The translations under genes were made by a program, and so were the position numbers. A DNA stretch of 64,000 nucleotides from a virus: positions 55,918 to 119,917 of the IMG/VR virus record IMGVR_UViG_3300033153_016035; one strand, 5' to 3'. A model generated the notes under the pieces. The model was not told the DNA's origin. It did no database searches and saw nothing but the letters and a program-made list of their open reading frames with translations. Below are positions 1 through 64,000 of this stretch, piece by piece (position 1 is the stretch's first letter; each line of letters opens with the position of its first letter).

Positions 1-1
1 T

Positions 2-2848
2 GATTGCTATAGACTCATTCTTCTTTTTCTTCTCTTCCTCATCCTCTTCCTCAGGGACCACGGTCTCGTCCTCTTCCTCCTCTTCTTCCTCAGGTTTCTT
101 TTCAGGCTCTTCCGGCTTTTCCTCTTCCGGCTTTTCTTCCTCAGGTTTCTCGGGTTCTGTAGGAGCGGCCGGTTCCTCTGGCTCTTCCTCGTCACCTTCC
201 TCCGGTTCCTCAGCCTTTGGTTCCGTCCCCTGTGCGACTTGTGTAGAAAGATCCCCCAGAGCTTTGGCTACTATTTGACGTACCTGATCTTTGCCTATGG
301 CGGTACCATCGGGTAACTGAATGTCCCCGGTTCCGCCTTCCTCTCCAGTCACTTTTTTGTTTGTGGGAGGAACCATTTCCGTGGGTTTATCTGGGGTGGT
401 ATCATCATCTTCCTCTGTAGCTGGTGTCATATCAGTATCCCCCTCCTCTTCTTCTTCCTCATTGAGTACCTGGTCCAACAACCACCCCGGATGGTTCTGA
501 TTTAAACTTTCAAGTTTGGCCAAAGCTTCCTCACTGTAGAGTAGTGGATATTCCTTTTCCATATCACCCATCATTTCTTGAGCCGCCTTACCGTCTAAAG
601 TAAGGAGTTCTGTATCATTCACTTGATAATACTTTACAAGCTGTTTTGCCTGGACCCCAGTCCGTCTAGGACTTGTGAATACAAGACGACGTATGCCCCA
701 AATATCCTTTTCTTTGTCATTTAAAACTATCTCCATACGCCAACCAATTTCGATCTCCTCCTCTTCCCCTGGTACCAGCGTCAGAGCCTCCAAAGAAGGC
801 GGCTTTTCCTGTGGTCCAAGATAAAAAGAGTAAACCTGTTTTTTATATTCGTGGCCTTTTTTATCGCGAAGTTTTCGTTCAACAACAAAATTAGCTTCTA
901 GCTGCACCACATTTGGGCTACTCTTTATACGTTGAGCCTTAAACAACTTAAGTATGCCGTCACGAATCCACCTACCGGCCCCCCTTATGGAACTTTTGGC
1001 CTTCGCAAGCCAATCCGATAGATCTTTAACAGTGGGTCGGGCCTCTAAAATGGCTGGGAGGATTTGGTGTAGCTCCCGACCTTCCGCCATTTTCATTTTT
1101 GGAAACCCGTCGACCGGAGACGGGAGTGATGCACTAAATAGCTCGGCTTCGGGTTGTGTTAACTTTAGACTAGCAAATCGCGCCGCAACCATTCGATTTT
1201 CCAGATGTCCAACATTAAACCCTTTATCAGCCGTAAGGGAGGGGGATTTTACCGGGTTGAAATCGACAAAAGAACGAGTCATAACTCCTGTAATTTTACT
1301 ATCTTTGGGGGTGGTTTGGTCAACCTCCACATCTAATAGCACTATCCAATATAAATCTTTATCTACGGGAAGAAAGTCGGCAATATGGTCTTTGATGTAA
1401 CTTGCCAAAACATGTTGGTGCGTCCAGGCAGCGAACTTATTTATAGTTTTATCGAGTGACTCAATAAAACTGTCCGTATCTATTTTCACCCGAAAAACTG
1501 CTGCGGCTGCCGGTATAACTAAATCCGTAGGAAGGAGAGACTTCTGTGCATCGGCAATAGAACGCTTTAGTTCTTGGGCATCGAAGGTAGTAAATATACC
1601 AAAAGCCTTACTCCCCCTAATAATTGAAGGTAATGTATTACTCACCCTATACACTTGTCTAATAAGGGAGGGCCCCTCAGCACTTTTTATCGCCCCCGGA
1701 AAGTCATCGTAACCCTTTTCCCACTCTGAAAAATCGAAATTTTTCTTATCCTGCTGGAGCTTTCTTGCTTTATCCTTTGTCATACCATATGTTGAAAATA
1801 TGGTTTGAAGGGCCCGGTCGCTTTGACCCTGAAAATGTTCGGCCCAAATAATGGTAGAATCTACAAATTTGGTTAGTTCCACAACCGCTGCTGTCTTACA
1901 AGCATCTTCTATTGCGGCATAGTTTTTACCTAGAAAACCAAAAAACCATTCAAGTGCCATTAGACTAGGTTTTAATTTCCCGACAGCTCTAAGCTTTTGC
2001 AGTGTTGTCTTAGCCTTTTCACGCACACCTTCTGTGGAACGAACTTTCTCCGCTTCAATTGCCTTAATTTTATCTTGCACCTCCGTCCCCATTGCATCTC
2101 TCTGGCGCGTCAGCTCTTGTATACGGATATCCAGGTCTCGTTGATCTTGCGCTACTGAGGACAGTACATCATCTTTACGTATCTGTATATCACGGATCGT
2201 ACGTTCCAAATCAAGTCGGAAGTCCCGCCGCAAAACAGCAAAGGTGTCCTTAACCGACCCATATCGAAGTAATCCTAAAAACTCTTTCTGGTTTGCTTCC
2301 AGCTCTGACTTTGCCTTTGACAATTCCCCACTGGAATAACGCCTTGCCTCTTCTAAGACTTCTAGGGCTTCTATTGCTTCTTTATCTTCCAGCACATGCA
2401 CCGGGGTTTCGACAAGATCCCAAAGTAGTGCATCGGCCTCACTGGCAGTAACTTTACCCTCTTTTAAAGCTTTGGCATAACCGGCTCGGGAGTACATGTA
2501 CCGGATGTGGTTTTGCAATTCCTCTGGCTTATATGTTTCACAGAGCTGATGGAGCTGAAATTTAGACACGCCGAGATTAGAGATTAAAGGAAGATCCGTA
2601 TCGAGCCCTTCAGCTTCTATTACCTTATTTAAATCAAATGGATGAGAACACCCCACCAGAGCCCTAATAACACTTCGGCTCCGTTTTGAAGACTTTTTAA
2701 AGGCGCGGCCAAGGCCAGCATCTGCCTTATTCAGGGTTCGACAAAAGACTGCTTCATCTAGCAAGACCCTTTCATCGACTGATTGGTTTGAGGCACTAAG
2801 AGCGCAATAAATCTGTCCGGTTAGGTGCCAGAGGTCTGTATTTCCCAT
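2..2848 (-). CDS. Large hypothetical protein (>949 aa, runs off the left edge), with a coiled-coil region and an E/K/P-rich acidic tail; probable virion protein
   Basis: I translated it manually from ATG 2848 (MGNTDLWHLTG...). The frame stays open to the window edge (...EEKPEEEKPEEPEKKPEEEEEEDETVVPEEEDEEEKKKKNESIAI). It is absent from the ORF track because no stop falls in the window. Confidence 0.85.
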   Translation of the reverse strand, partial: MGNTDLWHLTGQIYCALSASNQSVDERVLLDEAVFCRTLNKADAGLGRAFKKSSKRSRSVIRALVGCSHPFDLNKVIEAEGLDTDLPLISNLGVSKFQLHQLCETYKPEELQNHIRYMYSRAGYAKALKEGKVTASEADALLWDLVETPVHVLEDKEAIEALEVLEEARRYSSGELSKAKSELEANQKEFLGLLRYGSVKDTFAVLRRDFRLDLERTIRDIQIRKDDVLSSVAQDQRDLDIRIQELTRQRDAMGTEVQDKIKAIEAEKVRSTEGVREKAKTTLQKLRAVGKLKPSLMALEWFFGFLGKNYAAIEDACKTAAVVELTKFVDSTIIWAEHFQGQSDRALQTIFSTYGMTKDKARKLQQDKKNFDFSEWEKGYDDFPGAIKSAEGPSLIRQVYRVSNTLPSIIRGSKAFGIFTTFDAQELKRSIADAQKSLLPTDLVIPAAAAVFRVKIDTDSFIESLDKTINKFAAWTHQHVLASYIKDHIADFLPVDKDLYWIVLLDVEVDQTTPKDSKITGVMTRSFVDFNPVKSPSLTADKGFNVGHLENRMVAARFASLKLTQPEAELFSASLPSPVDGFPKMKMAEGRELHQILPAILEARPTVKDLSDWLAKAKSSIRGAGRWIRDGILKLFKAQRIKSSPNVVQLEANFVVERKLRDKKGHEYKKQVYSFYLGPQEKPPSLEALTLVPGEEEEIEIGWRMEIVLNDKEKDIWGIRRLVFTSPRRTGVQAKQLVKYYQVNDTELLTLDGKAAQEMMGDMEKEYPLLYSEEALAKLESLNQNHPGWLLDQVLNEEEEEEGDTDMTPATEEDDDTTPDKPTEMVPPTNKKVTGEEGGTGDIQLPDGTAIGKDQVRQIVAKALGDLSTQVAQGTEPKAEEPEEGDEEEPEEPAAPTEPEKPEEEKPEEEKPEEPEKKPEEEEEEEDETVVPEEEDEEEKKKKNESIAI

Positions 2849-2851
2849 GTC

Positions 2852-3967
2852 TTATCCTTTGCCTACTGAGGTTATTACCTGATCTACACTAATATTTTTT
2901 ACAATGTTACCTATAGGTTCCGCCGCCGCTTGTGCTATTACCCCATCTTTGCCCATTGCCGGGGCTGTATCATCCGAAACCGGGGCTCCTACTACTTGCG
3001 CGGCTATGCCGGTAACTCTTGATATTTGAACCACCCACCAGGGTGAATCTTTTCCATCTGGTTTACTCGCCAGTAGCGCCTGAGGGTATGCTTGTTTTAC
3101 CATCGTCATAATAACATCCATCTCATCTTGTTCTACACAAGGGTCGAAACAAAGATAAATGATATTATCGTCCAAGATGATATCCTGTAAGGCGTCGAGA
3201 GCATCCATTATCACTAATTTCTGCACAATACCATCAACAATCTCGTCGGTGGTCTCCAGAAAGGGATTGACTTCTTCCACTAAAGACACGGCGCGCATAG
3301 AAGATGGTAGGTGAAGAAGTATCTTAGTAGCAGTTTCTGTGATAACCCCCTCTTGAACGGCCACAACATCCGGTTTAACAACCTTACTTACCGGGGACGG
3401 GTCAACTATCTCCGGTTTTGGAAACCCTGACAGGACCAAACGTCTGCCGGTGAACCTGAAAATTGCACCACAATTTTTTTCCTGATAGTAACAAGAGATG
3501 GAGGCCGGGTAATCCAACTTAACCTTTACTTCCAGAGCCTCAAGGGGGCACGGTGCCTGAAAGTATTCTTTAACAACCCCGGCAAAAGCACCGGCAAATC
3601 GTGCTAGAAGGCCAGGGCCGGGTACAGTAAAAAGGCGTTGAAGATGGCTTGAGAATTCTTGATAGAAGGTTACCTGCAACTTTTTAAGGGCTCCTACGAA
3701 ATAACCCAATTGCTTTTCTACGTTCCGCACGGGCCCTTTTAACACTTTATTTAATCTCTGATACTGCCTAAAGGGTGCATCGTCAGCTACAGAAATTGTC
3801 TTACCCGCCCCCTTTGGGGTGGTGACCACCACATTTAATGCAATAGCATCCTCCTGCGCACTGGAAGACAGTCCCGGGACAGAAAGATCAACACGGTGAT
3901 TTTCCCGTTGGAGTAACTCGTAATTCTTATTTGCTTCCGCAAAGACAAAGAAGATATCCATATACAT
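2852..3967 (-). CDS. Hypothetical protein
   Basis: 371-aa ORF tightly packed between its neighbours (1-3 nt gaps). Confidence 0.8.
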   Translation of the reverse strand: MYMDIFFVFAEANKNYELLQRENHRVDLSVPGLSSSAQEDAIALNVVVTTPKGAGKTISVADDAPFRQYQRLNKVLKGPVRNVEKQLGYFVGALKKLQVTFYQEFSSHLQRLFTVPGPGLLARFAGAFAGVVKEYFQAPCPLEALEVKVKLDYPASISCYYQEKNCGAIFRFTGRRLVLSGFPKPEIVDPSPVSKVVKPDVVAVQEGVITETATKILLHLPSSMRAVSLVEEVNPFLETTDEIVDGIVQKLVIMDALDALQDIILDDNIIYLCFDPCVEQDEMDVIMTMVKQAYPQALLASKPDGKDSPWWVVQISRVTGIAAQVVGAPVSDDTAPAMGKDGVIAQAAAEPIGNIVKNISVDQVITSVGKG

Positions 3968-3968
3968 C

Positions 3969-6900
3969 CTATAGTTTCTGGTAAAGGGACATAACTTTAC
4001 TCAAACCCACATCGGTGTCCACTGCTTCACGCAAGTTTTTTAAAGAAGCATACAAGGTGTCGACGTCAACTAAAACATCTCCAGAGTAGTCTTTAGTTGT
4101 TACAACGACACGCCACATGGGAAGTACGCCTTCAGCTTTATAGTCTTTCTCGCCCATATAATCCGCTATAATGTAAACGTCTCCTGGACGCATTGGTATT
4201 TTTTTTGCTTTACTGCGCCCCAGCATCGGAACCCTTCCAACTACTCGGTCTTTAAGAACAAATCTACTTATAAACTTATTTTTCTCTTTGATACCCATTA
4301 CCCGCTTCTGGGCTTCCTTTTGGGGCAGCTCTAAAAATGTTGGGGAGTGTGTTATTGCGGTAAAGACCTCAGACAAGAATGCGTAAGCTTCGCCGGGGAA
4401 GTCCGAACCTTCTAATGTAACAATGTCTTCGGGTAAAGGGTCTTTTGACAATTTTCCGCCAAAACTTTCCTTTTTGGAAAGCGCGTGTATGACAACCCGA
4501 TCGCCCGAGGTAAGGAGGCTACCTTTAAACCGGGACTTCATACACATAATAGGAGCTTTGCCCAGCACAAAAGGCTCATCTACCCAACTTAGAACAAACT
4601 TATAGGGGTCTTTCATATTGTAAATAATTGAGTTTTTGGTTAGGTACCGCCATAGGTTGCTAAAGAAGCTAGAGATGTGTTCCTTCAATCCAGCTAATAT
4701 AGACTTTCTGGAACTTTCAGTTTTAGCCACCGCCGCCTGGGATTTATTTTCTATAAAAATTGTTTCTTTCCCGGATTCTCGGTAATTTTTAATCCACACC
4801 AAAGAGCCTCGCAAACCCGCTGGGATTTTACTAACAGCCCAACCTAATTTTTTAATGGAGTAGACAGTCATACCCACAGAGAGCACCAACGGCATAAAAA
4901 ATCCGATAGTGCCTTCCCCCAAGAAATCGAGGAAATCCGGGTATTTGAACATAATTATAATTAGTCCGTATTCCCTGGAGGAAAAAACGCCGTGGATGGG
5001 GTGTCCTGTCTTATCTGCTTGAAGCGCAAAATTTCTCCAGTAGTCTTCCGCAAATTGACGTTCTATGGGTTCTGCTTCTTCATATACCTGTGCCAATTTT
5101 TCTTGTAGCTCTTTAGGAACCTTTTCATTTAGAGCTATAGAACCCCGCAACTCCTCCAATAAAAGGATGATTGTATCAAGATCTAATTTAAAAAATCGAG
5201 AGTAGGTCCAATTCCAGAACTCCCAATCCTTGGAAGTTCTAACTATGTGTGTTTTCGTACCCATTTCTGTTTTAACTACACGGCGGACTTCTACTTCCCT
5301 GTAAGCCTCCCCCTTCCACAACCACAGCCCCGGTCTATGCTTTACATTACCAGTGGCATCAAAGAGGCGGTTGAAGTCGGCATAGGCGTGACGAATAAAC
5401 TTTGTCAATTTCCGTGCGTTTTTCGCAAGGTTCGCGCTATCTCTTCCCAAAATAAAATCTTCAGTTTCCTGGTAAACTAGAAACTTACGAAGGAAGATTT
5501 CGTCTTCATGCGTTAGCCCGCCAAAGACTGCAAACCGGTTACGCCACCACCTAAGAACCACATTCCCAATACTAAAGATGACGCCCACTTTTGCCATTAA
5601 AATACTCCACCCCCACAGTGATAAACCCAAAAAAGCCTCGTCCAGGGGTTCGTCTATCATGACAGTCTTGCCAGTGTCCGGACCCGAAAGTACTAAAAGC
5701 TCCTGCTTTCCGCCCTCTTCGTTATAATTGGCTTGAGTTCCTGCGGGGATTTCTACCACTTCCCCTTCTGGGCCAAAGCCCCGGATGGTTTTTGGGGTAG
5801 TTATTTTACCGGGCCCACCGGCAGTAATATCACCCTCTTTAAGACGTTCAAGCTCTCGTTGCTCCCGCGCTGTCAGATCAGTTTTAACTTTGTCTATCTG
5901 CTGTTTAATTCTTTCCTTAGCGGCTTCCATTCCTTCTTTACTGGTCGTAGTAAGCTGAGCCCTTTGACGCTTTAATGCCTCCAGACGGCTCTTCCTCAAT
6001 TCGACGTACCGTTGTTTAATAGCCATCGCCTTCTTAGCTGCGGCGTCATCTGCTTCCAGGAGAACCATTGTATCGGTATAATTTACTATGCTGTGTGCTT
6101 TTATCTTCTCAGATAAAAATAGTTCTTCGTGAAGCTGTACGGCGTTTCGGACATCATTATAAACTCGTATTATTATTCCCGGATGACAACTCTTCTTTAC
6201 TACCCGACCCGCCACACGCACTAAACCCTCAACCTGCTCTTCTGTCAAAAGCATGTCAAAGGCACTAATCACAATTTCCTCTATCCGCCTACCTGCGCGA
6301 ATATAAAGTCCGCCTTCCGGCTCCATCTGGGTACTTTTCGGTAGCACCTCCCCCACAAAAATATTTTCATCGAGTCCGCCTTGGATACGAAAGTATCGTA
6401 CAGTACCACTAGGATAAGGGGTACCGTTAGAAAACATCCGCAGGGCTGCTTCTTCAGGTCTAATGTGGCGAATGGCGCTGTAGCCCTCATCGTTAGTCTG
6501 AAATGTCCCCACGGACCGGTGCATTCTTCCCAACTCTCTATGGAGTCGACCAGCCGTCGGATCGGTTTTATGATACCGCTGGGCCTTCACCAGGGCCGCC
6601 TTACTCTGTTTCTTTTGAAGCATGGAGCGAAAACTACGTATACGCGAAACCACTCCCCCTCGATTCTTGCGTGATAAGATTTTATGCTGCACTTTCTTGT
6701 TGTGCTGCCGAGCTTTATTTATCCCCTTGGAGGTGAAGCGAAAACCCCCCACCACTATACGGGGATCACCCCCACGATGCCTTGGGTTTAGAACTGAACT
6801 TGGAGGCCGTTTACCGGACCACACCGTCTCTAAAAGTAAGGTGTTGCTTGCATATTCCCCCGCCTCATAGTGGTCGCAGTGAGGACGACTGTGTAGATAG

Positions 6901-7526
6901 GCTTCGACCAGAAGCTGGAACTGCCTACTTTCTGATATTGGAGATTCTATCGCCATTTCCCGTAGCCACGGAGGGGGTACCTGCACAAGTTTTTTACCCT
7001 CCCGGGCTATACGGGGAAGCTCTTCGACAACGACTCCTGGGTATACACCAATAGTTTTTGAACCCAAAGAGCCCCAGTACTGCGGCTCCTCTTCTATTTT
7101 AGTAAATGCCGCCTCTAATAAACCAAATACCTCCGGTGTGGGTTCTCGGTGCGCCGGGAAATTTAAGAACCAAAGACTCTCATATAGACTATCTTGTTCT
7201 ACTACCCCTGCGAGGAACGGGTATGCGGATTGTCTTAGTAGGTCACGTTGCACCGCTTCACATGTCCAACTGTGCTCAGAGGTTATTATAGTCCCTTGAG
7301 ACATAAAGTCTTCATATACTGCTGAGTAGGTCTCCACAACATCCGGGGCTTCTACCTCCCCTTGAAACCGAACTTGACATGAAGGACATTTAACCGGGTA
7401 CCTGCCACTATATACCGGAATGGTTAGCCCACAAGAAGCGCATTTCACCTTAATTCGTCTGCTTTGGAGGACTCGTGCCATTCCTGGCGTAATTATAATC
7501 TTTTTCAAACCGTAACCCTCCCACAC
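3969..7526 (-). CDS. Large hypothetical protein with an N-terminal Zn ribbon; candidate processed internal virion protein
   Basis: 1185-aa ORF with CASC...CPSC and linker motifs LLEAD, LKEGD, LDEAF, LREA. The start could be TTG 7508. Confidence 0.8.
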   Translation of the reverse strand: MWEGYGLKKIIITPGMARVLQSRRIKVKCASCGLTIPVYSGRYPVKCPSCQVRFQGEVEAPDVVETYSAVYEDFMSQGTIITSEHSWTCEAVQRDLLRQSAYPFLAGVVEQDSLYESLWFLNFPAHREPTPEVFGLLEAAFTKIEEEPQYWGSLGSKTIGVYPGVVVEELPRIAREGKKLVQVPPPWLREMAIESPISESRQFQLLVEAYLHSRPHCDHYEAGEYASNTLLLETVWSGKRPPSSVLNPRHRGGDPRIVVGGFRFTSKGINKARQHNKKVQHKILSRKNRGGVVSRIRSFRSMLQKKQSKAALVKAQRYHKTDPTAGRLHRELGRMHRSVGTFQTNDEGYSAIRHIRPEEAALRMFSNGTPYPSGTVRYFRIQGGLDENIFVGEVLPKSTQMEPEGGLYIRAGRRIEEIVISAFDMLLTEEQVEGLVRVAGRVVKKSCHPGIIIRVYNDVRNAVQLHEELFLSEKIKAHSIVNYTDTMVLLEADDAAAKKAMAIKQRYVELRKSRLEALKRQRAQLTTTSKEGMEAAKERIKQQIDKVKTDLTAREQRELERLKEGDITAGGPGKITTPKTIRGFGPEGEVVEIPAGTQANYNEEGGKQELLVLSGPDTGKTVMIDEPLDEAFLGLSLWGWSILMAKVGVIFSIGNVVLRWWRNRFAVFGGLTHEDEIFLRKFLVYQETEDFILGRDSANLAKNARKLTKFIRHAYADFNRLFDATGNVKHRPGLWLWKGEAYREVEVRRVVKTEMGTKTHIVRTSKDWEFWNWTYSRFFKLDLDTIILLLEELRGSIALNEKVPKELQEKLAQVYEEAEPIERQFAEDYWRNFALQADKTGHPIHGVFSSREYGLIIIMFKYPDFLDFLGEGTIGFFMPLVLSVGMTVYSIKKLGWAVSKIPAGLRGSLVWIKNYRESGKETIFIENKSQAAVAKTESSRKSILAGLKEHISSFFSNLWRYLTKNSIIYNMKDPYKFVLSWVDEPFVLGKAPIMCMKSRFKGSLLTSGDRVVIHALSKKESFGGKLSKDPLPEDIVTLEGSDFPGEAYAFLSEVFTAITHSPTFLELPQKEAQKRVMGIKEKNKFISRFVLKDRVVGRVPMLGRSKAKKIPMRPGDVYIIADYMGEKDYKAEGVLPMWRVVVTTKDYSGDVLVDVDTLYASLKNLREAVDTDVGLSKVMSLYQKL

Positions 7527-10500
7527 GTCATAACTTTTGGGATATACTCGTATATGGCTTTACAGGGGGAGGCTCCGCCACAGATGCCATGATACACGGT
7601 GATGTCTCCATTCTTTCTGAATATAAGATAATTTCCATCCTCACATAGCGCAGAAATTACATCCGTATTTTTAAAGAGAAATGGTACCTCAGACTCTCTG
7701 ATGGTACTTAACTTCCTAGTTACCATAACCTCTATTGGCACAAACTCTAATATCTCCCCAACGTCTTGACATTCGTATATCAATTTATCTGTATTAAATG
7801 TAGTATCTAGTAGCTGGTGAATTGCCTTTTGCTCCAGTACGTGTTCAAACCACGTACTGACATGCCCCAAGCGTGATTCAAAGGCCGCACTAACCGAACT
7901 ACCTAAATCCACATTACAAGGAATAGCAACTACTGCACGTTGACTACCCGCTAAAACACAAGAGAAGGCGGCTCCAGAACGTATTAGATTTTCCGTAGCT
8001 ATAGCAAATCTACCCTTGTCAGGGGCTTTTTCAAATGTAAATTCTACCGTACAACTACCATTTACCACCTCAGCGGGAAAACATGGTATTTCGTCTCGAA
8101 CTTCTTGAAGAAACTCTTTTGTTGGGGAAAACGCAAATTCTATTTCCCCTTTAGACTCACACAAACGTATTACTCGTAAACCAGGATAATTGCGCGCTAT
8201 AAAATTTGGTAGAGCCTCCTGGACGCTTTCTGTCTTCGACAACAGTCGCACCATGTCTGCTGCTTGTAGTTCCTGAACATCTGTTATAACCTGATGTCCG
8301 CGCATCAAATTACGAAGCTGCTGGGGTTTTTGGTCGTCAAGCATGTACCCGTCAACGCCCTGGGCTGTTTGGACAAAGCCATTTTTCGTTGTCATTTTCA
8401 GTGCCACATGGGCGCCGGTCTTTCCAGCACCGAACTGACCCTCCACTTCATCCTTAAATTTCTGTACGTCGTTTGTACTATAAAAGGCGCCGAATATGTG
8501 GAAAAGTGGCGAATGACATACAACTTGAATGGGTATAGGCTGCGCCTGGTCGCGGGCCCATTTGGGGACGTCTTTTCCACCAACTAGATGTGGGTAGTCT
8601 TCCGGCGTAGGGCTATAACTAAAATGCAGAACTAACATAACCTCGGTAGTAAGTGGATTGTTATTGGCATCATCAAAATCAAAAAGTTCCACCTCGCAGT
8701 GGGCTGTAAACCACGGTGGAAGTGCTATAGGCGTTCTAGTTGGAACCTTATTGAAGGTGGTTAGTATAAGACCTCTATTTTTAGGGAAGGGCATTTTATT
8801 TCCAAAGAAGCGAGTTACCTGCTTTTTTACATAGCGGGTGAAATCTTGTATTATTCCAAACTTGTCTTCCCCCCAATGTATACTCCCGCCAACTGCAGTG
8901 GCCACAGTTTTAAATATATCCTTAATATCGTCATCACCCGACAAGGCTTCCCACATAAAGCTATTTAGTTTTCTAGTAGACTCATATTGTTGTTCCCATT
9001 CACCCGATATGTCACCCTCAACCACACCAATCTGCTCTTGCTGCTCTCTGGTAAGCTCGTGGAAACCCATCACAGAATCCCCAAACCCCAAACCTCGATA
9101 ACTTTCCCCCATCTTTTCTATATTCTCACGTTCCCTTTCCGCGCCCTTGGCCTGACCGGACAAAGTCACCATCTCATCCCACCACTTCTGTGATTCGGGA
9201 GCTAACTTTGGCAGCCCCGCCTCTACAATACTATAAGCTTCTGCGAGTATGTGTAGTTCTCCGTCGGTCATTGTGCCCAATATATCAGGATCTATCCTCT
9301 GCTTTTTCTCTAATTCTGCTATAAGCACTTTAGCTTCTGCATACTGCGTAGCCCGTAGTTTGACGTACGCCATCTCTTCCTTTTTTCGGGCCACCTCGGC
9401 TGGATTTTCAGTTACTTTCTGCAAAGTCCTTATGGGCTCAAAGACTTCTTCTACTTTAGCAGATACCTGGTCTAAAAACTGCTTAACAAAAGACTTTGGA
9501 CCAATAACCCGGGGGGATACTTGGCCTGTAGCTAGATAGTTATTAACCAACTCAGAGGGGGAATCGACCACAAGAACTTTGCCAGCAAATACACTACCTT
9601 CCATTGTAAGCATTTTCTCAAAAGCTGCATCTTCGGAGCCAACCGGCTCCGCCACCTTATTTATACTGGGAACCGATAATGTTATAGTATCCCCGCCGGC
9701 GCCCCCGTTAGCCATACTCTGGGCCATAAGATACGCGGCGGCAACGCCACCTAAATTATATATTAGTTTAAAATCATCTTTTCCTATAGTTTCTAGGGTT
9801 CCAAGTAGTGCGGGCATTGGTCCTCGACATTTAAACCGTCGGGGGGCACCTTGCACTACACCTAACTCCAAATCAAAATCGCACTCTATCAACATTGGGT
9901 TAGCTGCCCCCTCTCCCACAAAACCCAAAACCCGCAGTTTAGTCTTGGTTGCCACTTTTGGTTTTATCAGGAGTGGCTTTTGTAGAGTCCAGTCAGACAC
10001 CGATGTTATGAGCACACCGCCTTTAGGAACAACCCACATACCCAGATATTTTGAAACCCGGCGGATCATTGGAGCATAGTCCACTACAGAGCGGTCAATT
10101 GGGGTTTTATACAAGTTAGGGTTATCTACCCCATAAAGTGCTTGTATCTCTTTGTCACCGAAAGCGCGGTCCAGTCTTTCTTCTAAACGTGAAGTTCCGG
10201 AACCCCTTATCCGTGCTATAATAAATGGTGTGGATTCCTTAAGGGTAGTCAGCACAGAAAAACCGTATATATCGCCGTCTATCTGACCACGTAGAAGGAG
10301 TGCTTCTACCAAGGAGCGAAAATATCGTGTTTCTTTTTCTGCTAGAAAACTCTTCGTGTCGACTGGCACGGGGAGCGTAAACACTTTTTCGGTTACTATA
10401 TTCCTGGGACTACCTACCCCGGGAATAAACCCTAAAGATGCAATGGTGGCCCGCAACCTGGTTAAAGCCGAGCCACAATTTTTGTAGATAATTTCATCCG

Positions 10501-10693
10501 TACTCTCGTACAGAACTTCATCGCCTTTAAAAGCCTCATGTATTTTACGGGAAATCTCCGTGGTTAGTCCCAGATCTTCAATCTTAACGGCAAGAGTTTT
10601 TCCCACACGGCCGGGGGTAAAGATACCATAACCGTACTTTTCATCCACTATGGTGGTAATGTCCTGATGGTTATCCCGTATAAATTCTACCAT
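7505..10693 (-). CDS. Large hypothetical protein (about 1060 aa)
   Basis: Long ORF. ATG 10693 sits right after the upstream stop at 10695, so it is preferred to TTG 10735. Confidence 0.8.
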   Translation of the reverse strand: MVEFIRDNHQDITTIVDEKYGYGIFTPGRVGKTLAVKIEDLGLTTEISRKIHEAFKGDEVLYESTDEIIYKNCGSALTRLRATIASLGFIPGVGSPRNIVTEKVFTLPVPVDTKSFLAEKETRYFRSLVEALLLRGQIDGDIYGFSVLTTLKESTPFIIARIRGSGTSRLEERLDRAFGDKEIQALYGVDNPNLYKTPIDRSVVDYAPMIRRVSKYLGMWVVPKGGVLITSVSDWTLQKPLLIKPKVATKTKLRVLGFVGEGAANPMLIECDFDLELGVVQGAPRRFKCRGPMPALLGTLETIGKDDFKLIYNLGGVAAAYLMAQSMANGGAGGDTITLSVPSINKVAEPVGSEDAAFEKMLTMEGSVFAGKVLVVDSPSELVNNYLATGQVSPRVIGPKSFVKQFLDQVSAKVEEVFEPIRTLQKVTENPAEVARKKEEMAYVKLRATQYAEAKVLIAELEKKQRIDPDILGTMTDGELHILAEAYSIVEAGLPKLAPESQKWWDEMVTLSGQAKGAERERENIEKMGESYRGLGFGDSVMGFHELTREQQEQIGVVEGDISGEWEQQYESTRKLNSFMWEALSGDDDIKDIFKTVATAVGGSIHWGEDKFGIIQDFTRYVKKQVTRFFGNKMPFPKNRGLILTTFNKVPTRTPIALPPWFTAHCEVELFDFDDANNNPLTTEVMLVLHFSYSPTPEDYPHLVGGKDVPKWARDQAQPIPIQVVCHSPLFHIFGAFYSTNDVQKFKDEVEGQFGAGKTGAHVALKMTTKNGFVQTAQGVDGYMLDDQKPQQLRNLMRGHQVITDVQELQAADMVRLLSKTESVQEALPNFIARNYPGLRVIRLCESKGEIEFAFSPTKEFLQEVRDEIPCFPAEVVNGSCTVEFTFEKAPDKGRFAIATENLIRSGAAFSCVLAGSQRAVVAIPCNVDLGSSVSAAFESRLGHVSTWFEHVLEQKAIHQLLDTTFNTDKLIYECQDVGEILEFVPIEVMVTRKLSTIRESEVPFLFKNTDVISALCEDGNYLIFRKNGDITVYHGICGGASPCKAIYEYIPKVMTCGRVTV

Positions 10694-10694
10694 T

Positions 10695-11600
10695 TTATCC
10701 CCACAGTGCTCCGCCAGCCTTAAGTAATTGTACAAGTGTCTCTACTGCATAGTCCCACATGGTCCATAAAATCTCACCAATAAAAGGGATGTACACCGTT
10801 ACCGATATTATTGTAGATATAAGAACCACGGTAGCCAGCCCATTAAAAATGGCGTCGAAGTCCTCTTTTGTCATCTCTTGATCTGTTCCCGCACGCAACA
10901 CAACCGTTTCCGGGGGTACCCCCGCATGATCCTTTTGGACATGCCAAGCCCATATCTGGTCACCTATCCAACCAACGCCGTGACGAAGCATGGGTAGATA
11001 CATGCGCTGCCAAAACCATCTAAACATGCGCATGACCATACCTACTGGGTATGTGACCACGTCCCACACCCCCTCATCGAGTTTAGGGGAATACGATTCA
11101 TCTTTCTTTTTAATCAACCGGCGGCGGACGTTCTCAACGTATTTCGGAATCTCTTTTGGGTTTTTAAACAAATGCTCCAAGGTTCCCTTAAACGTCGAGC
11201 TATTTCGGTCTATAAGGGATCTAAAAATCTTAATAAGGTTACGATAATAGTCCGTGTTTTCCATAAGGGGCGAGTCCGGGATAAGCTGGTCCCCAGACTT
11301 TAGACGATACCTGTCCTGAAGTGCCACGAACTGCATTTCCATTTCTTCACACAGCGGGTTTAGTGGAATAGACTCCTGGAGTACCCAGAAAGCTTCCTCC
11401 AATACTTCCTTATCCCGCTCAAATGACTCTTCAATCTTACACCGATCTAATACCGCGTTTTTCTTTTGGGCATAGGCCACATCCAGTCTCTGAAAAGCGG
11501 CCGGTGCACTATTACTTTCCGCATGAACTCGGCTGATCTGGCGCTGCCTCCAGTTATCCAAGAGGGATAGTTCTTCATAATAAAGTGCTAAGTCTGTCAT
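10695..11600 (-). CDS. Hypothetical protein with C-terminal hydrophobic helices; candidate ejection/membrane-associated virion protein
   Basis: ATG 11600 overlaps the upstream stop (ATGA). It has an LDEG-VW motif followed by amphipathic and hydrophobic segments. Confidence 0.75.
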   Translation of the reverse strand: MTDLALYYEELSLLDNWRQRQISRVHAESNSAPAAFQRLDVAYAQKKNAVLDRCKIEESFERDKEVLEEAFWVLQESIPLNPLCEEMEMQFVALQDRYRLKSGDQLIPDSPLMENTDYYRNLIKIFRSLIDRNSSTFKGTLEHLFKNPKEIPKYVENVRRRLIKKKDESYSPKLDEGVWDVVTYPVGMVMRMFRWFWQRMYLPMLRHGVGWIGDQIWAWHVQKDHAGVPPETVVLRAGTDQEMTKEDFDAIFNGLATVVLISTIISVTVYIPFIGEILWTMWDYAVETLVQLLKAGGALWG

Positions 11601-12310
11601 AAAGTAACACTCCCCACCTGCATACCCGGTATCCAAGCTTTAAAGTACTTCAGGTAGTTTATCGGTTGTGCCTCCTTCGGGTCCGTGGAGGTAATGAAAT
11701 CCAATAAACTTGTACTATTGTTCATAAGGGAGAAAAAATTTATTGTCTCTATCACAAAAAACAAGGAAAAACCCAAAACTACGGTGGTTGGTACAAACCA
11801 GGGAATAGTTACCGCTAATAGTTCGGTTATCGCGGGAACGTAGGCCGCTCCTAATGTGACCAACATGAGCCCCAGACCTATCCGACCAGCCGGGTGTTTA
11901 CCGAACCAACTGTCCATTACCCTCCCCAAAGCCCAAGAAAATGTCCCCCACACCCATTTTAGCGGTTGTCCAAGCCATTTCATGGTCCCCCATACATTAG
12001 ACCAGAACCCCTCAGTTAGAAGCATAGCGTCGGGGAGGTTGTAGTCCTCACGAACCTTCTTATCAAGTTGTTTTTGGATATCTTGTGCCAGCTTTTGGAG
12101 TCGTTTTTTAATGTCGCCAACCTTCACGTCTTTACCTTTAGCTTTAAGGTATGAGGCAATGAAGGCTTCTGAGCCTCCAGCCCCCGCCAAAGGTTTTAAG
12201 AACCGCTTTACCGTGTTTTCCACCGCCCGTTTTATACTACTCTCCGAGGCGGCTCCCCCGCCTTCTTCCAAATGTTTTTGATTCATCGCTTCCGCTATAG
12301 GGTAGTGCAT
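11597..12310 (-). CDS. Hypothetical protein with predicted transmembrane segments
   Basis: 237 aa with LEEG and LTEG-FW motifs and two hydrophobic stretches (IGLGLMLVTLGAAYV; VVLGFSLFFVI). Confidence 0.75.
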   Translation of the reverse strand: MHYPIAEAMNQKHLEEGGGAASESSIKRAVENTVKRFLKPLAGAGGSEAFIASYLKAKGKDVKVGDIKKRLQKLAQDIQKQLDKKVREDYNLPDAMLLTEGFWSNVWGTMKWLGQPLKWVWGTFSWALGRVMDSWFGKHPAGRIGLGLMLVTLGAAYVPAITELLAVTIPWFVPTTVVLGFSLFFVIETINFFSLMNNSTSLLDFITSTDPKEAQPINYLKYFKAWIPGMQVGSVTL

Positions 12311-13293
12311 TACAAATACCTCACTTTACACCAATGATAGGACGCGTGGTCTAGTATGTGCTGGTAACTTATAATAACGGCGTCTTTTGTCGCCTTCAGC
12401 TCAACAGCTTCATCAACAATTACTAAAGTGTCCTGGGTAAATTGCCATTGACTTGGCGCTATCTGTTTTAATTTTCCCTCAGCTTCGAGTTCCTGTATGG
12501 GTATTTTGTAGAAATGGTCCCCGGTGATAGGGGGAAGAAAGTAATTTCCGGGTATTTCTTTTATGGGTTGAAATCGACCGCTTCGTAAAGATGTGGCTAG
12601 ATACTCTGTTACCGTGGGGATGGCTGCGACGGTTGCACCGGTTTTCGTATAAGCTTTTACATACAATACTGTTTGACTCCCTCCCCGGAACTGACTGCCG
12701 GTTTGAGTCTTGAAAACAATACCGTTAAATCCCGCAATCACCTGATCGTGTTTGACCCGCACAGTTAACTCATTAATGTCTAAGTAGATGCTTTCTACCG
12801 CCTGTGACCCCATCTTGGTAATCCCCGAACTGTCAACCCTTACGACGGACAGTTCCATTTTAGGATCCCAACCACCACCAACAGTCCAATGGGTAAGGAG
12901 CATTCCACCGACCCAGGCTACTATCTTTTGGGCCCCACGAAACCCCACCGCTATCTGGAAATGAAATTCATCAAGTCCGGATTGGAAGAATTTAAGAGGA
13001 TTTATAAATTGGACCCCAATATCTGCATTACTACCGGGCAAAAACCCTGGTGAACAAATTAGTCCATGATGGTCTACCTGTCCTCCCGGTGCCGATGTCG
13101 TTGTATAGTCAAATAGGGCGGTTGCGAAGGTATCTTCTGGCTGACGGTTAGCATAAAAGTGTGCGGAAGGTACAACCTCATCTAAAATCGAACTGGGGCC
13201 AACACCATCCCGTAGAATACCAAAACCAATGTCCTCTGGCAGAGGATCACCGTCTTGTAACTCCCGAAAGTCATATTCTAAAAGATGTGTCAT
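12310..13293 (-). CDS. Hypothetical beta-rich protein, possibly structural
   Basis: 327-aa ORF coupled to the downstream gene, with G/T/V-rich beta-strand patterning. Confidence 0.75.
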   Translation of the reverse strand: MTHLLEYDFRELQDGDPLPEDIGFGILRDGVGPSSILDEVVPSAHFYANRQPEDTFATALFDYTTTSAPGGQVDHHGLICSPGFLPGSNADIGVQFINPLKFFQSGLDEFHFQIAVGFRGAQKIVAWVGGMLLTHWTVGGGWDPKMELSVVRVDSSGITKMGSQAVESIYLDINELTVRVKHDQVIAGFNGIVFKTQTGSQFRGGSQTVLYVKAYTKTGATVAAIPTVTEYLATSLRSGRFQPIKEIPGNYFLPPITGDHFYKIPIQELEAEGKLKQIAPSQWQFTQDTLVIVDEAVELKATKDAVIISYQHILDHASYHWCKVRYL

Positions 13294-13297
13294 ATTA

Positions 13298-13831
13298 CTA
13301 CCCTGTTAAAACAAAGTTGTCATTTGACCATAAAAGATTTTCCAAAACCTCAAAAGTGTCAGGATTTAACGCGTACAGCAGTTCCAATGTGGGAACGTAA
13401 CCTCTTTTTAATAATCTTTCTGAAAATATTTCGTAGGGTTCTTGAACCCACGGAAACTTACCGTGTTTCTGTGCTCCGCGAAATCTGCCAAGGATCTTCT
13501 GAAAATTTGGGGAGTTCTCCACTCCCATATGTGTTAAAAGATTTTCTATAGAAGAAAATGGGGGCAATGCTTGTGATCGGGAACCTTCCAGTCTAACTTT
13601 GGTCCCCTTGGGCACCTCAATTGGGTACCACTCGTCCTCAGTGGGAACATAGTAATATAAGGTTAATGGCGCTTTTAAATACGCTAAAGAGCCGTATGAT
13701 CCTATAATCTTTAGCGCCTGCCCACGTGATATAAGTTGAAGGGACTTATCCCCCCCAACCCTTTCTTCCAACACGAAGACTGTGTGGGCACCAGGTGGCA
13801 TATATTCATCTGAAATTGTATTCAACCACAT
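13298..13831 (-). CDS. Hypothetical protein
   Basis: 177-aa ORF, first gene of the leftward operon. Confidence 0.7.
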   Translation of the reverse strand: MWLNTISDEYMPPGAHTVFVLEERVGGDKSLQLISRGQALKIIGSYGSLAYLKAPLTLYYYVPTEDEWYPIEVPKGTKVRLEGSRSQALPPFSSIENLLTHMGVENSPNFQKILGRFRGAQKHGKFPWVQEPYEIFSERLLKRGYVPTLELLYALNPDTFEVLENLLWSNDNFVLTG

Positions 13832-13991
13832 CCTACTTACCCCTTTATAACACCTATATTGTTTAAGATGGGGGCTATATTTGTCAAGCTTATTATTACC
13901 AGCACGTTATGGTTATTTACATTTTTATAGCCGTTTGCACTTGATCTCATGGCACAAGGGGAGGTTTAATACACAATAAACTAATTTATCA

Positions 13992-14020
13992 TTTACATAA
14001 AAAGGTAATGATGTTATAAT
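13992..14020 (+). promoter_or_regulatory. sigma70-type promoter for the HTH gene
   Basis: TTTACA-17 nt-TATAAT with an extended -10 TGn. Confidence 0.7.
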
Positions 14021-14052
14021 GCCTTCAGGCCGTTGTGTGGAAGGAGAATGAA

Positions 14053-14289
14053 ATGTACGTTGATTTCAAGGAGGCCGCAAAAGTACTGGGAGTCCATTAC
14101 AATACCATCAAACGATGGACGGATAAATTAAAAATCAAGACACCCTCTGCGCCTAAAAAACTAAAACACGTAACCCGTGAGGTAAAGATGGTGCCCTTTC
14201 GGGAGCTTGTAAGTAAACTTACAGATGCAAAAGTATTACCATTTAGTCAAGTAGAGTCTTCTAATAATATTCCGAGTACAAAGAAGTAA
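14053..14289 (+). CDS. Small MerR/excisionase-type helix-turn-helix DNA-binding protein
   Basis: FKEAAKVLGVHYNTIKRW HTH signature; AAGGAG RBS upstream of ATG 14053. Confidence 0.8.
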   Translation: MYVDFKEAAKVLGVHYNTIKRWTDKLKIKTPSAPKKLKHVTREVKMVPFRELVSKLTDAKVLPFSQVESSNNIPSTKK

Positions 14290-14404
14290 ACAGTTTGTAA
14301 ATTATTTAAAAAACTACCACTACAGTTAAAAATTCTACCCCCACAATGTCAACGAACTTCCCGCTGTAACCCCCGAATTTATTACATTTTATTTAATTTT
14401 TCCC

Positions 14405-14433
14405 TTGCATTTCCCGCATTTTTGTGGTATAAT
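14405..14433 (+). promoter_or_regulatory. Near-consensus sigma70 promoter heading the plus-strand island
   Basis: TTGCAT-17 nt-TATAAT, extended -10 TG, AT-rich upstream region. Confidence 0.8.
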
Positions 14434-14439
14434 ATAGGT

Positions 14440-15391
14440 AGAAAAGGGGAAAGTTCCCCTTCATCTTAGAGATGGATTTCATCCATCTCCCTCCTAGATG
14501 TCCCGCACCTCCGAAAGAGCCGAGTGGGAAACTCAAGTGGGTTTCTTCGGTGGTTGTGGGTGAGACTTTTGTCGAAAGAGCTAGATGCCGCCCTTTAACG
14601 GGGCTACAGCTCATTAGAGGCATCAACCCGCACAAGTCGCGCATACATGCGCGGATCTGGAAGGACTCCCTGCCGTGGTTTAAATGGCACAGGTGAGGGC
14701 TTCCAGGTATCACAGGCTTAAAACAATCAGGAAACTACCAACCACAAGCCACTTTCTGGTTGACCGCTGACCCAAGAGGAACATTCTCCAGCGGTGCTAA
14801 TCCCAGTCCATCGTGACTGGGTGTGTCCCCGAAAGGGGATTCTGACCGGGGCATTTCACCATGCCCCTTGACCCCACAGCTTCCTCCTAACACGAGGAGC
14901 GGGGAAAGGTCTATTTGCGAGAACCCCACGGAGTCATCTGTGGGCCGAAAAGGATATACGACGTTGACCCTTAGGGGTCGGGGATTGGAGAGTCCCCTGT
15001 GAAGTCGTGAAGTGGTCGCGGGGCGCAACCGCCAGTTAACCCAACCCACACTTGGGGGCCGCTGGTTCTGAAAAGAGGTAAGGGACGTTTCGGGGGGAGA
15101 TGGTATGAAAAAAATTGATAAGACAGGTGGTAGCGATTACTGCTCACCCCATAAATTCTAAAGACCTAAGCGTCCACTGCGGACAAGCTGAAGAAAACAA
15201 AGGTAGCCACAGAGATGGCACCAGAAACGAGGTAAGCTTGAAAGTGTTGGCAGCCTGAGGAACTTACCCATCTAAAGTTTAACCCCTGCTTGCAGGAAGA
15301 AGACTTTTAATGGGACTTGGGGTCGAGTGGTAATTACTACCGCCGACAAATACACCCTGCATGGCAATAAACCATGTGGGGTTTTTATTTT
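14440..15391 (+). ncRNA. Candidate large structured non-coding RNA (about 950 nt), family unassigned
   Basis: Bounded by a promoter and a terminator, with no credible ORF. Long-range helices 14483-14511/15075-15103 and 15126-15145/15325-15344, plus many internal hairpins, some with GAAA tetraloops. Confidence 0.65.
15354..15391 (+). terminator. Intrinsic terminator-like hairpin
   Basis: ACCCTGCATGG-caataaa-CCATGTGGGGT followed by TTTTATTTT. Confidence 0.6.
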
Positions 15392-15395
15392 AACA

Positions 15396-15510
15396 AAGAC
15401 CGAGCCCGGTGGCCCGCACTTTTGTGCGGTCATGAATCCTTGCTTTCCCTTGTGGTGGCATAGCGAACCGGAAGTTAAATCTTCTGGGGTTCAACTCCCT
15501 GATTGGTCTT
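15396..15510 (+). ncRNA. Non-canonical tRNA-like element 1
   Basis: Closing stem AAGACCGA/TTGGTCTT, internal arms and T-loop GGTTCAACTCC (15488-15498); no canonical anticodon arm. Confidence 0.4.
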
Positions 15511-15991
15511 CAAAATTCAACAAGTAGTAACGGGATAAGGGTAAACATCAACCTGTTACGTGACCGTGCCCCTGACGGCCTTAGTACCCTGGACCGGGTG
15601 AAAGCCCCAGATACTTACCGGTTTCTCATGGCCTTGAGACGTTATCAGGGTCGGCATTCCGACGGTGGCATAAAGAATGGGAACTTCGCCACCCGCTGGT
15701 TGGGACTTAGATGTCCTTGGAAAAACTACAGGAAGTAATGTTCTTCGTAGCTGTCCTGGGCGTCCTAAAGGGTTTAACGGTTACTTGCACCCAAGTTATC
15801 CCTCGCTTCGGCCTAAAAACATAAAATGTGCTCGCGGTATTGTGGGAGGCACGCTTACCTCAGATTGTTTAACGACGGTCGACGGTGGGTAAGTTTAGGT
15901 TAGAGTCCTAAAATATCTGCACAACGCGGAATAACAAATCCGCAAGCTTGCCCCGAGGAAGCTAAAAAAATTAAATAACAACAATTTTATA

Positions 15992-16045
15992 TGTCGGCGT
16001 TGGTAGAGTGGCTACTACGTAGGTTCAACCCCTAAAACGTCAACA
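15992..16045 (+). ncRNA. Minimal tRNA-like element 2 (D-like and T arms, no anticodon arm)
   Basis: TGTCGGCGTT/AACGTCAACA stem, GGTAG-AGTGG-CTACT arm, TAGG-TTCAACC-CCTA arm. Confidence 0.45.
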
Positions 16046-16069
16046 AAACTTTGTGGGGCTAAGGCCCCG

Positions 16070-16122
16070 GTCCAGTATAATCTGTGTTAGAAAAGAGTTG
16101 AAACTGGACATCGACTAACACA
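16070..16122 (+). other. Predicted H-type RNA pseudoknot
   Basis: GTCCAGT(16070-76) pairs ACTGGAC(16103-09); loop TGTGTTAG(16083-90) pairs CTAACACA(16115-22). Confidence 0.5.
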
Positions 16123-16311
16123 AACTGCTTACCCCATCGGGAAAAGCGAGGTGGGGAGTTCTAACGAACTAATCGCCGTCAACTCCGGCGAGGAAGATGG
16201 GGAAGCGTCAAAATCTTTAAACGATCCTGGTAGGGTAAAACCTACCGGGGTCATCATCTATTCTATTTCGTAACTATCACAGGGGGCCTGAGTGCCCCCG
16301 AGGAGTTTAAA

Positions 16312-16584
16312 ATGAAGACTATAGTATTACAAAGAGTCCCCGATGGGTATCGGGGAGATTTGGACTGTCTAGCGGTGGTAACGCCGCATAAAGAAATTGG
16401 CTGCACCCATAGTGGGCACGGCCACGACTATAAAGTCCACATCGTCATCGACGAAACCGTCGCAGGGACGTTGTTCCGTGAACACGGGAATAATGGGGGT
16501 GGAAAACCTGCCTGTGATACCTTCTATCCAGCGGAAGGTTGGAAGGTTGAGTATGACGATTACGACGACGATGACGACGACTAA
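16312..16584 (+). CDS. Hypothetical protein with an acidic C-terminus
   Basis: GAGGAG RBS, 90 aa, flanked by repeat elements. Confidence 0.75.
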   Translation: MKTIVLQRVPDGYRGDLDCLAVVTPHKEIGCTHSGHGHDYKVHIVIDETVAGTLFREHGNNGGGKPACDTFYPAEGWKVEYDDYDDDDDD

Positions 16585-16677
16585 AATTAACCCCAGGTGG
16601 GCTAGAAGCCCACTTGGGATATCATCTATTCCATTTTTTAACTATTACAGGGGCCTGAGTGCCCCGAGGAGTTTAAA

Positions 16678-16971
16678 ATGAAAAAAGATAATAAAAAAAA
16701 CCAACTCCTGCGCTCCTTCGCGCAGGCGGCCAATTTTCCCTTTGCCGAAGCACGAAAAAGAGCGTATTGGTGGGGAATCCCCCACTACTTCTTGGGGGAA
16801 GAGCCAAACGGTTCCCGGTGGTGGGTAGAACTCGATTTTACAAAAAACGAGTACCGCATCGTCGTCTGGGAAGGGCGGGAGTGGACCAAAGCCGTAAGAA
16901 CCGAAGGCTCGAAGTTGACCAAACGCCTGGTCCGCGTAACCAGGTGTCTAAGAGGCTGGAAACAAAAATAA
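16678..16971 (+). CDS. Hypothetical protein
   Basis: GAGGAG RBS; leader nearly identical to that of the 16312 gene. Confidence 0.75.
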   Translation: MKKDNKKNQLLRSFAQAANFPFAEARKRAYWWGIPHYFLGEEPNGSRWWVELDFTKNEYRIVVWEGREWTKAVRTEGSKLTKRLVRVTRCLRGWKQK

Positions 16972-17014
16972 ACCCAACCCCAGGTAGGCTAGAAACCTGC
17001 TTGGGGTATTATAA

Positions 17015-17251
17015 AACGTGGGTGTTGGAAAGCATCTTTACAAGGTGCCCTCCACCGCCCACCCAGCCGGGCCGGATTAACCCCTATCCCGGTTACTAAA
17101 CGGACTTTGCCTACAGTCCAACAACTAAAGTAGGCGCCTTGCCGAGGACGGTATAACTCCCTTTCGGGCCCACCTGATTAACGCCACCGTGCGAGGGGAA
17201 CGGGTTCAACTCCCGTGGCAACACCAATATGTGGTTTCCAATGACCACGTT
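17015..17251 (+). ncRNA. Structured RNA containing a pseudoknot and tRNA-like element 3 ending in ACCA (17226)
   Basis: Closing helix AACGTGG..TTGGAAA/TTTCCAA..CCACGTT; pseudoknot GGACT/AGTCC with GCCTAC/GTAGGC (17102-17135); T arm ACGGG-TTCAACT-CCCGT followed by GGCAACACCA. Confidence 0.55.
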
Positions 17252-17379
17252 CATGACAGGACACTGTTGACGTACAACTGCCATTTGGCGGCGGGCGTCG
17301 AGTGTCCGTTGCCCGCCAGCAGTGCCATTGCATGTTTAACTCTGGGAGTCGCGACCTTAGAGTTAAAACCCAATTGGAG

Positions 17380-17435
17380 AAAAAGCCCGCAAACACACCC
17401 CAACCCTGGAGTGCGTTTGCGGGCTTTTTTTATTT
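17380..17435 (+). terminator. Intrinsic terminator (potentially bidirectional)
   Basis: AAAAAGCCCGCAAAC...GTTTGCGGGCTTTTTTT. Confidence 0.7.
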
Positions 17436-17484
17436 CAAATTTTTACGTTTGTGGGGTAATTGCCTACAGGCGTAATTATATTTC

Positions 17485-17532
17485 AGCCCGCAATATCCTT
17501 TCTACGAGAGGGGATGTTGCGGGCTTTTTTTT
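17485..17532 (+). terminator. Intrinsic terminator-like hairpin
   Basis: AGCCCGCAATATCC...GGATGTTGCGGGCTTTTTTTT. Confidence 0.65.
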
Positions 17533-17548
17533 AATTTAAGGAGAAATC

Positions 17549-17842
17549 ATGTCTCGAAACAAAAAAAATAATATGACCCAACCCCAACCCCAACCCCAAC
17601 CCCAATTCACTCCCGCCACCCAAATGAACAGTCTCCCGGCACCAGCCGAGGAGATGGTAAGTAGGACCATCGGGGAGTTGATCCAGGAATCAGTCGAAAG
17701 GAACCTGGACTTTTCAGGGTGTATACGGCAGGCCGACAAAGAGCTTGACGTCTCGTACACCCCACCCAAAGATGAGGAGGGGTCGGTGAAAAAAAGGGAG
17801 TTTCAATTGAGGTTCCGCGACAACAAGAGAATCTCAGACTAG
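17549..17842 (+). CDS. Hypothetical protein with a QPQPQPQPQ repeat
   Basis: AAGGAG RBS; tandem CAACCC hexamers. Confidence 0.65.
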   Translation: MSRNKKNNMTQPQPQPQPQFTPATQMNSLPAPAEEMVSRTIGELIQESVERNLDFSGCIRQADKELDVSYTPPKDEEGSVKKREFQLRFRDNKRISD

Positions 17843-17920
17843 CCTATTCCGGGGGTGGCTCCCCCGGCTCCTTACCATGTTTTTTTAAACCCTGTAACTT
17901 TTAAGAAAAGGAGGTCTACC

Positions 17921-18943
17921 ATGATTATCATGCAAGACCAAGTTCAGAATTTTCAGGATATAAACACGTTACATGAGCACGTAGAAGCTCAGGATGTCAG
18001 CGAAAGGATCGGAACGGTAAAGCTCCAAGATATGGAGCTATGGCCGAACTCCCTGCGAGTCAGGGATGAACACTACGCGTTGACCCGGACAGGCGTCAAC
18101 GACGCTCTATCCCTGGCACATTTCCCTCAGGGAGCCTTCATTAAGGTCGAAGAGGAGAAACAAGGCGATATCGACTTGGGGTTGTGTACATACACCAACT
18201 CCTTCTATAACCATGCCTCTTGCAAAAATAAGAGGCGCAAGATAATAACCCGCGCCACCACCGAAAACGAAAAGGAGGCGACTGGCCTTGAAAGGGCTGT
18301 CATCGGCATCCCGAGTGAGCAATACTATTTGTTTTCTCACGCCGAGGCGCTTGATAAAATCAAGGCCCCGGTTTCCACTCTCCAGGTAAAAAGGGCGCGG
18401 GTGACACCGCACTTAATGGAAATATGTGTGGTGGACGACCGCTTCAAAGCCCAAGCGGGCGCGGTTGGAGACATAGTAGAGATTGGGGTTAAAATCCTCA
18501 ACTCACAAACCCGAGCAAGGAAGCTCCAATTTGGAGCCTTCACATGGCGGCTTTGGTGTACAAATGGCTGCTCCGCAGCCAGCGAAGCGTTTTCGTTTGG
18601 ATTTGTCCACCGGCAGGGAATAACGGCCATCAATGGCCAGATAGAGCCAGGCATTAGAGACCTAATTGAGAAGACGGAAGTCTTCACAAAGGGTCTTCCG
18701 CGTCTGGCAGAAATGCCTGCCGACGACAAGTTCATCCGGCGGATCGAGCCTCGGCTCGTCCAAGGGATGAAAACAGCACCGGCGCAACTGTACACCGAGG
18801 GTCTCCGGGAAAACCGGCAAAACCGGTTGGATGTTTGGAACTACGTCACCGAGTACGCACACAAACATACCGGGGGCGACGTCAACAAACAGCAAACCCT
18901 GGAGAACCTTGGGTTCTCCATCCTGGAGATGTCCATAAATTAA
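17921..18943 (+). CDS. DUF932-like phage/plasmid protein
   Basis: GVKILNS...AFTWRLWCTNG signature; AAGGAGG RBS before ATG 17921. Confidence 0.7.
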   Translation: MIIMQDQVQNFQDINTLHEHVEAQDVSERIGTVKLQDMELWPNSLRVRDEHYALTRTGVNDALSLAHFPQGAFIKVEEEKQGDIDLGLCTYTNSFYNHASCKNKRRKIITRATTENEKEATGLERAVIGIPSEQYYLFSHAEALDKIKAPVSTLQVKRARVTPHLMEICVVDDRFKAQAGAVGDIVEIGVKILNSQTRARKLQFGAFTWRLWCTNGCSAASEAFSFGFVHRQGITAINGQIEPGIRDLIEKTEVFTKGLPRLAEMPADDKFIRRIEPRLVQGMKTAPAQLYTEGLRENRQNRLDVWNYVTEYAHKHTGGDVNKQQTLENLGFSILEMSIN

Positions 18944-19019
18944 CAACCCAGCCCCGACAGGATAAGCTCCTGTCGGGGTTTTTATTTCCCCAAACACTAA
19001 CTCTTTGAAAGGAGACTAT

Positions 19020-19385
19020 ATGGGAAATTTCTTTTACTGGTCCAATTCGGACCTGAAGAACTTAGAAGCGGCCGCACACCGCGATGGGTACCGGCTGCCC
19101 ACAAATTTTTACATGAGGCGGTCGGAAGTAACGGCGGACCTTTACCAACAGGAAGAGGTTCGTGATGAGGCGGTAAAGGCCGCCGCGACGGAGTGGCAGA
19201 AGCTCCGTAAGGGGATTGCCTGGGTCAAGCTCGATGGAGACGACCAGGAGGTCGGTCCCCGATCGGCTGACTTTTACAAGGAAGCCCTCCCCCAGCAGTT
19301 GTTTGACTTGCTGGGAAGTTTTGACCGGAAGGCCGCTTTGGTGGCGGCTATCGAGTTTATACGCACGTATAGACCCGCAGAATAA
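19020..19385 (+). CDS. Hypothetical protein
   Basis: AAGGAG RBS before ATG 19020. Confidence 0.75.
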   Translation: MGNFFYWSNSDLKNLEAAAHRDGYRLPTNFYMRRSEVTADLYQQEEVRDEAVKAAATEWQKLRKGIAWVKLDGDDQEVGPRSADFYKEALPQQLFDLLGSFDRKAALVAAIEFIRTYRPAE

Positions 19386-19460
19386 ACTGTGTCTACAGGG
19401 GGCTAAATGCCTTCTGTAGACTTTATGCTTTTTATTACATTAACTTTTTAAGGAAATATT

Positions 19461-19652
19461 ATGAAAAAGTACGACCTTGTATGCCCCCATTGCCACGAAC
19501 CGGAGGTGGTTCACCTCCCGGCACATGCGCCCAATGAGCCCCACTGTACGGAATGTGGGGAGGATGTGGATCTTGACGAGGTCCACACATTTATCAATGG
19601 GTGGACCGATTATCTGGCTGACAGAAAAGCGTTTTTGGAGGCAAAAAAATGA
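19461..19652 (+). CDS. Small Zn-ribbon protein
   Basis: CPHC...CTEC; AAGGA RBS. Confidence 0.7.
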   Translation: MKKYDLVCPHCHEPEVVHLPAHAPNEPHCTECGEDVDLDEVHTFINGWTDYLADRKAFLEAKK

Positions 19653-20089
19653 ATCTGATTGAATTCTTCCGAGGAGACTACACCCTAAAAGTGGAGGTTC
19701 TCCTGACGGACCCTGATAATAAAAGGGTCTGCCTGACTATCGTCCAAACTGCCCCTGACACAAGGAAGGCGTTGAGGACCAATCAGTTCTACCTCAAACT
19801 GTCGGAGGCGCGGATACTGTTTCAGGACTTTTTGTCCTGTGAATTTTGGGTCGCCAACCGGCGATATCCAAAAAGACAGTTCCGGCGGATCCGAAAGTCC
19901 AGCCGGTACCGGGATGTCATTATCCAGCCTAAGGATAATGACCTTTCCTTATCTATTATAGATGGGGAGAAGGAAAATGTCCTTCGGTTTCAGTTGACCT
20001 CGTTTGAAGCCGCCGAGATGGCGGACACGGTTTTAGACTATCTGGACAAAAAGCGCCTCGCCTGGGCGATAAAGCAGGCGATAAAATAG
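19649..20089 (+). CDS. Hypothetical protein
   Basis: ATGA overlap with the upstream gene; GGAGG RBS. Confidence 0.7.
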   Translation: MNLIEFFRGDYTLKVEVLLTDPDNKRVCLTIVQTAPDTRKALRTNQFYLKLSEARILFQDFLSCEFWVANRRYPKRQFRRIRKSSRYRDVIIQPKDNDLSLSIIDGEKENVLRFQLTSFEAAEMADTVLDYLDKKRLAWAIKQAIK

Positions 20090-20182
20090 GGACTACCGGG
20101 GGACACAGTTCCCCGGTAGCCGTCATGGCCCGTAACATTTCTTTTCGGCGGCCTTTCGGTCGCTATTTAAAAAGGAGAATTT

Positions 20183-20872
20183 ATGTATATTCATTTTTCC
20201 GAACCGGGCAAAATGCCCTGCCATGCCTGGTCGCTTCCGACGGCAATGTGCCAATCGGGACAAAAGTACCGGTTACAGGGCGACCTGACCGGTAAACCAT
20301 TTGCCTGTCGTGTGTGTTATGCACACCTTGGGCCTACGTCCTGGAATAAAAACCAGGGATATTTAACAAAAAACTGGGAGGCGTATGCCGCAAATCCAGA
20401 TGGCTGGGTGATAGAGATTGCCGACGCTATCTGGAATCGACTAAACGCCTTGTATTTCCGGTGGAACCACAGTGGCGATATCCAAAGTGCAATCCACTTA
20501 GGACACCTAGTCGGCGTGGCCGAGCTTTGCCCCAAAACTTTTTTCTGGCTACCAACGTCCGAATTTGCCTTCGTGTCTCGATATCTCCGGGACGGTGGCG
20601 ACATCCCCAAAAATTTATGTGTACGGGTATCGGCCCCACTCATAGACGGGAAACCCCGCATCTTGCGGAGGCCGCACCCCCAAGTGGCATACAGTAGAGT
20701 AGTCTACCATGAGGTAGATGAAACCTTGTGCCCTGCTCACAGACAGGAGGGGGTTTGCGGCAAATGCCGCAGATGTTGGGATATTAACGAGAGACTAGTA
20801 TCCTATCCACTTAAGGTGGGGTACACCTACTGGCCGTTACTAACAGCCAATAGGCTAGGTCTAATAAAATAA
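20183..20872 (+). CDS. Gp88-like Cys-rich phage protein (mycobacteriophage gene 88 family)
   Basis: KMP..WSLP..C, CxxCYA, YFRWNHSGD, FWLPT, NLCVRVS and CPA..Q.G.CGxCRxCW motifs. Confidence 0.75.
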   Translation: MYIHFSEPGKMPCHAWSLPTAMCQSGQKYRLQGDLTGKPFACRVCYAHLGPTSWNKNQGYLTKNWEAYAANPDGWVIEIADAIWNRLNALYFRWNHSGDIQSAIHLGHLVGVAELCPKTFFWLPTSEFAFVSRYLRDGGDIPKNLCVRVSAPLIDGKPRILRRPHPQVAYSRVVYHEVDETLCPAHRQEGVCGKCRRCWDINERLVSYPLKVGYTYWPLLTANRLGLIK

Positions 20873-20953
20873 AACCGGGCCGGGGAGGATAGAACCTCCT
20901 CGGTTCTTTATCTTTTACTTTTAATTTTACTTAACAAAGGAAAGGAGATTTGT

Positions 20954-21505
20954 ATGAAAGACAAATCTCATCTTACCACCACCTATGACGCCTACAACAC
21001 CGCCCGGATCCTCGATGACTACGTCAATGGATCCGGCGGCTTCACCGAAGTTTTTGCTGAGAGTTTCAGCTTGGAAGAAGCGCGGGTTGTGTGTAAATTT
21101 TTCTACCACTCCCTCATCTACTATGGAGGAAAAGAGGTAGGCATTGACGGGCGGAACGAATACTACGTAGGGGTCTGCAAAAAAATCAGACCAAAACATC
21201 ACGCCATGCAAGTGGCAGACTGCGCAACGTACAACGGGAACAAGGAAGAAATACCGTACCACCCTGAAGAGTACGCCGTGTCCAGATTTCTGGTACGGTG
21301 GTTGAAGACTGCTTCGATGTCTGAACAGAAGAAATTCTTTCACTTCTTCAGGGAGGACACGCACAACATGCTCCAGTCCTATTTTGTAGAACTGGCCATC
21401 AAAATGTGTCTTTACTGGCACGCTAGGCTCCCAGAACTAAAACCGCTAATAAAAAGTATTGTAGATGCAGGTCACTACATAAATACCCGCGATTTACACT
21501 ACTAA
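20954..21505 (+). CDS. Hypothetical protein
   Basis: AAGGAG RBS; bounded by hairpin elements. Confidence 0.75.
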   Translation: MKDKSHLTTTYDAYNTARILDDYVNGSGGFTEVFAESFSLEEARVVCKFFYHSLIYYGGKEVGIDGRNEYYVGVCKKIRPKHHAMQVADCATYNGNKEEIPYHPEEYAVSRFLVRWLKTASMSEQKKFFHFFREDTHNMLQSYFVELAIKMCLYWHARLPELKPLIKSIVDAGHYINTRDLHY

Positions 21506-21577
21506 AAAGAACCCGGCGCTGGCCATAAACCGGCGTCGGGTATCATAACCTATTTCGTTTCTTTTTAGGAGAAATCC

Positions 21578-21826
21578 ATGAGATGTACGAAAGAACAACT
21601 GGACCAATGGGTCCAGATACTAACCAAACTTGTCCCACCACCCAAATGGTGTCGGTGGGAATACCGAAATGAGTATGGTCATGGGATTTTCCCCGTAATC
21701 ATAAAAAATGGTGCCGTTTACGCCAACAAGGTGCTCGGCGGGATGGTCCACAATACCAAACCAGAGTTACTGTCGCACATCAAGTTTACGGTTAGTGTTA
21801 TTCAAGCCCTGAAGGGGGGAGAGTAA
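21578..21826 (+). CDS. Hypothetical protein
   Basis: AGGAG RBS. Confidence 0.7.
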   Translation: MRCTKEQLDQWVQILTKLVPPPKWCRWEYRNEYGHGIFPVIIKNGAVYANKVLGGMVHNTKPELLSHIKFTVSVIQALKGGE

Positions 21827-22101
21827 TGTATTTCAAATTTAAACTAAACGTAGTCCGGGAGGCCCTATCCTCTGAGACTATTACCATCAATCTCCGGGGG
21901 CCTAAAGAGGCACCGGTATTTTCAAATGGACTTCTGTCCGAAATTCTTGAGGCCAGTGAGGTTGAGACCTCGGTTTCTGTGTCCTCCAAGGACATCAGAG
22001 ATCTACTAAAAACGCATGGGCGGTACAAAAAGTATATGTACTGCTTGGTCCAGAAGGATTACCTTCTAGTGGGATTTTCCCCACTCAAAAAAAGAAAATA
22101 A
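21826..22101 (+). CDS. Hypothetical protein
   Basis: TAATG coupling with the upstream gene. Confidence 0.7.
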   Translation: MYFKFKLNVVREALSSETITINLRGPKEAPVFSNGLLSEILEASEVETSVSVSSKDIRDLLKTHGRYKKYMYCLVQKDYLLVGFSPLKKRK

Positions 22102-22173
22102 ACCTGAGCCTGGGTGGAGGTAGAACTTCCCCGGGCTATTATCTTTAATTTCATAACTTTTTAGGAGACTACT

Positions 22174-22683
22174 ATGGATTTTTTAAAGCTTATCAGAGAA
22201 GAAGAGTACCAGACAGTAGTGCGCCAACTGGCGCATGAAGACGGGATCGAAGTGGTCCTATCTATTCCCGGAGTATGGGAGCTGGTGGCGGAGTTTTATA
22301 ACAACGCCGCCATTGAGTTGTGGCAGAAGGAACTCCCCTTTACGTGGGAGGAGGATGGTCACGAGGTGGTATTGGAACTCCTGGAGACGGGCACGAAAGT
22401 CGTGCTACGCCAGTCCGACCGCCCGTGGTCCAGCCCGGGGTTTTCCCGCCTGGAGTACGAAGTCTACCAAACGGGGTTTACCCCCATTTTTGAGAATGAC
22501 GACTTCGCAGTTCCGACGGGGGCGGGTTTAACCCTCAGGTCGACTTTAAGCCTACTGCGCCACCTCACAGACCCACATAAGCTGGGTCGGGAATTTGACC
22601 TCAACCAGCTCGACTGGTTAGAGACTTATGGGGGGGAGATCGGAGGATTTGCTGCCGATTGGCGGCAAAGGCTCGACATATAA
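22174..22683 (+). CDS. Hypothetical protein
   Basis: AGGAG RBS; bounded by hairpin elements. Confidence 0.75.
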   Translation: MDFLKLIREEEYQTVVRQLAHEDGIEVVLSIPGVWELVAEFYNNAAIELWQKELPFTWEEDGHEVVLELLETGTKVVLRQSDRPWSSPGFSRLEYEVYQTGFTPIFENDDFAVPTGAGLTLRSTLSLLRHLTDPHKLGREFDLNQLDWLETYGGEIGGFAADWRQRLDI

Positions 22684-22744
22684 AACTAAACCCGGGCGGG
22701 ATGACTCCTGTCCGGGTTACTATTTCTATTTTAAGGAGAAAAAT

Positions 22745-22951
22745 ATGAGCTACAAACACCCCGAAGGGTGGATCAAGCGTGGGGAGAAACACCACTTTTT
22801 CGTGGACGGCGTCTCCCTGTGTCGCCATTTCTACCAATTCACGTACGATAACCCGTCCGAACACGACGGGCTGTACAACTTAATGGACTGCGCCGAGTGC
22901 CAGTCCAAACACAAGCATTTAATCTCTGAAAGGAGATTTAAAAATGGATAA
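22745..22951 (+). CDS. Small Cys/His protein
   Basis: AAGGAG RBS before ATG 22745; HFF...SLC...CAEC. Confidence 0.7.
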   Translation: MSYKHPEGWIKRGEKHHFFVDGVSLCRHFYQFTYDNPSEHDGLYNLMDCAECQSKHKHLISERRFKNG

Positions 22952-23120
22952 AAACTGTGAGGACTGTGGTACCCCCATTATACGAGGGGGGATGGTTGTC
23001 GTCGATGGCGCCGTGAAGGCTGGCGACGTTTTACTTTGCAGCGAATGCAAAAACAAACAAAAAATTCGTACGCATAACGCCCTCACCCATATGTACGGGC
23101 AGATGGCGATGGACGACTAA
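22944..23120 (+). CDS. Small Zn-finger protein (58 aa, not in the ORF track)
   Basis: AAGGAG RBS; MDKNCEDCG...LLCSECK. Confidence 0.7.
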   Translation: MDKNCEDCGTPIIRGGMVVVDGAVKAGDVLLCSECKNKQKIRTHNALTHMYGQMAMDD

Positions 23121-23195
23121 ACTGTGCCCGGGTAAGGATAAAACCTTGCCTGGGTTTTATTTTTTTATTCCCTAGTTTACTTTAAGGAGACTTCT

Positions 23196-23504
23196 ATGGA
23201 TAAAAACTACACCGACCCCAAAAAGTGTTGGCCCCCAAAAATGGACAAAGACCTCGATCTGATTTTTCGGATCGGGGACACGATGTCAGACTTTTTGGGG
23301 AGGCACGGGGTGGCTGGCCAACTTGATGGCCCATACCAAGCGTGGGCACACCCCAATTACCACAGGGAGACCCCCGAGACAATTAGGGGGGACAGCTCCA
23401 TCGGAGATGGGGGGTTAAATGACAAAGTCCTTAGGTCAGCCACTGCATTTGTGGCGTACAGCTTGTCTATGACGAGTGCCCCGACTGTCGAAGTATCTGT
23501 TTGA
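23196..23504 (+). CDS. Hypothetical protein
   Basis: AAGGAG RBS. Confidence 0.65.
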   Translation: MDKNYTDPKKCWPPKMDKDLDLIFRIGDTMSDFLGRHGVAGQLDGPYQAWAHPNYHRETPETIRGDSSIGDGGLNDKVLRSATAFVAYSLSMTSAPTVEVSV

Positions 23505-23710
23505 CATGTTACGCGTGTGGTGGGGTATGGAAGCCCAAGACCCCGCCGGAAAGTCGGGAATGTCCAGAAACCTGCATCCACTGCGGGACTTCCTGCTGCC
23601 CTAATTGCGGTGGGGAGATATATCGCGTTGAGGAGAGGGATGGAGTAGAGGAGCAGTACAGAAAAGCGTGTTCATACTGCTCCTGGCGACACTGCGGGGG
23701 GTGCATTTAA
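23501..23710 (+). CDS. Small Cys-rich protein
   Basis: Multiple CxxC motifs; TTGA overlap. Confidence 0.55.
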   Translation: MTCYACGGVWKPKTPPESRECPETCIHCGTSCCPNCGGEIYRVEERDGVEEQYRKACSYCSWRHCGGCI

Positions 23711-23786
23711 AATAAGGCCAGAGGGGGTTGAAAGCCCCTCAGGTCATCATCTACTTCATAACTTTTTCAAGAAGAAAGGGTATGCT

Positions 23787-24005
23787 ATGTATAGATCAAC
23801 AAGCCAAGTTATCTGCAAAAACCGAAAAACAGGCGAAGAAAAAACATATAGCGGATTAGAACCATGTGATGCTCTGATCGTCATTTACGCGCAGAGCATC
23901 GGAGACTTTAATTCGGCGCACTACGGTAAATACTGTGCATACATACGCCGGGACGGGGTTTACAAATATGAACTTGGGGACTGGTATGTTGCCACTCCAA
24001 CCTAA
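23787..24005 (+). CDS. Hypothetical protein
   Basis: 72 aa, bounded by hairpin elements. Confidence 0.7.
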   Translation: MYRSTSQVICKNRKTGEEKTYSGLEPCDALIVIYAQSIGDFNSAHYGKYCAYIRRDGVYKYELGDWYVATPT

Positions 24006-24082
24006 ATAAAAACCAGATCTGAGGGGGCTTACCCCTCCTCAGGTCATCATCTACTTTATTTCTTTATTAAGGAGAATTCTAT

Positions 24083-24775
24083 ATGAGAAAAATAAGCGAG
24101 ACACCGAGGGACTGTTATGAGTCCTTCTTTGCGACGTCGTCGCCCATTGTGACCATCCGTCAGGTTTTAGGGATACCTAACCCTGATGAGTTTGGTATTG
24201 TAGGTGATGACGGGGCTTACAAAATATGGTTTGAGGGAACCCCTATCCAAAATTATAGGGGGGAAATTGTATCGGGAAGCTGGCCGCAGTTCAACCCCGT
24301 GGAAAAAGCACGTCAGGAGAGCCTACCCCACCTTGGAAAAGTGTGGGTTATCTGGAGTCATGATCTCGAACTCCTCGGGGAGTGGAAACAGGCCCTAAAA
24401 AAGGGTGATCCAAATTACCGTGAAGCGGTAACGGAGGATATCGTCATCATGTGGCGGTGGTTTGAAATAGACAACCCGTTTCTTTTCATCCATGACCTGC
24501 ACCTGCCAAGGTCGATACCCCTACTAGACTGTGCCCGAAATGACGAGTTTCTCAGGTGGGCATACACCCTCAAATTTGAGGATATGACCCCCCACGAAGA
24601 AAAACACGCCATGAAGCACTGGATGCCCTCCGGTAAATGCAACCAGCACCTTGATGGCAAATTTCGCGTCAGAAAGAACCGACGCGGACTTTGGAAATGG
24701 TCGTGCGGTTTCTGCGGGGAACGGGGCACGGAGAAGTTTAAAGCACCGAGTGAGTGCCCCCTTTGTAAAAAGTAA
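24083..24775 (+). CDS. Hypothetical protein with a C-terminal Zn ribbon
   Basis: AAGGAG RBS; WSCGFCG...CPLC. Confidence 0.75.
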   Translation: MRKISETPRDCYESFFATSSPIVTIRQVLGIPNPDEFGIVGDDGAYKIWFEGTPIQNYRGEIVSGSWPQFNPVEKARQESLPHLGKVWVIWSHDLELLGEWKQALKKGDPNYREAVTEDIVIMWRWFEIDNPFLFIHDLHLPRSIPLLDCARNDEFLRWAYTLKFEDMTPHEEKHAMKHWMPSGKCNQHLDGKFRVRKNRRGLWKWSCGFCGERGTEKFKAPSECPLCKK

Positions 24776-24855
24776 ACCCAGGGCCAGGAAGGATTGGAAC
24801 ACTTTCTGGCCATTATCTATTTATTTACTTCATAACTTTTACAAAGGAATGGTAA

Positions 24856-24930
24856 ATGACATATAGACCAACAAGCAGAGTCGTCTGTAAAAACCGAACT
24901 TTTTTAAAGGGGTGGCCATGTGTAAAATGA
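24856..24930 (+). pseudogene. Truncated paralog of the 23787 gene
   Basis: MTYRPTSRVVCKNR versus MYRSTSQVICKNR; shared upstream ACTTCATAACTTTT; stops after 24 codons. Confidence 0.55.
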
Positions 24931-25071
24931 CTTTTGGGTACGTGGAATCATTCACCCATTTTAATGTCTGCGCAGATTGGACCCCCGACTGCGCGGAGAT
25001 CAAAGACAAAGAGAAGTGTCAAGGGTATGAGCCCGCCACTGGGCCATGCCCTTACTTATAAGGAGCGACCT

Positions 25072-25341
25072 ATGTTCAGAATTGTGGCAACACAATGCTT
25101 CTGCGACCTTTCCGTTTTCACCATAAACGGAGAGACCGCAGCCTATGAAGACTTCGGCGACAAGTATGACGCCGATGAAGAAAACGCACCCGACTATGGG
25201 TGTGGTAATATGAAATTTTTTCCCAAACCCGCAACCCAAGCGGTACTGGATAAGTACCGCACCACCACCGACGAGTACAACGAGATTTGCGCTGCGCTAG
25301 AAGCGGCGCTATCGTTTGGTGAATGCGAGTGGTGCTCCTGA
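25072..25341 (+). CDS. Hypothetical protein
   Basis: AAGGAG RBS before ATG 25072; YGCG and CxWC motifs. Confidence 0.75.
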   Translation: MFRIVATQCFCDLSVFTINGETAAYEDFGDKYDADEENAPDYGCGNMKFFPKPATQAVLDKYRTTTDEYNEICAALEAALSFGECEWCS

Positions 25342-25350
25342 CAAACCTAT

Positions 25351-25399
25351 GCCCCCCGACTGTGACCAACTAGGTCATAGTCGGGGGCTTTTTTTATTT
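25351..25399 (+). terminator. Terminator ending the plus-strand island at a convergent gene junction
   Basis: GCCCCCCGACTGTGACC-aacta-GGTCATAGTCGGGGGC followed by a T run. Confidence 0.8.
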
Positions 25400-25651
25400 G
25401 CCTTCGTTCAAACGATCCTGCCTGGCCCCGCGATAAAACACTGCAAACTCCTTTTTTCGTAGTGGGACTACCGTCAAGTCGGTGGCATTTACCGACGCCA
25501 ACCTCTCGGTCAGCTCTACCATCGCCTTATCCAATTCTTCATAATCATCTTTCCACTCCAGAAGGATGTGGGCCATCCCCCAGGCTGCTTTGCCGTCCTC
25601 GGTCCGCGTCGTAGTACCCGAAACTTTCATATGGTTTTCCTCTCTGCTCAA
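25394..25651 (-). CDS. Hypothetical protein
   Basis: ORF ending at the terminator; start probably ATG 25630. Confidence 0.55.
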   Translation of the reverse strand: MSREENHMKVSGTTTRTEDGKAAWGMAHILLEWKDDYEELDKAMVELTERLASVNATDLTVVPLRKKEFAVFYRGARQDRLNEGK

Positions 25652-26087
25652 AAAACACCGTTATCATTACCCAGAAAAAGGCAAGCACGATAAGGGCAAT
25701 GAAGACGACCAGGCCCCAAAATAAAACCTCATGGAACCACTTCCAATTTTCCTGTTGACGCATTTGCTTACGGGACATGATGGTCTTTAAAGCCCCCTCC
25801 GCCCGTATATAGATGCCTGATATTAAAGTTCGATGCGCCGCCATGCGTGCCTGTCGTTTTTTATATTCCGTAAATTTCTCACGGCGAATCTTAGCCTTCT
25901 CCGCCTCCGTTAACTCGGGCCCCGTTTCCAACTCGGGCACTTTCCATTGATTATCTGTCACAAACTGCCTCCGGCGCGTTGTTGGTTTTACCTCTCCTTG
26001 ACATAATTGATGAAGTTCCCCTAGAACTTCCGGTGCCTCCTCCCCTTTTTTCGGAGGCTCTAGCCTCCTTAATTTCTTTTTATCCAT
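25545..26087 (-). CDS. Hypothetical membrane protein
   Basis: One strong transmembrane segment (VLFWGLVVFIALIVLAFFWVMITVFF). Confidence 0.65.
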   Translation of the reverse strand: MDKKKLRRLEPPKKGEEAPEVLGELHQLCQGEVKPTTRRRQFVTDNQWKVPELETGPELTEAEKAKIRREKFTEYKKRQARMAAHRTLISGIYIRAEGALKTIMSRKQMRQQENWKWFHEVLFWGLVVFIALIVLAFFWVMITVFFEQRGKPYESFGYYDADRGRQSSLGDGPHPSGVER

Positions 26088-26096
26088 ATTTGTCCC

Positions 26097-26630
26097 CTAA
26101 AGTAATTCCACAAATCCCGGTTCACCGCAGGAGCATTCCCCAACCGGATTAGTCTTAAAATGAACAACGTCTTTTTTACCGCCAAGCTTCATACGCTCAA
26201 TTAAACAGCGTTCACAACAAATATGGGTTGGTAAGGTTACGGGGCCTGCACCGTGTTGTTCATAAAAGACAATCTGAGTTCCTACCTCTGTGATTTTATT
26301 TTCGCCCACTACTTTTTGGTCATAATCACATGTAATCCATTTGGGGTGGTCGTCTTTTATCCAGCCGGTACCTTTAACTGCATCCAGTACCGGCTTACAC
26401 CCCCCTATAAAATTGTCCAAATCGTAAAAACCTCTACGAGATTTTTGGTGGGCGGTAATACTCATACGACGATGGGTGTCCCTATGGTCGCCGTGGGGGG
26501 CAAAAAGGCGTAAAAGGTTTAACCAATGGTTCTTTAATCTAGCGTAGGAGCGCCAGTGTCTACCTTTCCACGTATTTAGAGACGGAATGCGCGCCGGTAT
26601 AAAGATATCCTTTTCAACTACCAAAGACAT
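26097..26630 (-). CDS. RusA-like Holliday junction resolvase/endonuclease
   Basis: PSLN and DLDN...KPVLDAV...GWIKDD motifs typical of the RusA family. Confidence 0.75.
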   Translation of the reverse strand: MSLVVEKDIFIPARIPSLNTWKGRHWRSYARLKNHWLNLLRLFAPHGDHRDTHRRMSITAHQKSRRGFYDLDNFIGGCKPVLDAVKGTGWIKDDHPKWITCDYDQKVVGENKITEVGTQIVFYEQHGAGPVTLPTHICCERCLIERMKLGGKKDVVHFKTNPVGECSCGEPGFVELL

Positions 26631-26639
26631 AAAAACTCC

Positions 26640-26668
26640 TTGACCTATTCTACCGCCTTATGTAGAAT
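26640..26668 (+). promoter_or_regulatory. sigma70-type promoter firing antisense into the leader of the RusA-like gene
   Basis: TTGACC-17 nt-TAGAAT. Confidence 0.55.
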
Positions 26669-26725
26669 GAAATGGTAAGATAATAGTTAATGGGGGTGAC
26701 GTGACCCATTGTGCCTTTTAATCCT

Positions 26726-26775
26726 ATCCCCCCTCCAAACCGGCAGGCAATGCTGGCTTGGAGGGGGGATTTTTT
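26726..26775 (+). terminator. Terminator-like hairpin
   Basis: ATCCCCCCTCCAA...TTGGAGGGGGGAT followed by TTTTT. Confidence 0.65.
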
Positions 26776-26788
26776 ATTAACTCCGTGT

Positions 26789-26816
26789 ATATTACCTTTT
26801 TATCTTTCTTTGTCAA
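26789..26816 (-). promoter_or_regulatory. sigma70-type promoter
   Basis: TTGACA-16 nt-TAATAT on the minus strand. Confidence 0.5.
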
Positions 26817-26872
26817 GGGCATTAGTAAAAAAATTCCGCCCAGCAGGGCGGAAAATATAACTAGAAACAAAG

Positions 26873-27943
26873 CTAGGATAGAATTGTAGACCACCAGTAA
26901 CTTCTGGTTTTGGATTCCTCTATTTTTGTCGCCTCAAGTTTACGCTGCCACTCAGTCTTTTTACGGCGGAGATACGTGTATACTTGTTTATGCGTTTGTT
27001 CCACTAAAGTTTTTTTCTCACTTTTAGTCTTATCCGGCGTGCCCCGCGCTTTTTCAAAAGCATTAGTTATACGCCTGACTATTGCCTCATACTGGGGAGT
27101 ATCTTTTTTCTTTCCCACCTGCCCTTTTTTTCGCACAACCCGGATCTTTCCACCTTTAGTACCCAGCTTCTTTGCTCCCTGCACCACTTGGGTGTCGGCA
27201 AATAAGCGGTGTTGGTTCTCGCGGAGCCATTCTTTTATTTTACCCCACTCAGTCTTATACTCTAACTTCATACGCTCTACTAAAAGAAGAAAGTCCCCCT
27301 CGGGGTTTGCCCCAGGAGACCACCGAGCCTCCAGGAGATCGGCGGCCGCCTTAAAGGCCACTTCTACACCCTCACGTTGAAGTTTAAGTGGGCGCTGGGT
27401 GGTTCTGTAGGTCCAACGCCAGGTCTCTAGGGAATGATAGATCTGGGACGTGGCAGCGATCACGTCGTCCAGGTGCTTTGTCTCTATCTTCTTGTATTCC
27501 TCCCAGTAGGTGGTGTACAGTTTGGCGTAGATCTTATCTAGCTCATCAGTTTCTGAGGTATTCTGAGTCATCTCCACTTTATCATAGAACTCCTGGGATA
27601 TGGCGTTCCATTTAGCGGTTAAGGCTGCCATCTTCTCGGCCTTCCTGGCATCGAGCTTTTCTCCCAATTTTTCTGCGTAAAGTTTTACCTCGCGAGCTTC
27701 CAACTCCTCAACATCCTTTTCCATTTGAGCTAAAAACTTCTCAGCCCCCTGTCGCTTCTTCTTTAGTTCACGTTCCACCGTAACCTGCGCCCTGGTGTCG
27801 GAAAACCGTTTCTGCATTTTTTGAAAGTAGGCTTTTTGGTTCTTGGTCATCCTCTCTATTGTTATTCGTTCGGTGAGAAGAAGTTCCACCATACTGCTGG
27901 CGGAGGGCTTACCCATTAACCGATTCCACTGATCCAACTTCAT
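26873..27943 (-). CDS. Coiled-coil hypothetical protein, possible internal virion protein
   Basis: 356 aa, K/E-rich; LLTE motif near the N-terminus. Confidence 0.75.
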   Translation of the reverse strand: MKLDQWNRLMGKPSASSMVELLLTERITIERMTKNQKAYFQKMQKRFSDTRAQVTVERELKKKRQGAEKFLAQMEKDVEELEAREVKLYAEKLGEKLDARKAEKMAALTAKWNAISQEFYDKVEMTQNTSETDELDKIYAKLYTTYWEEYKKIETKHLDDVIAATSQIYHSLETWRWTYRTTQRPLKLQREGVEVAFKAAADLLEARWSPGANPEGDFLLLVERMKLEYKTEWGKIKEWLRENQHRLFADTQVVQGAKKLGTKGGKIRVVRKKGQVGKKKDTPQYEAIVRRITNAFEKARGTPDKTKSEKKTLVEQTHKQVYTYLRRKKTEWQRKLEATKIEESKTRSYWWSTILS

Positions 27944-27944
27944 G

Positions 27945-28286
27945 TTAACGCTTCTTCCTTCGCGGTACCGGGGGTTTATCTGCCGGTGGCGTAGCCGGTG
28001 ACGGTGTTGGTTTATCTGCTGAGGCGGGTGGGATGCCCTTTTTGGCTGGACGAACTTCCTTTTGGGGTGTGGTGTCCCAAGATTTCACCGTATCCTTAAT
28101 CTCCTTCAGGACTTCTATTGTATCAAACTCTACATCGGAATTTTGCAGCTCACGTATTTTATCATACACCAGCCCCACAACTTTTTGGACTGGAACAAAG
28201 CCTATGCCGGCCACTTCGGGTAATTTCTTTTCCATCACGGGGGCCAGGTACGGTGCCCCTTTTATCTTTTGCGCTATTTTCTTCAT
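27945..28286 (-). CDS. Hypothetical protein with a Pro-rich tail
   Basis: AAGGAGG RBS and a consensus promoter directly upstream of ATG 28286. Confidence 0.75.
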   Translation of the reverse strand: MKKIAQKIKGAPYLAPVMEKKLPEVAGIGFVPVQKVVGLVYDKIRELQNSDVEFDTIEVLKEIKDTVKSWDTTPQKEVRPAKKGIPPASADKPTPSPATPPADKPPVPRRKKR

Positions 28287-28310
28287 GAAAAACCTCCTTA
28301 GTTTTTGTTT

Positions 28311-28339
28311 ATTATACTGCAAGGACTTACAGGTGTCAA
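28311..28339 (-). promoter_or_regulatory. Perfect consensus sigma70 promoter
   Basis: TTGACA-17 nt-TATAAT. Confidence 0.85.
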
Positions 28340-28470
28340 ATATTTTCTGCAAACATACACTGTAACATACAAGCCACACATAAGTCCTCAGGTACCAGGG
28401 AGCGGTGGCGCCTTTTGCATATATAGTCTCCATCACCCGCCCCGGCCTGATCTATAATTCTATGGTATTT

Positions 28471-28701
28471 TCAAATATTTAACTCAAATGACCGCTCCAA
28501 CTCCGCCACTATTACCGGATCTTTTAGGTAGCGTCGGATGGCGTCTATGGTGGACATAACACGGACAGTTTGGTACTTTTTATCCCAGGACTCCATAATA
28601 CCTAAATACTCGTCCAGGTCCACCAAATTGATTGAATCCAACCGTCTACGACAATACTTCTTACCCACTTGAATTACGTAGCTGTCAAGTTCTACCATCA
28701 C
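28471..28701 (-). CDS. Hypothetical protein
   Basis: Overlap-coupled ORF in the operon. Confidence 0.55.
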   Translation of the reverse strand: MMVELDSYVIQVGKKYCRRRLDSINLVDLDEYLGIMESWDKKYQTVRVMSTIDAIRRYLKDPVIVAELERSFELNI

Positions 28702-28987
28702 GCAGCCCCTTTAGCAGCTTCGCTATAGTCACGGGGTGGCCCACTATGTATTCATTACGGGGCATCGTACCCGAAAAAGATAACGGCAGCGCCATCCCCA
28801 CGAAATTAGGCGGAGCCACCATGTATACCTCGGGATCTGGAACTTGAATTAACTCGGTTTTTGTTGCCTTCCAGGGGTTTAATGAGAAAATCCTCTCCCA
28901 CCACCCCCTTTTTACCTCTACGCCCTCCTCCACCGTTAAAAAGGGATCCTCATACATAGGCACGCCATCGTAACTTTTTACCACCAT
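28685..28987 (-). CDS. Hypothetical protein
   Basis: Overlap-coupled ORF in the operon. Confidence 0.6.
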   Translation of the reverse strand: MVVKSYDGVPMYEDPFLTVEEGVEVKRGWWERIFSLNPWKATKTELIQVPDPEVYMVAPPNFVGMALPLSFSGTMPRNEYIVGHPVTIAKLLKGLRDGRT

Positions 28988-30201
28988 AAGAAAGCCTCCA
29001 CATCTGGATTTTTTGCCTCAAACATTTTCTTGAAGATCATGAAACACAAGTATGTGTCGTATTTCGCATCATGAAGGTTATGCCTCGCGGTTGGGATCTT
29101 ATAATACTCAGCCGCCTCCTGCAATTTCGGCCATTTGTAACCCTTGTGTCTGGTACCACTAGCTGTTATTTTCACAATATCCGTATTAGAAAGCATCGTA
29201 CAAAATTGCTCCCCGTCCCCCACCTCGAAAGGCAGGAACTGGTAGTCAAACTTAATGTTGTGCGCAATAAACCGATCGGCCGTCTCAGCGAACGCCACAA
29301 AATCTGTATCCTCGTCAAAATGCGCAAACCACCCATCCTCATGCCCTTTACGTTTTTCTATAAGAACATCCCTGAAAAGACCATTTACCTTAGCCGCCGC
29401 TGTGTTGATTCTGGTACGGGGCAGATAGAACCGCTCAAAGTCCCCGGCAAAGATAAACTTCCCGTCTTGAAGTACCACCTTCAAAGCCGTTACAGCTAAA
29501 ACACAGGATGACTTTTTTATGCCATTTGTCTCGAAGTCAAAGAAAACCAACTCCAGAGTGGGCTTTTGTTCAAGTGGCGGCGGAGACAAGTCTTTTATAA
29601 CTTCCGTCGCCGGTACTACGGCCTTTTGGGTTTGCGCCACTACCGGGGGTTTGGGTGAGGGGATTACCGGAGCAATTGGCATTTGAAAATCCGCCGGGTC
29701 TAAGGGTTGGGCTTCTGGCGGTATGGGGGTTTGCCAACTAGCAGCCATTTTTTTCTCCTGATCTATCTTAGCCGCCAAATCACTGAGTTCTGCCGACACT
29801 GGGTCTGGGATTTGTGACATGAAATAATCCACCGCCGCCTGCAAGGACTCCTCCTCCGCCATTTTAGTTATAAATAAAAGCGGGGCTACAGTGACTTCCT
29901 TGTACTGGAAGGCGCCGGTGTCCCGGTGCATTGATATTTGATTTTTCAAAATGCCCCGGTGCGCCAGGGCGTCTAAAAATTCATCCATTGAAAACTGATT
30001 CATATATTCCTCCGGTTTTATGTGGGTTAAACAACATTTAACATCCGCTTCCAAGACACCGGTCATGTGAAAGATCGGTGTCGGGAATAACTCTCCGCGA
30101 TCGTAGCAAAAGGCATTGTCGTGCCTTCGGTAGGTCATGCGTGAGGGCGGCAAACCGTGACCAGTCAACACCTCCACAAGTTTATGATAATAAGTCTCCA
30201 C
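28978..30201 (-). CDS. DEDDh 3'-5' exonuclease (DnaQ-like) with an N-terminal extension and Pro-rich linker
   Basis: FFDFETNG (ExoI), AHNIKFD (ExoII), KWPKLQE and HDAKYD (ExoIII). Confidence 0.85.
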   Translation of the reverse strand: METYYHKLVEVLTGHGLPPSRMTYRRHDNAFCYDRGELFPTPIFHMTGVLEADVKCCLTHIKPEEYMNQFSMDEFLDALAHRGILKNQISMHRDTGAFQYKEVTVAPLLFITKMAEEESLQAAVDYFMSQIPDPVSAELSDLAAKIDQEKKMAASWQTPIPPEAQPLDPADFQMPIAPVIPSPKPPVVAQTQKAVVPATEVIKDLSPPPLEQKPTLELVFFDFETNGIKKSSCVLAVTALKVVLQDGKFIFAGDFERFYLPRTRINTAAAKVNGLFRDVLIEKRKGHEDGWFAHFDEDTDFVAFAETADRFIAHNIKFDYQFLPFEVGDGEQFCTMLSNTDIVKITASGTRHKGYKWPKLQEAAEYYKIPTARHNLHDAKYDTYLCFMIFKKMFEAKNPDVEAFLWW

Positions 30202-30730
30202 TGAGTTTTATCTCCGTTTTTGTCCCGCCAGCGTCTGAAAACACTACTGCATTCCACCCTACAATTTGCCCCTGTAAGAAAGGGCTCCCCACATGAGGCG
30301 CTGCGGCGCCCTTCTTCATATACGCTAGAGTGAGGTGCGGTTTATAATGGGGGTGAGTGGTTGTAACTTTAAGATGCTCGGTCAGCAACTGATTTAGTTC
30401 TGTAAAGTCCGGTGAGAGCACCTCCACCAAGAGTATGTCCTCCTCATCGTTTTCAAAAACAGATGTGGAGCCGAATGAGGCGGTGAGGCGCGATTTTAGC
30501 TGAACAATCTTTGCTACCTCTTTAGGCTCCTTTGTGTGGATTCCGTACTTTATGGTGATATGGGGCTCGTCCTCTGCCTTTAGAATCTGGTCTGGGATAA
30601 GGTTGGCTGAGACCCAATCTTTGATTTTAGCCACCAGCTCCGGGGAGCATACAACCCCAACATAGCCAAAATCATAACCCTCGTCAAGACGACCGTGGAT
30701 TATATTATAAATACCCGTTTGTCTGTCCAT
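30182..30730 (-). CDS. 2H phosphoesterase, Acb1/T4 gp57B-like (candidate anti-CBASS nuclease)
   Basis: Paired HxT motifs PHITIKYG and YKPHLTLAY; short leader ending LDEG. Confidence 0.75.
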   Translation of the reverse strand: MDRQTGIYNIIHGRLDEGYDFGYVGVVCSPELVAKIKDWVSANLIPDQILKAEDEPHITIKYGIHTKEPKEVAKIVQLKSRLTASFGSTSVFENDEEDILLVEVLSPDFTELNQLLTEHLKVTTTHPHYKPHLTLAYMKKGAAAPHVGSPFLQGQIVGWNAVVFSDAGGTKTEIKLSGDLLS

Positions 30731-30779
30731 CGTCTTTTCCTTTCCATTATGTATAAGAGCAATCTAATCTAACAGAAAT

Positions 30780-32012
30780 TTATTTAAACTCTGCTAAATA
30801 GTCTTCTACGGAGATAATTCCTCGCATAAATTTTTGATAAATGTTTCCAGGGGGTTTTTGGTAGGGAAGCAATGATCCATCTTGACCCGGAACTATAGAT
30901 GGTAAATCAGAAATTGCATCAACAACTGTAATTGCCGATTTTTGGAAGTTAAAAAGATTGCTCTCTGTGTTCATAGTTGTGATAGGGTCAGGCGGCTGAA
31001 TTTTTTCAGATGATTTATTTTGGCCAACCAGAAAAACTCTTTTTCTTCTTTGCGGTATTGCAAAGTTTTCTGTGTTTAAAACCCACCCGGTAATCGACGA
31101 CATAACACTATTGAAAGATTCTTTAACTTCTTCAAAAACTCTCCCCTTCTCCATATTGAGAAGTCCAGCTACATTTTCAAAAACAAAACCATCGGGGTTC
31201 ACCTCATTAATAAATTCCTTGTAGTTAATAAATAGTAAATTTCTTTTGTCCTTCATGGTTCGTTTATTGCCCGCTGTTGAAAATCCTTGGCAAGGAGGAC
31301 CGCCAAGTACCCAAAAAGGCAATTCCTTATGTTTTTCTTTTGCTTTTATGGCAATATCAACAAGAATTGAAAAGTTTTTTTCATCCGTGATACTTCCTAC
31401 TATCACATCTTGATGTACGTTGGCTGCGTAAGTTTCTAGGAAACGAGATTCAATATCATTGGCTATAATAGGTATCCAACCAGCCCATTTAAAACCCAAG
31501 CCCATGCCCCCTGCACCTGAAAAAAGATCTACAAAAACTCCAGGATTACCTATCGTGTTTATCACTTGCTTAGCAATTTGAAACGTTAACAATGGAGGAA
31601 CCGCATTTCCTATTTGGTTGTTTATTGCAGTTTGTGAGCCGAAAAATTTAAAATTATCGGGGAAAGATTGTAACCTTGCAGCTTCTCTTTGGGACAAAAC
31701 GCGGTCTTGATTATAGTGAATATGACACCCATTTCCTGGACGATTAAAATATGTGTTTATGGTGTATGAGGGCTTATGGGGCAGAAGTCTTCCATAATAA
31801 GTAGAACGACTACCTTTCCCTTGGGCATAGCTTTCTCGAATTTGTGCGATTCTCTTAGACGGGACATGTTCCGGGATATTCTTCCAATTGCCACCAGGTG
31901 GAACAGATTTCACAATTTGCATATCTAGTTCGCTCAAACGCGAACTGAAATGATTGTGAATTTGATGAGGTTCGCTCTTCGTTATATTATAAATACCTCT
32001 TTGTCTATCCAT
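30780..32012 (-). CDS. Circularly permuted DNA cytosine-C5 methyltransferase
   Basis: Motif IX (REAARLQSFPD) and X (QIGNAVPP) precede I (DLFSGAGG), IV (GGPPCQGFS), VI (ENV) and VIII (PQRRKR). Confidence 0.9.
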   Translation of the reverse strand: MDRQRGIYNITKSEPHQIHNHFSSRLSELDMQIVKSVPPGGNWKNIPEHVPSKRIAQIRESYAQGKGSRSTYYGRLLPHKPSYTINTYFNRPGNGCHIHYNQDRVLSQREAARLQSFPDNFKFFGSQTAINNQIGNAVPPLLTFQIAKQVINTIGNPGVFVDLFSGAGGMGLGFKWAGWIPIIANDIESRFLETYAANVHQDVIVGSITDEKNFSILVDIAIKAKEKHKELPFWVLGGPPCQGFSTAGNKRTMKDKRNLLFINYKEFINEVNPDGFVFENVAGLLNMEKGRVFEEVKESFNSVMSSITGWVLNTENFAIPQRRKRVFLVGQNKSSEKIQPPDPITTMNTESNLFNFQKSAITVVDAISDLPSIVPGQDGSLLPYQKPPGNIYQKFMRGIISVEDYLAEFK

Positions 32013-32034
32013 CTTCTTTACCCTCCCGTTTTCA

Positions 32035-32472
32035 TTATACTTTAAGCCTAGAGATAACTGCGTAATGCTTTACCATATCCCCTTCTTGCACGGAGGTGAT
32101 ATTGTAAAAAAAGTGGCGATTGTACTCCTGCGTCTCCTGTTCTAGCATACCAAGCCACAGCATGACGACCTTTACAAAGAACAGGGGATCGGACAAGTGG
32201 TAGAGACCCGGAGTGGACAATACCAAAACGGGGTATGCCTCATATACTTTAGGCTCCAAGTTCTTAAGGTCGTCAGCTATATGCATAGGGCCGTTGGCAC
32301 ATGGATAACGAAAGATTAGGGCGGGGAGCACCAACCAATTTTTGGGAATTAAATTGGGGTCAAACTTATAAAGGTCCATTTGCCCCTTACAGTCTTGTTC
32401 CCGGTCCCGCCAGACCTGGGTGTCCGGTACCATCTGTATTTCTTCAATTTCTTTCATAGTAGTTCCTTTCAT
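32035..32472 (-). CDS. Hypothetical protein
   Basis: Coupled ORF. Confidence 0.65.
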   Translation of the reverse strand: MKGTTMKEIEEIQMVPDTQVWRDREQDCKGQMDLYKFDPNLIPKNWLVLPALIFRYPCANGPMHIADDLKNLEPKVYEAYPVLVLSTPGLYHLSDPLFFVKVVMLWLGMLEQETQEYNRHFFYNITSVQEGDMVKHYAVISRLKV

Positions 32473-32726
32473 AATAGTTCCTCACATGTTTTACACCATA
32501 TGGCACTTCCCATTCTCTGTAGGTACAAGTCATGCCCCTTATGTCCTTCCAGCCGCTTTACCCCCTCTTGGTGGTACTGCCACTCCACGAGCCTACCGCA
32601 CAAAAATTCATGGAGAACCTTGTCGAGCTTTCGCCTATTTAGCTCAGGAAACTCCGCGAGAAATTGACTCTCCGTTTCGTTTTGTGGGGTAAAGACAACA
32701 AAGTCACCATCTATGGTCGCTTTCAC
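32469..32726 (-). CDS. Hypothetical protein
   Basis: Coupled ORF. Confidence 0.6.
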   Translation of the reverse strand: MKATIDGDFVVFTPQNETESQFLAEFPELNRRKLDKVLHEFLCGRLVEWQYHQEGVKRLEGHKGHDLYLQRMGSAIWCKTCEELL

Positions 32727-33454
32727 AGCGGTATGCCCTCCTCCAGCCGTGCCAACATGGTCTTTATCTGGGCCACACCCCCGGGGGTTTTAAAAGCTTC
32801 TCGCGGCGTCATTCCCAAAGGCATACTAAACGTCTCCAGCCACTCCGGGTACGCATCTTTTAAAAGGTACTGTAAACGCTCCACTAACTCCATGAAGATC
32901 TCCCCGTCAGGCTCTGGAAGCGGCGCGTGGTTAACCAGGAGCCTTGAGAGTTTACTTATAACCTCCCGGTTGTGGAGACACGAGGGACACAGTAGTGAGG
33001 CTCCGGTTTTTTTAGCGCAGGAGGCACACTCTTTAAATTCCATCCAGTGGCCCAGATCTTGACAAGTTGTAGGCTCGGGGTCTGGTCTGGGGGAGGGGAT
33101 GAGGGTGATACCTAACGTATCACCCACCTCAAATGGTGTCGTTTCAGTTTTTGATGGTACATTTGGCTCTAACGTGTAGCCGAAGCTCTCTTCCATAAAC
33201 TCACACATAACAGAGTGCGGGATAAAGTCCCCTTTCTGTGTCACTAACCCTTTGTTGTAGCAATCTATACATATATAGTGTCCCTCAACTTTATACTCTA
33301 ACAGCCTGCATACTTTACAAACGTCACAGTAGAAGTCCCCACGACTGGGCCCCTCCTGTTGTTTCAAACAATCCGGGCATGTCTTACCCCGAAGCACGTC
33401 CGGGGGGAATAAGTTTCTACATATATGGCACATGGAGCCCAACTTTTCAATCAT
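32723..33454 (-). CDS. Multi-Zn-finger hypothetical protein
   Basis: Six CxxC motifs; likely start at MIEKLG (GAGGAG RBS). Confidence 0.65.
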   Translation of the reverse strand: MIEKLGSMCHICRNLFPPDVLRGKTCPDCLKQQEGPSRGDFYCDVCKVCRLLEYKVEGHYICIDCYNKGLVTQKGDFIPHSVMCEFMEESFGYTLEPNVPSKTETTPFEVGDTLGITLIPSPRPDPEPTTCQDLGHWMEFKECASCAKKTGASLLCPSCLHNREVISKLSRLLVNHAPLPEPDGEIFMELVERLQYLLKDAYPEWLETFSMPLGMTPREAFKTPGGVAQIKTMLARLEEGIPL

Positions 33455-34445
33455 ATTTTTCTCCTCTTCTTGAATAAATATTTTAGTTTTGCCCACCACC
33501 CAACCGCAATATACTTTGCACGGACTTTTCTGCCGTCGGGTACAGCTTTGGTGGTGAGTTTTAGTACTCCGCAATGGTGACACACATATCCGAACATCAT
33601 CCCGTCATCCACGCGGGCAGCCAGGCGTCCACAGTGACCACAGATACTGCGCCCCACAAAATAAGCGAGAAGGCGTTTAATCATGATTTTCACCATCGAG
33701 TCAACTGTTACTTTCATTTAGTTTCTCCTTCATAAGCCATACTGCTGTAAGTATCTCCCGCGAACACACAGGACAGGTTAGTTTAAGATGGAGGTCGGGC
33801 TTCCTTTCCGCCTCCACCACCAACTCTTCTATTACCCATTCTCCATGACACGGTTTGCACTCAGAGACTAACCACGCTCTGATGCGCTGTAGTACATTCT
33901 GAGACATAACCTTCCAACCCCCAAACGGCCTACACTTCCTCCAGCACAATTTCACCCACAAGGGAAAAAAAGTATGTTTTTTTACGCAGTGGGCACTTCG
34001 CTGTATTACACATACACCGCTTCTTGTCCCCTGAAAACTCCATTGCCCGTAGGCACACAGGACAAAAAACCGCTGACACTGCCACATGCCCTGAGGTTTT
34101 AACCGGGGTCTTGGAGGCGGGGATATTGCGACACCGTTTACATGTGGGGCGGCCGCACAGCGACTGGAACGTCTCATTTTCCGGTATTGTTCTACCGCAG
34201 CTACTACACTCCGGAGGGGTTCTCCACTCCATTACCACTTTACACCTCCTTATGCCGTCCGGCGGCCATGCAAGCCCCGCACACAACGATAGTGGCGGAC
34301 TCTGACCCAATCTCTTCCGGAATAGGGTCCGCTGTGGTAAACTCATATCTAACAAAGCAGTCCCCCCGATCGTCGGTAAGTACTGTCCTGGTATCTGTCC
34401 ACATCTTACCGCAGCAAACACACAGCCGTAAATTCCACCTGGCCA

Positions 34446-34760
34446 TCACTTTTTATCCGTCTGCAACACACCCCGCTTCTCGCGATCCATCTTCCTCTTT
34501 TCGAGCCACAACCGCGCTTCTTCGAGCTTGGTTATAACAAGGTCGGTTTCGCGAGAAGGGATTAGGGTATTGTAATGTTGATGCAGCTCTATTACAAAGT
34601 CCACTAAATGGGTGGGGAAACACCCGGTGGTGGACCCCTTTTCCTTGGGGTGGCCCACCTGAAGTTGGCAGGTTAATTTCCCGTTTTCAAATGTGATGGC
34701 CTCGTGAATGTCCTGGCCTACTGTGTTAAGTGCCCCAAGTTTTTCTGCTACTGTTAACAT
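34446..34760 (-). CDS. Tad1-like cyclic nucleotide sponge (anti-Thoeris/anti-CBASS candidate)
   Basis: LQVGHPKEKGSTTG...SRETDLVITKLEEARLWLEKRKMDREKRGVL matches the recalled Tad1 pattern FQxG..KE...G...SRENAxAxTxxEEAxxWxxxRxxDRxxRxV. Confidence 0.7.
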   Translation of the reverse strand: MLTVAEKLGALNTVGQDIHEAITFENGKLTCQLQVGHPKEKGSTTGCFPTHLVDFVIELHQHYNTLIPSRETDLVITKLEEARLWLEKRKMDREKRGVLQTDKK

Positions 34761-34796
34761 TTTATTTCTCCCTCAAAAAGTACTTCTAACATACAT

Positions 34797-35249
34797 TTAC
34801 TCCCCCGGCCATAAAGCGACTAGCGCAACACTGGACTCCGGCACCTTGGTTATCCGCACGGACACACCGCAGAGGTCGCAAGGGTCGACTACCAACGTAA
34901 GACCCCCATAACTCCGCTCCACCGTGGCTACAGCGCCCTGGGGTATCTTATGTTTACCATTTTCTATGGGTTTTAATAATACCACCCTGGCGCCTACCCA
35001 ATCCTTTTTAAGTTTGGGGTTTTTGGGGCGACCATCTACATTACGGCACGGGCACCAGTTATAGGAGCACTGATCGGAACACTTACACAAAAGGGTTCCA
35101 CAGTGCCGACAGCGATCCGCGCACGCGCTACAAACATATTTTAAGCATACAGAACACCGCCCCAAAAACCGCCATTTGTCGCGTGCCCGTACCCGGCCGC
35201 ACGCGCAGGAGTGGGTAGGTTTTTTCGGGATGGGTATTTTTTTACTCAC
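34797..35249 (-). CDS. Cys-rich Zn-binding protein
   Basis: Many CxxC/CxC motifs. Confidence 0.6.
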   Translation of the reverse strand: MSKKIPIPKKPTHSCACGRVRARDKWRFLGRCSVCLKYVCSACADRCRHCGTLLCKCSDQCSYNWCPCRNVDGRPKNPKLKKDWVGARVVLLKPIENGKHKIPQGAVATVERSYGGLTLVVDPCDLCGVSVRITKVPESSVALVALWPGE

Positions 35250-35265
35250 CGCAGTCCCCTTAACT

Positions 35266-36093
35266 TTATCTGATCTTTAAAAATGTAATCGCTGAAATGT
35301 CCTTCATTAGAGCCTGTCTATTTTTCTTGAGTTTCCCGTCCCGCAGGAAATTCCACGCCCGCACAACTGTTAGAATCTTAACCCCTGGCGTCAACTTCCC
35401 GGTTTTAGTCACCAGTTGATTCAGCAGTATCTGCCGCAGATACCATATCACGTCCTTTTCCTCCTGGAGCCCGGAATGGAGTTGGCCAAAAAACCGTTTC
35501 GCCTCCTTAGGATCTTTCTTTACCATTTCATGATAAAGGAAAAGCATAACACCACCAGATATGAGTTTAGGGGCTGTCAGCTTTGCCGTAAATGCGGCTT
35601 GACTTTTTAACTCTGGTCTTTGCTCCAAACCGCCCAACACCGCCCTGTTAGCCATAGCGGCTTTCCCTAAATGCCAATAGCGCCCTTTCGCGTAGCCGTT
35701 TATCCAACGTATGGCACTAGAAATGGCTCGACTATGTCTTTTGACCACACCCGCAACAACCAGGACGTCTGCGGCGCTTCGGGCAAGACCACAATCTATA
35801 GTTTGCATGGCCTTTGGATCCATGTTGTACACCACATCGGTTACTACCGCGATGTCCGCCGTAATGATCCCCATTAAGCGGTGCTGACCGTCCAGAAGGT
35901 TACCGAACCAATCGAACTTTATGGGGTTCTCGTCGTACACATACCCTCCCTGTCTGATATCCTCCGCGATCGCCTTATAATAGGCTGGGCGTATAGTGCG
36001 ATTGCACTTATTATGGCGTAGCATTTCCCGCGCCCTATCTGGGGTAACAACCACCCCAACCTCGCGGATAATTTCTGGTTTATCGTCTGTCAT
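35266..36093 (-). CDS. ParB/Srx N-terminal-like domain protein
   Basis: NR.IR...LLDGQHRL...ID.G..RS motifs; AAGGAG RBS. Confidence 0.7.
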   Translation of the reverse strand: MTDDKPEIIREVGVVVTPDRAREMLRHNKCNRTIRPAYYKAIAEDIRQGGYVYDENPIKFDWFGNLLDGQHRLMGIITADIAVVTDVVYNMDPKAMQTIDCGLARSAADVLVVAGVVKRHSRAISSAIRWINGYAKGRYWHLGKAAMANRAVLGGLEQRPELKSQAAFTAKLTAPKLISGGVMLFLYHEMVKKDPKEAKRFFGQLHSGLQEEKDVIWYLRQILLNQLVTKTGKLTPGVKILTVVRAWNFLRDGKLKKNRQALMKDISAITFLKIR

Positions 36094-36611
36094 AGCGTTT
36101 ATCTCCTTATAAAGTTGTAATAAAATTTTAACACCTGTTTTTTGGGGGGTTACTGCAACTGTGGATTGTGGTCACCGGCAACGGTTTCCGGTATACAGCC
36201 CGCCGTGTACTCCCCAGTTTTTGTGTCGTACTCCACAGAAATTACTCTAAGTACCTGCTCCCCGTGGCATATGTACATAAGCCTTTGTGGGGGATGGGAC
36301 ATTTCTACTATAATGTCTTCTTTGTCGTTGAGACCTAATTTAACTTTCATGCGCCTGACGTCCTTTCTTCGCGTACCTTCCCGAAAACACTAGATAGAAG
36401 ACGCTCCCTAAGTGCTTCCTTCACCTCATACTCCGACTGGCCCAGTTTCACATCAGCCGACACCACCGTCGCCGTCGGAAAATGCGTCATGCGAATACGT
36501 CTGCCTGTTCTCACCGACATCCCGAACGTGTCTATACGCACATCCTTCATCACCGCCCCTCTGTCAAACATGTCTCTTCTCCTTTAGTCTAATATGGGTT
36601 GGTTGGGTAAT

Positions 36612-37286
36612 TTAACTCTCATAAAATGCATCCAGCGGTTGTACTACCTTAAGCGGCCCATCTACTGCATTAAACGGGCCGTCCATGACTGTTGAAACAA
36701 CATTATTTATTACCCCGTCCGGATACTCATACACCGCAACCGAGACAAAGGTTTTACAATCGACGCACTCGTCGCATCCATCCATTGTAACCTCCCCCGA
36801 GTGGAAGTCCCACATGTATTCGTGTCCCATTCCGCGCTCCGGGCCATCTGCCCCATGCTCAGTCAACTCGAAGTATTCCGGGGTCAGTGTTAACCTCTGA
36901 CCACAAGCACTGCACTCCAGTATCAGTTCTCCGTCTAGTTTTATTGTTTCTGAAACATCCTCACAATGTGCCGCCCCGCGTGTGTCTCTATAAAACCGAT
37001 CGGCCTCGGCATCGCGTATCTCCAACCACTTCAAGTCCCCTTCCTCGCCAACGCACCCCCCATTTTTTATCACCCACGCTACAAACCTCTCATTGACGCT
37101 TGCCTGTGAAATGTTGCTTCGCACCTTGATCTTAGTCCGGCGCGAGGACATGGATGCGGGCAGGAAAAACTCAAGATATTTCCAGGTGTCATGTTTCTTT
37201 TTTACTTCTGGCACCCCACTCCCCTCAATTTCAATATCAAAAGGATCTGGTTTGCGCTTTACATTTTGTGTCTTGTCCTTATTCAT
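36612..37286 (-). CDS. Hypothetical protein with Zn-ribbon motifs
   Basis: CSAC, CDEC and YEYPDG; likely start MNKDK. Confidence 0.6.
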   Translation of the reverse strand: MNKDKTQNVKRKPDPFDIEIEGSGVPEVKKKHDTWKYLEFFLPASMSSRRTKIKVRSNISQASVNERFVAWVIKNGGCVGEEGDLKWLEIRDAEADRFYRDTRGAAHCEDVSETIKLDGELILECSACGQRLTLTPEYFELTEHGADGPERGMGHEYMWDFHSGEVTMDGCDECVDCKTFVSVAVYEYPDGVINNVVSTVMDGPFNAVDGPLKVVQPLDAFYES

Positions 37287-37293
37287 TTGATTT

Positions 37294-37641
37294 TTACTCC
37301 GCTTGTCCGCAAGGGATAGCAAGATAGTCAGCAAACAACTCAACCTTCTGGTATGGCGCACGTCGAAGGAAATCAGCCAAGTTCCGCACTGTAACCTCTA
37401 CAAGGACTTTGCCCTTTTCTATGCGGACGACAGTGCCAATAAGCTTCATCTTTATCTGATCCGGCCCCAAGTCAATTACCGCCAATTCAATCCATTTTGG
37501 GTAATGCTTCTCACCCCACTCATCCTTGCGGGTCTTTCTAAGGCTCCGACAGTGAAGGAGGTGTACTCTCTGGTCTTTATTGTCCTGGGCCGCATAATAC
37601 ATTTCTCGTAATTCACTCCCCGTCATTTTTAATCTCCCCAT
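37294..37641 (-). CDS. Hypothetical protein
   Basis: ORF in the minus-strand operon. Confidence 0.55.
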   Translation of the reverse strand: MGRLKMTGSELREMYYAAQDNKDQRVHLLHCRSLRKTRKDEWGEKHYPKWIELAVIDLGPDQIKMKLIGTVVRIEKGKVLVEVTVRNLADFLRRAPYQKVELFADYLAIPCGQAE

Positions 37642-37782
37642 CCTCCGGCGTAAGGGGGTTTTCGGTCACTTGATATATAAGAACCTCTCTGCACTGCGTA
37701 CAGATGTAGTGTGCGTAGTGTTCTCCTTTCTTGTCTGTGTTTATGGACAAAATAGTCTGGGGTCCAGTGTGCTTGCATTCTG

Positions 37783-38163
37783 TCATAAGCTTTCTCCGTC
37801 CCGACACCTGTATGACCACCGCCACTCCTCCGGCATTTGTCTTTGTATATTCCCTAGTCCATATCTCTCCAACCAGTATTTCTGGACCTGATCCTTGCTC
37901 ACGCCGTAGTGCCGGGCAACTTCTGTCGAAAACAACATGAACCACCCTTGCCAATTTTCAATACCATATTTTCCCGCCAAGTCCTCATACAGCTCCGGGG
38001 TTTCCCCCACCACACCCAACATCTGCTCCACAGTGTCGGGACCGGCAAAGGATTCGTCCTCTTCCTTTCGCCAATCTGCTCGCTTAGCATCGCTCGGCAC
38101 CGCTGCCGGAAATTCATAAACTTTATCACCGGACCTAAACTTTATCGTGGGAGCATTCCACAT
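37783..38163 (-). CDS. Hypothetical protein
   Basis: GGAGG RBS. Confidence 0.6.
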   Translation of the reverse strand: MWNAPTIKFRSGDKVYEFPAAVPSDAKRADWRKEEDESFAGPDTVEQMLGVVGETPELYEDLAGKYGIENWQGWFMLFSTEVARHYGVSKDQVQKYWLERYGLGNIQRQMPEEWRWSYRCRDGESL

Positions 38164-38682
38164 TTATCTTCCTCCACCGCAATTTTAAACTTTTTTACCC
38201 GTCAATCGGCGCTCGATCTTACGTACCGCATTTTCAAGCGCCAGTAGTTTGTCACACATATTGTCGCTCCGGTCGCAGGTCCATCTCACCGCCCACTTTC
38301 TATCCTATTGTCCACCACAACCTCGCTCTTTTTCATATCATCATTCATTTACATTACCCCATAAATTCGAGTAACTTTAAAAGCTTCATTTTCAAAATTA
38401 GAAAATCTTTTTGATCCTAAAGGAAATTGGAGTACAAATTGGGGATATTTACTTTGTACTCGGACTTTTTTGTATATCTCCGTAGAAGGGGAATTTCCTT
38501 CCTGTTTTTGGAGACTGCCCACCGCTTACACTCCACGATGACTCCCGTTTGACTGCTTTGAAGAAGATACATCACCTCATCGGGATCTTCACCCCGGCGC
38601 TTGCACCGCTCCAAAGCAGCATCCTTACAAATATCTATAGACATTTTATATCTAAACATATTTTCTCCTTTTAATTGACGGT

Positions 38683-39129
38683 TTACCTGTCCCCCGATAA
38701 TACCCAATTTATAATGCAGTTAAGCCACTTATCCTCTGACTCCCCGCAACCGTCGAGCTGTGCGTTATGCGCGGACTCGGTTATGATGTATTCGATGCAT
38801 TCCTGATACTGCTTTCGGATAGCCTCCGAAAACATCGCCTCCACACGCGCCACCATTAAGAATCTGAAAGACACAACTTGGATTAGTTTCTCCGGCTCCG
38901 TTATTAGTAATAACTCTTCGATGCGTTCCGCTGCGACACGGATGGCTAGAATGAATAAATCCACCTTACCCTTAAAATAATAGTGGACTGTGTTTGGGGT
39001 AACGCTCGCTTCTTCTGCTATTTGGTGGATAGAGGCATTGTACCCCACATTTGCTATTGCTACAACCATTCCTAGGGCGATCTTCCACTTGGTCTGTTCG
39101 ATCGTCACCTCTGTTTTTATTTCAGTCAT
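38683..39129 (-). CDS. TetR-family HTH transcriptional regulator
   Basis: GYNASIHQIAEEASVTPNTVHYYFKGKVDL TetR N-terminal signature. Confidence 0.8.
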   Translation of the reverse strand: MTEIKTEVTIEQTKWKIALGMVVAIANVGYNASIHQIAEEASVTPNTVHYYFKGKVDLFILAIRVAAERIEELLLITEPEKLIQVVSFRFLMVARVEAMFSEAIRKQYQECIEYIITESAHNAQLDGCGESEDKWLNCIINWVLSGDR

Positions 39130-39154
39130 CTATTTTCTCCTTTTTTAGTTGAAG

Positions 39155-39170
39155 CGGCAGACGTCTGCCG
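39155..39170. promoter_or_regulatory. Palindrome CGGCAGACGTCTGCCG, copy 1 (candidate operator)
   Basis: Perfect palindrome just upstream of the TetR gene. Confidence 0.6.
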
Positions 39171-39435
39171 GTTTGCCCGCTAATCCCCGTCTAACTTTTT
39201 AACAGTAATGGGACCGCGCTTTACTTGTTTTACACAGTGAGGACATATGTCGGTGGAAACCAGTACTTCTTCCCTGGTAGCCTCCCGTAGCACCTCACAT
39301 GCCGCCAAAGTCATAAAACGTGTATGCGCACATATACTTAAATGAATCCTTTGCCATGCTGATGTGCTGTGTGACGTGGCTGCCTTAGTAAAAAGGTGGT
39401 TTATTCCAGATTCTGATTTGCCCACTATAAAAATC

Positions 39436-39861
39436 TCAGACACCAGTTTTCTCCTTGATATTCTCAACCCTAACATAACCCGCTGCTTGATATGTTATCT
39501 TCTGATTTACTGTCTTTCGAGATATTATGATAGTGGAACCACACCCGGGACAAGTCACCAGCGTCTCAATTTTTTCTGGAATGTCCGGGAATATTGGGGG
39601 ATTTGTTGTCGGTATGATTTTTTTACAAACTGGACACCCTACTCCCTCCGCATCCCCAGATTCTTCCAGACAATGTACAAGATGTGTGCGATTTGTCTTT
39701 ATCTTCCTCTTTTTATGCTCCGGTATTGGGATGAACCTAAATGCGAGTCCGTCACCCCCCACTTTTAAATTTATTTCAGGGGGATTTTCCATTTGTTCAT
39801 CAGATAATTTGACTTTTATTAAAAGGGTATTATCCTCAATTTTATATGTGGGAATTGTCAT
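39436..39861 (-). CDS. Hypothetical Zn-ribbon protein
   Basis: CPVC and CPGC. Confidence 0.6.
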   Translation of the reverse strand: MTIPTYKIEDNTLLIKVKLSDEQMENPPEINLKVGGDGLAFRFIPIPEHKKRKIKTNRTHLVHCLEESGDAEGVGCPVCKKIIPTTNPPIFPDIPEKIETLVTCPGCGSTIIISRKTVNQKITYQAAGYVRVENIKEKTGV

Positions 39862-40384
39862 ATCTTTTTTCCTAAATGTATGTTTTCAAACTTGCGGTCG
39901 TGGTACAGGTTTTTTGGCTGCGCCTCTGCGAGCCCCTATGATAGGGGTTTATGTGGTAATTTGCTTGCCTACAAATAAGTTCTAGTATCAAACAGGGGTT
40001 TTCATATTTTTGGCGTTTTGGACCATACCACGTATAGAGTAGAGAAAAATCCCAAAAATGAAAAACCCCGAAGATTTCAAAAATACTTTGTACTCGAACT
40101 TGTTTGGCATTTTTAGGGTAAATTTGCATCATTAGGGTTATGGGGGCTACGTGGCTAGTTTCTCTATTTACCGTTTTTGTCATTTTAACTACCTCTTCGT
40201 CCCTTACTTAGTACTGACCGCATTTTGCGGGGATCATGGTTTTTGGTGGAAAATGGCCTTTTTTTGAGGGCTTTTTTGGTCGTTTTTCCACTGGTTTTTT
40301 GGGGGTGGAGTCGGTGTTGGGTGCTGTGCTTAGCTCTTGTTAGGGGTCGACTTTGATTTTATGTTTCGTGTAACTTGTCCGCAA

Positions 40385-40789
40385 CTACCCATTTATGTCC
40401 TCTAAAATTGCATTAAAAAATTCCTCAACTTTGTGGCAGTCATTTAATGTTAAACTTCGTTCGTCATCACTGATAATATATTTGGGATTACCTAACATTA
40501 TTTTAAATAGAGGAGCCCTTTCCGCCCGCGCTATAAAAGCTATTTTTATAACCTGTTTAGGGGCTGTTACCTCCAATAATATGATGCTGTGTTCTTGTAT
40601 ATATCCCCAAACTACCCCCAGTATAGTCCCATTCAGAATTTCTTCTATTGGTAGAAGCGCACAATCTTTTAGGTGGAAGATCACCCAGTCAATCTTCTCC
40701 TCTTCTATCACCTCAATTGTCTTTGGTATACTATATTCCTTAAGCAACTCTACTGGGATTATTTCCCCCTCTAAGTCCTCTAAACTCAT
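40385..40789 (-). CDS. Hypothetical protein
   Basis: AAGGAGG RBS. Confidence 0.65.
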   Translation of the reverse strand: MSLEDLEGEIIPVELLKEYSIPKTIEVIEEEKIDWVIFHLKDCALLPIEEILNGTILGVVWGYIQEHSIILLEVTAPKQVIKIAFIARAERAPLFKIMLGNPKYIISDDERSLTLNDCHKVEEFFNAILEDING

Positions 40790-41022
40790 CTGCTTGTCCT
40801 CCTTAGTGGGTTTACCTGGGGTAACTGTTCTGGGGTAACTGGTTTACTAATTTACCGGTTTCTGGGTGCTTCGTGTAATAGATTTTTTGGTTTCATGGCA
40901 CCGCTTTTTTGGTTTTTGGATTTCGGATTTGAAAATGGGATTTGGTATTTCTTGCTTCTAAGCGCCCCTAGTGCCCGGAGGGGGTGGGTCAAATAAAGCT
41001 TGGGACGGGCCCCGCAAACCCC

Positions 41023-42056
41023 CTAAATAAACCCCCTAAAGGGGGTTTATTTAGATCCATTTTAATCTTTTCTTTTCTTATCAAATCTTTTCCTTTCCGA
41101 ACCACTCCCCGACGCCTCCTATTCTTTCTTTTTTTCTCTTTTCCTGTCTTCTTCATTCTTTTCCCTTCTTGTATGGGTGTGGTGAAGTTTGTGTGGGGGA
41201 TTATGTGGTAAAAACCCGCCCCTACACGGTTATTTGCAGCCAAAATTCCCTCTTATAAACTCTTATCCATCCGATTTCCACCTTTTATGGGCAGGGGGAA
41301 CAGCAAACACTCCGCTATAGCGGGGGTGAATGTACGCATTTTGAATTCATAGATTACCATACCGGCGGGCCAGGGCGTACTATCAATACAAGGAAGATCC
41401 GCCTTCACCGCTCTGTTCTTCTTCTTCTCCATCTCTTTACCTCCCCTCTTTTCTCTCTTTTCTCTCTTTTCTCTTCTTTGTCTTTTCACCTATAAGTTTG
41501 TTATCTATAACCCCAAAGGGATGTCGACTATCTTACCATTTTATTCTTTTATGTCAAGGCTTTTTTTATAAATTTTTGGAGGATATGCCGTATATAAACC
41601 AGCGAAAAAAGAACAAAACTCTACAAACCAATAAAGTGGGATTTTTTTAGGGGGTGCGTTTTTTACAAGTGTGTGGGGGGAAACACCTTAATGGGGGTGC
41701 TCGGGGCCGGAATAATGGCCCGTTTTTTTATCTTTTTTGATCAAATGTGTGCGATTTCGCACACATTTAGCTCTGGAAACACATAGTACCTTCTGTTATA
41801 ACTCCTTATCCTTCATCTTCTTCCCTCTATTTTCGTATCCTCCTTTTTTTACCCCCTCTGGAATGCCTATAGAATATGGGCCACAGAGCCTTATGTAGCC
41901 CATATTCTACGGGCCTCAAAAATTTATTAAAAAAATGACCCGTCTCCTTACTCCCCGTAAGCCTAGAAGCGGATCCCAAAATAGCCAAAAATACATACGG
42001 GATTTTTTAAAATATTCTATACACCACCCCAATCCCCACTACACCACACCCATACA
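41023..42056. other. Symmetric, largely non-coding locus (candidate replication origin/terminus or genome-end junction)
   Basis: 15-bp inverted repeat 41170-41184/42042-42056; palindromes 41023-41054, 41743-41768 and 41870-41909; plus strand changes from G/T-rich to A/C-rich. Confidence 0.5.
41530..41557 (-). promoter_or_regulatory. sigma70-type promoter
   Basis: TTGACA-16 nt-TAAGAT, similar to the 26789-26816 promoter. Confidence 0.55.
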
Positions 42057-42296
42057 GCTTACACAGGGGATTGCTAGAAGAATAATAAAAGAAAGGCATA
42101 AAAAAAGCCCCGGTCTGCCAGCCACAGCTTCCCAAGGCTTTATCGTATACGCCTCACTTATGTTAGTAAACACAAGGAGAGTCTGTCTATATGATACCAG
42201 ATAAAAAGCAGCAATTCAATAAAAACAAGATTTATAATTGGGCCATGCAAAAAACCCCACTCCCCCCACCACAAGCAGGAAAGAAACCAATCGAGA

Positions 42297-42716
42297 TCAA
42301 AGTAGTCTCCGTCCTCGTTCCCGCACTTTGCCTAATACTTTTAAAACACTATCCGTGTCCCATTGCCTAACCCCTTTCTTAAATCTCGCTTTACACTCCG
42401 CCGCATGCTGTTCTTCAAACTCTTGAAGCACTCTAAGTTCTGCTCGTGTCATATCTTTAAACCTACTAATCTTTCCTAGCTTTTCTACAACTTCTACCGG
42501 TGTGAGGTTGGTAACATTCTCTCTGTCCCACTCCTTAAAGTAGTCCCGGCAGTCCCTACAACCCAACCCCAGTCCCACACCATGCACGCACAACCGATCA
42601 TGATCCTTCCACACATGTCCGTCCAGCACCAGCCTCCGCTTGCGCTTTTTCCCGTGTACCTTACATTTGATCTTTATAAAATGCTCTTCCACTCTTTGCC
42701 CTTCTAGTAATTCCAT
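42297..42716 (-). CDS. Hypothetical Cys/His protein
   Basis: GAGG RBS before MELLEG; CKVH and LCVHG...CRDC. Confidence 0.6.
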   Translation of the reverse strand: MELLEGQRVEEHFIKIKCKVHGKKRKRRLVLDGHVWKDHDRLCVHGVGLGLGCRDCRDYFKEWDRENVTNLTPVEVVEKLGKISRFKDMTRAELRVLQEFEEQHAAECKARFKKGVRQWDTDSVLKVLGKVRERGRRLL

Positions 42717-42717
42717 T

Positions 42718-43095
42718 TTAATACCTCTCAGTCCTTTTGTGTTTCTTAATCTCCAGCTCCCACGCCAGCTTTTCCTTTTCATCCGGTAGTCTGGGTTTCC
42801 TTAAGGGTGGGAGGTAGAAGACGTTAAGATATTTACCGTGGTCAGTGTGGGTGGCTGTTTTTATATGTGCCTTGCAATCGGGGCATTCATTAACCAACTT
42901 CCTGCCGTGGGCGCAGTGTTCTATGGGGAAAAAATGCCAGTCAAACCCCTGAAGTACCATCCTACCATTGTGTATTTTACAGGGTATCACCACATTATTG
43001 GGCGGCGTCTCCTTACACACATTACAAACAAAACGTGGCACTGATTCTTTGAGTGTCCAGATACACCCACACTGGAAACATCTAACCCTAAACAT
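42718..43095 (-). CDS. Hypothetical Zn-finger protein
   Basis: CFQC, CNVC, CKIH and CAHG...CPDC. Confidence 0.6.
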   Translation of the reverse strand: MFRVRCFQCGCIWTLKESVPRFVCNVCKETPPNNVVIPCKIHNGRMVLQGFDWHFFPIEHCAHGRKLVNECPDCKAHIKTATHTDHGKYLNVFYLPPLRKPRLPDEKEKLAWELEIKKHKRTERY

Positions 43096-43112
43096 AAGTC
43101 TACCTTACCAAA

Positions 43113-43132
43113 ACCGGCAGACGTCTGCCGGT
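43113..43132. promoter_or_regulatory. Palindrome ACCGGCAGACGTCTGCCGGT, copy 2
   Basis: Perfect 20-bp palindrome 18 bp upstream of ATG 43095. Confidence 0.6.
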
Positions 43133-43670
43133 CTAACCAAAAACTAAAATAAAAGCCCCCCACAACACAAGTAGAATTCCAACTAAAGCAGTATGAACTC
43201 TATACTTATGCGAGCGGGTGGCGACGCAAATCCCCCAAAGCCCTACTACCACGCAGACAACCCCATAAAGCGCAATCATGTTCACGCCGGGTCTTCGTCA
43301 GCGGGCAGACTATCCACAATCTTATTTATCTTCTTATTAGTAGAAGATAATCTCCTCTGTAGATCCTCTAATTCTTCACGAGTTTTGTTCCTTATCGCCA
43401 CCAAAGACTCTAAAGACTCAAGAAGTGCCAGTTTTTCCTCTTTTTTCATCGTAGATCCTTCCTTTTTAAGTAATTATCCACCGACCGTACGGAATTTAAG
43501 ATTTTTGCCATCCAACCATCTCCATAAACCCCAAAAAAGAATTTTTTGAAAATTTTTAAATGTCATTTTAAGGGTTTTACAGAAATTACAGGATTATTTG
43601 GGTGTTTAATTTCCATATAACGATAAAATTGTAGTGGAATTTGGTAAAAAACTAGGAATTTTTATAGGAT

Positions 43671-44453
43671 TTAGCTCTCCCAAAGTAACAATCTCTTAAA
43701 AAACTCCGACCCGCGTTCATCGTATGCTGTAATCGGTTGACGTTCTCGCAGACAGCGAAAATATGCCAAGACATCCTCGGCGATCGCCGCCGAAAACCAC
43801 TCACCTCCCACCCGGAAACTCTCCAAAGTACCATGAATCAAACTCTCAGAGAGCGCGCCTTGTTTTACCCGCACAACCTCCTTCAATTCCAGACCGGTCG
43901 GATTACCACATTGGAGACGGACCAGATTACTCACCGGATTTTTCGAGTGCCCGATCTTTACATCCCCACTCAACCGAGAATAAACGAGATACACAAAAGT
44001 CTCATCTTCCTTACGAAAATCCGAGACTTCGTGGAACTCACAGCACATATCACAGTAAAACCCCCCTTCGGTAGATACCAAAAGTTCATCACATTCCTCA
44101 CAATAAAACTCTACAGACACCACGGAGCGTTCACCATAATATAACCCATCCTTCTCCGCCCACGCCGTACGATCCAACTTCAATCGCTCCCCTGCATCGA
44201 GGCCCGTTTCCCCGAAATACTCCATGATCGCAGAAAACGCCTCGTCGGCAAATTGTCTCGGATCCCCACCGGCAAGTCCACACTTGTAAGTCCAGGCCCA
44301 TTCATTTACCCGCATCTGCATCAAGTATGCTCTCTCCTTACCGTGGATATTGCCCTTCCGGTACTGTTTACCGTCAAGGCTCATGTGGAGGCGGTAGAAT
44401 CCCCGGTTCTTCTCATAAATCGGCCTGGGTTTTATCCCCATCAGATTACCCAA
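43671..44453 (-). CDS. T5orf172/MUG113-type GIY-YIG domain protein
   Basis: FVYLV...VKIGHSKNP...LQCGNP..L...E..IH...GEWF. Confidence 0.8.
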   Translation of the reverse strand: MGNLMGIKPRPIYEKNRGFYRLHMSLDGKQYRKGNIHGKERAYLMQMRVNEWAWTYKCGLAGGDPRQFADEAFSAIMEYFGETGLDAGERLKLDRTAWAEKDGLYYGERSVVSVEFYCEECDELLVSTEGGFYCDMCCEFHEVSDFRKEDETFVYLVYSRLSGDVKIGHSKNPVSNLVRLQCGNPTGLELKEVVRVKQGALSESLIHGTLESFRVGGEWFSAAIAEDVLAYFRCLRERQPITAYDERGSEFFKRLLLWES

Positions 44454-44708
44454 GACTCTCCCCCTCCATAGGGCTTTTAGTTGGTTCCACGACCCCTATC
44501 CTCCTGTAACCACATCCGTTGTATTTCAAGTAACATTTTATCCACGTCGCGTGCCGAGGTGACCTCATTCCAAACATTCTGAGGGTATGCCACCACCGAT
44601 ACTGGCGCAGTGGGTTTGCATTTAGGACACACCCCATCTTTGTGCTTTTGGGCGATGTGACTACTATTAGAAAAAAGCCAGGGGGCACCACACTTTTTAC
44701 ATTTAACC

Positions 44709-45044
44709 TCAAACATCTGTGCCCTCCGCCACGACGTCCACTAGCTTATCGAGTGGAACGACCACGGTAAGCTGCCACTTATAACTTTTTGAGTACTTTT
44801 GACAGGCGGGGCATTTCAAATAATCTTTTTTCATAACCCCGACCATCCCCGCCGGTGCCATAAAAAAATCACAATGCGGGCACACCACCACAGGGACGTG
44901 GTTACTGACTTTATCCTCCAGAGCTTCTCCCTTTGCTGTCGACCCACCCCCGTGTACCGCGCAGTACCCCTTCTTTATATCCTCTGCCAGCTCGGTAAAA
45001 TCGAGCCCAAACTTTTCCTTTAATTCCTTAAGATTTGCTTCCAC
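44709..45044 (-). CDS. Hypothetical Zn-ribbon protein
   Basis: CPHC and CPAC; GGAGG RBS. Confidence 0.6.
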   Translation of the reverse strand: MEANLKELKEKFGLDFTELAEDIKKGYCAVHGGGSTAKGEALEDKVSNHVPVVVCPHCDFFMAPAGMVGVMKKDYLKCPACQKYSKSYKWQLTVVVPLDKLVDVVAEGTDV

Positions 45045-45062
45045 ACTGTGCCTCCCAGTAAA

Positions 45063-45761
45063 TTACAATACAATCTTCCGTCTATGCGGTATTACCATCT
45101 TCTGTGTTGATGGGAGTACCTCCTTTAGATCCAGCAGCACCTTTTGGACATCTGGAAAAGAATCCCAGGCGCCATTTGTCCACTCATACTCCAGCACCGG
45201 TACATTATTTTTCTTAAACCACGGCCACACCACCTCTGCGTACGCCTCTCTAAGCCCGTCCAGATACTCCACAGTCACCGCTGTCTCACAAACCCGGTAA
45301 CCCTCATCTTTCATCCGCTTTTGGATACGTTTAATACAAAATTCTGAGGGTGCATCAAGTTTAATGACAGCATGGGGTGCCAGGAGCTGTGCTTCCATCG
45401 TCTTTCTGTGCGCCATATAGATTTTATAATCCATATCGCCTAAAAAACCATCCTTCCACAGCTTAAAGGCGAACCCATAGTCCCCCCATATGGTCCTGTC
45501 AAAAATACTTTCATGGCGCCACTTCCACTCGAACTCCTGCGCTTGTCTGTGTTGAAAGTAGCGCGAGTCCATATAATAAAACTGAAGGTGGAGCGCCGCC
45601 GGTGAGGGTTTAATGTTTTGTTCTATATCCCTATAAAAAGGCGCAAGCGGGGCACCGGCCACCTCCTCACAAAACGATCGCGACCCTGGAAGTGCTTTTT
45701 CCAGTAAACCACGCAGATGCGTTTTCCCAATCCCTATCCCGTGACTTTCTATAACTATCAT
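45063..45761 (-). CDS. Deoxynucleoside kinase family protein
   Basis: P-loop GIGIGKT, LQFYY, FDRTIWGD..F, RIQKR lid and YLDGL. Confidence 0.85.
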   Translation of the reverse strand: MIVIESHGIGIGKTHLRGLLEKALPGSRSFCEEVAGAPLAPFYRDIEQNIKPSPAALHLQFYYMDSRYFQHRQAQEFEWKWRHESIFDRTIWGDYGFAFKLWKDGFLGDMDYKIYMAHRKTMEAQLLAPHAVIKLDAPSEFCIKRIQKRMKDEGYRVCETAVTVEYLDGLREAYAEVVWPWFKKNNVPVLEYEWTNGAWDSFPDVQKVLLDLKEVLPSTQKMVIPHRRKIVL

Positions 45762-45779
45762 AAATTGTTTTGTCTTTCC

Positions 45780-45801
45780 AACCGGCAGACGTCTGCCGGT
45801 T
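45780..45801. promoter_or_regulatory. Palindrome AACCGGCAGACGTCTGCCGGTT, copy 3
   Basis: Perfect 22-bp palindrome 19 bp upstream of the kinase start. Confidence 0.6.
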
Positions 45802-46294
45802 TATGTAAATGACAGGCACCAATGCGCACGGCCAGGTGGTAAGTGCCTGTCGTACAGTAGGATACTTATGTAATCGTTTTGTCTTCATTATCTATTTTTT
45901 CCAGTAGAACAGTAGCCCTCTGCGCCACCGCTGTAAAAAAGTCTTTCATAAACTCCACATCACGGCGTTCAAATTTCCCAATTTTCATAGCGCGGTTTAT
46001 GTCGCGGCACGCCCGCTCAACTATTTCCATATCAGTCATTTAATCCTCTTGTTTAAACCCCCTACACTCGGCACATTGATGTCTTCTGGACCACCCCCGC
46101 GCCGGGTATACAGCTTTACCATGAACATGACACACCATTCTATTGCAGTGCTCACATTCATACTTGGCTTCGTGCTGGCAGCCTTCCAGTTCACACAGCG
46201 TCTCCGCTTTCATAGACTATACCCCTCCCGCTTGGTCCGCGTCGACCCACAACCGGGACAATCCCCGTAATTGATTAAGATACTATCCACAACT

Positions 46295-46579
46295 TCAAAC
46301 CTTCCGGTGTTCAAACATTTTAAGTCGAAGAGCCTTGGGCGAGATTCCCCCATTAAAAAGCACATCCAAATTATCATCGCCAGACGTCACCTCACCAAGA
46401 GCATATTTCTCCGACCCAACAGTATCGTAAACCAGCAACCGCACTACGTCACCCACCTTCAAACTTTTTATAGGTGTTTCTACATATACAGGAACCCCCC
46501 TCCGTATACGGGCCACAATATCCGCACTATCCAAAGAGGGTATAAACTCGTGGACTAAAAACGTATGTACTTTACCCAC
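46295..46579 (-). CDS. Hypothetical protein
   Basis: Coupled ORF. Confidence 0.5.
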   Translation of the reverse strand: MGKVHTFLVHEFIPSLDSADIVARIRRGVPVYVETPIKSLKVGDVVRLLVYDTVGSEKYALGEVTSGDDNLDVLFNGGISPKALRLKMFEHRKV

Positions 46580-47171
46580 AATAATCCCCTAAAAGTTTCT
46601 CATCCCGATACCTCTGGCTAAGTATAAAAAAGTGTTTAGTCCCCGTAGTCCTACGCCTATCAGCCCCCTTCTTTGCTTCCTCTTCTGTGCGAAAGCATTC
46701 CTTGACTGCAAAAAGACGACCATCCTTCCGCTCTTCTATAATGTACCATAATTTATCCGGTAACTTAGACCCATCTTCCATCACCTACACTCCAAACAAT
46801 AATACATATCCCGCTCCTGCCCATCCTGGCACATGATTTCCTTAACCCAGGCGTGGCCTTTACAACAGGCTTTACCACAATCACGGCACCGGCCAGTTGA
46901 GGGCTGCCTACAACCGGGAACACCGCATCGACGCGGAGGATTCTTATCCTTCTTACTCCTCTTGCTTTTCTTTAATTTCAAAGCCTATCCCCTTTTCTGG
47001 CAGCCTTGTGAGCATACTGCGCCTTTCTACAGTAATGGGGATTTCCACGGCAGTATTTGTACCACTCAAATCCCAACTCGCAATGCTTTACCGGCAAATT
47101 ATCATAGTAGCTGCACGTCTCATCACCCCGGGCCAAATTCTGGAGCTTATCGGGCCGGTGCCTTTCTTTTT

Positions 47172-48545
47172 TCACCCCTTCCCCCCGCCACCCAGGCTAA
47201 AACAATCATCACACAAAATTAAACCAAATGGGTTAATGCCCGCTGCCTCGCCACCACAATCTAAGGTGGCACAGATCAGACCTTTCCAGGGCGGATCTTG
47301 AATCTTAGCCTCATCAGATATTAAAGTGAAAGTAGAAAACGTCCGAATACATTTTTTCGATATCCCTTCCTCGGCATCTTCAAAATCATCTATGTCATCA
47401 AATAAAGAAGCCTCACAACTGTTCCTGGCGCGTTTGCCAACATAATCCTCCATAGGTTCAAGCCCTTTCTCAAACCTATGTAAAATCGTAGAGAAAGCCT
47501 CCCTGCTACTATCAACTCCAATCCAATTTCTTCCTAACTCATCAGAAACCACTAAAGTTGTTCCAGAACCTGCAAAACAATCAACAACTAAGTCTCCCGG
47601 ATTTGAAGAGGCTTCTATAATTCTACGTAGCAAATCTGGATTTTTCTCTGTGGGATACCCTGTAATTTTAATATTCTGATTATGCGCATCTTTAAAATCA
47701 AGCCAAACATCCTGTACTCCTACTCCTGAATGTTCATCTAAATATACCTTCCTCCTGGGATTGCCATTTTTAGACCAATATATTCCCCCTCGTGCGTCCA
47801 TCTCCTCCAATTTAGAAGGAATATATTGCCAATGCTTACCAGGAGGCGGCAGCATCCCCCTCCACTCTTTGCCTGTCTCGCCATTTCTTTCCCCTGGGGC
47901 ATGAATAGGAACTCTCATATACTTTCGTCCTGTGCCTTCCTCTACACACTGGTACTCCTTTGTACCTCCCTTAGAAAGAGGTTCAACGGGACGATTCCAT
48001 GTATACTTATCAGTCTTTGTATAGAATAAAATGAAATCAGCGATATTCCCATACGTCTTTCTAGTGTAATTCTTGGGATTACACTTTTTTCTCACTATCA
48101 AATTTCGATATCTAGCCCTCCCAAACACCTCATCCATAATAATCTTCATTTCAAAAACCATTTTCTCGTCAAGATGCAAATAAATAGAACCTGTAGGAGA
48201 TAAAAGTTCTCGAAGAAGAATCAATCGCTCTCGTATATATTCAATATATGTAGCACCACGCAAATCGTCACTATACGCCTGTTTTTGCTTTCGAGAATAA
48301 AACGTATTCCTGGTTGCAAAAGGCGGATCAATGTATACGAGTTCCACTTTTCCGCATACCCCAGAATCCGTCCTTAGGTGTCTCAACACCTCTAAGTTAT
48401 CACCAAAATACAAACGTTTTAAATCCGTATCCCCATATAATCGTTTTATTTCAGTATTACTCTTTACAATAATCTCGGCTTCTTTTTTCTTACGCCCATA
48501 TACAAGTCCCACCCCCTCATCAGTCTCTTCACTCCTCTTTTTCAT
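47172..48545 (-). CDS. DNA amino-methyltransferase, beta class (Mod-like, probably N6-adenine)
   Basis: YIDPPF (motif IV) precedes YPTEKN and DCFAGSGTT (motif I). Confidence 0.9.
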   Translation of the reverse strand: MKKRSEETDEGVGLVYGRKKKEAEIIVKSNTEIKRLYGDTDLKRLYFGDNLEVLRHLRTDSGVCGKVELVYIDPPFATRNTFYSRKQKQAYSDDLRGATYIEYIRERLILLRELLSPTGSIYLHLDEKMVFEMKIIMDEVFGRARYRNLIVRKKCNPKNYTRKTYGNIADFILFYTKTDKYTWNRPVEPLSKGGTKEYQCVEEGTGRKYMRVPIHAPGERNGETGKEWRGMLPPPGKHWQYIPSKLEEMDARGGIYWSKNGNPRRKVYLDEHSGVGVQDVWLDFKDAHNQNIKITGYPTEKNPDLLRRIIEASSNPGDLVVDCFAGSGTTLVVSDELGRNWIGVDSSREAFSTILHRFEKGLEPMEDYVGKRARNSCEASLFDDIDDFEDAEEGISKKCIRTFSTFTLISDEAKIQDPPWKGLICATLDCGGEAAGINPFGLILCDDCFSLGGGGKG

Positions 48546-48647
48546 TATTTACTCCAAAAGTCAGTTCTTCGCCCAGGTACACCCCGACCACTTCGTTCTT
48601 CTGGTAGTTCCAGATATGATCGTAGATATCTATCACCGTCAGATATT

Positions 48648-49085
48648 TCACCTCTTCCCCTTCTTAATCCGGGGGTGAAGGTACTTCCTCCGCGCAAGGG
48701 CCCACCTTGCTTTCATCTGGGCTGGCTTTCCATTAACCTCAATATATATGTATTTACCCGACAAATGGACCATGAGCCCGTCTTTATCCGGGAAAAAGAT
48801 CCCATCCGAACCCTTCTCGCTCATGATAGTGGTTTTTCTTAACTCCCAGTAATTGAGCACGGCGCCGTTGTTGGCACGCTCTATAACCAACCAGTTAGCC
48901 CCGTACGTACTAGCTCTCCAGGTACTGTACCAGGTGTGTATGCGGGAAATACCTATAAGATAAACCACTATAAAAATAACAGCCAGGACTACAAGCCCTG
49001 ATATCGCCATCACCCTCCCCGATGGACGGGGTATTTCAAATTTAGGCGAGTCGCCTTCTGGTTTTTGTTTATACACGTTCAACAC
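48648..49085 (-). CDS. Hypothetical single-pass membrane protein
   Basis: Transmembrane segment ISGLVVLAVIFIVVYLIGI. Confidence 0.65.
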   Translation of the reverse strand: MLNVYKQKPEGDSPKFEIPRPSGRVMAISGLVVLAVIFIVVYLIGISRIHTWYSTWRASTYGANWLVIERANNGAVLNYWELRKTTIMSEKGSDGIFFPDKDGLMVHLSGKYIYIEVNGKPAQMKARWALARRKYLHPRIKKGKR

Positions 49086-49101
49086 CTTTCTTTAAGTACA
49101 A

Positions 49102-49509
49102 TTATGTTCCGTACGATTCATCGACGCTGCCATGAACCTCAACGCCAAAATTCTTAGCCTGCCTACCCTCAAAAAACCCCTCAGCTATCGCCAACCTCCT
49201 ACCCAATCTCTCTGCCACCGGCACCCAGAGTGCCTGCGCCTGAGGGTTCTTATTTGTGTTAAGAGTATCCACCACTTCGGCAAGATAATCCCTTAAAACG
49301 TCGATATGGGCTTGCGCGGCCTTAAGGAAAACTGATGGTGTTCCCATACGCAGCAATATCTCTAAAAGAGCATGGGTTTTTTCAAAAACATCCCCCTTAT
49401 TATTTGTCCCGAGCTTTTCATACTTTTGAATAAGCATGAGGTCATCCACGCGGGTAAACTCTGTCAAAAGCCCGGGAAACGTTTCTAACCCCTTCATATA
49501 GTTCTCCAT
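49102..49509 (-). CDS. Hypothetical protein
   Basis: Coupled ORF; LLTE motif. Confidence 0.65.
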   Translation of the reverse strand: MENYMKGLETFPGLLTEFTRVDDLMLIQKYEKLGTNNKGDVFEKTHALLEILLRMGTPSVFLKAAQAHIDVLRDYLAEVVDTLNTNKNPQAQALWVPVAERLGRRLAIAEGFFEGRQAKNFGVEVHGSVDESYGT

Positions 49510-50447
49510 TGCTTGTAAATTTTGACCAGTGACACCCCTTCAGGGATGCGTGAACCGAGTTCTGTAAAGTTCTGAAGATGCACCGCGCCTTCGCCTTGCC
49601 CAACGCCGAGGGCATAATCTGCCATCTTCCCGTTGTTATGAGCCATATTAAGCAGGATGGAGATTGTAGCAATACGCTCTCCCCCATCCAGGGCTTTAAA
49701 GTTCTTGGAGTGGAGGTACTCTTTATAATATTTCCTGATGTCTTTCACGGATTTCTTGGTAATGTTCAACGCATGACTCGCAGCTTTAAGAAGATTCTTG
49801 AATAATTTGTTATCGGTAACAATGTCTTCTATAGTGAGGGAGGAGACTCCGGTAAATTTCCACAGATATTCACTGAGCCTATCCCCTTCCACCTCAACAC
49901 GCTCCCGGCTACGGGGGCGGAAGACCATCGTTATAACGCCCCGATTCGCCCCCTCTTGGGCAATAAACCTCCGTATCCCATAAACCCCATACTTTTCAAA
50001 GCGCTTACGAAGGCGAGGGAACTCTTTGAAGAAAGCATCCCAGGATAAAACCTCCAGTCTGTCGGAAGTGGCGTTAATATAATGAACTCCATCCTCGCGG
50101 TAATATGCATACATAGAATAGAAGATCTTGATCCCCGTGATGAGGAACCCGTCCAGCCACATTCGGAACCTGCGTTCTAAATGCTCCAGGATGTAGACGG
50201 TGATAGTGTTCAGTTCCTGTCCCACAGTATGGGACAGGGGAACATAGTGGTCAGGTATCTCACTGATACTCCGGTACTGCCGTTTAAACTCAGAATTCAA
50301 GTACTCCAAAACGTAAAAGAACTTTAGTAAATCGTGGTCGGAGAAAGAGCCCCACCCTTCCGTTAACGTTGAAAGAACAGGGACAAAAACCTCCTCCTCG
50401 TCAAGAAGCGGATGCAGCCCAGCACGTAAAAGAAAATAACTGTCCAT
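49494..50447 (-). CDS. Hypothetical protein with the MDSYFLLRAGLHP leader (candidate packaged protein)
   Basis: Start reassigned to ATG 50447 by homology with the 60008 and 61420 leaders; LDE and LTEG motifs follow. Confidence 0.8.
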   Translation of the reverse strand: MDSYFLLRAGLHPLLDEEEVFVPVLSTLTEGWGSFSDHDLLKFFYVLEYLNSEFKRQYRSISEIPDHYVPLSHTVGQELNTITVYILEHLERRFRMWLDGFLITGIKIFYSMYAYYREDGVHYINATSDRLEVLSWDAFFKEFPRLRKRFEKYGVYGIRRFIAQEGANRGVITMVFRPRSRERVEVEGDRLSEYLWKFTGVSSLTIEDIVTDNKLFKNLLKAASHALNITKKSVKDIRKYYKEYLHSKNFKALDGGERIATISILLNMAHNNGKMADYALGVGQGEGAVHLQNFTELGSRIPEGVSLVKIYKQWRTI

Positions 50448-50482
50448 ATTGTAACCCTTTAAAATTAAGAAGGCCCCAGCCC

Positions 50483-50788
50483 CTACCTCTGCTCCGCCAA
50501 CCCCATAATACATGCGTAGGGGAACATAAATCGCTTAGGGGGCTTTGGCGCTTCCTTTTGATTTCCTGGCAAGGCCAGCTCACTATGGGGAGGGTGCAGT
50601 TCTACATAACCGTCATACAGCTTAAAAAGTCCCACCCCCACCTGGAGAACAAAGCCTTCCTGGGCCAAAAAGACAATAACCGGTTTGGCGGCGGCGTACT
50701 GGGGACTATGTGCGCCTTCGACGGTATCCCCAACCACGTTCTTTAACCCAAGACCTTCAAGAACATCCGTCATGGTATCCTTATTCAT
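50483..50788 (-). CDS. Hypothetical protein
   Basis: GGAGG RBS; ATGA coupling. Confidence 0.65.
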   Translation of the reverse strand: MNKDTMTDVLEGLGLKNVVGDTVEGAHSPQYAAAKPVIVFLAQEGFVLQVGVGLFKLYDGYVELHPPHSELALPGNQKEAPKPPKRFMFPYACIMGLAEQR

Positions 50789-51216
50789 TTCCCGTCCTCC
50801 GCTGGCGGGTCAACCTTACCAAAATCCGCAGGATTTTCATACTCGACCCCCGGAGTTTCTTTTTTATAATCAGGATGCCCCTCATCATCATCAGCATCAT
50901 CGCCGTCACCACCATCACCGTTCGATGTATCGTCTACCCCCTCAGTATTCCCCTGATAAACCTCCGGCAAATACTCATCTATAAACACCTGCTGTTCCGG
51001 AGTAAGCTTCTCCCCAGCAAACTTCGTAGCCCGTAGTAGCGCAATAGCCAGGGCTTCCCCTTCCAGGATGTGATAATCCTCGGCCATCATCCCCTCATCA
51101 GTCAATATATTATTGGCTGTGGCTATAATCTCCCGCGAGGAATCACGAACCTCTGCTCGTATCTGGACGTACCCATCCACAACCTCTGACCTAACATCTA
51201 TAAATAGTTTACTCAC
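50785..51216 (-). CDS. Hypothetical acidic protein
   Basis: Coupled ORF with a D/G-rich tail. Confidence 0.65.
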   Translation of the reverse strand: MSKLFIDVRSEVVDGYVQIRAEVRDSSREIIATANNILTDEGMMAEDYHILEGEALAIALLRATKFAGEKLTPEQQVFIDEYLPEVYQGNTEGVDDTSNGDGGDGDDADDDEGHPDYKKETPGVEYENPADFGKVDPPAEDGK

Positions 51217-51685
51217 CTGTTTGACTCCTTGCCCGATCCCGGGCTCTAACTTTTAGAATATGATAAAGTCCATTTTCTTGATTATCTGCGTAGTCGGCAA
51301 GCTCTAAATCGATGTACTCAAACTCTAAGAAGGTAATCACCCGTTTATCTCCGGGAGCCTTCTCCTCCTTACCGCTACAAAAAGGGACACCTACCAGTTT
51401 TACTTGGGGAAAATCAGTCATAAAGTAAGAAAGCTCTTGACCCACCGGCGTATCCAGCAATTCCACCTGGGCCACAACATTCTTACCCTTACGAAAAAGC
51501 CAAGTGACTACGTGGCTTACCTCGGCATGTGGAGAATTAAGATGTCCTATTAGCTCCCGCCGACCCATGCGAATCATAGCCTGCGAGATACAACGATCTA
51601 TTACCTTTTTTGGGTAAAGCCGCCCCGTTGGCGTCCACACTCCCGCCCTAAAGATAAGCTTTACCTTAAACTGCTGGAGCTTCAT
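51209..51685 (-). CDS. T4 gp21-like prohead protease homolog, apparently degenerate
   Basis: GRLYPKKVI, LIGHLNSP, VSHVV and LLDTPVG; the GVSSRG motif reads GVPFCSG. Confidence 0.65.
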   Translation of the reverse strand: MKLQQFKVKLIFRAGVWTPTGRLYPKKVIDRCISQAMIRMGRRELIGHLNSPHAEVSHVVTWLFRKGKNVVAQVELLDTPVGQELSYFMTDFPQVKLVGVPFCSGKEEKAPGDKRVITFLEFEYIDLELADYADNQENGLYHILKVRARDRARSQTGE

Positions 51686-51917
51686 CTATCACCACCCGCG
51701 TCCTTTGATAAAAATCTATTGGAAGCCCCTCCACCGGAAGGTCGTCCCAAACTTTACTTGTTACACTTACCTTCCGCCGCCGATCTTTGGCTTTAAGGCG
51801 CTTTCTATCACGAGCCTCAACCTCCTCAGCGGTTCTGTGGCGATTCCTACGTTTTTTCTTCTTATCTCTACCGTTCAAATTTCTCTCCTAAATTATAAGT
51901 CCAACCGTCCTTGAGCC

Positions 51918-52433
51918 TCATAGAACCTCCCCCAACCGGGAAACCATGTCACCCCAACCTATCCGCTTTAAAATATAAACCATTTCCGACTTTTTGGAAA
52001 AAACATATAGGGCCGCCAGGGCCAAATGATATATATTTCCCTTCGTAGCCACCCTCCCCCCAAAATAAGCTACGTATAAAGCCCTAATCAGAAAGTTACG
52101 ACAGGGGTAGCGGACCATACCCTTATGGACTTCCATTGAATCCCGGTCCCCAAAGTCATCAGGAACCGGAGCTGCCAGCGCCACCCGCTCCGTAAGAGTT
52201 TTTAAGTGATTAAGAGCTGTACTCACAAGTTCGGGGCCTTTCTCCAGATCAAAGTAAAGCCTAGTTATCTCCTGCTTGTACTTTTTAAGCCCGTCCACAA
52301 CCTTAAAGAACCAGACCCCCGTCCTGCCACCACCTTTACGTGCTATGGGGTTGTAGGGCCAAAGCTCATACTCCAATTGCCGGTTAAAGGTATCAAACAT
52401 GCCTTCGTACACTTCTGTATACTCAGGAGCCAT
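51918..52433 (-). CDS. Hypothetical protein
   Basis: GAGGAGG RBS before MAPEYTE. Confidence 0.65.
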   Translation of the reverse strand: MAPEYTEVYEGMFDTFNRQLEYELWPYNPIARKGGGRTGVWFFKVVDGLKKYKQEITRLYFDLEKGPELVSTALNHLKTLTERVALAAPVPDDFGDRDSMEVHKGMVRYPCRNFLIRALYVAYFGGRVATKGNIYHLALAALYVFSKKSEMVYILKRIGWGDMVSRLGEVL

Positions 52434-53214
52434 GTAATCCCTCCTCAATAAGCTCCTTTCTCGCATTCTGTGGGATTTTAAGCTCTTTTAGAACCCCGTC
52501 ACAAGACCTCAAACCCTTCTTGTGTATGTCATCAAGTAAAAGCCGACCAAGGTCTGTGACGATCGGTGTTATTTTCATCTTAGAGTCGTCGAGCAGTGGA
52601 TCCCGGGCCGCCATATAATGTGCGTCAATAAGCCCCAAAGAAAGTCCCGTTTGCCGAGCTTGTAGTTCCTGCAAAACCTTACGGGAAAGCAGCCACTCGT
52701 AGTAGGCGGGCTGTTCAGCCTGATACTGCTCGTTAGTTGGCGGCTTCCCCCCATTCTCTTTTATAAGAGCCTGACGCATGGTCTCGAAGCCTGCAATAAC
52801 CCTAATCTTGCCTGTAATATCAATCTCCAGGCTACGCATCAAGGATTCTTGTGTTAGGATCTCCAGGTCGAGGTGCTCTATTTCATATAGCCGTGCGCGG
52901 GTAGCCGGGGAACTTACCTCATAATCATCACCGGCCTCCCGGTACCGGTACTCTTTTTTTAAAAACTCCACCTCCCTTTGTGCCTTCTCGTAGTCCACCA
53001 GTATCCTCCGAGTCTCTTGCACCGCGAAACGGTACTGCCGCATGAGGAAATGGAACTGAGAAGCTACAAAATCCCCCTCTTTGCCGACCGTGAATTTCTC
53101 GATGTCGAACTGGGTCTTGATCTGGCCCATTTCTACGAGCTGTTCATGGATATCGTCCATGACACCCGACATACGCCCCTTCTCTACTTGCAAATCAAAT
53201 TCCACGTTTAACAC
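52423..53214 (-). CDS. Coiled-coil hypothetical protein downstream of the propeller-repeat gene
   Basis: 263-aa ORF. Confidence 0.7.
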   Translation of the reverse strand: MLNVEFDLQVEKGRMSGVMDDIHEQLVEMGQIKTQFDIEKFTVGKEGDFVASQFHFLMRQYRFAVQETRRILVDYEKAQREVEFLKKEYRYREAGDDYEVSSPATRARLYEIEHLDLEILTQESLMRSLEIDITGKIRVIAGFETMRQALIKENGGKPPTNEQYQAEQPAYYEWLLSRKVLQELQARQTGLSLGLIDAHYMAARDPLLDDSKMKITPIVTDLGRLLLDDIHKKGLRSCDGVLKELKIPQNARKELIEEGLHGS

Positions 53215-53223
53215 CTTTCTTGT

Positions 53224-54723
53224 TTAGCTGATTCCGCCACCTCCGGCCGCGCCCTGTCCATAGGTGGCGACCGAAATATTATCCTCCACATTAGTATTAC
53301 CTGTGGTGGCGGTAAGGTCCATAGATTCCATAAAATTCTTGGCCGAAAAACCGTCAAACCCGCCGGAGAGCAGTCCTTGAACCCGACCAGAAGCTCCTGA
53401 AGCCCAGGCTGTAGCTGTACTTCGGTCCCCTCTGTCGCTGGCATTCCCGATTTGTGTGACAAAACTGATATATTCTATATTGTCATAAAGACTGGCCGTC
53501 TGATCTGTCCCTCCGACAAAGTAACCATAATCGGCCCCTTGAAGCCCGGCTAAGGCGCTACGGGTTTGAACCAGATCCCCACGGTCAGACGCATCAGCCG
53601 CACCTGTTACCATCTGGATATAGTCGATGGTGTTATAATTGGTGGGACCGGCTATCCACCCACCGCCAAAGTACCCATAAGAACCCTGATCAAAACAACT
53701 GGCTAAGTCCTTTCGGGTGACGGTGAGATCTCCCTTATTTGAAGCACCACCACTGCTCGTAGTGTTGTCCAGATAATCTATAACATTAACCTCACTACCG
53801 GCGGCGTTCTCACCACCCCCGATAAAACCGTACGCTGCGGTAGAAACACCGGCAGCCGATTTTCGCTTTACCGATAGGTTAGCGCGGTCTGACACGCTGA
53901 CAGTGATGGTGACGAACATATCAAAATGTTCAATCTCCGCCGTGTCGCTATTGGAAGCCCCGCAGATATTAGCAAGTACCTCTCCGTACACTCCACAGGT
54001 CCGATCCTTGGCCTCGGTAAGACTGCCCCGACTAGCATAGGTATCCGGTGCTTCTGTATCACCACCGTAGATAGCATTGGTCTCCGATCCGGTGTTACCC
54101 CCGCAAAAGTAAGCTCTTGTGTCATATACTGTCTTGTCCCATACGGAGGAAGGGGCCCGCACCATCCACACGCCAGTGGCTATTTTAATAACCTCCACGG
54201 TTTCCGTCTCCGATTGCGACGCTGCTAACACCGCAAAGGTTCTGCTCCTATCGTCATCGGTGCCTCTATTATGAAGAATGTTCTCCAATTTCTGGGCCCG
54301 AATCTCAAAGTCCTGATCGGGTGTCACCGATACAAACCCAAAGTAGGTGTTCGTGGCGGCGCCATGTGGTAATGTGAGTAGCACCTTCCCCACCGCTCCG
54401 TAGTCTGTACACACCTTCCCGCTCTCACCCTCCGTGAGGGTATCGTCTGCCGTAAAATTCTCGACTGTAAGGGTCGCACCCCCACCACCCCCGCCATACG
54501 CATCCCAACTGGTCCCATTGTGGTACCGCAGCACTTTAGTAGTGGTGTTCCAATAATGATCCTTCTCCGCACCAGAGCGCCCTAACACAGTCTCATAGGC
54601 GCCGTCACTAGCGGCCTCAGGAAATAGTGTACCCCGTGTTTCCGGGGAAAGGTCGGCGGGCACTAAAATCTTTGAGTCAATCCCGCCGTTGTTTACATAT
54701 CCAATTTTCTCAGTCATCCGCAC
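53224..54723 (-). CDS. Beta-propeller (Kelch-like) repeat protein, probable tail/receptor-binding appendage
   Basis: About six repeats of about 48 aa, Y(G/A)(Y/F)xGG...NxIxY...A(S)DRGDL...R; poly-G linker after WDAY. Confidence 0.75.
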   Translation of the reverse strand: MRMTEKIGYVNNGGIDSKILVPADLSPETRGTLFPEAASDGAYETVLGRSGAEKDHYWNTTTKVLRYHNGTSWDAYGGGGGGATLTVENFTADDTLTEGESGKVCTDYGAVGKVLLTLPHGAATNTYFGFVSVTPDQDFEIRAQKLENILHNRGTDDDRSRTFAVLAASQSETETVEVIKIATGVWMVRAPSSVWDKTVYDTRAYFCGGNTGSETNAIYGGDTEAPDTYASRGSLTEAKDRTCGVYGEVLANICGASNSDTAEIEHFDMFVTITVSVSDRANLSVKRKSAAGVSTAAYGFIGGGENAAGSEVNVIDYLDNTTSSGGASNKGDLTVTRKDLASCFDQGSYGYFGGGWIAGPTNYNTIDYIQMVTGAADASDRGDLVQTRSALAGLQGADYGYFVGGTDQTASLYDNIEYISFVTQIGNASDRGDRSTATAWASGASGRVQGLLSGGFDGFSAKNFMESMDLTATTGNTNVEDNISVATYGQGAAGGGGIS

Positions 54724-54770
54724 GTCCTTTCATTAGGATCAGTTATAATTTGAGTTATATTTTGAGTCCT

Positions 54771-57323
54771 TTACCCAACTACCTCTTCTCTATGTTCCTG
54801 ATACCAAGCCAAGGCGTCCTCCAAACTAATAAACTTCTCTACGCGCTCATCCGCACGCGGGGGTTCCACCGCCCTTTTTTGCGCCGCCACCCGGCGGTTC
54901 CACTTGTTAAGTATTTGCTGACGAACCTTTTTATACTCGGCTTCGTACATTTGGCCAACCATCGCTTTGTCAGCGGCCGAGGCTAACCCCACCGCTACTT
55001 CAACTGCCTGGGCGCGGATTTTCTCCTCTACGTCTTTGATTGTGGCCTTAACGTCGTCTTCATCTTCATCATCGTCGCCTAAGGAAGAAGTGGGGGGTAT
55101 TATGGGTGCTATGGCTGGGATCAGAGGTGAGGGCAGATCCCCGCGATCGGTTTCCTGCAACTCCTCCCGCCGCTTCTTGTACCACTCATTTTCTTTCTGG
55201 ATTAGATCACGGATGGCATCCACTTTCCTTTTAAGCCGCTCCTTCTTGTCCGAGTCCTTCTCCTCCTTGTAGTATTCTTGTGCCCGTCTAAGCTGCTGGC
55301 CCAAACGATCCTTTCGCGCCTGGTGCATGGTTTTAAGTTTACCCAGATCACTCTCAAAAAGGTAGACATTGGTACCATCAAAACCTTCTCTCATCCACTT
55401 CCCCTTCTCTTTTCTAAGGTATTCCAGGAGCCCTTCCACGTGGCGACGCACTTTGGCCACATTTTTACCCATCTTCTCGGAAAAGAGTGATCCGGTAAGA
55501 GCGTACCGCCCACTCTCCCCTTCCTTGGCGCCTAGACTTTTAGCAAAAGCACTCATCTTTTTGTCTACCGCCTCTTTGACCCTTTCATACTCGCCTTGTG
55601 GGGCTGAGGTTCTAAGGAAATTATAAATGGAGCGCATTTCCTCCTGTATTCCTCGTACTTTATGTTTATCCCACACGGCTTTAAGCCCTGACCAGAGTCC
55701 CTCATCCAAATCCTCACCCAAATCCTCACCCAAAACCTCACCGACTACAGTGACCTTCCCGTCCACCACCGCCTCCGGCAGTATCGGCCTATCTCTGGAC
55801 GTCCAATAAGCCTCCGCGACTGACTGCGCCCGCGCCATATCTTTATTGGTAAAAGAAACAAAAGCGGAGCTGTAAAGGTCACCATCATGGATACTAACTC
55901 TCCCCTCTACCATAACTTGATACAGCGCCTCCCCTCTTTTTTGGGAAAACACCTCACTCCATTCTCGCGCCGCCTCAATGGATGGCGCCACAATTATTTT
56001 ACGTGTGGGACTGTGTGAGGGACGAATTCGTTCTAAAAAACTCTCGAAGTAACGATTTCCCTTTAATTCGTTAATTGGGGTACCGGGTTTCAGCCCGCTG
56101 GGACCAAGCTTGTACGCGTAGAAAGTGCCCCGGTATGGTATCCCAGGAACTTTAGCTGTCAAGTCCGAAGTCGCGCCCTCATCTAAAGCTTCTTTGATCC
56201 TATACTTTTTACGAAGCCTGTAGATGTCCTGGTCATATCTATCCTTTAATTTGTTCAACTCCACCTCCATGTGGGTAAGGCTTTTACGCAGGGAGTCGCC
56301 CCCATCATACCATTTATTATTTATAACCTCCCTGGCCACACCATACTCATCCCGGGTCATTTTATCCTTGGAATTTCTAAGCTTATCCAAGGCGTTTAGC
56401 CACTTATTCCTTTCTGAGGAGTAGTACTTCCTCTTCTCGCCGAGGCGAATCTCTATACGGTCTTTGGCCACTACGTACTTTGCACGAAGAGCTTTTTTCT
56501 TTTCTTGGAACTCTGTGGCTTTAATGGGTCCGGCTTCCTCCAGAGACTCATCCTTTTTAGCATCAAAGACCTCAATATAGTCCCGCAGATCCCTAACAAT
56601 CTTGGACATCTTCCGCATGTCGTAGAGGTCCACAGCCGCGTTCCACTCCTTTTTCAGGGCAAAGAATTCGTGGCGTTCGCTTTGCACATCGGTGGCCGCC
56701 TTGGCCTTTACGGACAAAGTCTGCCACTCCCCCATCACCCGCTTCCACTCTGCGTCCCGAGTGTCAACCTCGGCGTACATAGCGGGGTGTACCATTCTAA
56801 TTAGTGCCTGAATCCGGCTCTCCAGCCACTCACCCAAACCCTTACTTTCCTTCTCCACATCACGCTTAACTCGGGGGTCTTGTATGGAGATACCCTTTTT
56901 ATGCGCCTCTTGCTTAATCTTCTCTACCTTTTGCGCATGGGCCTCCTTTTTAACTTCAAAGGATTTCTCTAGCTGGGCTATCTTAGCACGGGCCTTCTCT
57001 GCTTCCTTCTTTCGCTCGCTGTCCTCTTTGCCACTAAGAGCTTGTCGCACGCGGCCAACTATCTTCTGAAATTTACCCTTAACCGCGTCCGTGATTCCCG
57101 CCCAGGAAAATCCTTCCATAATAAGGGCTCCCGGCCCCTCATCAAGAGGTTCCACGCCTTCTTTTATCCCCACCATCTTCTTAAAAACGGCGGTGACTAC
57201 GGCAAAGTTATCCCCCTTACCGTCCTTGGCAGCAACGGCTTTGGCCGCCAACCACTTCTTCTCAGCAGCCTGAACCGTGATGCCCTTCTGCTTTGCTACT
57301 TTCCTGACGTATGCTGTAGGCAT
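54771..57323 (-). CDS. Modular 850-aa protein with repeated LxE(G) linkers; candidate processed internal head polyprotein
   Basis: IKEGVEPLDEG, SLEEAG, IKEALDEG, LGEDLGEDLDEG and LFES; AGGAG RBS. Confidence 0.8.
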   Translation of the reverse strand: MPTAYVRKVAKQKGITVQAAEKKWLAAKAVAAKDGKGDNFAVVTAVFKKMVGIKEGVEPLDEGPGALIMEGFSWAGITDAVKGKFQKIVGRVRQALSGKEDSERKKEAEKARAKIAQLEKSFEVKKEAHAQKVEKIKQEAHKKGISIQDPRVKRDVEKESKGLGEWLESRIQALIRMVHPAMYAEVDTRDAEWKRVMGEWQTLSVKAKAATDVQSERHEFFALKKEWNAAVDLYDMRKMSKIVRDLRDYIEVFDAKKDESLEEAGPIKATEFQEKKKALRAKYVVAKDRIEIRLGEKRKYYSSERNKWLNALDKLRNSKDKMTRDEYGVAREVINNKWYDGGDSLRKSLTHMEVELNKLKDRYDQDIYRLRKKYRIKEALDEGATSDLTAKVPGIPYRGTFYAYKLGPSGLKPGTPINELKGNRYFESFLERIRPSHSPTRKIIVAPSIEAAREWSEVFSQKRGEALYQVMVEGRVSIHDGDLYSSAFVSFTNKDMARAQSVAEAYWTSRDRPILPEAVVDGKVTVVGEVLGEDLGEDLDEGLWSGLKAVWDKHKVRGIQEEMRSIYNFLRTSAPQGEYERVKEAVDKKMSAFAKSLGAKEGESGRYALTGSLFSEKMGKNVAKVRRHVEGLLEYLRKEKGKWMREGFDGTNVYLFESDLGKLKTMHQARKDRLGQQLRRAQEYYKEEKDSDKKERLKRKVDAIRDLIQKENEWYKKRREELQETDRGDLPSPLIPAIAPIIPPTSSLGDDDEDEDDVKATIKDVEEKIRAQAVEVAVGLASAADKAMVGQMYEAEYKKVRQQILNKWNRRVAAQKRAVEPPRADERVEKFISLEDALAWYQEHREEVVG
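55706..55742. repeat. 12-bp tandem repeat encoding GEVLGEDLGEDLDE
   Basis: CCAAATCCTCAC repeated about three times. Confidence 0.7.
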
Positions 57324-57332
57324 AGACCTCTC

Positions 57333-60008
57333 CTAATCAAAGATTCCGGCTTGTGCTCTGACATCGTCTCCACGGGTACGCATAACTGTCCAGGCTTCCT
57401 GGTACAGGTAGTTTAAAAGGGGGCGATAGAATGCGTCTTGCAATTCCTCCCTCTTGTTCTCGGTGGCCTCCAACCCCATCTTGTGTATAGTGGCGTTATA
57501 GAAATCACCAAATTTCTTGTCGTTGACCCGCAGCCACTGCCGGGTTTCCTTCCACTCCGGCCTGGGGTAGTATTTAGGCATCTGCTGGTAGAGCCACTCC
57601 TCTAAGGCAAAGCGTTGGATGAGGGCATTGTACTCAGGAAATGGGGGTTTCTCCCCCGCCAGTTTCTTCTTCATCCAAAGCAGGATGTGGGGCAGGGCAT
57701 CCTGCTCATAGGCGGTGAAACGCTCCCGGATTTCCTGGAAGATGTCGTCATCGGTGTCTGTGGAGATACCCTCTACAAAATAACTATCGAAGGTAATCTT
57801 CTCGCCTTTCTGAATAGTCCATTCAGACCCTACGGCGCTATAGCCTCCCGAAAAGTTAAAATAAGGAACCTTCTTGAGATTGTACTTTTTAACATTTCTG
57901 ACATGTTTAGCATAGGTACTCTTTATGAGTTTTTTTGCATCTTTTATATACTGTTTCCAGGATTCATCACTTGCCTCCGTTGACGCCGGTTCCCCCTTTA
58001 TGCCAACCATTTTCAATTTCCCCTGTAGTACTTTTTCGTTCCTCCGAAACTCCACCTGAAGGCGATCATATGCCGTCCAATATGCGTCGGGGTACTTCGT
58101 CTCCCACAGACTGTCAGCGGCATCCAAACTTTCCGACAGCCCAATCCGCTTCTTCCACGATCGCATAACCGTGATCCAGAATTCCCGTGGCTTCTCATCC
58201 CCAATTTCCATCTTGTCTACAGTCTGGGACATAACCTCCTGCCACTCAGACTCAAGGTATGGTAGGCCAACAGAGCGTCCCCTCTCATCTTTGAGGCGAA
58301 TCTGCATATTACGAAGTAGGGTACGGTGTGCTTTCTGCCCCCGTGTGCTGCCGGAAACGATGGCAAGTTCAATTTCTAACTTTGCCCGCCCCCTATGAAG
58401 GATACTGACTACCTCGTCTTTATATCTGTCCGATGCAACCTCTTCCGGGGTTCCACGCCGTATTGCCACATCTCGATCTCCTTTAGCCACGCTCAGGGCT
58501 CGCTGTATCTCTAAAGCGGCGCCGGTGCGTATCTTTGTTCCTACACTACGAAACCACTCTACGTGGTTGTAAAAATCATCTTCCCTGCTGGGGTTCAGAC
58601 GTTCGTTAAGTAGGGTGAGGAGTTCGCCTGGATCTCCCAGACCCTCACCCACCACCAACCCCTCATTTTTCTGCGTCTTCTCCAGACGTTTTCTCTCTTT
58701 CTTCGTTTCCAGATCATATTTTCGCTGCAAAGCTTGGTACTGCGCCACCTTCTCTTTCTTCAAGGCATCTAAGGCGTCCTTTCGGTCTTTAGGACTAAGT
58801 GACTTGTCCCCCTTAATCTCTCGAAAACCTTTGTCATAAGACTTCTGCAATCCGCCTTTAGCCAACTGAAAAGATTTCTCGTCATACCACCTAGTTAAGC
58901 GCATCAGGGCGCGGTTTACCACCGGGATTTTGAGGATACGACTGAAAATATTAGCAAAAAGTATTCCCCCGGCGGCGCCTAAAAGACCGGCAGAAAAAGG
59001 GTCTAATGCTTCATCCAACCCCTCCGCAACATCCCCCTCTTCTAGTACTATTCCTAAAACCCTTTTCATCGCTGCGACACGCCATTCATAGTACTCGTAG
59101 GTTCCCTCTTTCTTGGGGTTACGCAATTTAGCCGTCATATCCCAAAAATCAGGATTATACAGCCAATTATTTAAAAGACTTCTTTCTCCAGGATACCCCT
59201 TTTTACCATGTTTAGTACGCTTGTTCCACTCATTACTACCCTCTACCTCCGCCTTCAAGTACTTCTCAAGACGTGGAACCAGTTTTGAAAATACTTTTTC
59301 CTTGTCGCTTCCCTTAGCCACGGACATATAAGCTGTATTCATCTTATATGATGCCTGCATCCCCGTGTAGTCGTCCGATCCCCACTTAATCTTCCCGTAC
59401 ACAATTTGAGCTTTCCTTTCGCTCCCACGAAGTGCCGCCGGTGCCAACTCAATTTTCTCCAATAAACCTAAAACGCCACCCCCCACCGACTCCTCGACAT
59501 CCCCCTTCCGATAAAGGGTCTTCATCACCTCCTGGTCCATCTTTTGTACCAGGGGAATAAAAATTGCGTCCTGGAGTGCCTTAAGCACTTCCTTGGTCGG
59601 GGGATTGCCACCCTGACTTCTTTGGGTAAACTCCGCAGCGTAAACTTTATCCGCTGTCATAATATCCGGTTGCAGGGCCTCCCACTCCACCATAGTATAA
59701 TGCTCCCGCTGCTTTGCCTCACGCCACAACCAGTCGGCCAAGGCAAACCTCCGCTCCATTGGGGTCATTTGTGGCAAATCCGGCTCCGCCATTCCCCGCT
59801 CTCCCCAGGCAATTTTCTTCGCCCAGGAAACGGCTAGATCCCGCGCCTTCATAAGTAGGGTTGGGTCATAAGGCATTTCATACTTTTCCCGCAATGCCGC
59901 CTCATAAGCTTCCACAAGCTGATCTGGGGCCAACCGCTCGGGTGCCGCCACCTCTTTTTCCTGTCGCAGGGGGTGCAGTCCTGCTCGCAGTAAAAAATAA
60001 CTGTCCAC
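57333..60008 (-). CDS. Modular 891-aa protein with the MDSYFLLRAGLHP leader and an internal domain duplication
   Basis: Shared leader; linkers VEES, VLEEGDVAEGLDEA, LLNE and LSES; AGGAG RBS. Confidence 0.85.
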   Translation of the reverse strand: MDSYFLLRAGLHPLRQEKEVAAPERLAPDQLVEAYEAALREKYEMPYDPTLLMKARDLAVSWAKKIAWGERGMAEPDLPQMTPMERRFALADWLWREAKQREHYTMVEWEALQPDIMTADKVYAAEFTQRSQGGNPPTKEVLKALQDAIFIPLVQKMDQEVMKTLYRKGDVEESVGGGVLGLLEKIELAPAALRGSERKAQIVYGKIKWGSDDYTGMQASYKMNTAYMSVAKGSDKEKVFSKLVPRLEKYLKAEVEGSNEWNKRTKHGKKGYPGERSLLNNWLYNPDFWDMTAKLRNPKKEGTYEYYEWRVAAMKRVLGIVLEEGDVAEGLDEALDPFSAGLLGAAGGILFANIFSRILKIPVVNRALMRLTRWYDEKSFQLAKGGLQKSYDKGFREIKGDKSLSPKDRKDALDALKKEKVAQYQALQRKYDLETKKERKRLEKTQKNEGLVVGEGLGDPGELLTLLNERLNPSREDDFYNHVEWFRSVGTKIRTGAALEIQRALSVAKGDRDVAIRRGTPEEVASDRYKDEVVSILHRGRAKLEIELAIVSGSTRGQKAHRTLLRNMQIRLKDERGRSVGLPYLESEWQEVMSQTVDKMEIGDEKPREFWITVMRSWKKRIGLSESLDAADSLWETKYPDAYWTAYDRLQVEFRRNEKVLQGKLKMVGIKGEPASTEASDESWKQYIKDAKKLIKSTYAKHVRNVKKYNLKKVPYFNFSGGYSAVGSEWTIQKGEKITFDSYFVEGISTDTDDDIFQEIRERFTAYEQDALPHILLWMKKKLAGEKPPFPEYNALIQRFALEEWLYQQMPKYYPRPEWKETRQWLRVNDKKFGDFYNATIHKMGLEATENKREELQDAFYRPLLNYLYQEAWTVMRTRGDDVRAQAGIFD

Positions 60009-60025
60009 ATTTTTCTCCTGTAAAA

Positions 60026-60271
60026 TTATGCGCTGGCAAAAACCACTTTAGTGAAAAACCCGGCTACCGTTTTAAGGGACCAAACCCCCCTCATAACCAT
60101 TGAAACTACTGTCTGCCAAACCTCTCGCCACGACCGGAAACCTTCCTCCCCATCGTGGTTCCAGTGCGAAAGTTTCGGTGCGCCCTTCCGCAGTTTCTTA
60201 TAAATACTGGACGCTTCCTTCATCTTCCGCCGCAGTTTCTCTCGTCTTTTAGCTTCCTTTGCGCTCACCAC
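60026..60271 (-). CDS. Small basic hypothetical protein
   Basis: ORF fills the gap in the operon. Confidence 0.55.
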   Translation of the reverse strand: MVSAKEAKRREKLRRKMKEASSIYKKLRKGAPKLSHWNHDGEEGFRSWREVWQTVVSMVMRGVWSLKTVAGFFTKVVFASA

Positions 60272-60277
60272 TGTCCC

Positions 60278-61420
60278 CTAAAAGGCTGATATTGTCATAA
60301 TATCGCCGTCGACGCCAATCACATAAAAGCCGCCGAAAACAAAACCCGAAGCTATTTTCCCCTTGGCCGCTTTCCTAATACCCTCGGCCTCCGGCCCGAA
60401 AACCACTAATTCATAACTATTAGTTGGGATTTGTGGTTCCCTCTGGTAATTGCGGGCCGCACCAGACTCACCAAAACAAAGCTCATTACACACAAAGTAT
60501 AAAGTACGACGCCGCCGAGCGTCCAAGACAATACAAAGTTGAGTGAAAGTTAAGTCAACTGCGCCCCCGTTTAACCGGTACTCGTCTTCTCGAAGTATAA
60601 AATCAATTTTAGCTTCTTTATTAATGCCAACCCAGAAGGCATAACCATAATCGTACTTTCTAATCCACGAAAAGTACCGCCGAATATCCTCTTTCCCGCG
60701 AATTTTAGTATTACGGCCTACCCCAAAACCGGTAAAAGAGGGCACATCACCTATAGTCTTATCGCCAAAAACCGCCACACCGAAAGCATCCCGAAGTTTA
60801 CGGATGTCCTTCTGGACTGTAGGGCTTACGACACTATTTACCGGCTCGCCCTCTACTTTCTTGTAGTCTCGCCTTCCGTACAGGTGGTCTAATATGGTGC
60901 GCAAAAACCAGTATCCCACCACTGACAGTTCCTTATCCGGAAGGTCTACTAACTTGGGTGTGATTTTACTGCGCAGAAGGTCCACCAACCGGGGGGCGTC
61001 CATAGATTCTAAAAACATAGTTAAAGCCAGGAGCTGCTCCATCCTAATCTCTTCATCCTGGGAATAGGAAAGAATGTCTTTTACCAACACTTCTCCGGCC
61101 CCCCTACCTAGATCCTCCAAAGGTTTAGCGGAGCTTACTCCCAAAGCACGAATAAGCTCCGCTCCCTCACTCCACTCAAAAATAAAGGACTCCCGACCCT
61201 CCTTTAGACCAAAAGTCCTTAATAATTCCTTAGCTGTGTACTCTAAGGAATCTGCTACCTCACCAACTTTTCGCGTTCCCCAATAAACTAAATTTCCTAG
61301 TTTACCCTTTATAGACGCCGCAAAAGACTTACCAAAAGTCCAAAGCTTCTCTAAGATGTTTTCGTTTATCTCTAACTGTGCCGGGTGCAGACCCGCCCTC
61401 AAAAGAAAATATGAATTCAT
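60278..61420 (-). CDS. Hypothetical protein with the MNSYFLLRAGLHP leader
   Basis: Shared leader followed by LEINE and LKEG. Confidence 0.85.
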   Translation of the reverse strand: MNSYFLLRAGLHPAQLEINENILEKLWTFGKSFAASIKGKLGNLVYWGTRKVGEVADSLEYTAKELLRTFGLKEGRESFIFEWSEGAELIRALGVSSAKPLEDLGRGAGEVLVKDILSYSQDEEIRMEQLLALTMFLESMDAPRLVDLLRSKITPKLVDLPDKELSVVGYWFLRTILDHLYGRRDYKKVEGEPVNSVVSPTVQKDIRKLRDAFGVAVFGDKTIGDVPSFTGFGVGRNTKIRGKEDIRRYFSWIRKYDYGYAFWVGINKEAKIDFILREDEYRLNGGAVDLTFTQLCIVLDARRRRTLYFVCNELCFGESGAARNYQREPQIPTNSYELVVFGPEAEGIRKAAKGKIASGFVFGGFYVIGVDGDIMTISAF

Positions 61421-61455
61421 GTGGTAATCTCCACCGGCAGACAGTTCCGCTTCGC

Positions 61456-62190
61456 TTACATGCTAACCTTAGCACTACACTTAAAATCCCTCTCGGCATC
61501 CCAGGGACTAAGTCTCCGGGAAGAGAAAATTTCTATTTGGACCCTCTCTGCCGTAAAAAGTCTCTTACACTTCAGACACGAAATTTCAGCCTTGCCCCTT
61601 TTAAACTGTACATACCTATCATCCGCAATTTGGGAACAATAAGGACATAGCAATGAATCACCATTTTGTTCCATTGTACCATTCCCCCGACACATAGGAC
61701 AAACACATTTTTGTGTTTTATCCGGGATATTTAACGGCTTTTCTTTAGCTCCCGGGACAACACCACCGTCGATGTATAACTGCCCCCGCCGCCGCTGCTC
61801 CGACCACATCTCAAATGGGGGCCCACTCCTGTCGGTGTAGGGGAAGGCCATGTCAAAGACCTCCAGCTTTTTATAGCCTTCGATCTTTGGGTCAAAAAGA
61901 ATTTTGTCCATTGTTTTGCGTGTAAGTGTCTGGAAGGCTCGCATGTCAAACAGAACCTCTTCTATTTCACACAAATGCCACACAACGATATCGTCGTTCT
62001 GATCCTCAGTTTCCGCCACAGCCCGAAACAGGCTACCGACCCCCATCGCCTTAAGTGCCTCTTCGTATTCCTCCATCTCTACTTTGGCCGGAATATCCCA
62101 CACCCCACCATCGGTAGGAGCATCAAGATAGGCGTATTCACCACGTATTTCCAGTATCAAAAATGTTTGTGTTATGCATTGCGTATACAT
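61456..62190 (-). CDS. Hypothetical protein with C-terminal Zn-finger motifs
   Basis: CPMC, CPYC and CLKC. Confidence 0.7.
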   Translation of the reverse strand: MYTQCITQTFLILEIRGEYAYLDAPTDGGVWDIPAKVEMEEYEEALKAMGVGSLFRAVAETEDQNDDIVVWHLCEIEEVLFDMRAFQTLTRKTMDKILFDPKIEGYKKLEVFDMAFPYTDRSGPPFEMWSEQRRRGQLYIDGGVVPGAKEKPLNIPDKTQKCVCPMCRGNGTMEQNGDSLLCPYCSQIADDRYVQFKRGKAEISCLKCKRLFTAERVQIEIFSSRRLSPWDAERDFKCSAKVSM

Positions 62191-62714
62191 TAGACAACCC
62201 CCACATTACTTTTGTTGCCCACCTCTATGTACAAATTTTTCTTAATTTTAATGGCTGGCAACTGGCCCCGCTTAATCTTGATTTGTATATTTCTAACCCC
62301 ACAACCATACGCCGCAGCGTACTCTTCTACCGTCTGGTACTGCTTACTCGGATCTAAAGCGGGAAGACCTCCCACAAAAAGAGTGACACTGTGCCGGTTA
62401 TAGTACCACTTCCCGTCCTTACCCAGTACAGCCACAATACGACCGCTATTACGAAGTCGCAGCAGCTCTCTCGGGGAGTACCCGGTTATCTCCTGTGCCC
62501 CCGCGCTGGTTATCCACTGACCCGGATCCCTAAATTCTGCCCAGGACTCACACATGCAGCACCCCCAGTCTGCCACATTAGGTATATACCCTGGCCCCAC
62601 GACACTAAGTCTCCTATTCTCCCGTCCCCATTTAGCTTCAGCAGCTTTCTTCATCTCTGAAGCCCTTTTTGGGATGGCCCGCCGATAATTTTCTAAATTT
62701 TTATAAAAAGCCAT
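62190..62714 (-). CDS. Double MerR/excisionase-type HTH protein
   Basis: WITSAGAQEITGYSPRELLRL..SGRI and YQTVEEYAAAYG...IKRGQLPAIKI. Confidence 0.7.
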   Translation of the reverse strand: MAFYKNLENYRRAIPKRASEMKKAAEAKWGRENRRLSVVGPGYIPNVADWGCCMCESWAEFRDPGQWITSAGAQEITGYSPRELLRLRNSGRIVAVLGKDGKWYYNRHSVTLFVGGLPALDPSKQYQTVEEYAAAYGCGVRNIQIKIKRGQLPAIKIKKNLYIEVGNKSNVGVV

Positions 62715-62742
62715 TGACTTTTTCCTTCCTACCCGTTATACT
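62714..62742 (+). promoter_or_regulatory. sigma70-type promoter overlapping the HTH gene start, in antisense orientation
   Basis: TTGACT-17 nt-TATACT. Confidence 0.6.
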
Positions 62743-62792
62743 AACGGAAATCAGACTTAAACACTCAAAAGTATACAAATACACAACTGCCT

Positions 62793-62828
62793 AAAGCCTC
62801 GGGGGCTGCACCCCGAGGCTTTTATTTT
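62793..62828 (+). terminator. Terminator-like hairpin
   Basis: AAAGCCTCGGGG-gctgca-CCCCGAGGCTTTTATTTT. Confidence 0.7.
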
Positions 62829-63093
62829 AGGGCATAAGCCCTAAGTCCCGTAAAGACCCCTTAGTCTCCGACGGAAAACCCTCCATAAAATCTAATAAAT
62901 CCCCCCTATTTGCCTGCTCCCTTTTACCTAACTGAATTGCGATCGGCGTCTTCAGTAAAAATTCCCCCTGATCTGTCGTCATCCACACCTTCTTAACTGC
63001 ACTGTCCAAATGCAAAGTGTATCTAAGGTAATTATCCTCCTCCTCCGTTTCAGGTATAATTACCAAACTTTCATCTTTCACAGTAATCCTCAT
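62827..63093 (-). CDS. Hypothetical protein
   Basis: ATGA-coupled ORF. Confidence 0.65.
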   Translation of the reverse strand: MRITVKDESLVIIPETEEEDNYLRYTLHLDSAVKKVWMTTDQGEFLLKTPIAIQLGKREQANRGDLLDFMEGFPSETKGSLRDLGLMP

Positions 63094-63377
63094 ATTAACC
63101 CCTCACCGGCTAAAAAGGCAAATTTGCACACAATTCCCTGCGTGAAAATTAGCCCCATCTCGGGAGAATCAAAATACACCCCGGGGGCATAGTAAGTTAT
63201 AAGAACCTTTTCTTTGGCGTCATAGGCTATATGCACCAAAATAGTGCCACAGCACGCACACCCAGCCTGTAAAAGCATAACTCCCCTATGAAATACACTT
63301 CCCCCTATGATAACTTCCGCAGAACCTGACCGCAGCAGCCAGGTTTCTAAAGTCTTTCTGAGCCGAACTTTTGTCAT
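63090..63377 (-). CDS. Hypothetical protein
   Basis: ATGA-coupled ORF. Confidence 0.6.
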   Translation of the reverse strand: MTKVRLRKTLETWLLRSGSAEVIIGGSVFHRGVMLLQAGCACCGTILVHIAYDAKEKVLITYYAPGVYFDSPEMGLIFTQGIVCKFAFLAGEGLI

Positions 63378-64000
63378 ATTACTAAATCCCCCAATGGCCT
63401 AACGATCCTAGTACCTGTGGCCTCACAATTACCACGGTAGGCCGCCAGCACCTTAGGGGCTATCATATGCCCATATGAATCTTCCACCATCCAGGATCGC
63501 GGCCACTGAAAAAAGTCATGTGCCCAGTAATAGTCAATTCCAACCACATCAGCCACCTGCCGATCCGTAACCCCATTACCCACCAAGGCGAATTTTTCAT
63601 AAGGTAAGGCCCCACCATCCCCATTAAAACGGTGGTGAAACTCCTTTAATGCCTGAATTGCCATATCAGGTATAGGCTTATTGTTCTCCTGAAACCAGTG
63701 TTTATACTCCCCTTTACCGTGATAATAGGAAATCTTAATAAGCGAAAACATCCCTTCCAGGATAGCATTTAGCTCTAAAACTATTTCCCACGCGGCCATC
63801 TCGTTCATGTACCCGTGGGAAACACCACCTTGATTGGTCACGATCCCAAATTTTGACCCCTGTTTATGCAAACCCGCAAGCACTTGAGGCACATTTGGGC
63901 CCACAAAAAAATCCTCAAAATGATTAGCACACACCTTACCGCTACAGGTAAATGTGAGTGTGCCGTCCATATCGAACAGGTAAAAAGCTTTATCGTACAT
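63374..64000 (-). CDS. HAD-IIIA phosphatase (polynucleotide 3'-phosphatase/GmhB-like)
   Basis: FDMDGT, IVTNQGG, KPIPDM and VGN..TD; the start lies at the window edge. Confidence 0.8.
   Translation of the reverse strand: MYDKAFYLFDMDGTLTFTCSGKVCANHFEDFFVGPNVPQVLAGLHKQGSKFGIVTNQGGVSHGYMNEMAAWEIVLELNAILEGMFSLIKISYYHGKGEYKHWFQENNKPIPDMAIQALKEFHHRFNGDGGALPYEKFALVGNGVTDRQVADVVGIDYYWAHDFFQWPRSWMVEDSYGHMIAPKVLAAYRGNCEATGTRIVRPLGDLVI

Follow-up and report, generated by a model that had tools for sequence, protein, structure and literature searches.

What does a phage encode in almost one kilobase of DNA that is bracketed by transcription signals and contains no credible open reading frame? This question is raised by the plus strand at positions 14405-15391 of the window, by which the whole 64-kb stretch of analysed DNA is meant. 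The genome that carries it is that of a deep-branching, uncultivated T4-like myovirus. The segment begins with an extended -10 promoter and ends with an intrinsic terminator, which together delimit a unit of about 950 nt (Table 1). The answer towards which we lean is a stand-alone gene for a tightly folded, two-domain non-coding RNA of about 0.95 kb in this uncultivated T4-like myovirus. One related phage has a positional counterpart of the same design. The comparison of the two loci rests on this one relative, G001, whose capsid protein is 64% identical to that of the present phage (G000). Of all RNAs in biology, the large ornate ones of phages, such as GOLLD and ROOL, belong to the least understood, and the number of catalogued families is small.

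Transcription signals and coding potential

The promoter had been described in the initial annotation as near-consensus. This applies to its -10 element, which is a perfect extended TGgTATAAT, and does not apply to its -35 element, since TTGCAT agrees with TTGACA at only three of six positions. For the same reason, the promoter is absent from the list of the consensus scan. It is the sole match to the pattern TTGNNN-N14-16-TGNTATAAT on both strands of the 64-kb window, and judging from the sequence, transcription probably starts near 14440. The terminator proposed for the end of the unit was confirmed by its 11 pairs and the following TTTTTATTTT. It ranks first among the terminator-like sites in 13500-17000, with a stem probability of 0.99. 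The ORF located upstream of the unit has a coding-like codon score of 0.298, a promoter of the form TTTACA-17-TATAAT with TG, and weak matches to Pfam HTH_17 (E 9.9e-5; 23 bits, with a cut-off at 27) and phrog_66 (E 5.6e-4).

No plus-strand ORF longer than 74 aa exists in 14290-16311. For the eight ORFs that lie within the unit or overlap it, the codon scores fall between -0.20 and +0.07, which is the range of the 138 spurious ORFs used as a reference (mean -0.09, 95th percentile 0.07). A score above 0.1 was reached by 12 of the 15 ORFs of the plus-strand block, in an imperfect test that assigns 0.000 to the conserved GP88 gene. A protein or peptide product of the 106-aa or 104-aa minus-strand ORFs, the 74-aa plus-strand ORF or an 18-aa mini-ORF (15105-15161) is the least probable of the explanations considered here and is hardly to be expected. 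These ORFs are present, and a plausible Shine-Dalgarno sequence for the mini-ORF lies within the closing helix described below. Against such a product stand the spurious-range codon scores, the orientation of the minus-strand ORFs against promoter and terminator, and the lack of any ORF common to the unit and the counterpart stretch in G001. A search of 5.8 billion clusters gave no homolog of the 106-aa ORF, the ORFs of 106, 104 and 74 aa match no Pfam family, and no exact copies of the unit ORFs were found in the protein collection. The initial view of a promoter-to-terminator unit of about 950 nt without coding signal is upheld by the two signals in the sequence, the codon scores, and the absence of Pfam families and of ORFs shared with G001.

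Predicted architecture of the RNA

Table 1. Features of the unit and its upstream region, with positions in the window.
Feature	Position	Strand	Description
Upstream ORF, 84 aa	14035-14289	+	Weak helix-turn-helix match; own sigma-70-like promoter at 13992-14020
Promoter (TGTGGTATAATATAG promoter)	14405-14433	+	-35 TTGCAT at 14405-14410, spacer 17, extended -10 TGgTATAAT at 14425-14433
5' terminal hairpin, 7 bp	14444-14461	+	Predicted in MFE fold and in all truncated folds
Domain-1 rod, 5' strand	14464-14558	+	Predicted to pair with 15024-15123; 11 helices, 73 bp (MFE fold)
Transient 9-bp hairpin GAGATGGAT/ATCCATCTC	14469-14489	+	3' strand predicted to be captured later by closing rod (folds of truncations)
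Closing helix part CCATCTCCCTCC/GGGGGGAGATGG	14483-14494/15092-15103	+	In sequence and MFE fold
Closing helix part AGATGTCCC/GGGACGTTT	14496-14504/15082-15090	+	In sequence and MFE fold
Closing helix part ACCTC/GAGGT	14507-14511/15075-15079	+	In sequence and MFE fold
Multi-branched core of domain 1	14559-15023	+	About 465 nt, two nested closing helices, about a dozen hairpins (predicted, MFE and centroid)
Domain-1 rod, 3' strand	15024-15123	+	Predicted to pair with 14464-14558 (MFE fold, pairing probabilities)
Domain 2	15126-15344	+	219 nt, 25-bp closing stem, two arms (predicted, MFE fold)
Intrinsic terminator	15354-15391	+	Stem 15354-15382, 11 pairs (6 G-C), 7-nt loop, then TTTTTATTTT

Domain 1 comprises 660 nt in the predicted fold and is closed by an end-to-end rod. 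The three-part long-range closing helix that had been recognized at the outset is present in the MFE fold with all its parts, which belong to this longer interrupted rod. Pairing probabilities were computed for 10 of the 11 rod helices and range from 0.66 to 1.00, being mostly at least 0.9. Eight helices lie between 0.88 and 1.00, while 14464-14468/15119-15123 and 14539-14543/15038-15042 have values of 0.89 and 0.66, respectively. Within the core, the nested helices 14627-31/15018-22 and 14710-19/15002-10 reach probabilities of 0.92-0.95, and several hairpins are capped by GAAA. Most of the individually named hairpins recur in the fold, namely CCCAGTC/GACTGGG, (G)TCCCC-GAAA-GGGGA(T), GGGGCAT/ATGCCCC and CTGGAAG/CTTCCAG; CTCC-GAAA-GAG forms no hairpin, and its bases are part of the rod. 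The expected second domain of about 220 nt was recovered at the same position, and its closing stem has a probability of 0.97-1.00.

A local hairpin competing with the closing helix had also been postulated as a sign of alternative folds, and the predicted folds agree with this. The hairpin at 14469-14489 forms in all five truncated transcripts that were folded (60, 100, 200, 400 and 640 nt) and has a probability of 0 in the full-length ensemble.

Stability of the fold and of its neighbourhood

The whole unit folds with -406.6 kcal/mol compared to -314.9 +/- 10.2 kcal/mol for shuffled sequences (z -9.0). None of the 20 shuffles was as good, which settles the concern that the folding might be no better than that of shuffles. 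The plus strand of the unit is more stable than the minus strand by 43 kcal/mol, with z-scores of -9.6 versus -4.6 for domain 1 and -5.4 versus -4.2 for domain 2 (40 shuffles each). Pairs spanning more than 200 nt number 103 in the unit, compared to 23-45 in four windows from coding parts of the neighbouring block, and the G+C content is 51.8% versus 47.0% in the surroundings.

For the minus-strand genes, ten windows of 954 nt gave z-scores between -1.9 and +1.15. Six windows of this size in the plus-strand gene block ranged from -4.8 to -10.8, one of them lying wholly within the gene for a 362-aa protein. The plus-strand early block downstream of the unit (16.3-25 kb) is hyper-structured, real genes included. 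A scan with 300-nt windows (185 windows, up to 36.8 kb) ranked only a single window from the unit in the top 25, and two coding windows of G001 had z-scores of -6.0 and -7.5. Extreme structure alone therefore does not mark the unit, because the downstream plus-strand block, with its genes, exceeds shuffles to nearly the same degree. The earlier description of the RNA as highly structured is correct with regard to shuffled sequences, which the unit exceeds by far (z -9.0), and does not hold as a distinctive property, since the plus-strand coding neighbours are about as extreme. The unit is marked by its lack of coding signal together with its long-range architecture. As to the generic properties of structured non-coding RNAs, it is delimited by a promoter and a terminator of its own and lacks coding signal, and its fold is strand-specific and beyond shuffles, with a neighbouring coding block that is equally extreme.

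This neighbourhood bears on another explanation, a possible, if doubtful one, according to which the unit does not stand alone and belongs to a long early transcript, either as its structured 5' leader or as a precursor that is processed. In that case, the terminator would be leaky or regulated, and the rod would be a stalk for a double-strand-specific RNase or a stabiliser of downstream RNA. Long flanking helices serve as RNase III sites. The hyper-structured state of the entire plus-strand block fits this explanation, as do the sigma-70-type plus-strand sites in 13500-17000, which are the one at 13992 and the unit promoter, and a further 920 ORF-free nt after the terminator. The mini-ORF with its Shine-Dalgarno sequence in the closing helix would fit a regulatory leader, but no counterpart of it was seen in G001. 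The explanation is also opposed by the strength of the terminator (11 pairs and a T-run, p 0.99), which in G001 is longer still and in the same place. In addition, the downstream cassettes are equipped with a repeated upstream motif and a ribosome-binding hairpin of their own, which points to separate starts of the phage type.

The counterpart in a related phage

The gene order of G001 matches that of the present phage, with a homolog of P0001, a small ORF and the promoter core TGTGGTATAATATAGRTAG, which is identical at the syntenic site. In the same place as the 84-aa ORF, G001 has an ORF (L097:2863-3132) that is 24% identical to it (E 1e-4) and without a Pfam match. The promoter is followed by about 860 ORF-poor nt with a z-score of -10.7, an end-to-end closing helix (p 0.96-1.00) and, at the end of the unit, a 22-bp terminator hairpin. 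A competing 5' hairpin is found in four of five truncated folds (80-770 nt), with a different hairpin at 40 nt. The G+C content of the RNA is 45.8% versus 42.7% in the surroundings. This layout is kept although the neighbouring proteins are just 24-31% identical.

Comparison of the two RNAs at the sequence level gave Smith-Waterman scores no better than those of shuffles. An nhmmer search of 1.8 Mb of loci had a best E-value of 0.97, located elsewhere than the G001 counterpart, and an earlier one of 1.16 Mb returned no significant match. Single-sequence covariance models gave E-values of 0.055 and 1 on the G001 RNA, which is the background level. Of six parameter settings for a chain of collinear short matches, one surpassed shuffles (3-5 of 1000) and five did not. 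As no significant sequence similarity was detected by any of these tests, the homology of the two RNAs is unproven, and they may be analogous in position only.

A shared core chosen by eye, GAAAGG-5-TTGCGA ... 8-bp hairpin ... GGGCCGAA ... AAGGATA, was rejected as evidence. The pattern was found in 2 of 51 records, both of them its sources, its exact-match chain was reached by 147-153 of 1000 shuffles, and model R2 had an E-value of 1. Both RNAs contain a hairpin ACAATCA.../...TCTGGTTG, followed by CAG(C/A)GGTGCTAA 78 nt from the hairpin start. This likeness in sequence is suggestive only, with a k=7 chain that was reached by 26 of 400 shuffles. The motif TATAAGWCCT of G001 is not enriched in the window, with 11 matches compared to 7.2 +/- 2.9 expected.

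The strand preference of the G001 RNA is weak, at -275.0 versus -271.5 kcal/mol (z -10.7 versus -7.7). This touches on the explanation that the locus acts at the DNA level, as a replication origin, packaging site or recombination hotspot with an incidental RNA fold, to which we give very little credence. The position at a divergent gene-block switch, where the cumulative GC skew turns, speaks for it, and so do reverse strands that are also beyond shuffles (domain 1 z -4.6 and the G001 RNA). It is contradicted by the clear plus-strand preference of 43 kcal/mol in the present phage, by the promoter and terminator that bracket the unit in both phages, and by self-BLAST, in which the unit is single-copy in its own genome and the sole repeat found lies downstream of it.

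Searches among known RNA classes and related genomes

An Rfam search of the whole 64-kb window yielded no match at the gathering score. For 13800-16600 at E<=10, only BMV3_UPD-PK1, Acido-1, Clostridiales-2 and HgcF were reported, all far below their cut-offs. The suggested membership in GOLLD, ROOL or another catalogued class was consequently not borne out. The covariance models of OLE, HEARO, group I and II introns, RNase P, tmRNA and 6S RNA gave no match, and ARAGORN found no tmRNA. The predicted RNA would most likely represent a family absent from present catalogues. At E<=5, the G001 locus was matched only by miRNA models of plants and animals, on the AT-rich promoter region, and the GOLLD and ROOL models gave no match in this counterpart either. 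T-arm-like motifs occur downstream of the unit, with no canonical tRNA adjoining; ARAGORN found no tRNA in the record as a whole, the window included, nor did Rfam in the 64-kb window.

Using blastn, the RNA of the present phage had no match in GenBank phages, T5-like phages included, and that of G001 had none in GenBank phages either. The 19 related IMG/VR records contained only chance matches of 14-28 nt, those in G005 and G008 lying within GC-rich, ORF-dense sequence; the sequence of G002 spans the structural module only. Four more distant relatives have no such unit at this place, with no ORF-free gap of at least 450 nt in the 15-16 kb around the syntenic gene, which speaks against the stand-alone RNA. 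Searches with the 177-aa, 327-aa and 362-aa proteins, P0054 and alignment A2 found no relatives in viral contigs, and P0054 had none in GenBank phages or genome contigs. The metagenome search returned one contig of 2.6 kb that does not reach the locus, and the 177-aa protein had two relatives, on contigs of at most 1.5 kb. All relatives of the capsid alignment in genome contigs have at most 40% identity, two being near-full-length at 28-30% and four short and partial at 32-40%. In metagenomes, the capsid protein has 80 relatives at E<=1e-20, of which 17 are 60-79% identical; several of the relatives are encoded on contigs of 39-138 kb (P0059, P0062, P0069, P0070). Loci collected on the basis of GP88 are 25-38% identical. 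Folding of 12 ORF-free gaps (10 from GP88-based loci, 2 from the capsid-derived L026) gave z-scores from +0.7 to -5.0, and Rfam detected a single tRNA in five relative loci, in L101 only. The promoter core TGTGGTATAATATAGRTAG occurs in 34 IMG/VR stretches, among which only G001 is related. In the other 33, it lies mostly shortly upstream of start codons and in several cases before short terminated sequences.

Proposed mechanism and significance

If the unit is a stand-alone RNA gene, the host RNA polymerase would start at about 14440 upon entry of the DNA into the cell. The nascent 5' end would be held in the 9-bp hairpin until the emerging 3' strand (15024-15123) ousts it and zips up the 73-bp interrupted rod. 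This rod would join both ends of the 465-nt branched core, to be followed by the 219-nt second domain and the terminator. With its buried ends and many GNRA-capped hairpins, the product would form a compact particle that resists nucleases and is active as RNA in early infection. As a guess, it might serve as a scaffold or decoy in host take-over or counter-defence.

A more far-reaching reading, which we consider improbable, is that this T4-like clade opens infection with a giant, fast-evolving RNA particle heading a hyper-structured early transcriptome of 11 kb, and that both form an RNA-level device for counter-defence or take-over. Part of this joint reading is that the source would be the one promoter in the region with a host-type consensus and that folding would extend into protein-coding genes. 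The device could divert host single-strand-specific RNases or RNA-sensing immunity as a decoy or sponge or, by analogy, be a self-assembling cage like GOLLD or ROOL.

If real, the locus would be unusual in its early expression from a host-type promoter, in its end-to-end rod with a preceding kinetic 5' hairpin, which recur as a design in a relative of unrecognisable sequence, and in its place at the head of a region of abnormally structured mRNAs. It would provide a testable case for the role of such RNAs at the start of infection. Conservation of structure and position without sequence would also imply that many genes of this kind escape searches based on libraries.

Comparison with known systems

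In bacterial rRNA operons, processing stalks made of long helices flank the rRNAs. The rod resembles these stalks, as a long helix formed by strands hundreds of nucleotides apart brackets a large folded RNA. Unlike in rRNA operons, nothing rRNA-like was found by Rfam in the 64 kb, and cleavage of the rod is inferred only.

As far as it is described in PMC12286853, GOLLD (RF01998) is a large RNA with many members of more than 800 nt, which folds into an elaborate set of helices and for which no protein partner is known. Phages and prophages encode it, frequently close to tRNA islands, and the source gives its function as unknown. To the extent of this description, the RNA predicted here is similar in its large size, elaborate fold and phage location. 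It differs in having no covariance-model match even at E<=10 and no canonical tRNA adjoining the unit and, as far as this can be attributed, in its long end-to-end rod and early host-type promoter. [quoted passage not shown] Unlike ROOL, the present RNA has no Rfam match, is larger and has two domains; from its one sequence, neither pseudoknots nor conserved kissing loops were established. Like ROOL, it would be an ornate phage RNA, here with several predicted GAAA-capped hairpins. The best reading of the predicted RNA is that of a new, fast-evolving large phage non-coding RNA, which is similar in kind to GOLLD and ROOL without being a member of either.

Extent and coding potential of the unit

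The -10 element of the candidate RNA unit is a perfect extended -10, and the promoter was missed by a consensus scan because only three of six -35 positions agree with TTGACA. Within the 64 kb, on both strands, it is the sole match to the pattern TTGNNN-N14-16-TGNTATAAT. No plus-strand ORF of more than 74 aa was found in 14290-16311, and at a threshold of 75 aa the region is the largest ORF-free gap of the full 119,917-nt record.

Features of the candidate RNA unit, of its counterpart in the related phage G001 and of their surroundings (window positions, unless a G001 locus, L097, L158 or L007, is named)
Feature	Location	Strand	Description
Promoter of unit	from 14405	+	TTGCAT, 17-nt spacer, TGgTATAAT
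Domain 1	14464-15123	+	closed by 11 helices, 73 bp in total, 14464-14558 with 15024-15123
Mini-ORF	15105-15161		18 aa (MKKIDKTGGSDYCSPHKF)
Domain 2	15126-15344	+	closed by 25 bp
Terminator of unit	3' end, to 15391	+	11-pair hairpin, then TTTTTATTTT
Cassette junctions	16226-16313; 16590-16679		82% identical over 87 nt
116-aa ORF	17189-17539		codon score -0.002
GP88-family gene	20183-20872; L097 8264-8938		Cys-rich protein (PF17338)
G001 small ORF	upstream of RNA	+	24% identical to 84-aa HTH ORF, E 1e-4
G001 AT-rich stretch	after small ORF, before promoter
G001 promoter			TTGCAA, spacer, TGTGGTATAATATAGATAG (vs TGTGGTATAATATAGGTAG in the phage under study)
G001 RNA stretch			about 860 nt, ORF-poor
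G001 terminator			22-bp hairpin and T-run
G001 ORF-poor stretches	L097 4741-7097; L158 14321-16979; L007 19227-21440		2.2-2.7 kb each

It is unlikely that the unit codes for protein. Eight ORFs (47-106 aa) lie wholly or partly within it, and their mean codon log-odds (-0.20 to +0.07) fall within the range of 138 spurious ORFs overlapping long genes (mean -0.09, sd 0.10, 95th percentile 0.07). Scores above 0.1 were obtained for 12 of 15 ORFs in the plus-strand block, in a test that is imperfect, as it gives the conserved GP88 gene a score of 0.000. The ORFs of 106, 104 and 74 aa are absent from the protein collection and have no Pfam family, a homolog search with the 106-aa ORF found none, and the unit's ORFs have no counterpart in G001. 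The mini-ORF between the two domains, whose GGAG ribosome-binding site lies within the 3' strand of the closing rod and for which no counterpart was seen in G001, is probably due to chance.

Predicted fold

The predicted folding energy of the 954-nt transcript is -406.6 kcal/mol, while 20 dinucleotide shuffles average -314.9 +/- 10.2 (z -9.0). The three long-range closing helices named in the initial annotation were all recovered among those closing domain 1; ten of the 11 were examined, and their pairing probabilities are 0.88-1.00 in nine and 0.66 in one. The 465-nt core of this domain contains two nested helices and about 12 hairpins. Strand comparison gives z -9.6 (plus) vs -4.6 (minus) for domain 1 and -5.4 vs -4.2 for domain 2. 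Taken as a whole, the unit folds 43 kcal/mol more stably on the plus strand than on the minus strand, and an action at the DNA level is unlikely.

Alternative folds had also been suspected from a competing 9-bp hairpin at 14469-14489. It is present in transcripts cut at 60, 100, 200, 400 and 640 nt but absent from the full-length ensemble. In these folding models, the most plausible reading of the hairpin is an intermediate formed during transcription.

Ten 954-nt windows in the minus-strand (late) genes gave z -1.9 to +1.15, and six in the plus-strand block (16.3-25 kb), one of them wholly inside a 362-aa gene, gave z -4.8 to -10.8. The reverse strands of three of these six were less extreme (z -2.9 to -7.0), and two coding windows of the plus-strand block of G001 (L097 7098-9039) reached -6.0 and -7.5. 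A scan with 185 windows of 300 nt, to 36.8 kb, placed almost all of the most extreme ones within 16.0-25.5 kb, and the unit supplies only one of the top 25. Since coding windows of the block are about as extreme as the unit, strong folding characterises the early region as a whole, and extreme folding alone cannot mark the unit as a dedicated RNA gene. Such region-wide RNA structure in mRNAs (16300-25400, plus strand) is unusual for dsDNA phages. What sets the unit apart is the absence of a coding signal, its own promoter and terminator, and its long-range architecture: 103 of its pairs span more than 200 nt and the median pair span is 47, whereas four coding windows have 23-45 such pairs and medians of 22-26. 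The main alternative, of lower probability, is that the unit is a structured leader or a processing precursor of the early transcript, in which the rod would serve as a processing stalk; the folding shared across the early region fits this reading, and the terminator at the unit's 3' end speaks against it.

A counterpart in a related phage

Direct DNA searches with the unit RNA found nothing, IMG/VR scans with single neighbouring proteins found no relatives, and the proteins adjoining the RNA are singletons at 90% identity. A capsid alignment yielded 80 IMG/VR loci, three with a capsid identity of at least 60%: a 4-kb fragment, a record with structural genes only (G002), and G001 (116 kb, 64%). 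G001 shows the same layout immediately next to its homolog of the 327-aa neighbour (identity 31% by HMMER, 29% by tblastn). The G001 RNA folds at -275.0 vs -222.9 +/- 4.9 kcal/mol (z -10.7), its ends are joined by a helix (3274-3289 / 4041-4056, p 0.96-1.00), and a local 5' hairpin, GTGAAA/TTTCAC, occupies part of the closing strand and appears in truncated folds at four of the five lengths tried, those of 80-770 nt. Both phages have a GP88-family gene 4-5 kb further downstream, and the two copies are 50% identical. In four more distant relatives (capsid identity about 50%, G+C 58-71%), no ORF-free gap of at least 450 nt was found in the 15-16 kb around the syntenic gene.

Local alignment of the two RNAs did not score above shuffles, and a single-sequence covariance model of 14800-14999 matched the G001 RNA at E 0.055 in 4 kb, with comparable background matches. 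A shared core proposed by eye was rejected: its covariance model gave E 1 on G001, no better than background, and its exact-match chain was equalled by about 15% of shuffles. A longer 5-mer chain (14723-14988 vs L097 3620-3892) was reached by 3-5 of 1000 shuffles, in the only one of six parameter settings run to beat shuffles. Among single similarities, the strongest is a hairpin whose stem ends agree (ACAATCA.../...TCTGGTTG); in both RNAs CAG(C/A)GGTGCTAA comes after it at an equal total distance of 78 nt. Position, promoter, size, end-to-end closure and a 5' kinetic hairpin are common to both phages; sequence is not conserved.

Genomic context

The IMG/VR record, labelled as a provirus and estimated to be 55% complete, encodes a T4-type portal, gp23-type capsid protein, prohead protease, tail sheath, baseplate J, DNA polymerase A and DnaB-like helicase. 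The label stands against this full T4-type structural and replication set; no integrase was seen among the scanned ORFs (L003-L005 and the window), and the record may be a fragment of a lytic phage. The capsid protein reaches no more than about 28% identity with any GenBank phage. In metagenomes, 80 proteins match it at E<=1e-20 (17 of them 60-79% identical), so the clade is common, though uncultivated. Of the early genes, the GP88-family gene is the one best conserved between the two phages, with relatives 25-34% identical in Pelagibacter, Roseobacter, Caulobacter and Acinetobacter phages.

The 920 nt past the terminator (15392-16311) contain no ORF of at least 75 aa, and their fold has z -3.2. 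T-arm-like motifs, GGTTCAAC(T/C)CC, occur at about 15488 and 16022, and no tRNA was called there by ARAGORN or Rfam (E<=10). In the repeated cassette junction, a 12-bp hairpin precedes ATCATCTATTC(Y)ATTT..TAACTAT(Y)ACAGGGG(G)CCTGAGTGCCCC(C)GAGGAGTTTAAAATG; this may be a phage-specific promoter with a 5'-UTR hairpin and ribosome-binding site after it. The 116-aa ORF is possibly not a gene. Three further stretches of G001 lack ORFs of at least 100-110 aa; the one in L097 comes after the large RNA, and its short genes are preceded by a repeated ..TATAAGTCCT.. motif.

Comparison with known RNA families

The initial annotation had likened the unit to GOLLD and ROOL. Membership in either family did not survive the Rfam 15 search, which gave no match in the window at the gathering score and, in 13800-16600 at E<=10, only four weak, mutually unrelated matches far under the cut-offs; ARAGORN called neither tRNA nor tmRNA. 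We consider the unit most likely, with moderate confidence, to be a discrete, early, compact ncRNA of a new, fast-evolving family that is GOLLD/ROOL-like in kind. GOLLD and ROOL are described as very large RNAs carried by phages, often close to tRNA islands, whose function is unknown (PMC12286853). The unit RNA would be of the same kind but of a separate family.

Follow-up and report, generated by a model that had tools for sequence, protein, structure and literature searches.

In the early operon of phage T7 the promoters lie at one end, RNase III sites separate the genes and one final terminator closes the unit. RNase III sites of the T7 type are RNA duplexes of about two turns that usually contain an internal loop, and classical bacterial RNase III sites likewise extend over about two helical turns. 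Intrinsic terminators, from which RNA is released 7-9 nt past the stem, and intercistronic hairpins that stabilise 3' ends, such as REP-type elements and the intercistronic hairpins of T4, are also known. The attC sites of integrons measure 57-141 nt, carry conserved inverse core sites at the base of the stem, are active as the folded bottom strand and go with an integron integrase, attI and Pc in the vicinity. A further arrangement is that of the PeSL and PmSL cassettes of T4-like phages (Arbiol et al. 2010, PMC2839356; Comeau et al. 2014, PMC4122927). PeSL cassettes sit at points of insertion, deletion or replacement between close relatives. They hold a sigma70-like early promoter (-35, N17, -10) between the stem-loop and the Shine-Dalgarno (SD) site (PMC4122927).

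Here we compare these systems with the sole forward-strand gene block of a large, very novel phage, located in a window of 64,000 nt (the whole stretch of DNA that was analysed). The initial annotation had proposed that this block is a modular early array, and our results agree: they support a unit of hairpin, leader and SD site that recurs through an array of orphan genes of early type. Most likely the hairpins vary a phage layout that is already known and do not form a new cassette system.

The forward-strand block and its hairpins

All features described here lie on the forward strand. The block is headed by P1 (13992..14020), a sigma70-type promoter (TTTACA-17-TATAAT with TG before the -10; 11/12 matches) and the only strong promoter-like site found by the scan on this strand, followed by the first gene, which encodes a small HTH protein (14053..14289; HTH_17, E 9.9e-05, below Pfam's cut-off). 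A second promoter, P2 (14405..14433; TTGCAT-17-TATAAT with TGG before the -10), was read by eye; the scan missed it because its -35 matches only 3/6 positions. There follow about 1.8 kb without a convincing ORF (14440..16222), a non-coding leader divided by h0 (15354..15387; 11 bp, then TTTAT; z -2.79; terminator-like in the scan) and closed by h1 (16223..16257; 12 bp, then ATCAT; z -6.50). Next, h2 (16590..16625; ATCAT; z -4.95) stands 3' of ORF 16312-16584 and h3 (16977..17012; ATTAT; z -4.03) 3' of ORF 16678-16971. They precede a gene-less slot (17010..17384) which had been thought to hold structured RNA, and its fold bears this out (z -4.11 on the forward strand vs -1.05 on the reverse), with no match to any Rfam family or tRNA. 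Two strong canonical terminators come after the slot, one with a long stem and a T7 run (17380..17435; -31.8 kcal/mol), the other with a 19-bp stem and T8 (17485..17533), 23 nt before the ATG at 17549; between them lies hx (17444..17479), a family-like 12-bp hairpin with ATTAT (z -6.04).

Beyond this point, ORF 17549-17842 is followed by h5 (17849..17867), a short 7-bp GC hairpin that is not a family member. The next two hairpins have 13 bp and TTTAT: h6 (18950..18985; z -6.69) 3' of ORF 17921-18943, and h7 (19391..19426; z -6.35) 3' of ORF 19020-19385. The ORF pair 19461-20089 is followed by h8 (20090..20126; GTCAT; z -4.15), the GP88-like ORF 20183-20872 by h9 (20877..20911; 12 bp, TTTAT; z -3.60), ORF 20954-21505 by h10 (21511..21546; 12 bp, ATCAT; z -4.58) and the pair 21578-22101 by h11 (22107..22142; ATTAT; z -2.82). 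Further on, h12 (22689..22723; 13 bp, ACTAT; z -5.29) lies 3' of ORF 22174-22683, h13 (23126..23160; 12 bp, TTTAT; z -5.20) 3' of the pair 22745-23120, h14 (23716..23750; ATCAT; z -3.16) 3' of the pair 23196-23710, h15 (24016..24050; 12 bp, ATCAT; z -4.04) 3' of ORF 23787-24005 and h16 (24782..24816; 10 bp, ATTAT; z -2.53) 3' of ORF 24083-24775. A strong terminator with a T7 run (25351..25396; -30.1 kcal/mol) closes the block, facing convergent minus-strand genes.

Sixteen of these hairpins form one family (15354-24811). Every one folds as a single hairpin, 29-31 nt long in all 16 copies, with 10-14 pairs, a loop of 3-10 nt, often containing TARAA, and an energy of -16 to -24 kcal/mol; they are G+C-rich, stand 0-10 nt (median 5) past the stop codon, and have flanks that are A-rich 5' and T-rich 3' and do not pair. 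The initial annotation had listed about 14 hairpins of 27-31 nt, 4-10 nt past the stop; these are real, lie where it placed them and go far beyond what chance would give. Its view that hairpins follow nearly every unit of the block also stands, since a strong hairpin (-15 kcal/mol or better, at most 60 nt after the stop) was found 3' of 14/20 block genes vs 6/111 minus-strand genes, the remaining six block genes being upstream members of overlapping pairs. The median best post-stop energy is -20.7 for block genes vs -7.0 for minus-strand genes. A scan of the 119,917-nt record with covariance model R1 returned 15 copies, every one inside the block and none outside it (hx was missed at E <= 1). 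Besides genes, the family delimits non-coding units (h0, h1, h3, hx); from stem to ATG the spacers measure 26-61 nt, and 16/20 block genes have an SD match of at least 5 nt.

Stem sequences diverge, with a mean identity between modules of 47%, and the pairing is kept, as had been claimed: across copies 77.8% of cells pair, vs 59.9 ± 2.4 in shuffles (0/500 reach 77.8%), and double changes occur at 10/12 pairs. Fold z-scores of the 16 hairpins run from -2.5 to -6.7; for 12 of them none of 200 shuffles folds as well, and for the other four 2-4/200 do. Non-Watson-Crick pairs are strongly biased (30 G.T vs 4 A.C; binomial p 6e-06), and the folding molecule is therefore sense-strand RNA; the forward strand also folds more stably than the reverse in 16/16. 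This supports the earlier suggestion, drawn from G-T mismatches, that the elements are single-stranded plus-strand structures; they are RNA, with pairing under selection.

Tails, terminators and promoters

In an ungapped MAFFT alignment of 15 copies, the stem is followed by N-T-Y-A-T, the only core site in common: the AT at +4/+5 is invariant in 15/15, at least 90% have T at +2, and no other column is invariant. A tail AT(C/T)ATCT had been attributed to most copies, in place of a U-tract. We find it in 6/16, with TTTATCT in a seventh (h9), hence not in most, and five of the 16 copies begin TTTAT, a usable U-tract; the U-tract is poor in the 9/16 tails that fail the T-tract rule (at least 5 T in 8), 7/16 passing it. 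The three strong terminators of the block score +17 to +68 on a d'Aubenton-Carafa-type terminator scale, and h6, h7, h9 and h13 lie within or above that range at +28.6 to +47.2; h2 is marginal (+4.1), nine further copies score -1.3 to -20.2, and the score is uninformative for h0 and hx.

With moderate confidence, we regard the hairpins as stem-loops that act as leaky terminators or protect 3' ends, that are joined to a U-rich leader with TAACT and an SD site, and that have spread by local duplication. Host RNA polymerase would make one long early transcription unit from the two sigma70-type promoters, which probably serve the whole block. The stem-loops behind the stops would serve as intrinsic terminators of graded and mostly low strength and would cap 3' ends, shielding the upstream cistron, termination and stabilisation both being probable roles. 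The T-rich tail would pass into the TAACT-containing U-rich leader and a strong SD site and, with leader and SD following each tail, each cistron may therefore be translated on its own. To get past the strong pair at 17380-17533, and past the five or six copies whose U-tract is usable, the polymerase would presumably need read-through or antitermination: a series of about seven good terminators, with no promoter between them, would leave the distal genes silent if antitermination did not occur. No antitermination step was found. A lambda-type nut site would have a boxA motif beside a short boxB hairpin, and the boxA-like GCTCTTWA occurs nowhere in the block and three times in the window, vs 4.1 expected by chance.

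Several observations count against the terminator reading: the invariant A at +4 is not predicted by a plain U-tract, the size range of 29-31 nt is narrower than terminators need, 9/16 tails fail the T-tract rule, and a further terminator such as hx between two strong ones has no obvious use.

The tails also invite a quite improbable reading modelled on the PmSL elements of phage nt-1, in which each hairpin is a terminator joined to a -10-like yATyAT (TATCAT, TATTAT), read by a modified host polymerase with one start per cassette. The last stem base and tail do spell TATCAT, TATTAT, TACTAT, CATCAT or CATTAT in 10/16 copies (4-5/6 matches to TATAAT), ORF 17549 would gain such a unit a short way upstream, in hx, which follows a strong terminator, and Comeau et al. 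2014 (PMC4122927) describe units of Mot box and TATTAT that adjoin stem-loops. However, position 2 of the hexamer is not A in the other 6/16 copies, no -35 box, TG extension or common upstream box accompanies it, and the stem ends in GG at -15/-14 in the copies read. No sigma70-type promoter (-35, N17, -10) fits the spacers in the forward-strand promoter scan, whose only spacer site (19434; 9/12) has a -10 that overlaps the start codon; promoter-like sites in the whole scanned stretch number 14, vs 11.5 ± 3.1 expected. The other promoters of this phage are plain TTGACA-N17-TAnnnT, family scans returned no MotA/AsiA-like activator, and the bias of G.T over A.C points to RNA, not duplex DNA.

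The fixed size and the invariant AT would be accounted for by processing or binding sites, where an RNA-binding protein or endoribonuclease of host or phage reads the 30-nt hairpin and its UYAU tail and either cuts the polycistronic RNA into units (mRNAs, structured RNAs) or loads an antitermination factor. We consider this possible, though rather unlikely. Constant length despite diverging stems, the near-constant T at +2, TARAA in many loops and the use of one element to bound genes and non-coding units alike are in its favour, and a candidate factor was suggested by array ORF 21826-22101, with a sub-threshold ProQ/FinO match (E 0.0038) and, over the same residues, a match to RocC, a protein with a FinO domain (E about 1). 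That lead did not firm up: in the atlas the folds were different ones, below 0.9, and a profile search yielded low-complexity matches only. No nuclease or RNA-binding family reached significance in the block or the rest of the record, and RNase III was not found among the ORFs scanned (record about 55% complete). A classical bacterial RNase III site would require longer stems, and common descent of duplicated modules would also give fixed length and a shared tail.

A bolder version, less probable still, makes hairpin and UYAU tail a shape-and-tail signal for a dedicated factor, either a ruler-type endoribonuclease or an antiterminator that binds RNA. This factor would let a promoter-poor 11-kb early transcript pass about 19 terminator-like hairpins, including a strong tandem pair, and would cut it into mRNAs and large structured RNAs. 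If true, such a punctuation system is not known to have been described in phages.

Duplicated modules and possible recombination

The block contains the repeat families D4, D6, D8 and D9. In D8/D9, a near-identical leader stands in front of two unrelated genes; in D6 (24837..24898; 73% over 62 nt), the leader and first codons of gene 23787 are duplicated, so that a truncated gene start, ending in a short truncated frame, was copied along with its own leader. Three reciprocal-best module pairs flank single units; h2/h3 (66% identity) and h14/h15 (73-74%) are similar modules around single genes. Of the reciprocal-best pairs 3/6 are neighbours, and neighbouring modules tend weakly to be more alike (permutation p 0.083). 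Counting both strands, the window has 11 exact copies of TAACTTTT, five of these in block leaders. The pairs around single units, the leader shared by unrelated genes and the copied gene start are circumstantial evidence that cassettes may have been shuffled by ordinary homologous recombination. In our preferred reading of leaky or protective stem-loops, the module (stop codon, 30-nt hairpin, NTYAT, leader, SD) would have spread across the block by local duplication and recombination, much like a PeSL cassette minus its promoter.

The initial annotation had gone further, towards a dedicated cassette-recombination system, and this we now hold to be very improbable. The hairpins would be attC-like or REP-like DNA sites at which a recombinase inserts or excises gene cassettes, a notion that fits one hairpin per one- or two-gene unit, the similar modules around single genes, the leader shared by unrelated genes and the orphan status of the block genes. 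No tyrosine or serine recombinase (integrases included) and no HUH/Y1 nuclease was found, however, in a search with 141 Pfam queries covering the ORFs scanned, the 1886-aa ORF by its N-terminal half, in a record about 55% complete. The arms have no conserved core sites, the sense strand folds better in 16/16, the elements are well under attC size, and the D6 breakpoint falls within a gene rather than at a hairpin.

Comparison with described systems

As had been noted, the hairpins match none of their closest analogues exactly; T7 RNase III sites, PeSL elements and attC sites were each rejected as their identity. Integron attC sites resemble them in offering one imperfect palindrome with divergent arms per promoter-less cassette; the block differs in having neither integrase nor core sites, in folding best on the sense strand and in its much smaller elements. 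With intrinsic terminators and stabilisers they share a G+C-rich sense-strand hairpin just after the stop and a T-rich tail that passes the T-tract rule in 7/16, but the poor U-tracts of the remaining 9/16, the invariant A at +4, the fixed 29-31 nt and the sequence kinship of the copies set them apart. The T7 early operon offers the same overall plan of promoters at the block head only, hairpins between cistrons and a strong end terminator, and the TAACT(T)...AGGAG leader resembles that of T7 gene 10. Unlike T7, the block has two strong terminators inside it, and its 10-14 bp stems lack an internal loop and reach about half the length of T7 RNase III sites.

PeSL cassettes share a repeated order of stem-loop, A+T-rich stretch, SD and start codon between small variable genes of a myovirus, copies that differ in stem sequence and similar copies around single genes. 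Here, too, the stem-loop lies at the 5' side of the element and SD and start codon at its 3' end; the spacers of 26-61 nt differ in having no sigma70-like -35/N17/-10 promoter. The invariant AT and fixed size could reveal a tunable terminator set or a new RNA recognition rule, and the layout, if true, implies graded read-through or antitermination in a lineage without a cultured relative. Beside T7, with RNase III sites between genes, and T4-like phages, with terminator-promoter cassettes, it would then be a third early-gene layout of phages, in which copies of a promoter-less module of stem-loop and leader stand between units that may be orphan genes or non-coding RNAs.

Hairpins behind the plus-strand gene units

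Almost all genes of this phage lie on the minus strand, apart from a single plus-strand block at about 13992-25400, in which one strong hairpin stands behind each one- or two-gene unit. The initial annotation had described this arrangement after nearly every unit and put the number at about 14; the pattern holds, and we count 16 family hairpins on the plus strand, starting at 15354 (h0), 16223 (h1), 16590 (h2), 16977 (h3), 17444 (hx), 18950 (h6), 19391 (h7), 20090 (h8), 20877 (h9), 21511 (h10), 22107 (h11), 22689 (h12), 23126 (h13), 23716 (h14), 24016 (h15) and 24782 (h16). All 16 fold as a single hairpin, with z-scores of -2.5 to -6.7, and for 12 of them none of 200 shuffles folded equally well. 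They are compact (29-31 nt, 10-14 pairs), with a gap of 0-10 nt (median 5) between stop codon and stem. Of the 20 block genes, 14 have a hairpin of -15 kcal/mol or below no more than 60 nt past the stop codon, versus 6 of 111 minus-strand genes; the six block genes without one are upstream partners in overlapping pairs. A descriptor requiring a stem of at least 10 pairs followed by N-T-Y-A-T picked out 14 of the 143 plus-strand hairpins (12 in the block, 10 of those intergenic) and 3 of the 185 on the minus strand. As had been suggested at the outset, a covariance model was built from the copies, 15 in number; across the whole 119,917-nt record it returned those 15 and nothing further at E <= 1, and on the window with filters off the only extra matches were the reverse strands of two copies (E about 0.6).

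The MAFFT alignment of 15 copies is almost gapless, with gaps at row ends only, so that hairpin length and tail position are fixed. Its only invariant columns are A at +4 and T at +5 past the stem; +2 carries T in at least 90% of the copies, and +3 carries either C or T, giving the tail N-T-Y-A-T. The AT(C/T)ATCT tail first ascribed to most copies is present in 6 of 16, and elsewhere the sequence departs from it: h9 reads TTTATCT, and five copies (h0, h6, h7, h9 and h13) start with TTTAT and have further T-rich sequence after it. On the 5' side the flank is rich in A, usually with a TAA stop at its beginning, and the tail is followed by a T-rich stretch, often containing TAACT, and then a strong Shine-Dalgarno (SD) sequence. 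SD matches of at least 5 nt are found for 16 of 20 block genes, and exact TAACTTTT occurs 11 times in the window, five times in block leaders. The TAACT(T)...AGGAG of these leaders appears to resemble the T7 gene 10 leader. A second small hairpin, GGGGGCC TGAGT GCCCCC, abuts the SD of the first two genes (16279-16300 and 16646-16666), in both copies of a duplicated leader.

Family hairpins close non-coding units too: h0 lies inside, and h1 at the end of, a 1.8-kb ORF-free leader, and h3 precedes a 375-nt gene-free slot. That this slot holds structured RNA rather than a gene, as initially proposed, agrees with its fold (z -4.11 on the plus versus -1.05 on the minus strand). Rfam yielded no family at gathering score, only chance-level matches (E about 0.3 or worse), and ARAGORN called no tRNA or tmRNA, including at 17211-17240, where a tRNA T-arm-like motif is followed by ...CACCA. 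Such motifs, of the form GGTTCAAC(T/C)CC, also occur at 15485-15501 and 16015-16030, all three in ORF-free stretches. Read by eye, 14405-16222 consists of a strong promoter and then about 1.8 kb without a convincing ORF, with many G+C-rich stems. The slot also contains, at 17066-17098, a degenerate look-alike of h12 (75% identity over 32 nt, TTACTA tail included).

The molecule that folds

Juxtapositions within the stems are strongly biased towards G.T over A.C (30 versus 4, binomial p 6e-06), in a count where a one-base offset of h10 inflates the class of other mismatches, and all 16 hairpins fold more stably on the plus strand than on the minus. In the model-fitted alignment 77.8% of paired cells are complementary against 59.9 +/- 2.4 in shuffles (0/500 as high), and sliding the partner by 2-3 columns reduces pairing to 35-48%. 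A slide of +1 still leaves 70%, since the register of odd-loop copies is one column off that of even-loop copies; model-based realignment does not fix this difference, and the paired percentages are thus underestimates. Double-sided changes occur at 10 of 12 pairs (reached by 11 of 500 shuffles) and the covariation score is 0.552 versus 0.223 (0/500 shuffles), although the copies are paralogues of one genome, so that these counts speak for maintained pairing rather than independent events. Taken together, the G.T bias, the plus-strand stability and the pairing and covariation point to sense-strand RNA as the folding molecule, which bears out the initial interpretation of the G-T mismatches as a sign of a single-stranded plus-strand structure.

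Transcription of the block

Two plus-strand promoters stand at the head of the block: TTTACA-17-TATAAT at 13992, the one strong plus-strand site of the scan, and TTGCAT-17-TATAAT with TGG ahead of the -10 at 14405-14433, read by eye. Promoter-like sites overall are not in excess (14 versus 11.5 +/- 3.1 expected), and in the hairpin-to-ATG spacers (26-61 nt) the promoter scan found no sigma70-type promoter except a 9/12 match at 19434, the -10 of which runs into the start codon. Minus-strand operons elsewhere carry plain TTGACA-type promoters, which argues for a host polymerase of the ordinary kind; no phage RNA polymerase was seen in family scans of the record's ORFs. Long gaps separate minus-strand ORFs at 39477-43670 and 45762-47171, and within the gap at 41490-42296 the minus strand carries a near-consensus TTGACA-N17-TAAGAT promoter.

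Canonical terminators with long stems and T7-T8 runs lie at three places on the plus strand, 17380-17435, 17485-17533 and, ending the block, 25351-25396. Among the family hairpins, seven of 16 pass the T-tract rule of the scan and nine fail. A d'Aubenton-Carafa-type score gave +28.6 to +47.2 for h6, h7, h9 and h13, +4.1 for h2 and -1.3 to -20.2 for nine others; those of h0 and hx are distorted by a fold extending into the tail.

The most likely reading is that of one early unit punctuated by stem-loops acting as leaky terminators and 3' caps. Host polymerase would transcribe the block from the two head promoters as one long early unit, within which the stem-loops would be weak to moderate intrinsic terminators and would also shield each upstream segment as 3' caps, and translation of each downstream cistron would start at a U-rich leader and SD of its own. 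Since the stop codon lies about 5 nt before the stem, a terminating ribosome, given its footprint, should hold the 5' arm open, which would promote read-through for as long as translation keeps up.

If the block lacks internal promoters, its distal genes would be starved by the pair of strong terminators at 17380-17533 and by five or six good family terminators unless something aided read-through. This implies either antitermination or promoters of a kind that the analysis could not recognise. No boxA-like motif is present in the block and no recognisable antiterminator was found. FinO-domain proteins bind terminator hairpins, and one encoded in the array would have suited the elements as a partner. 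The 91-aa ORF at 21826-22101 was considered as a ProQ/FinO protein and dropped: its Pfam match was sub-threshold (E 0.0038), RocC matched the same residues at E about 1, atlas scores were below 0.9 with other folds, and a profile search hit nothing but repetitive giant proteins. A plain terminator does not account for three features, namely the A that never varies at +4, the narrow size range of 29-31 nt and the placement of hx between two strong terminators; they speak for a specific recognition role as a less probable alternative.

Module kinship, lineage and known systems

The modules (stop codon, hairpin, tail, leader and SD) are related, with a mean identity of 47% and flanks and loops common to the copies. 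Three of six reciprocal-best pairs are neighbours flanking single units (h2/h3, h7/h8, h14/h15), and the greater likeness of neighbouring modules is a trend only (p 0.083). Between h1 and h2, identity over the 3' arm and some 75 nt of leader is 79-94%, and the proteins behind these leaders show no evident similarity in translations read without alignment. Elsewhere, the start of the gene at 23787 recurs, leader and first codons together, at 24837-24898, where the copy ends in a truncated frame; one duplication breakpoint falls inside a gene. The wider stretch 24837-24930 looks like a recombination scar in the array, a truncated duplicate of that gene start fused to unrelated sequence. Module kinship and repeated leaders may be the traces expected from duplication or homologous exchange within modules; such exchange is proposed in PMC4122927 for PeSLs, the stem-loop cassettes of T4-like phages. 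The suggested search of the rest of the genome for a recombinase or endoribonuclease came back empty: 141 Pfam queries and PHROG scans turned up neither an integrase or serine recombinase nor an HUH nuclease or RNase III, in an incomplete record of which the 1886-aa ORF was covered over its N-terminal half.

Family scans identify a contractile-tailed virus with T4-like portal, sheath and baseplate proteins and a family A DNA polymerase, DnaB-like helicase, primase and RecA-like protein; the 119,917-nt record, whose final 64 kb form the window, is about 55% complete (CheckV). The window also encodes a 2'-5' RNA ligase/Acb1-like protein (30182-30730), a polynucleotide kinase 3'-phosphatase-like protein (63374-64000) and C5 and N6/N4 DNA methyltransferases (30780-32012 and 47172-48545). 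To judge from database searches, the lineage is very isolated. Megablast matched the block to none of 50,697 phage records, two proteins of 340 and 1076 aa matched only themselves among 5.8 billion proteins, and viral contigs scanned with single proteins gave nothing. The portal has eight relatives at 44-71% identity, and its best cultured matches reach 23-24%; the contigs that encode the eight include one of 131,806 nt and two of about 35 kb. The portal-relative alignment recovered only one viral contig (5,119 nt), and searching metagenome and genome contigs with that alignment gave nothing. The covariance model found no copies in Rhodothermus phage RM378, a Flavobacterium phage or the 5-kb contig, a result of little weight as the phages share only 23-24% portal identity. 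Sixteen tail-motif loci in viral contigs were dismissed as chance matches, since none has a hairpin upstream.

Of the known systems, PeSL cassettes come nearest in layout and in their probable evolution, but the promoter that defines them is missing from the block modules, which we therefore do not file as PeSLs. In transcription logic the nearest system is the T7 early operon, though its RNase III sites are about twice as long as the block stems, and the hairpins fail every attC feature tested. The initial view that the elements match none of these three exactly is thus upheld. They form a real, well-defined family and are best regarded as a variant of the intergenic punctuation already known from phages.
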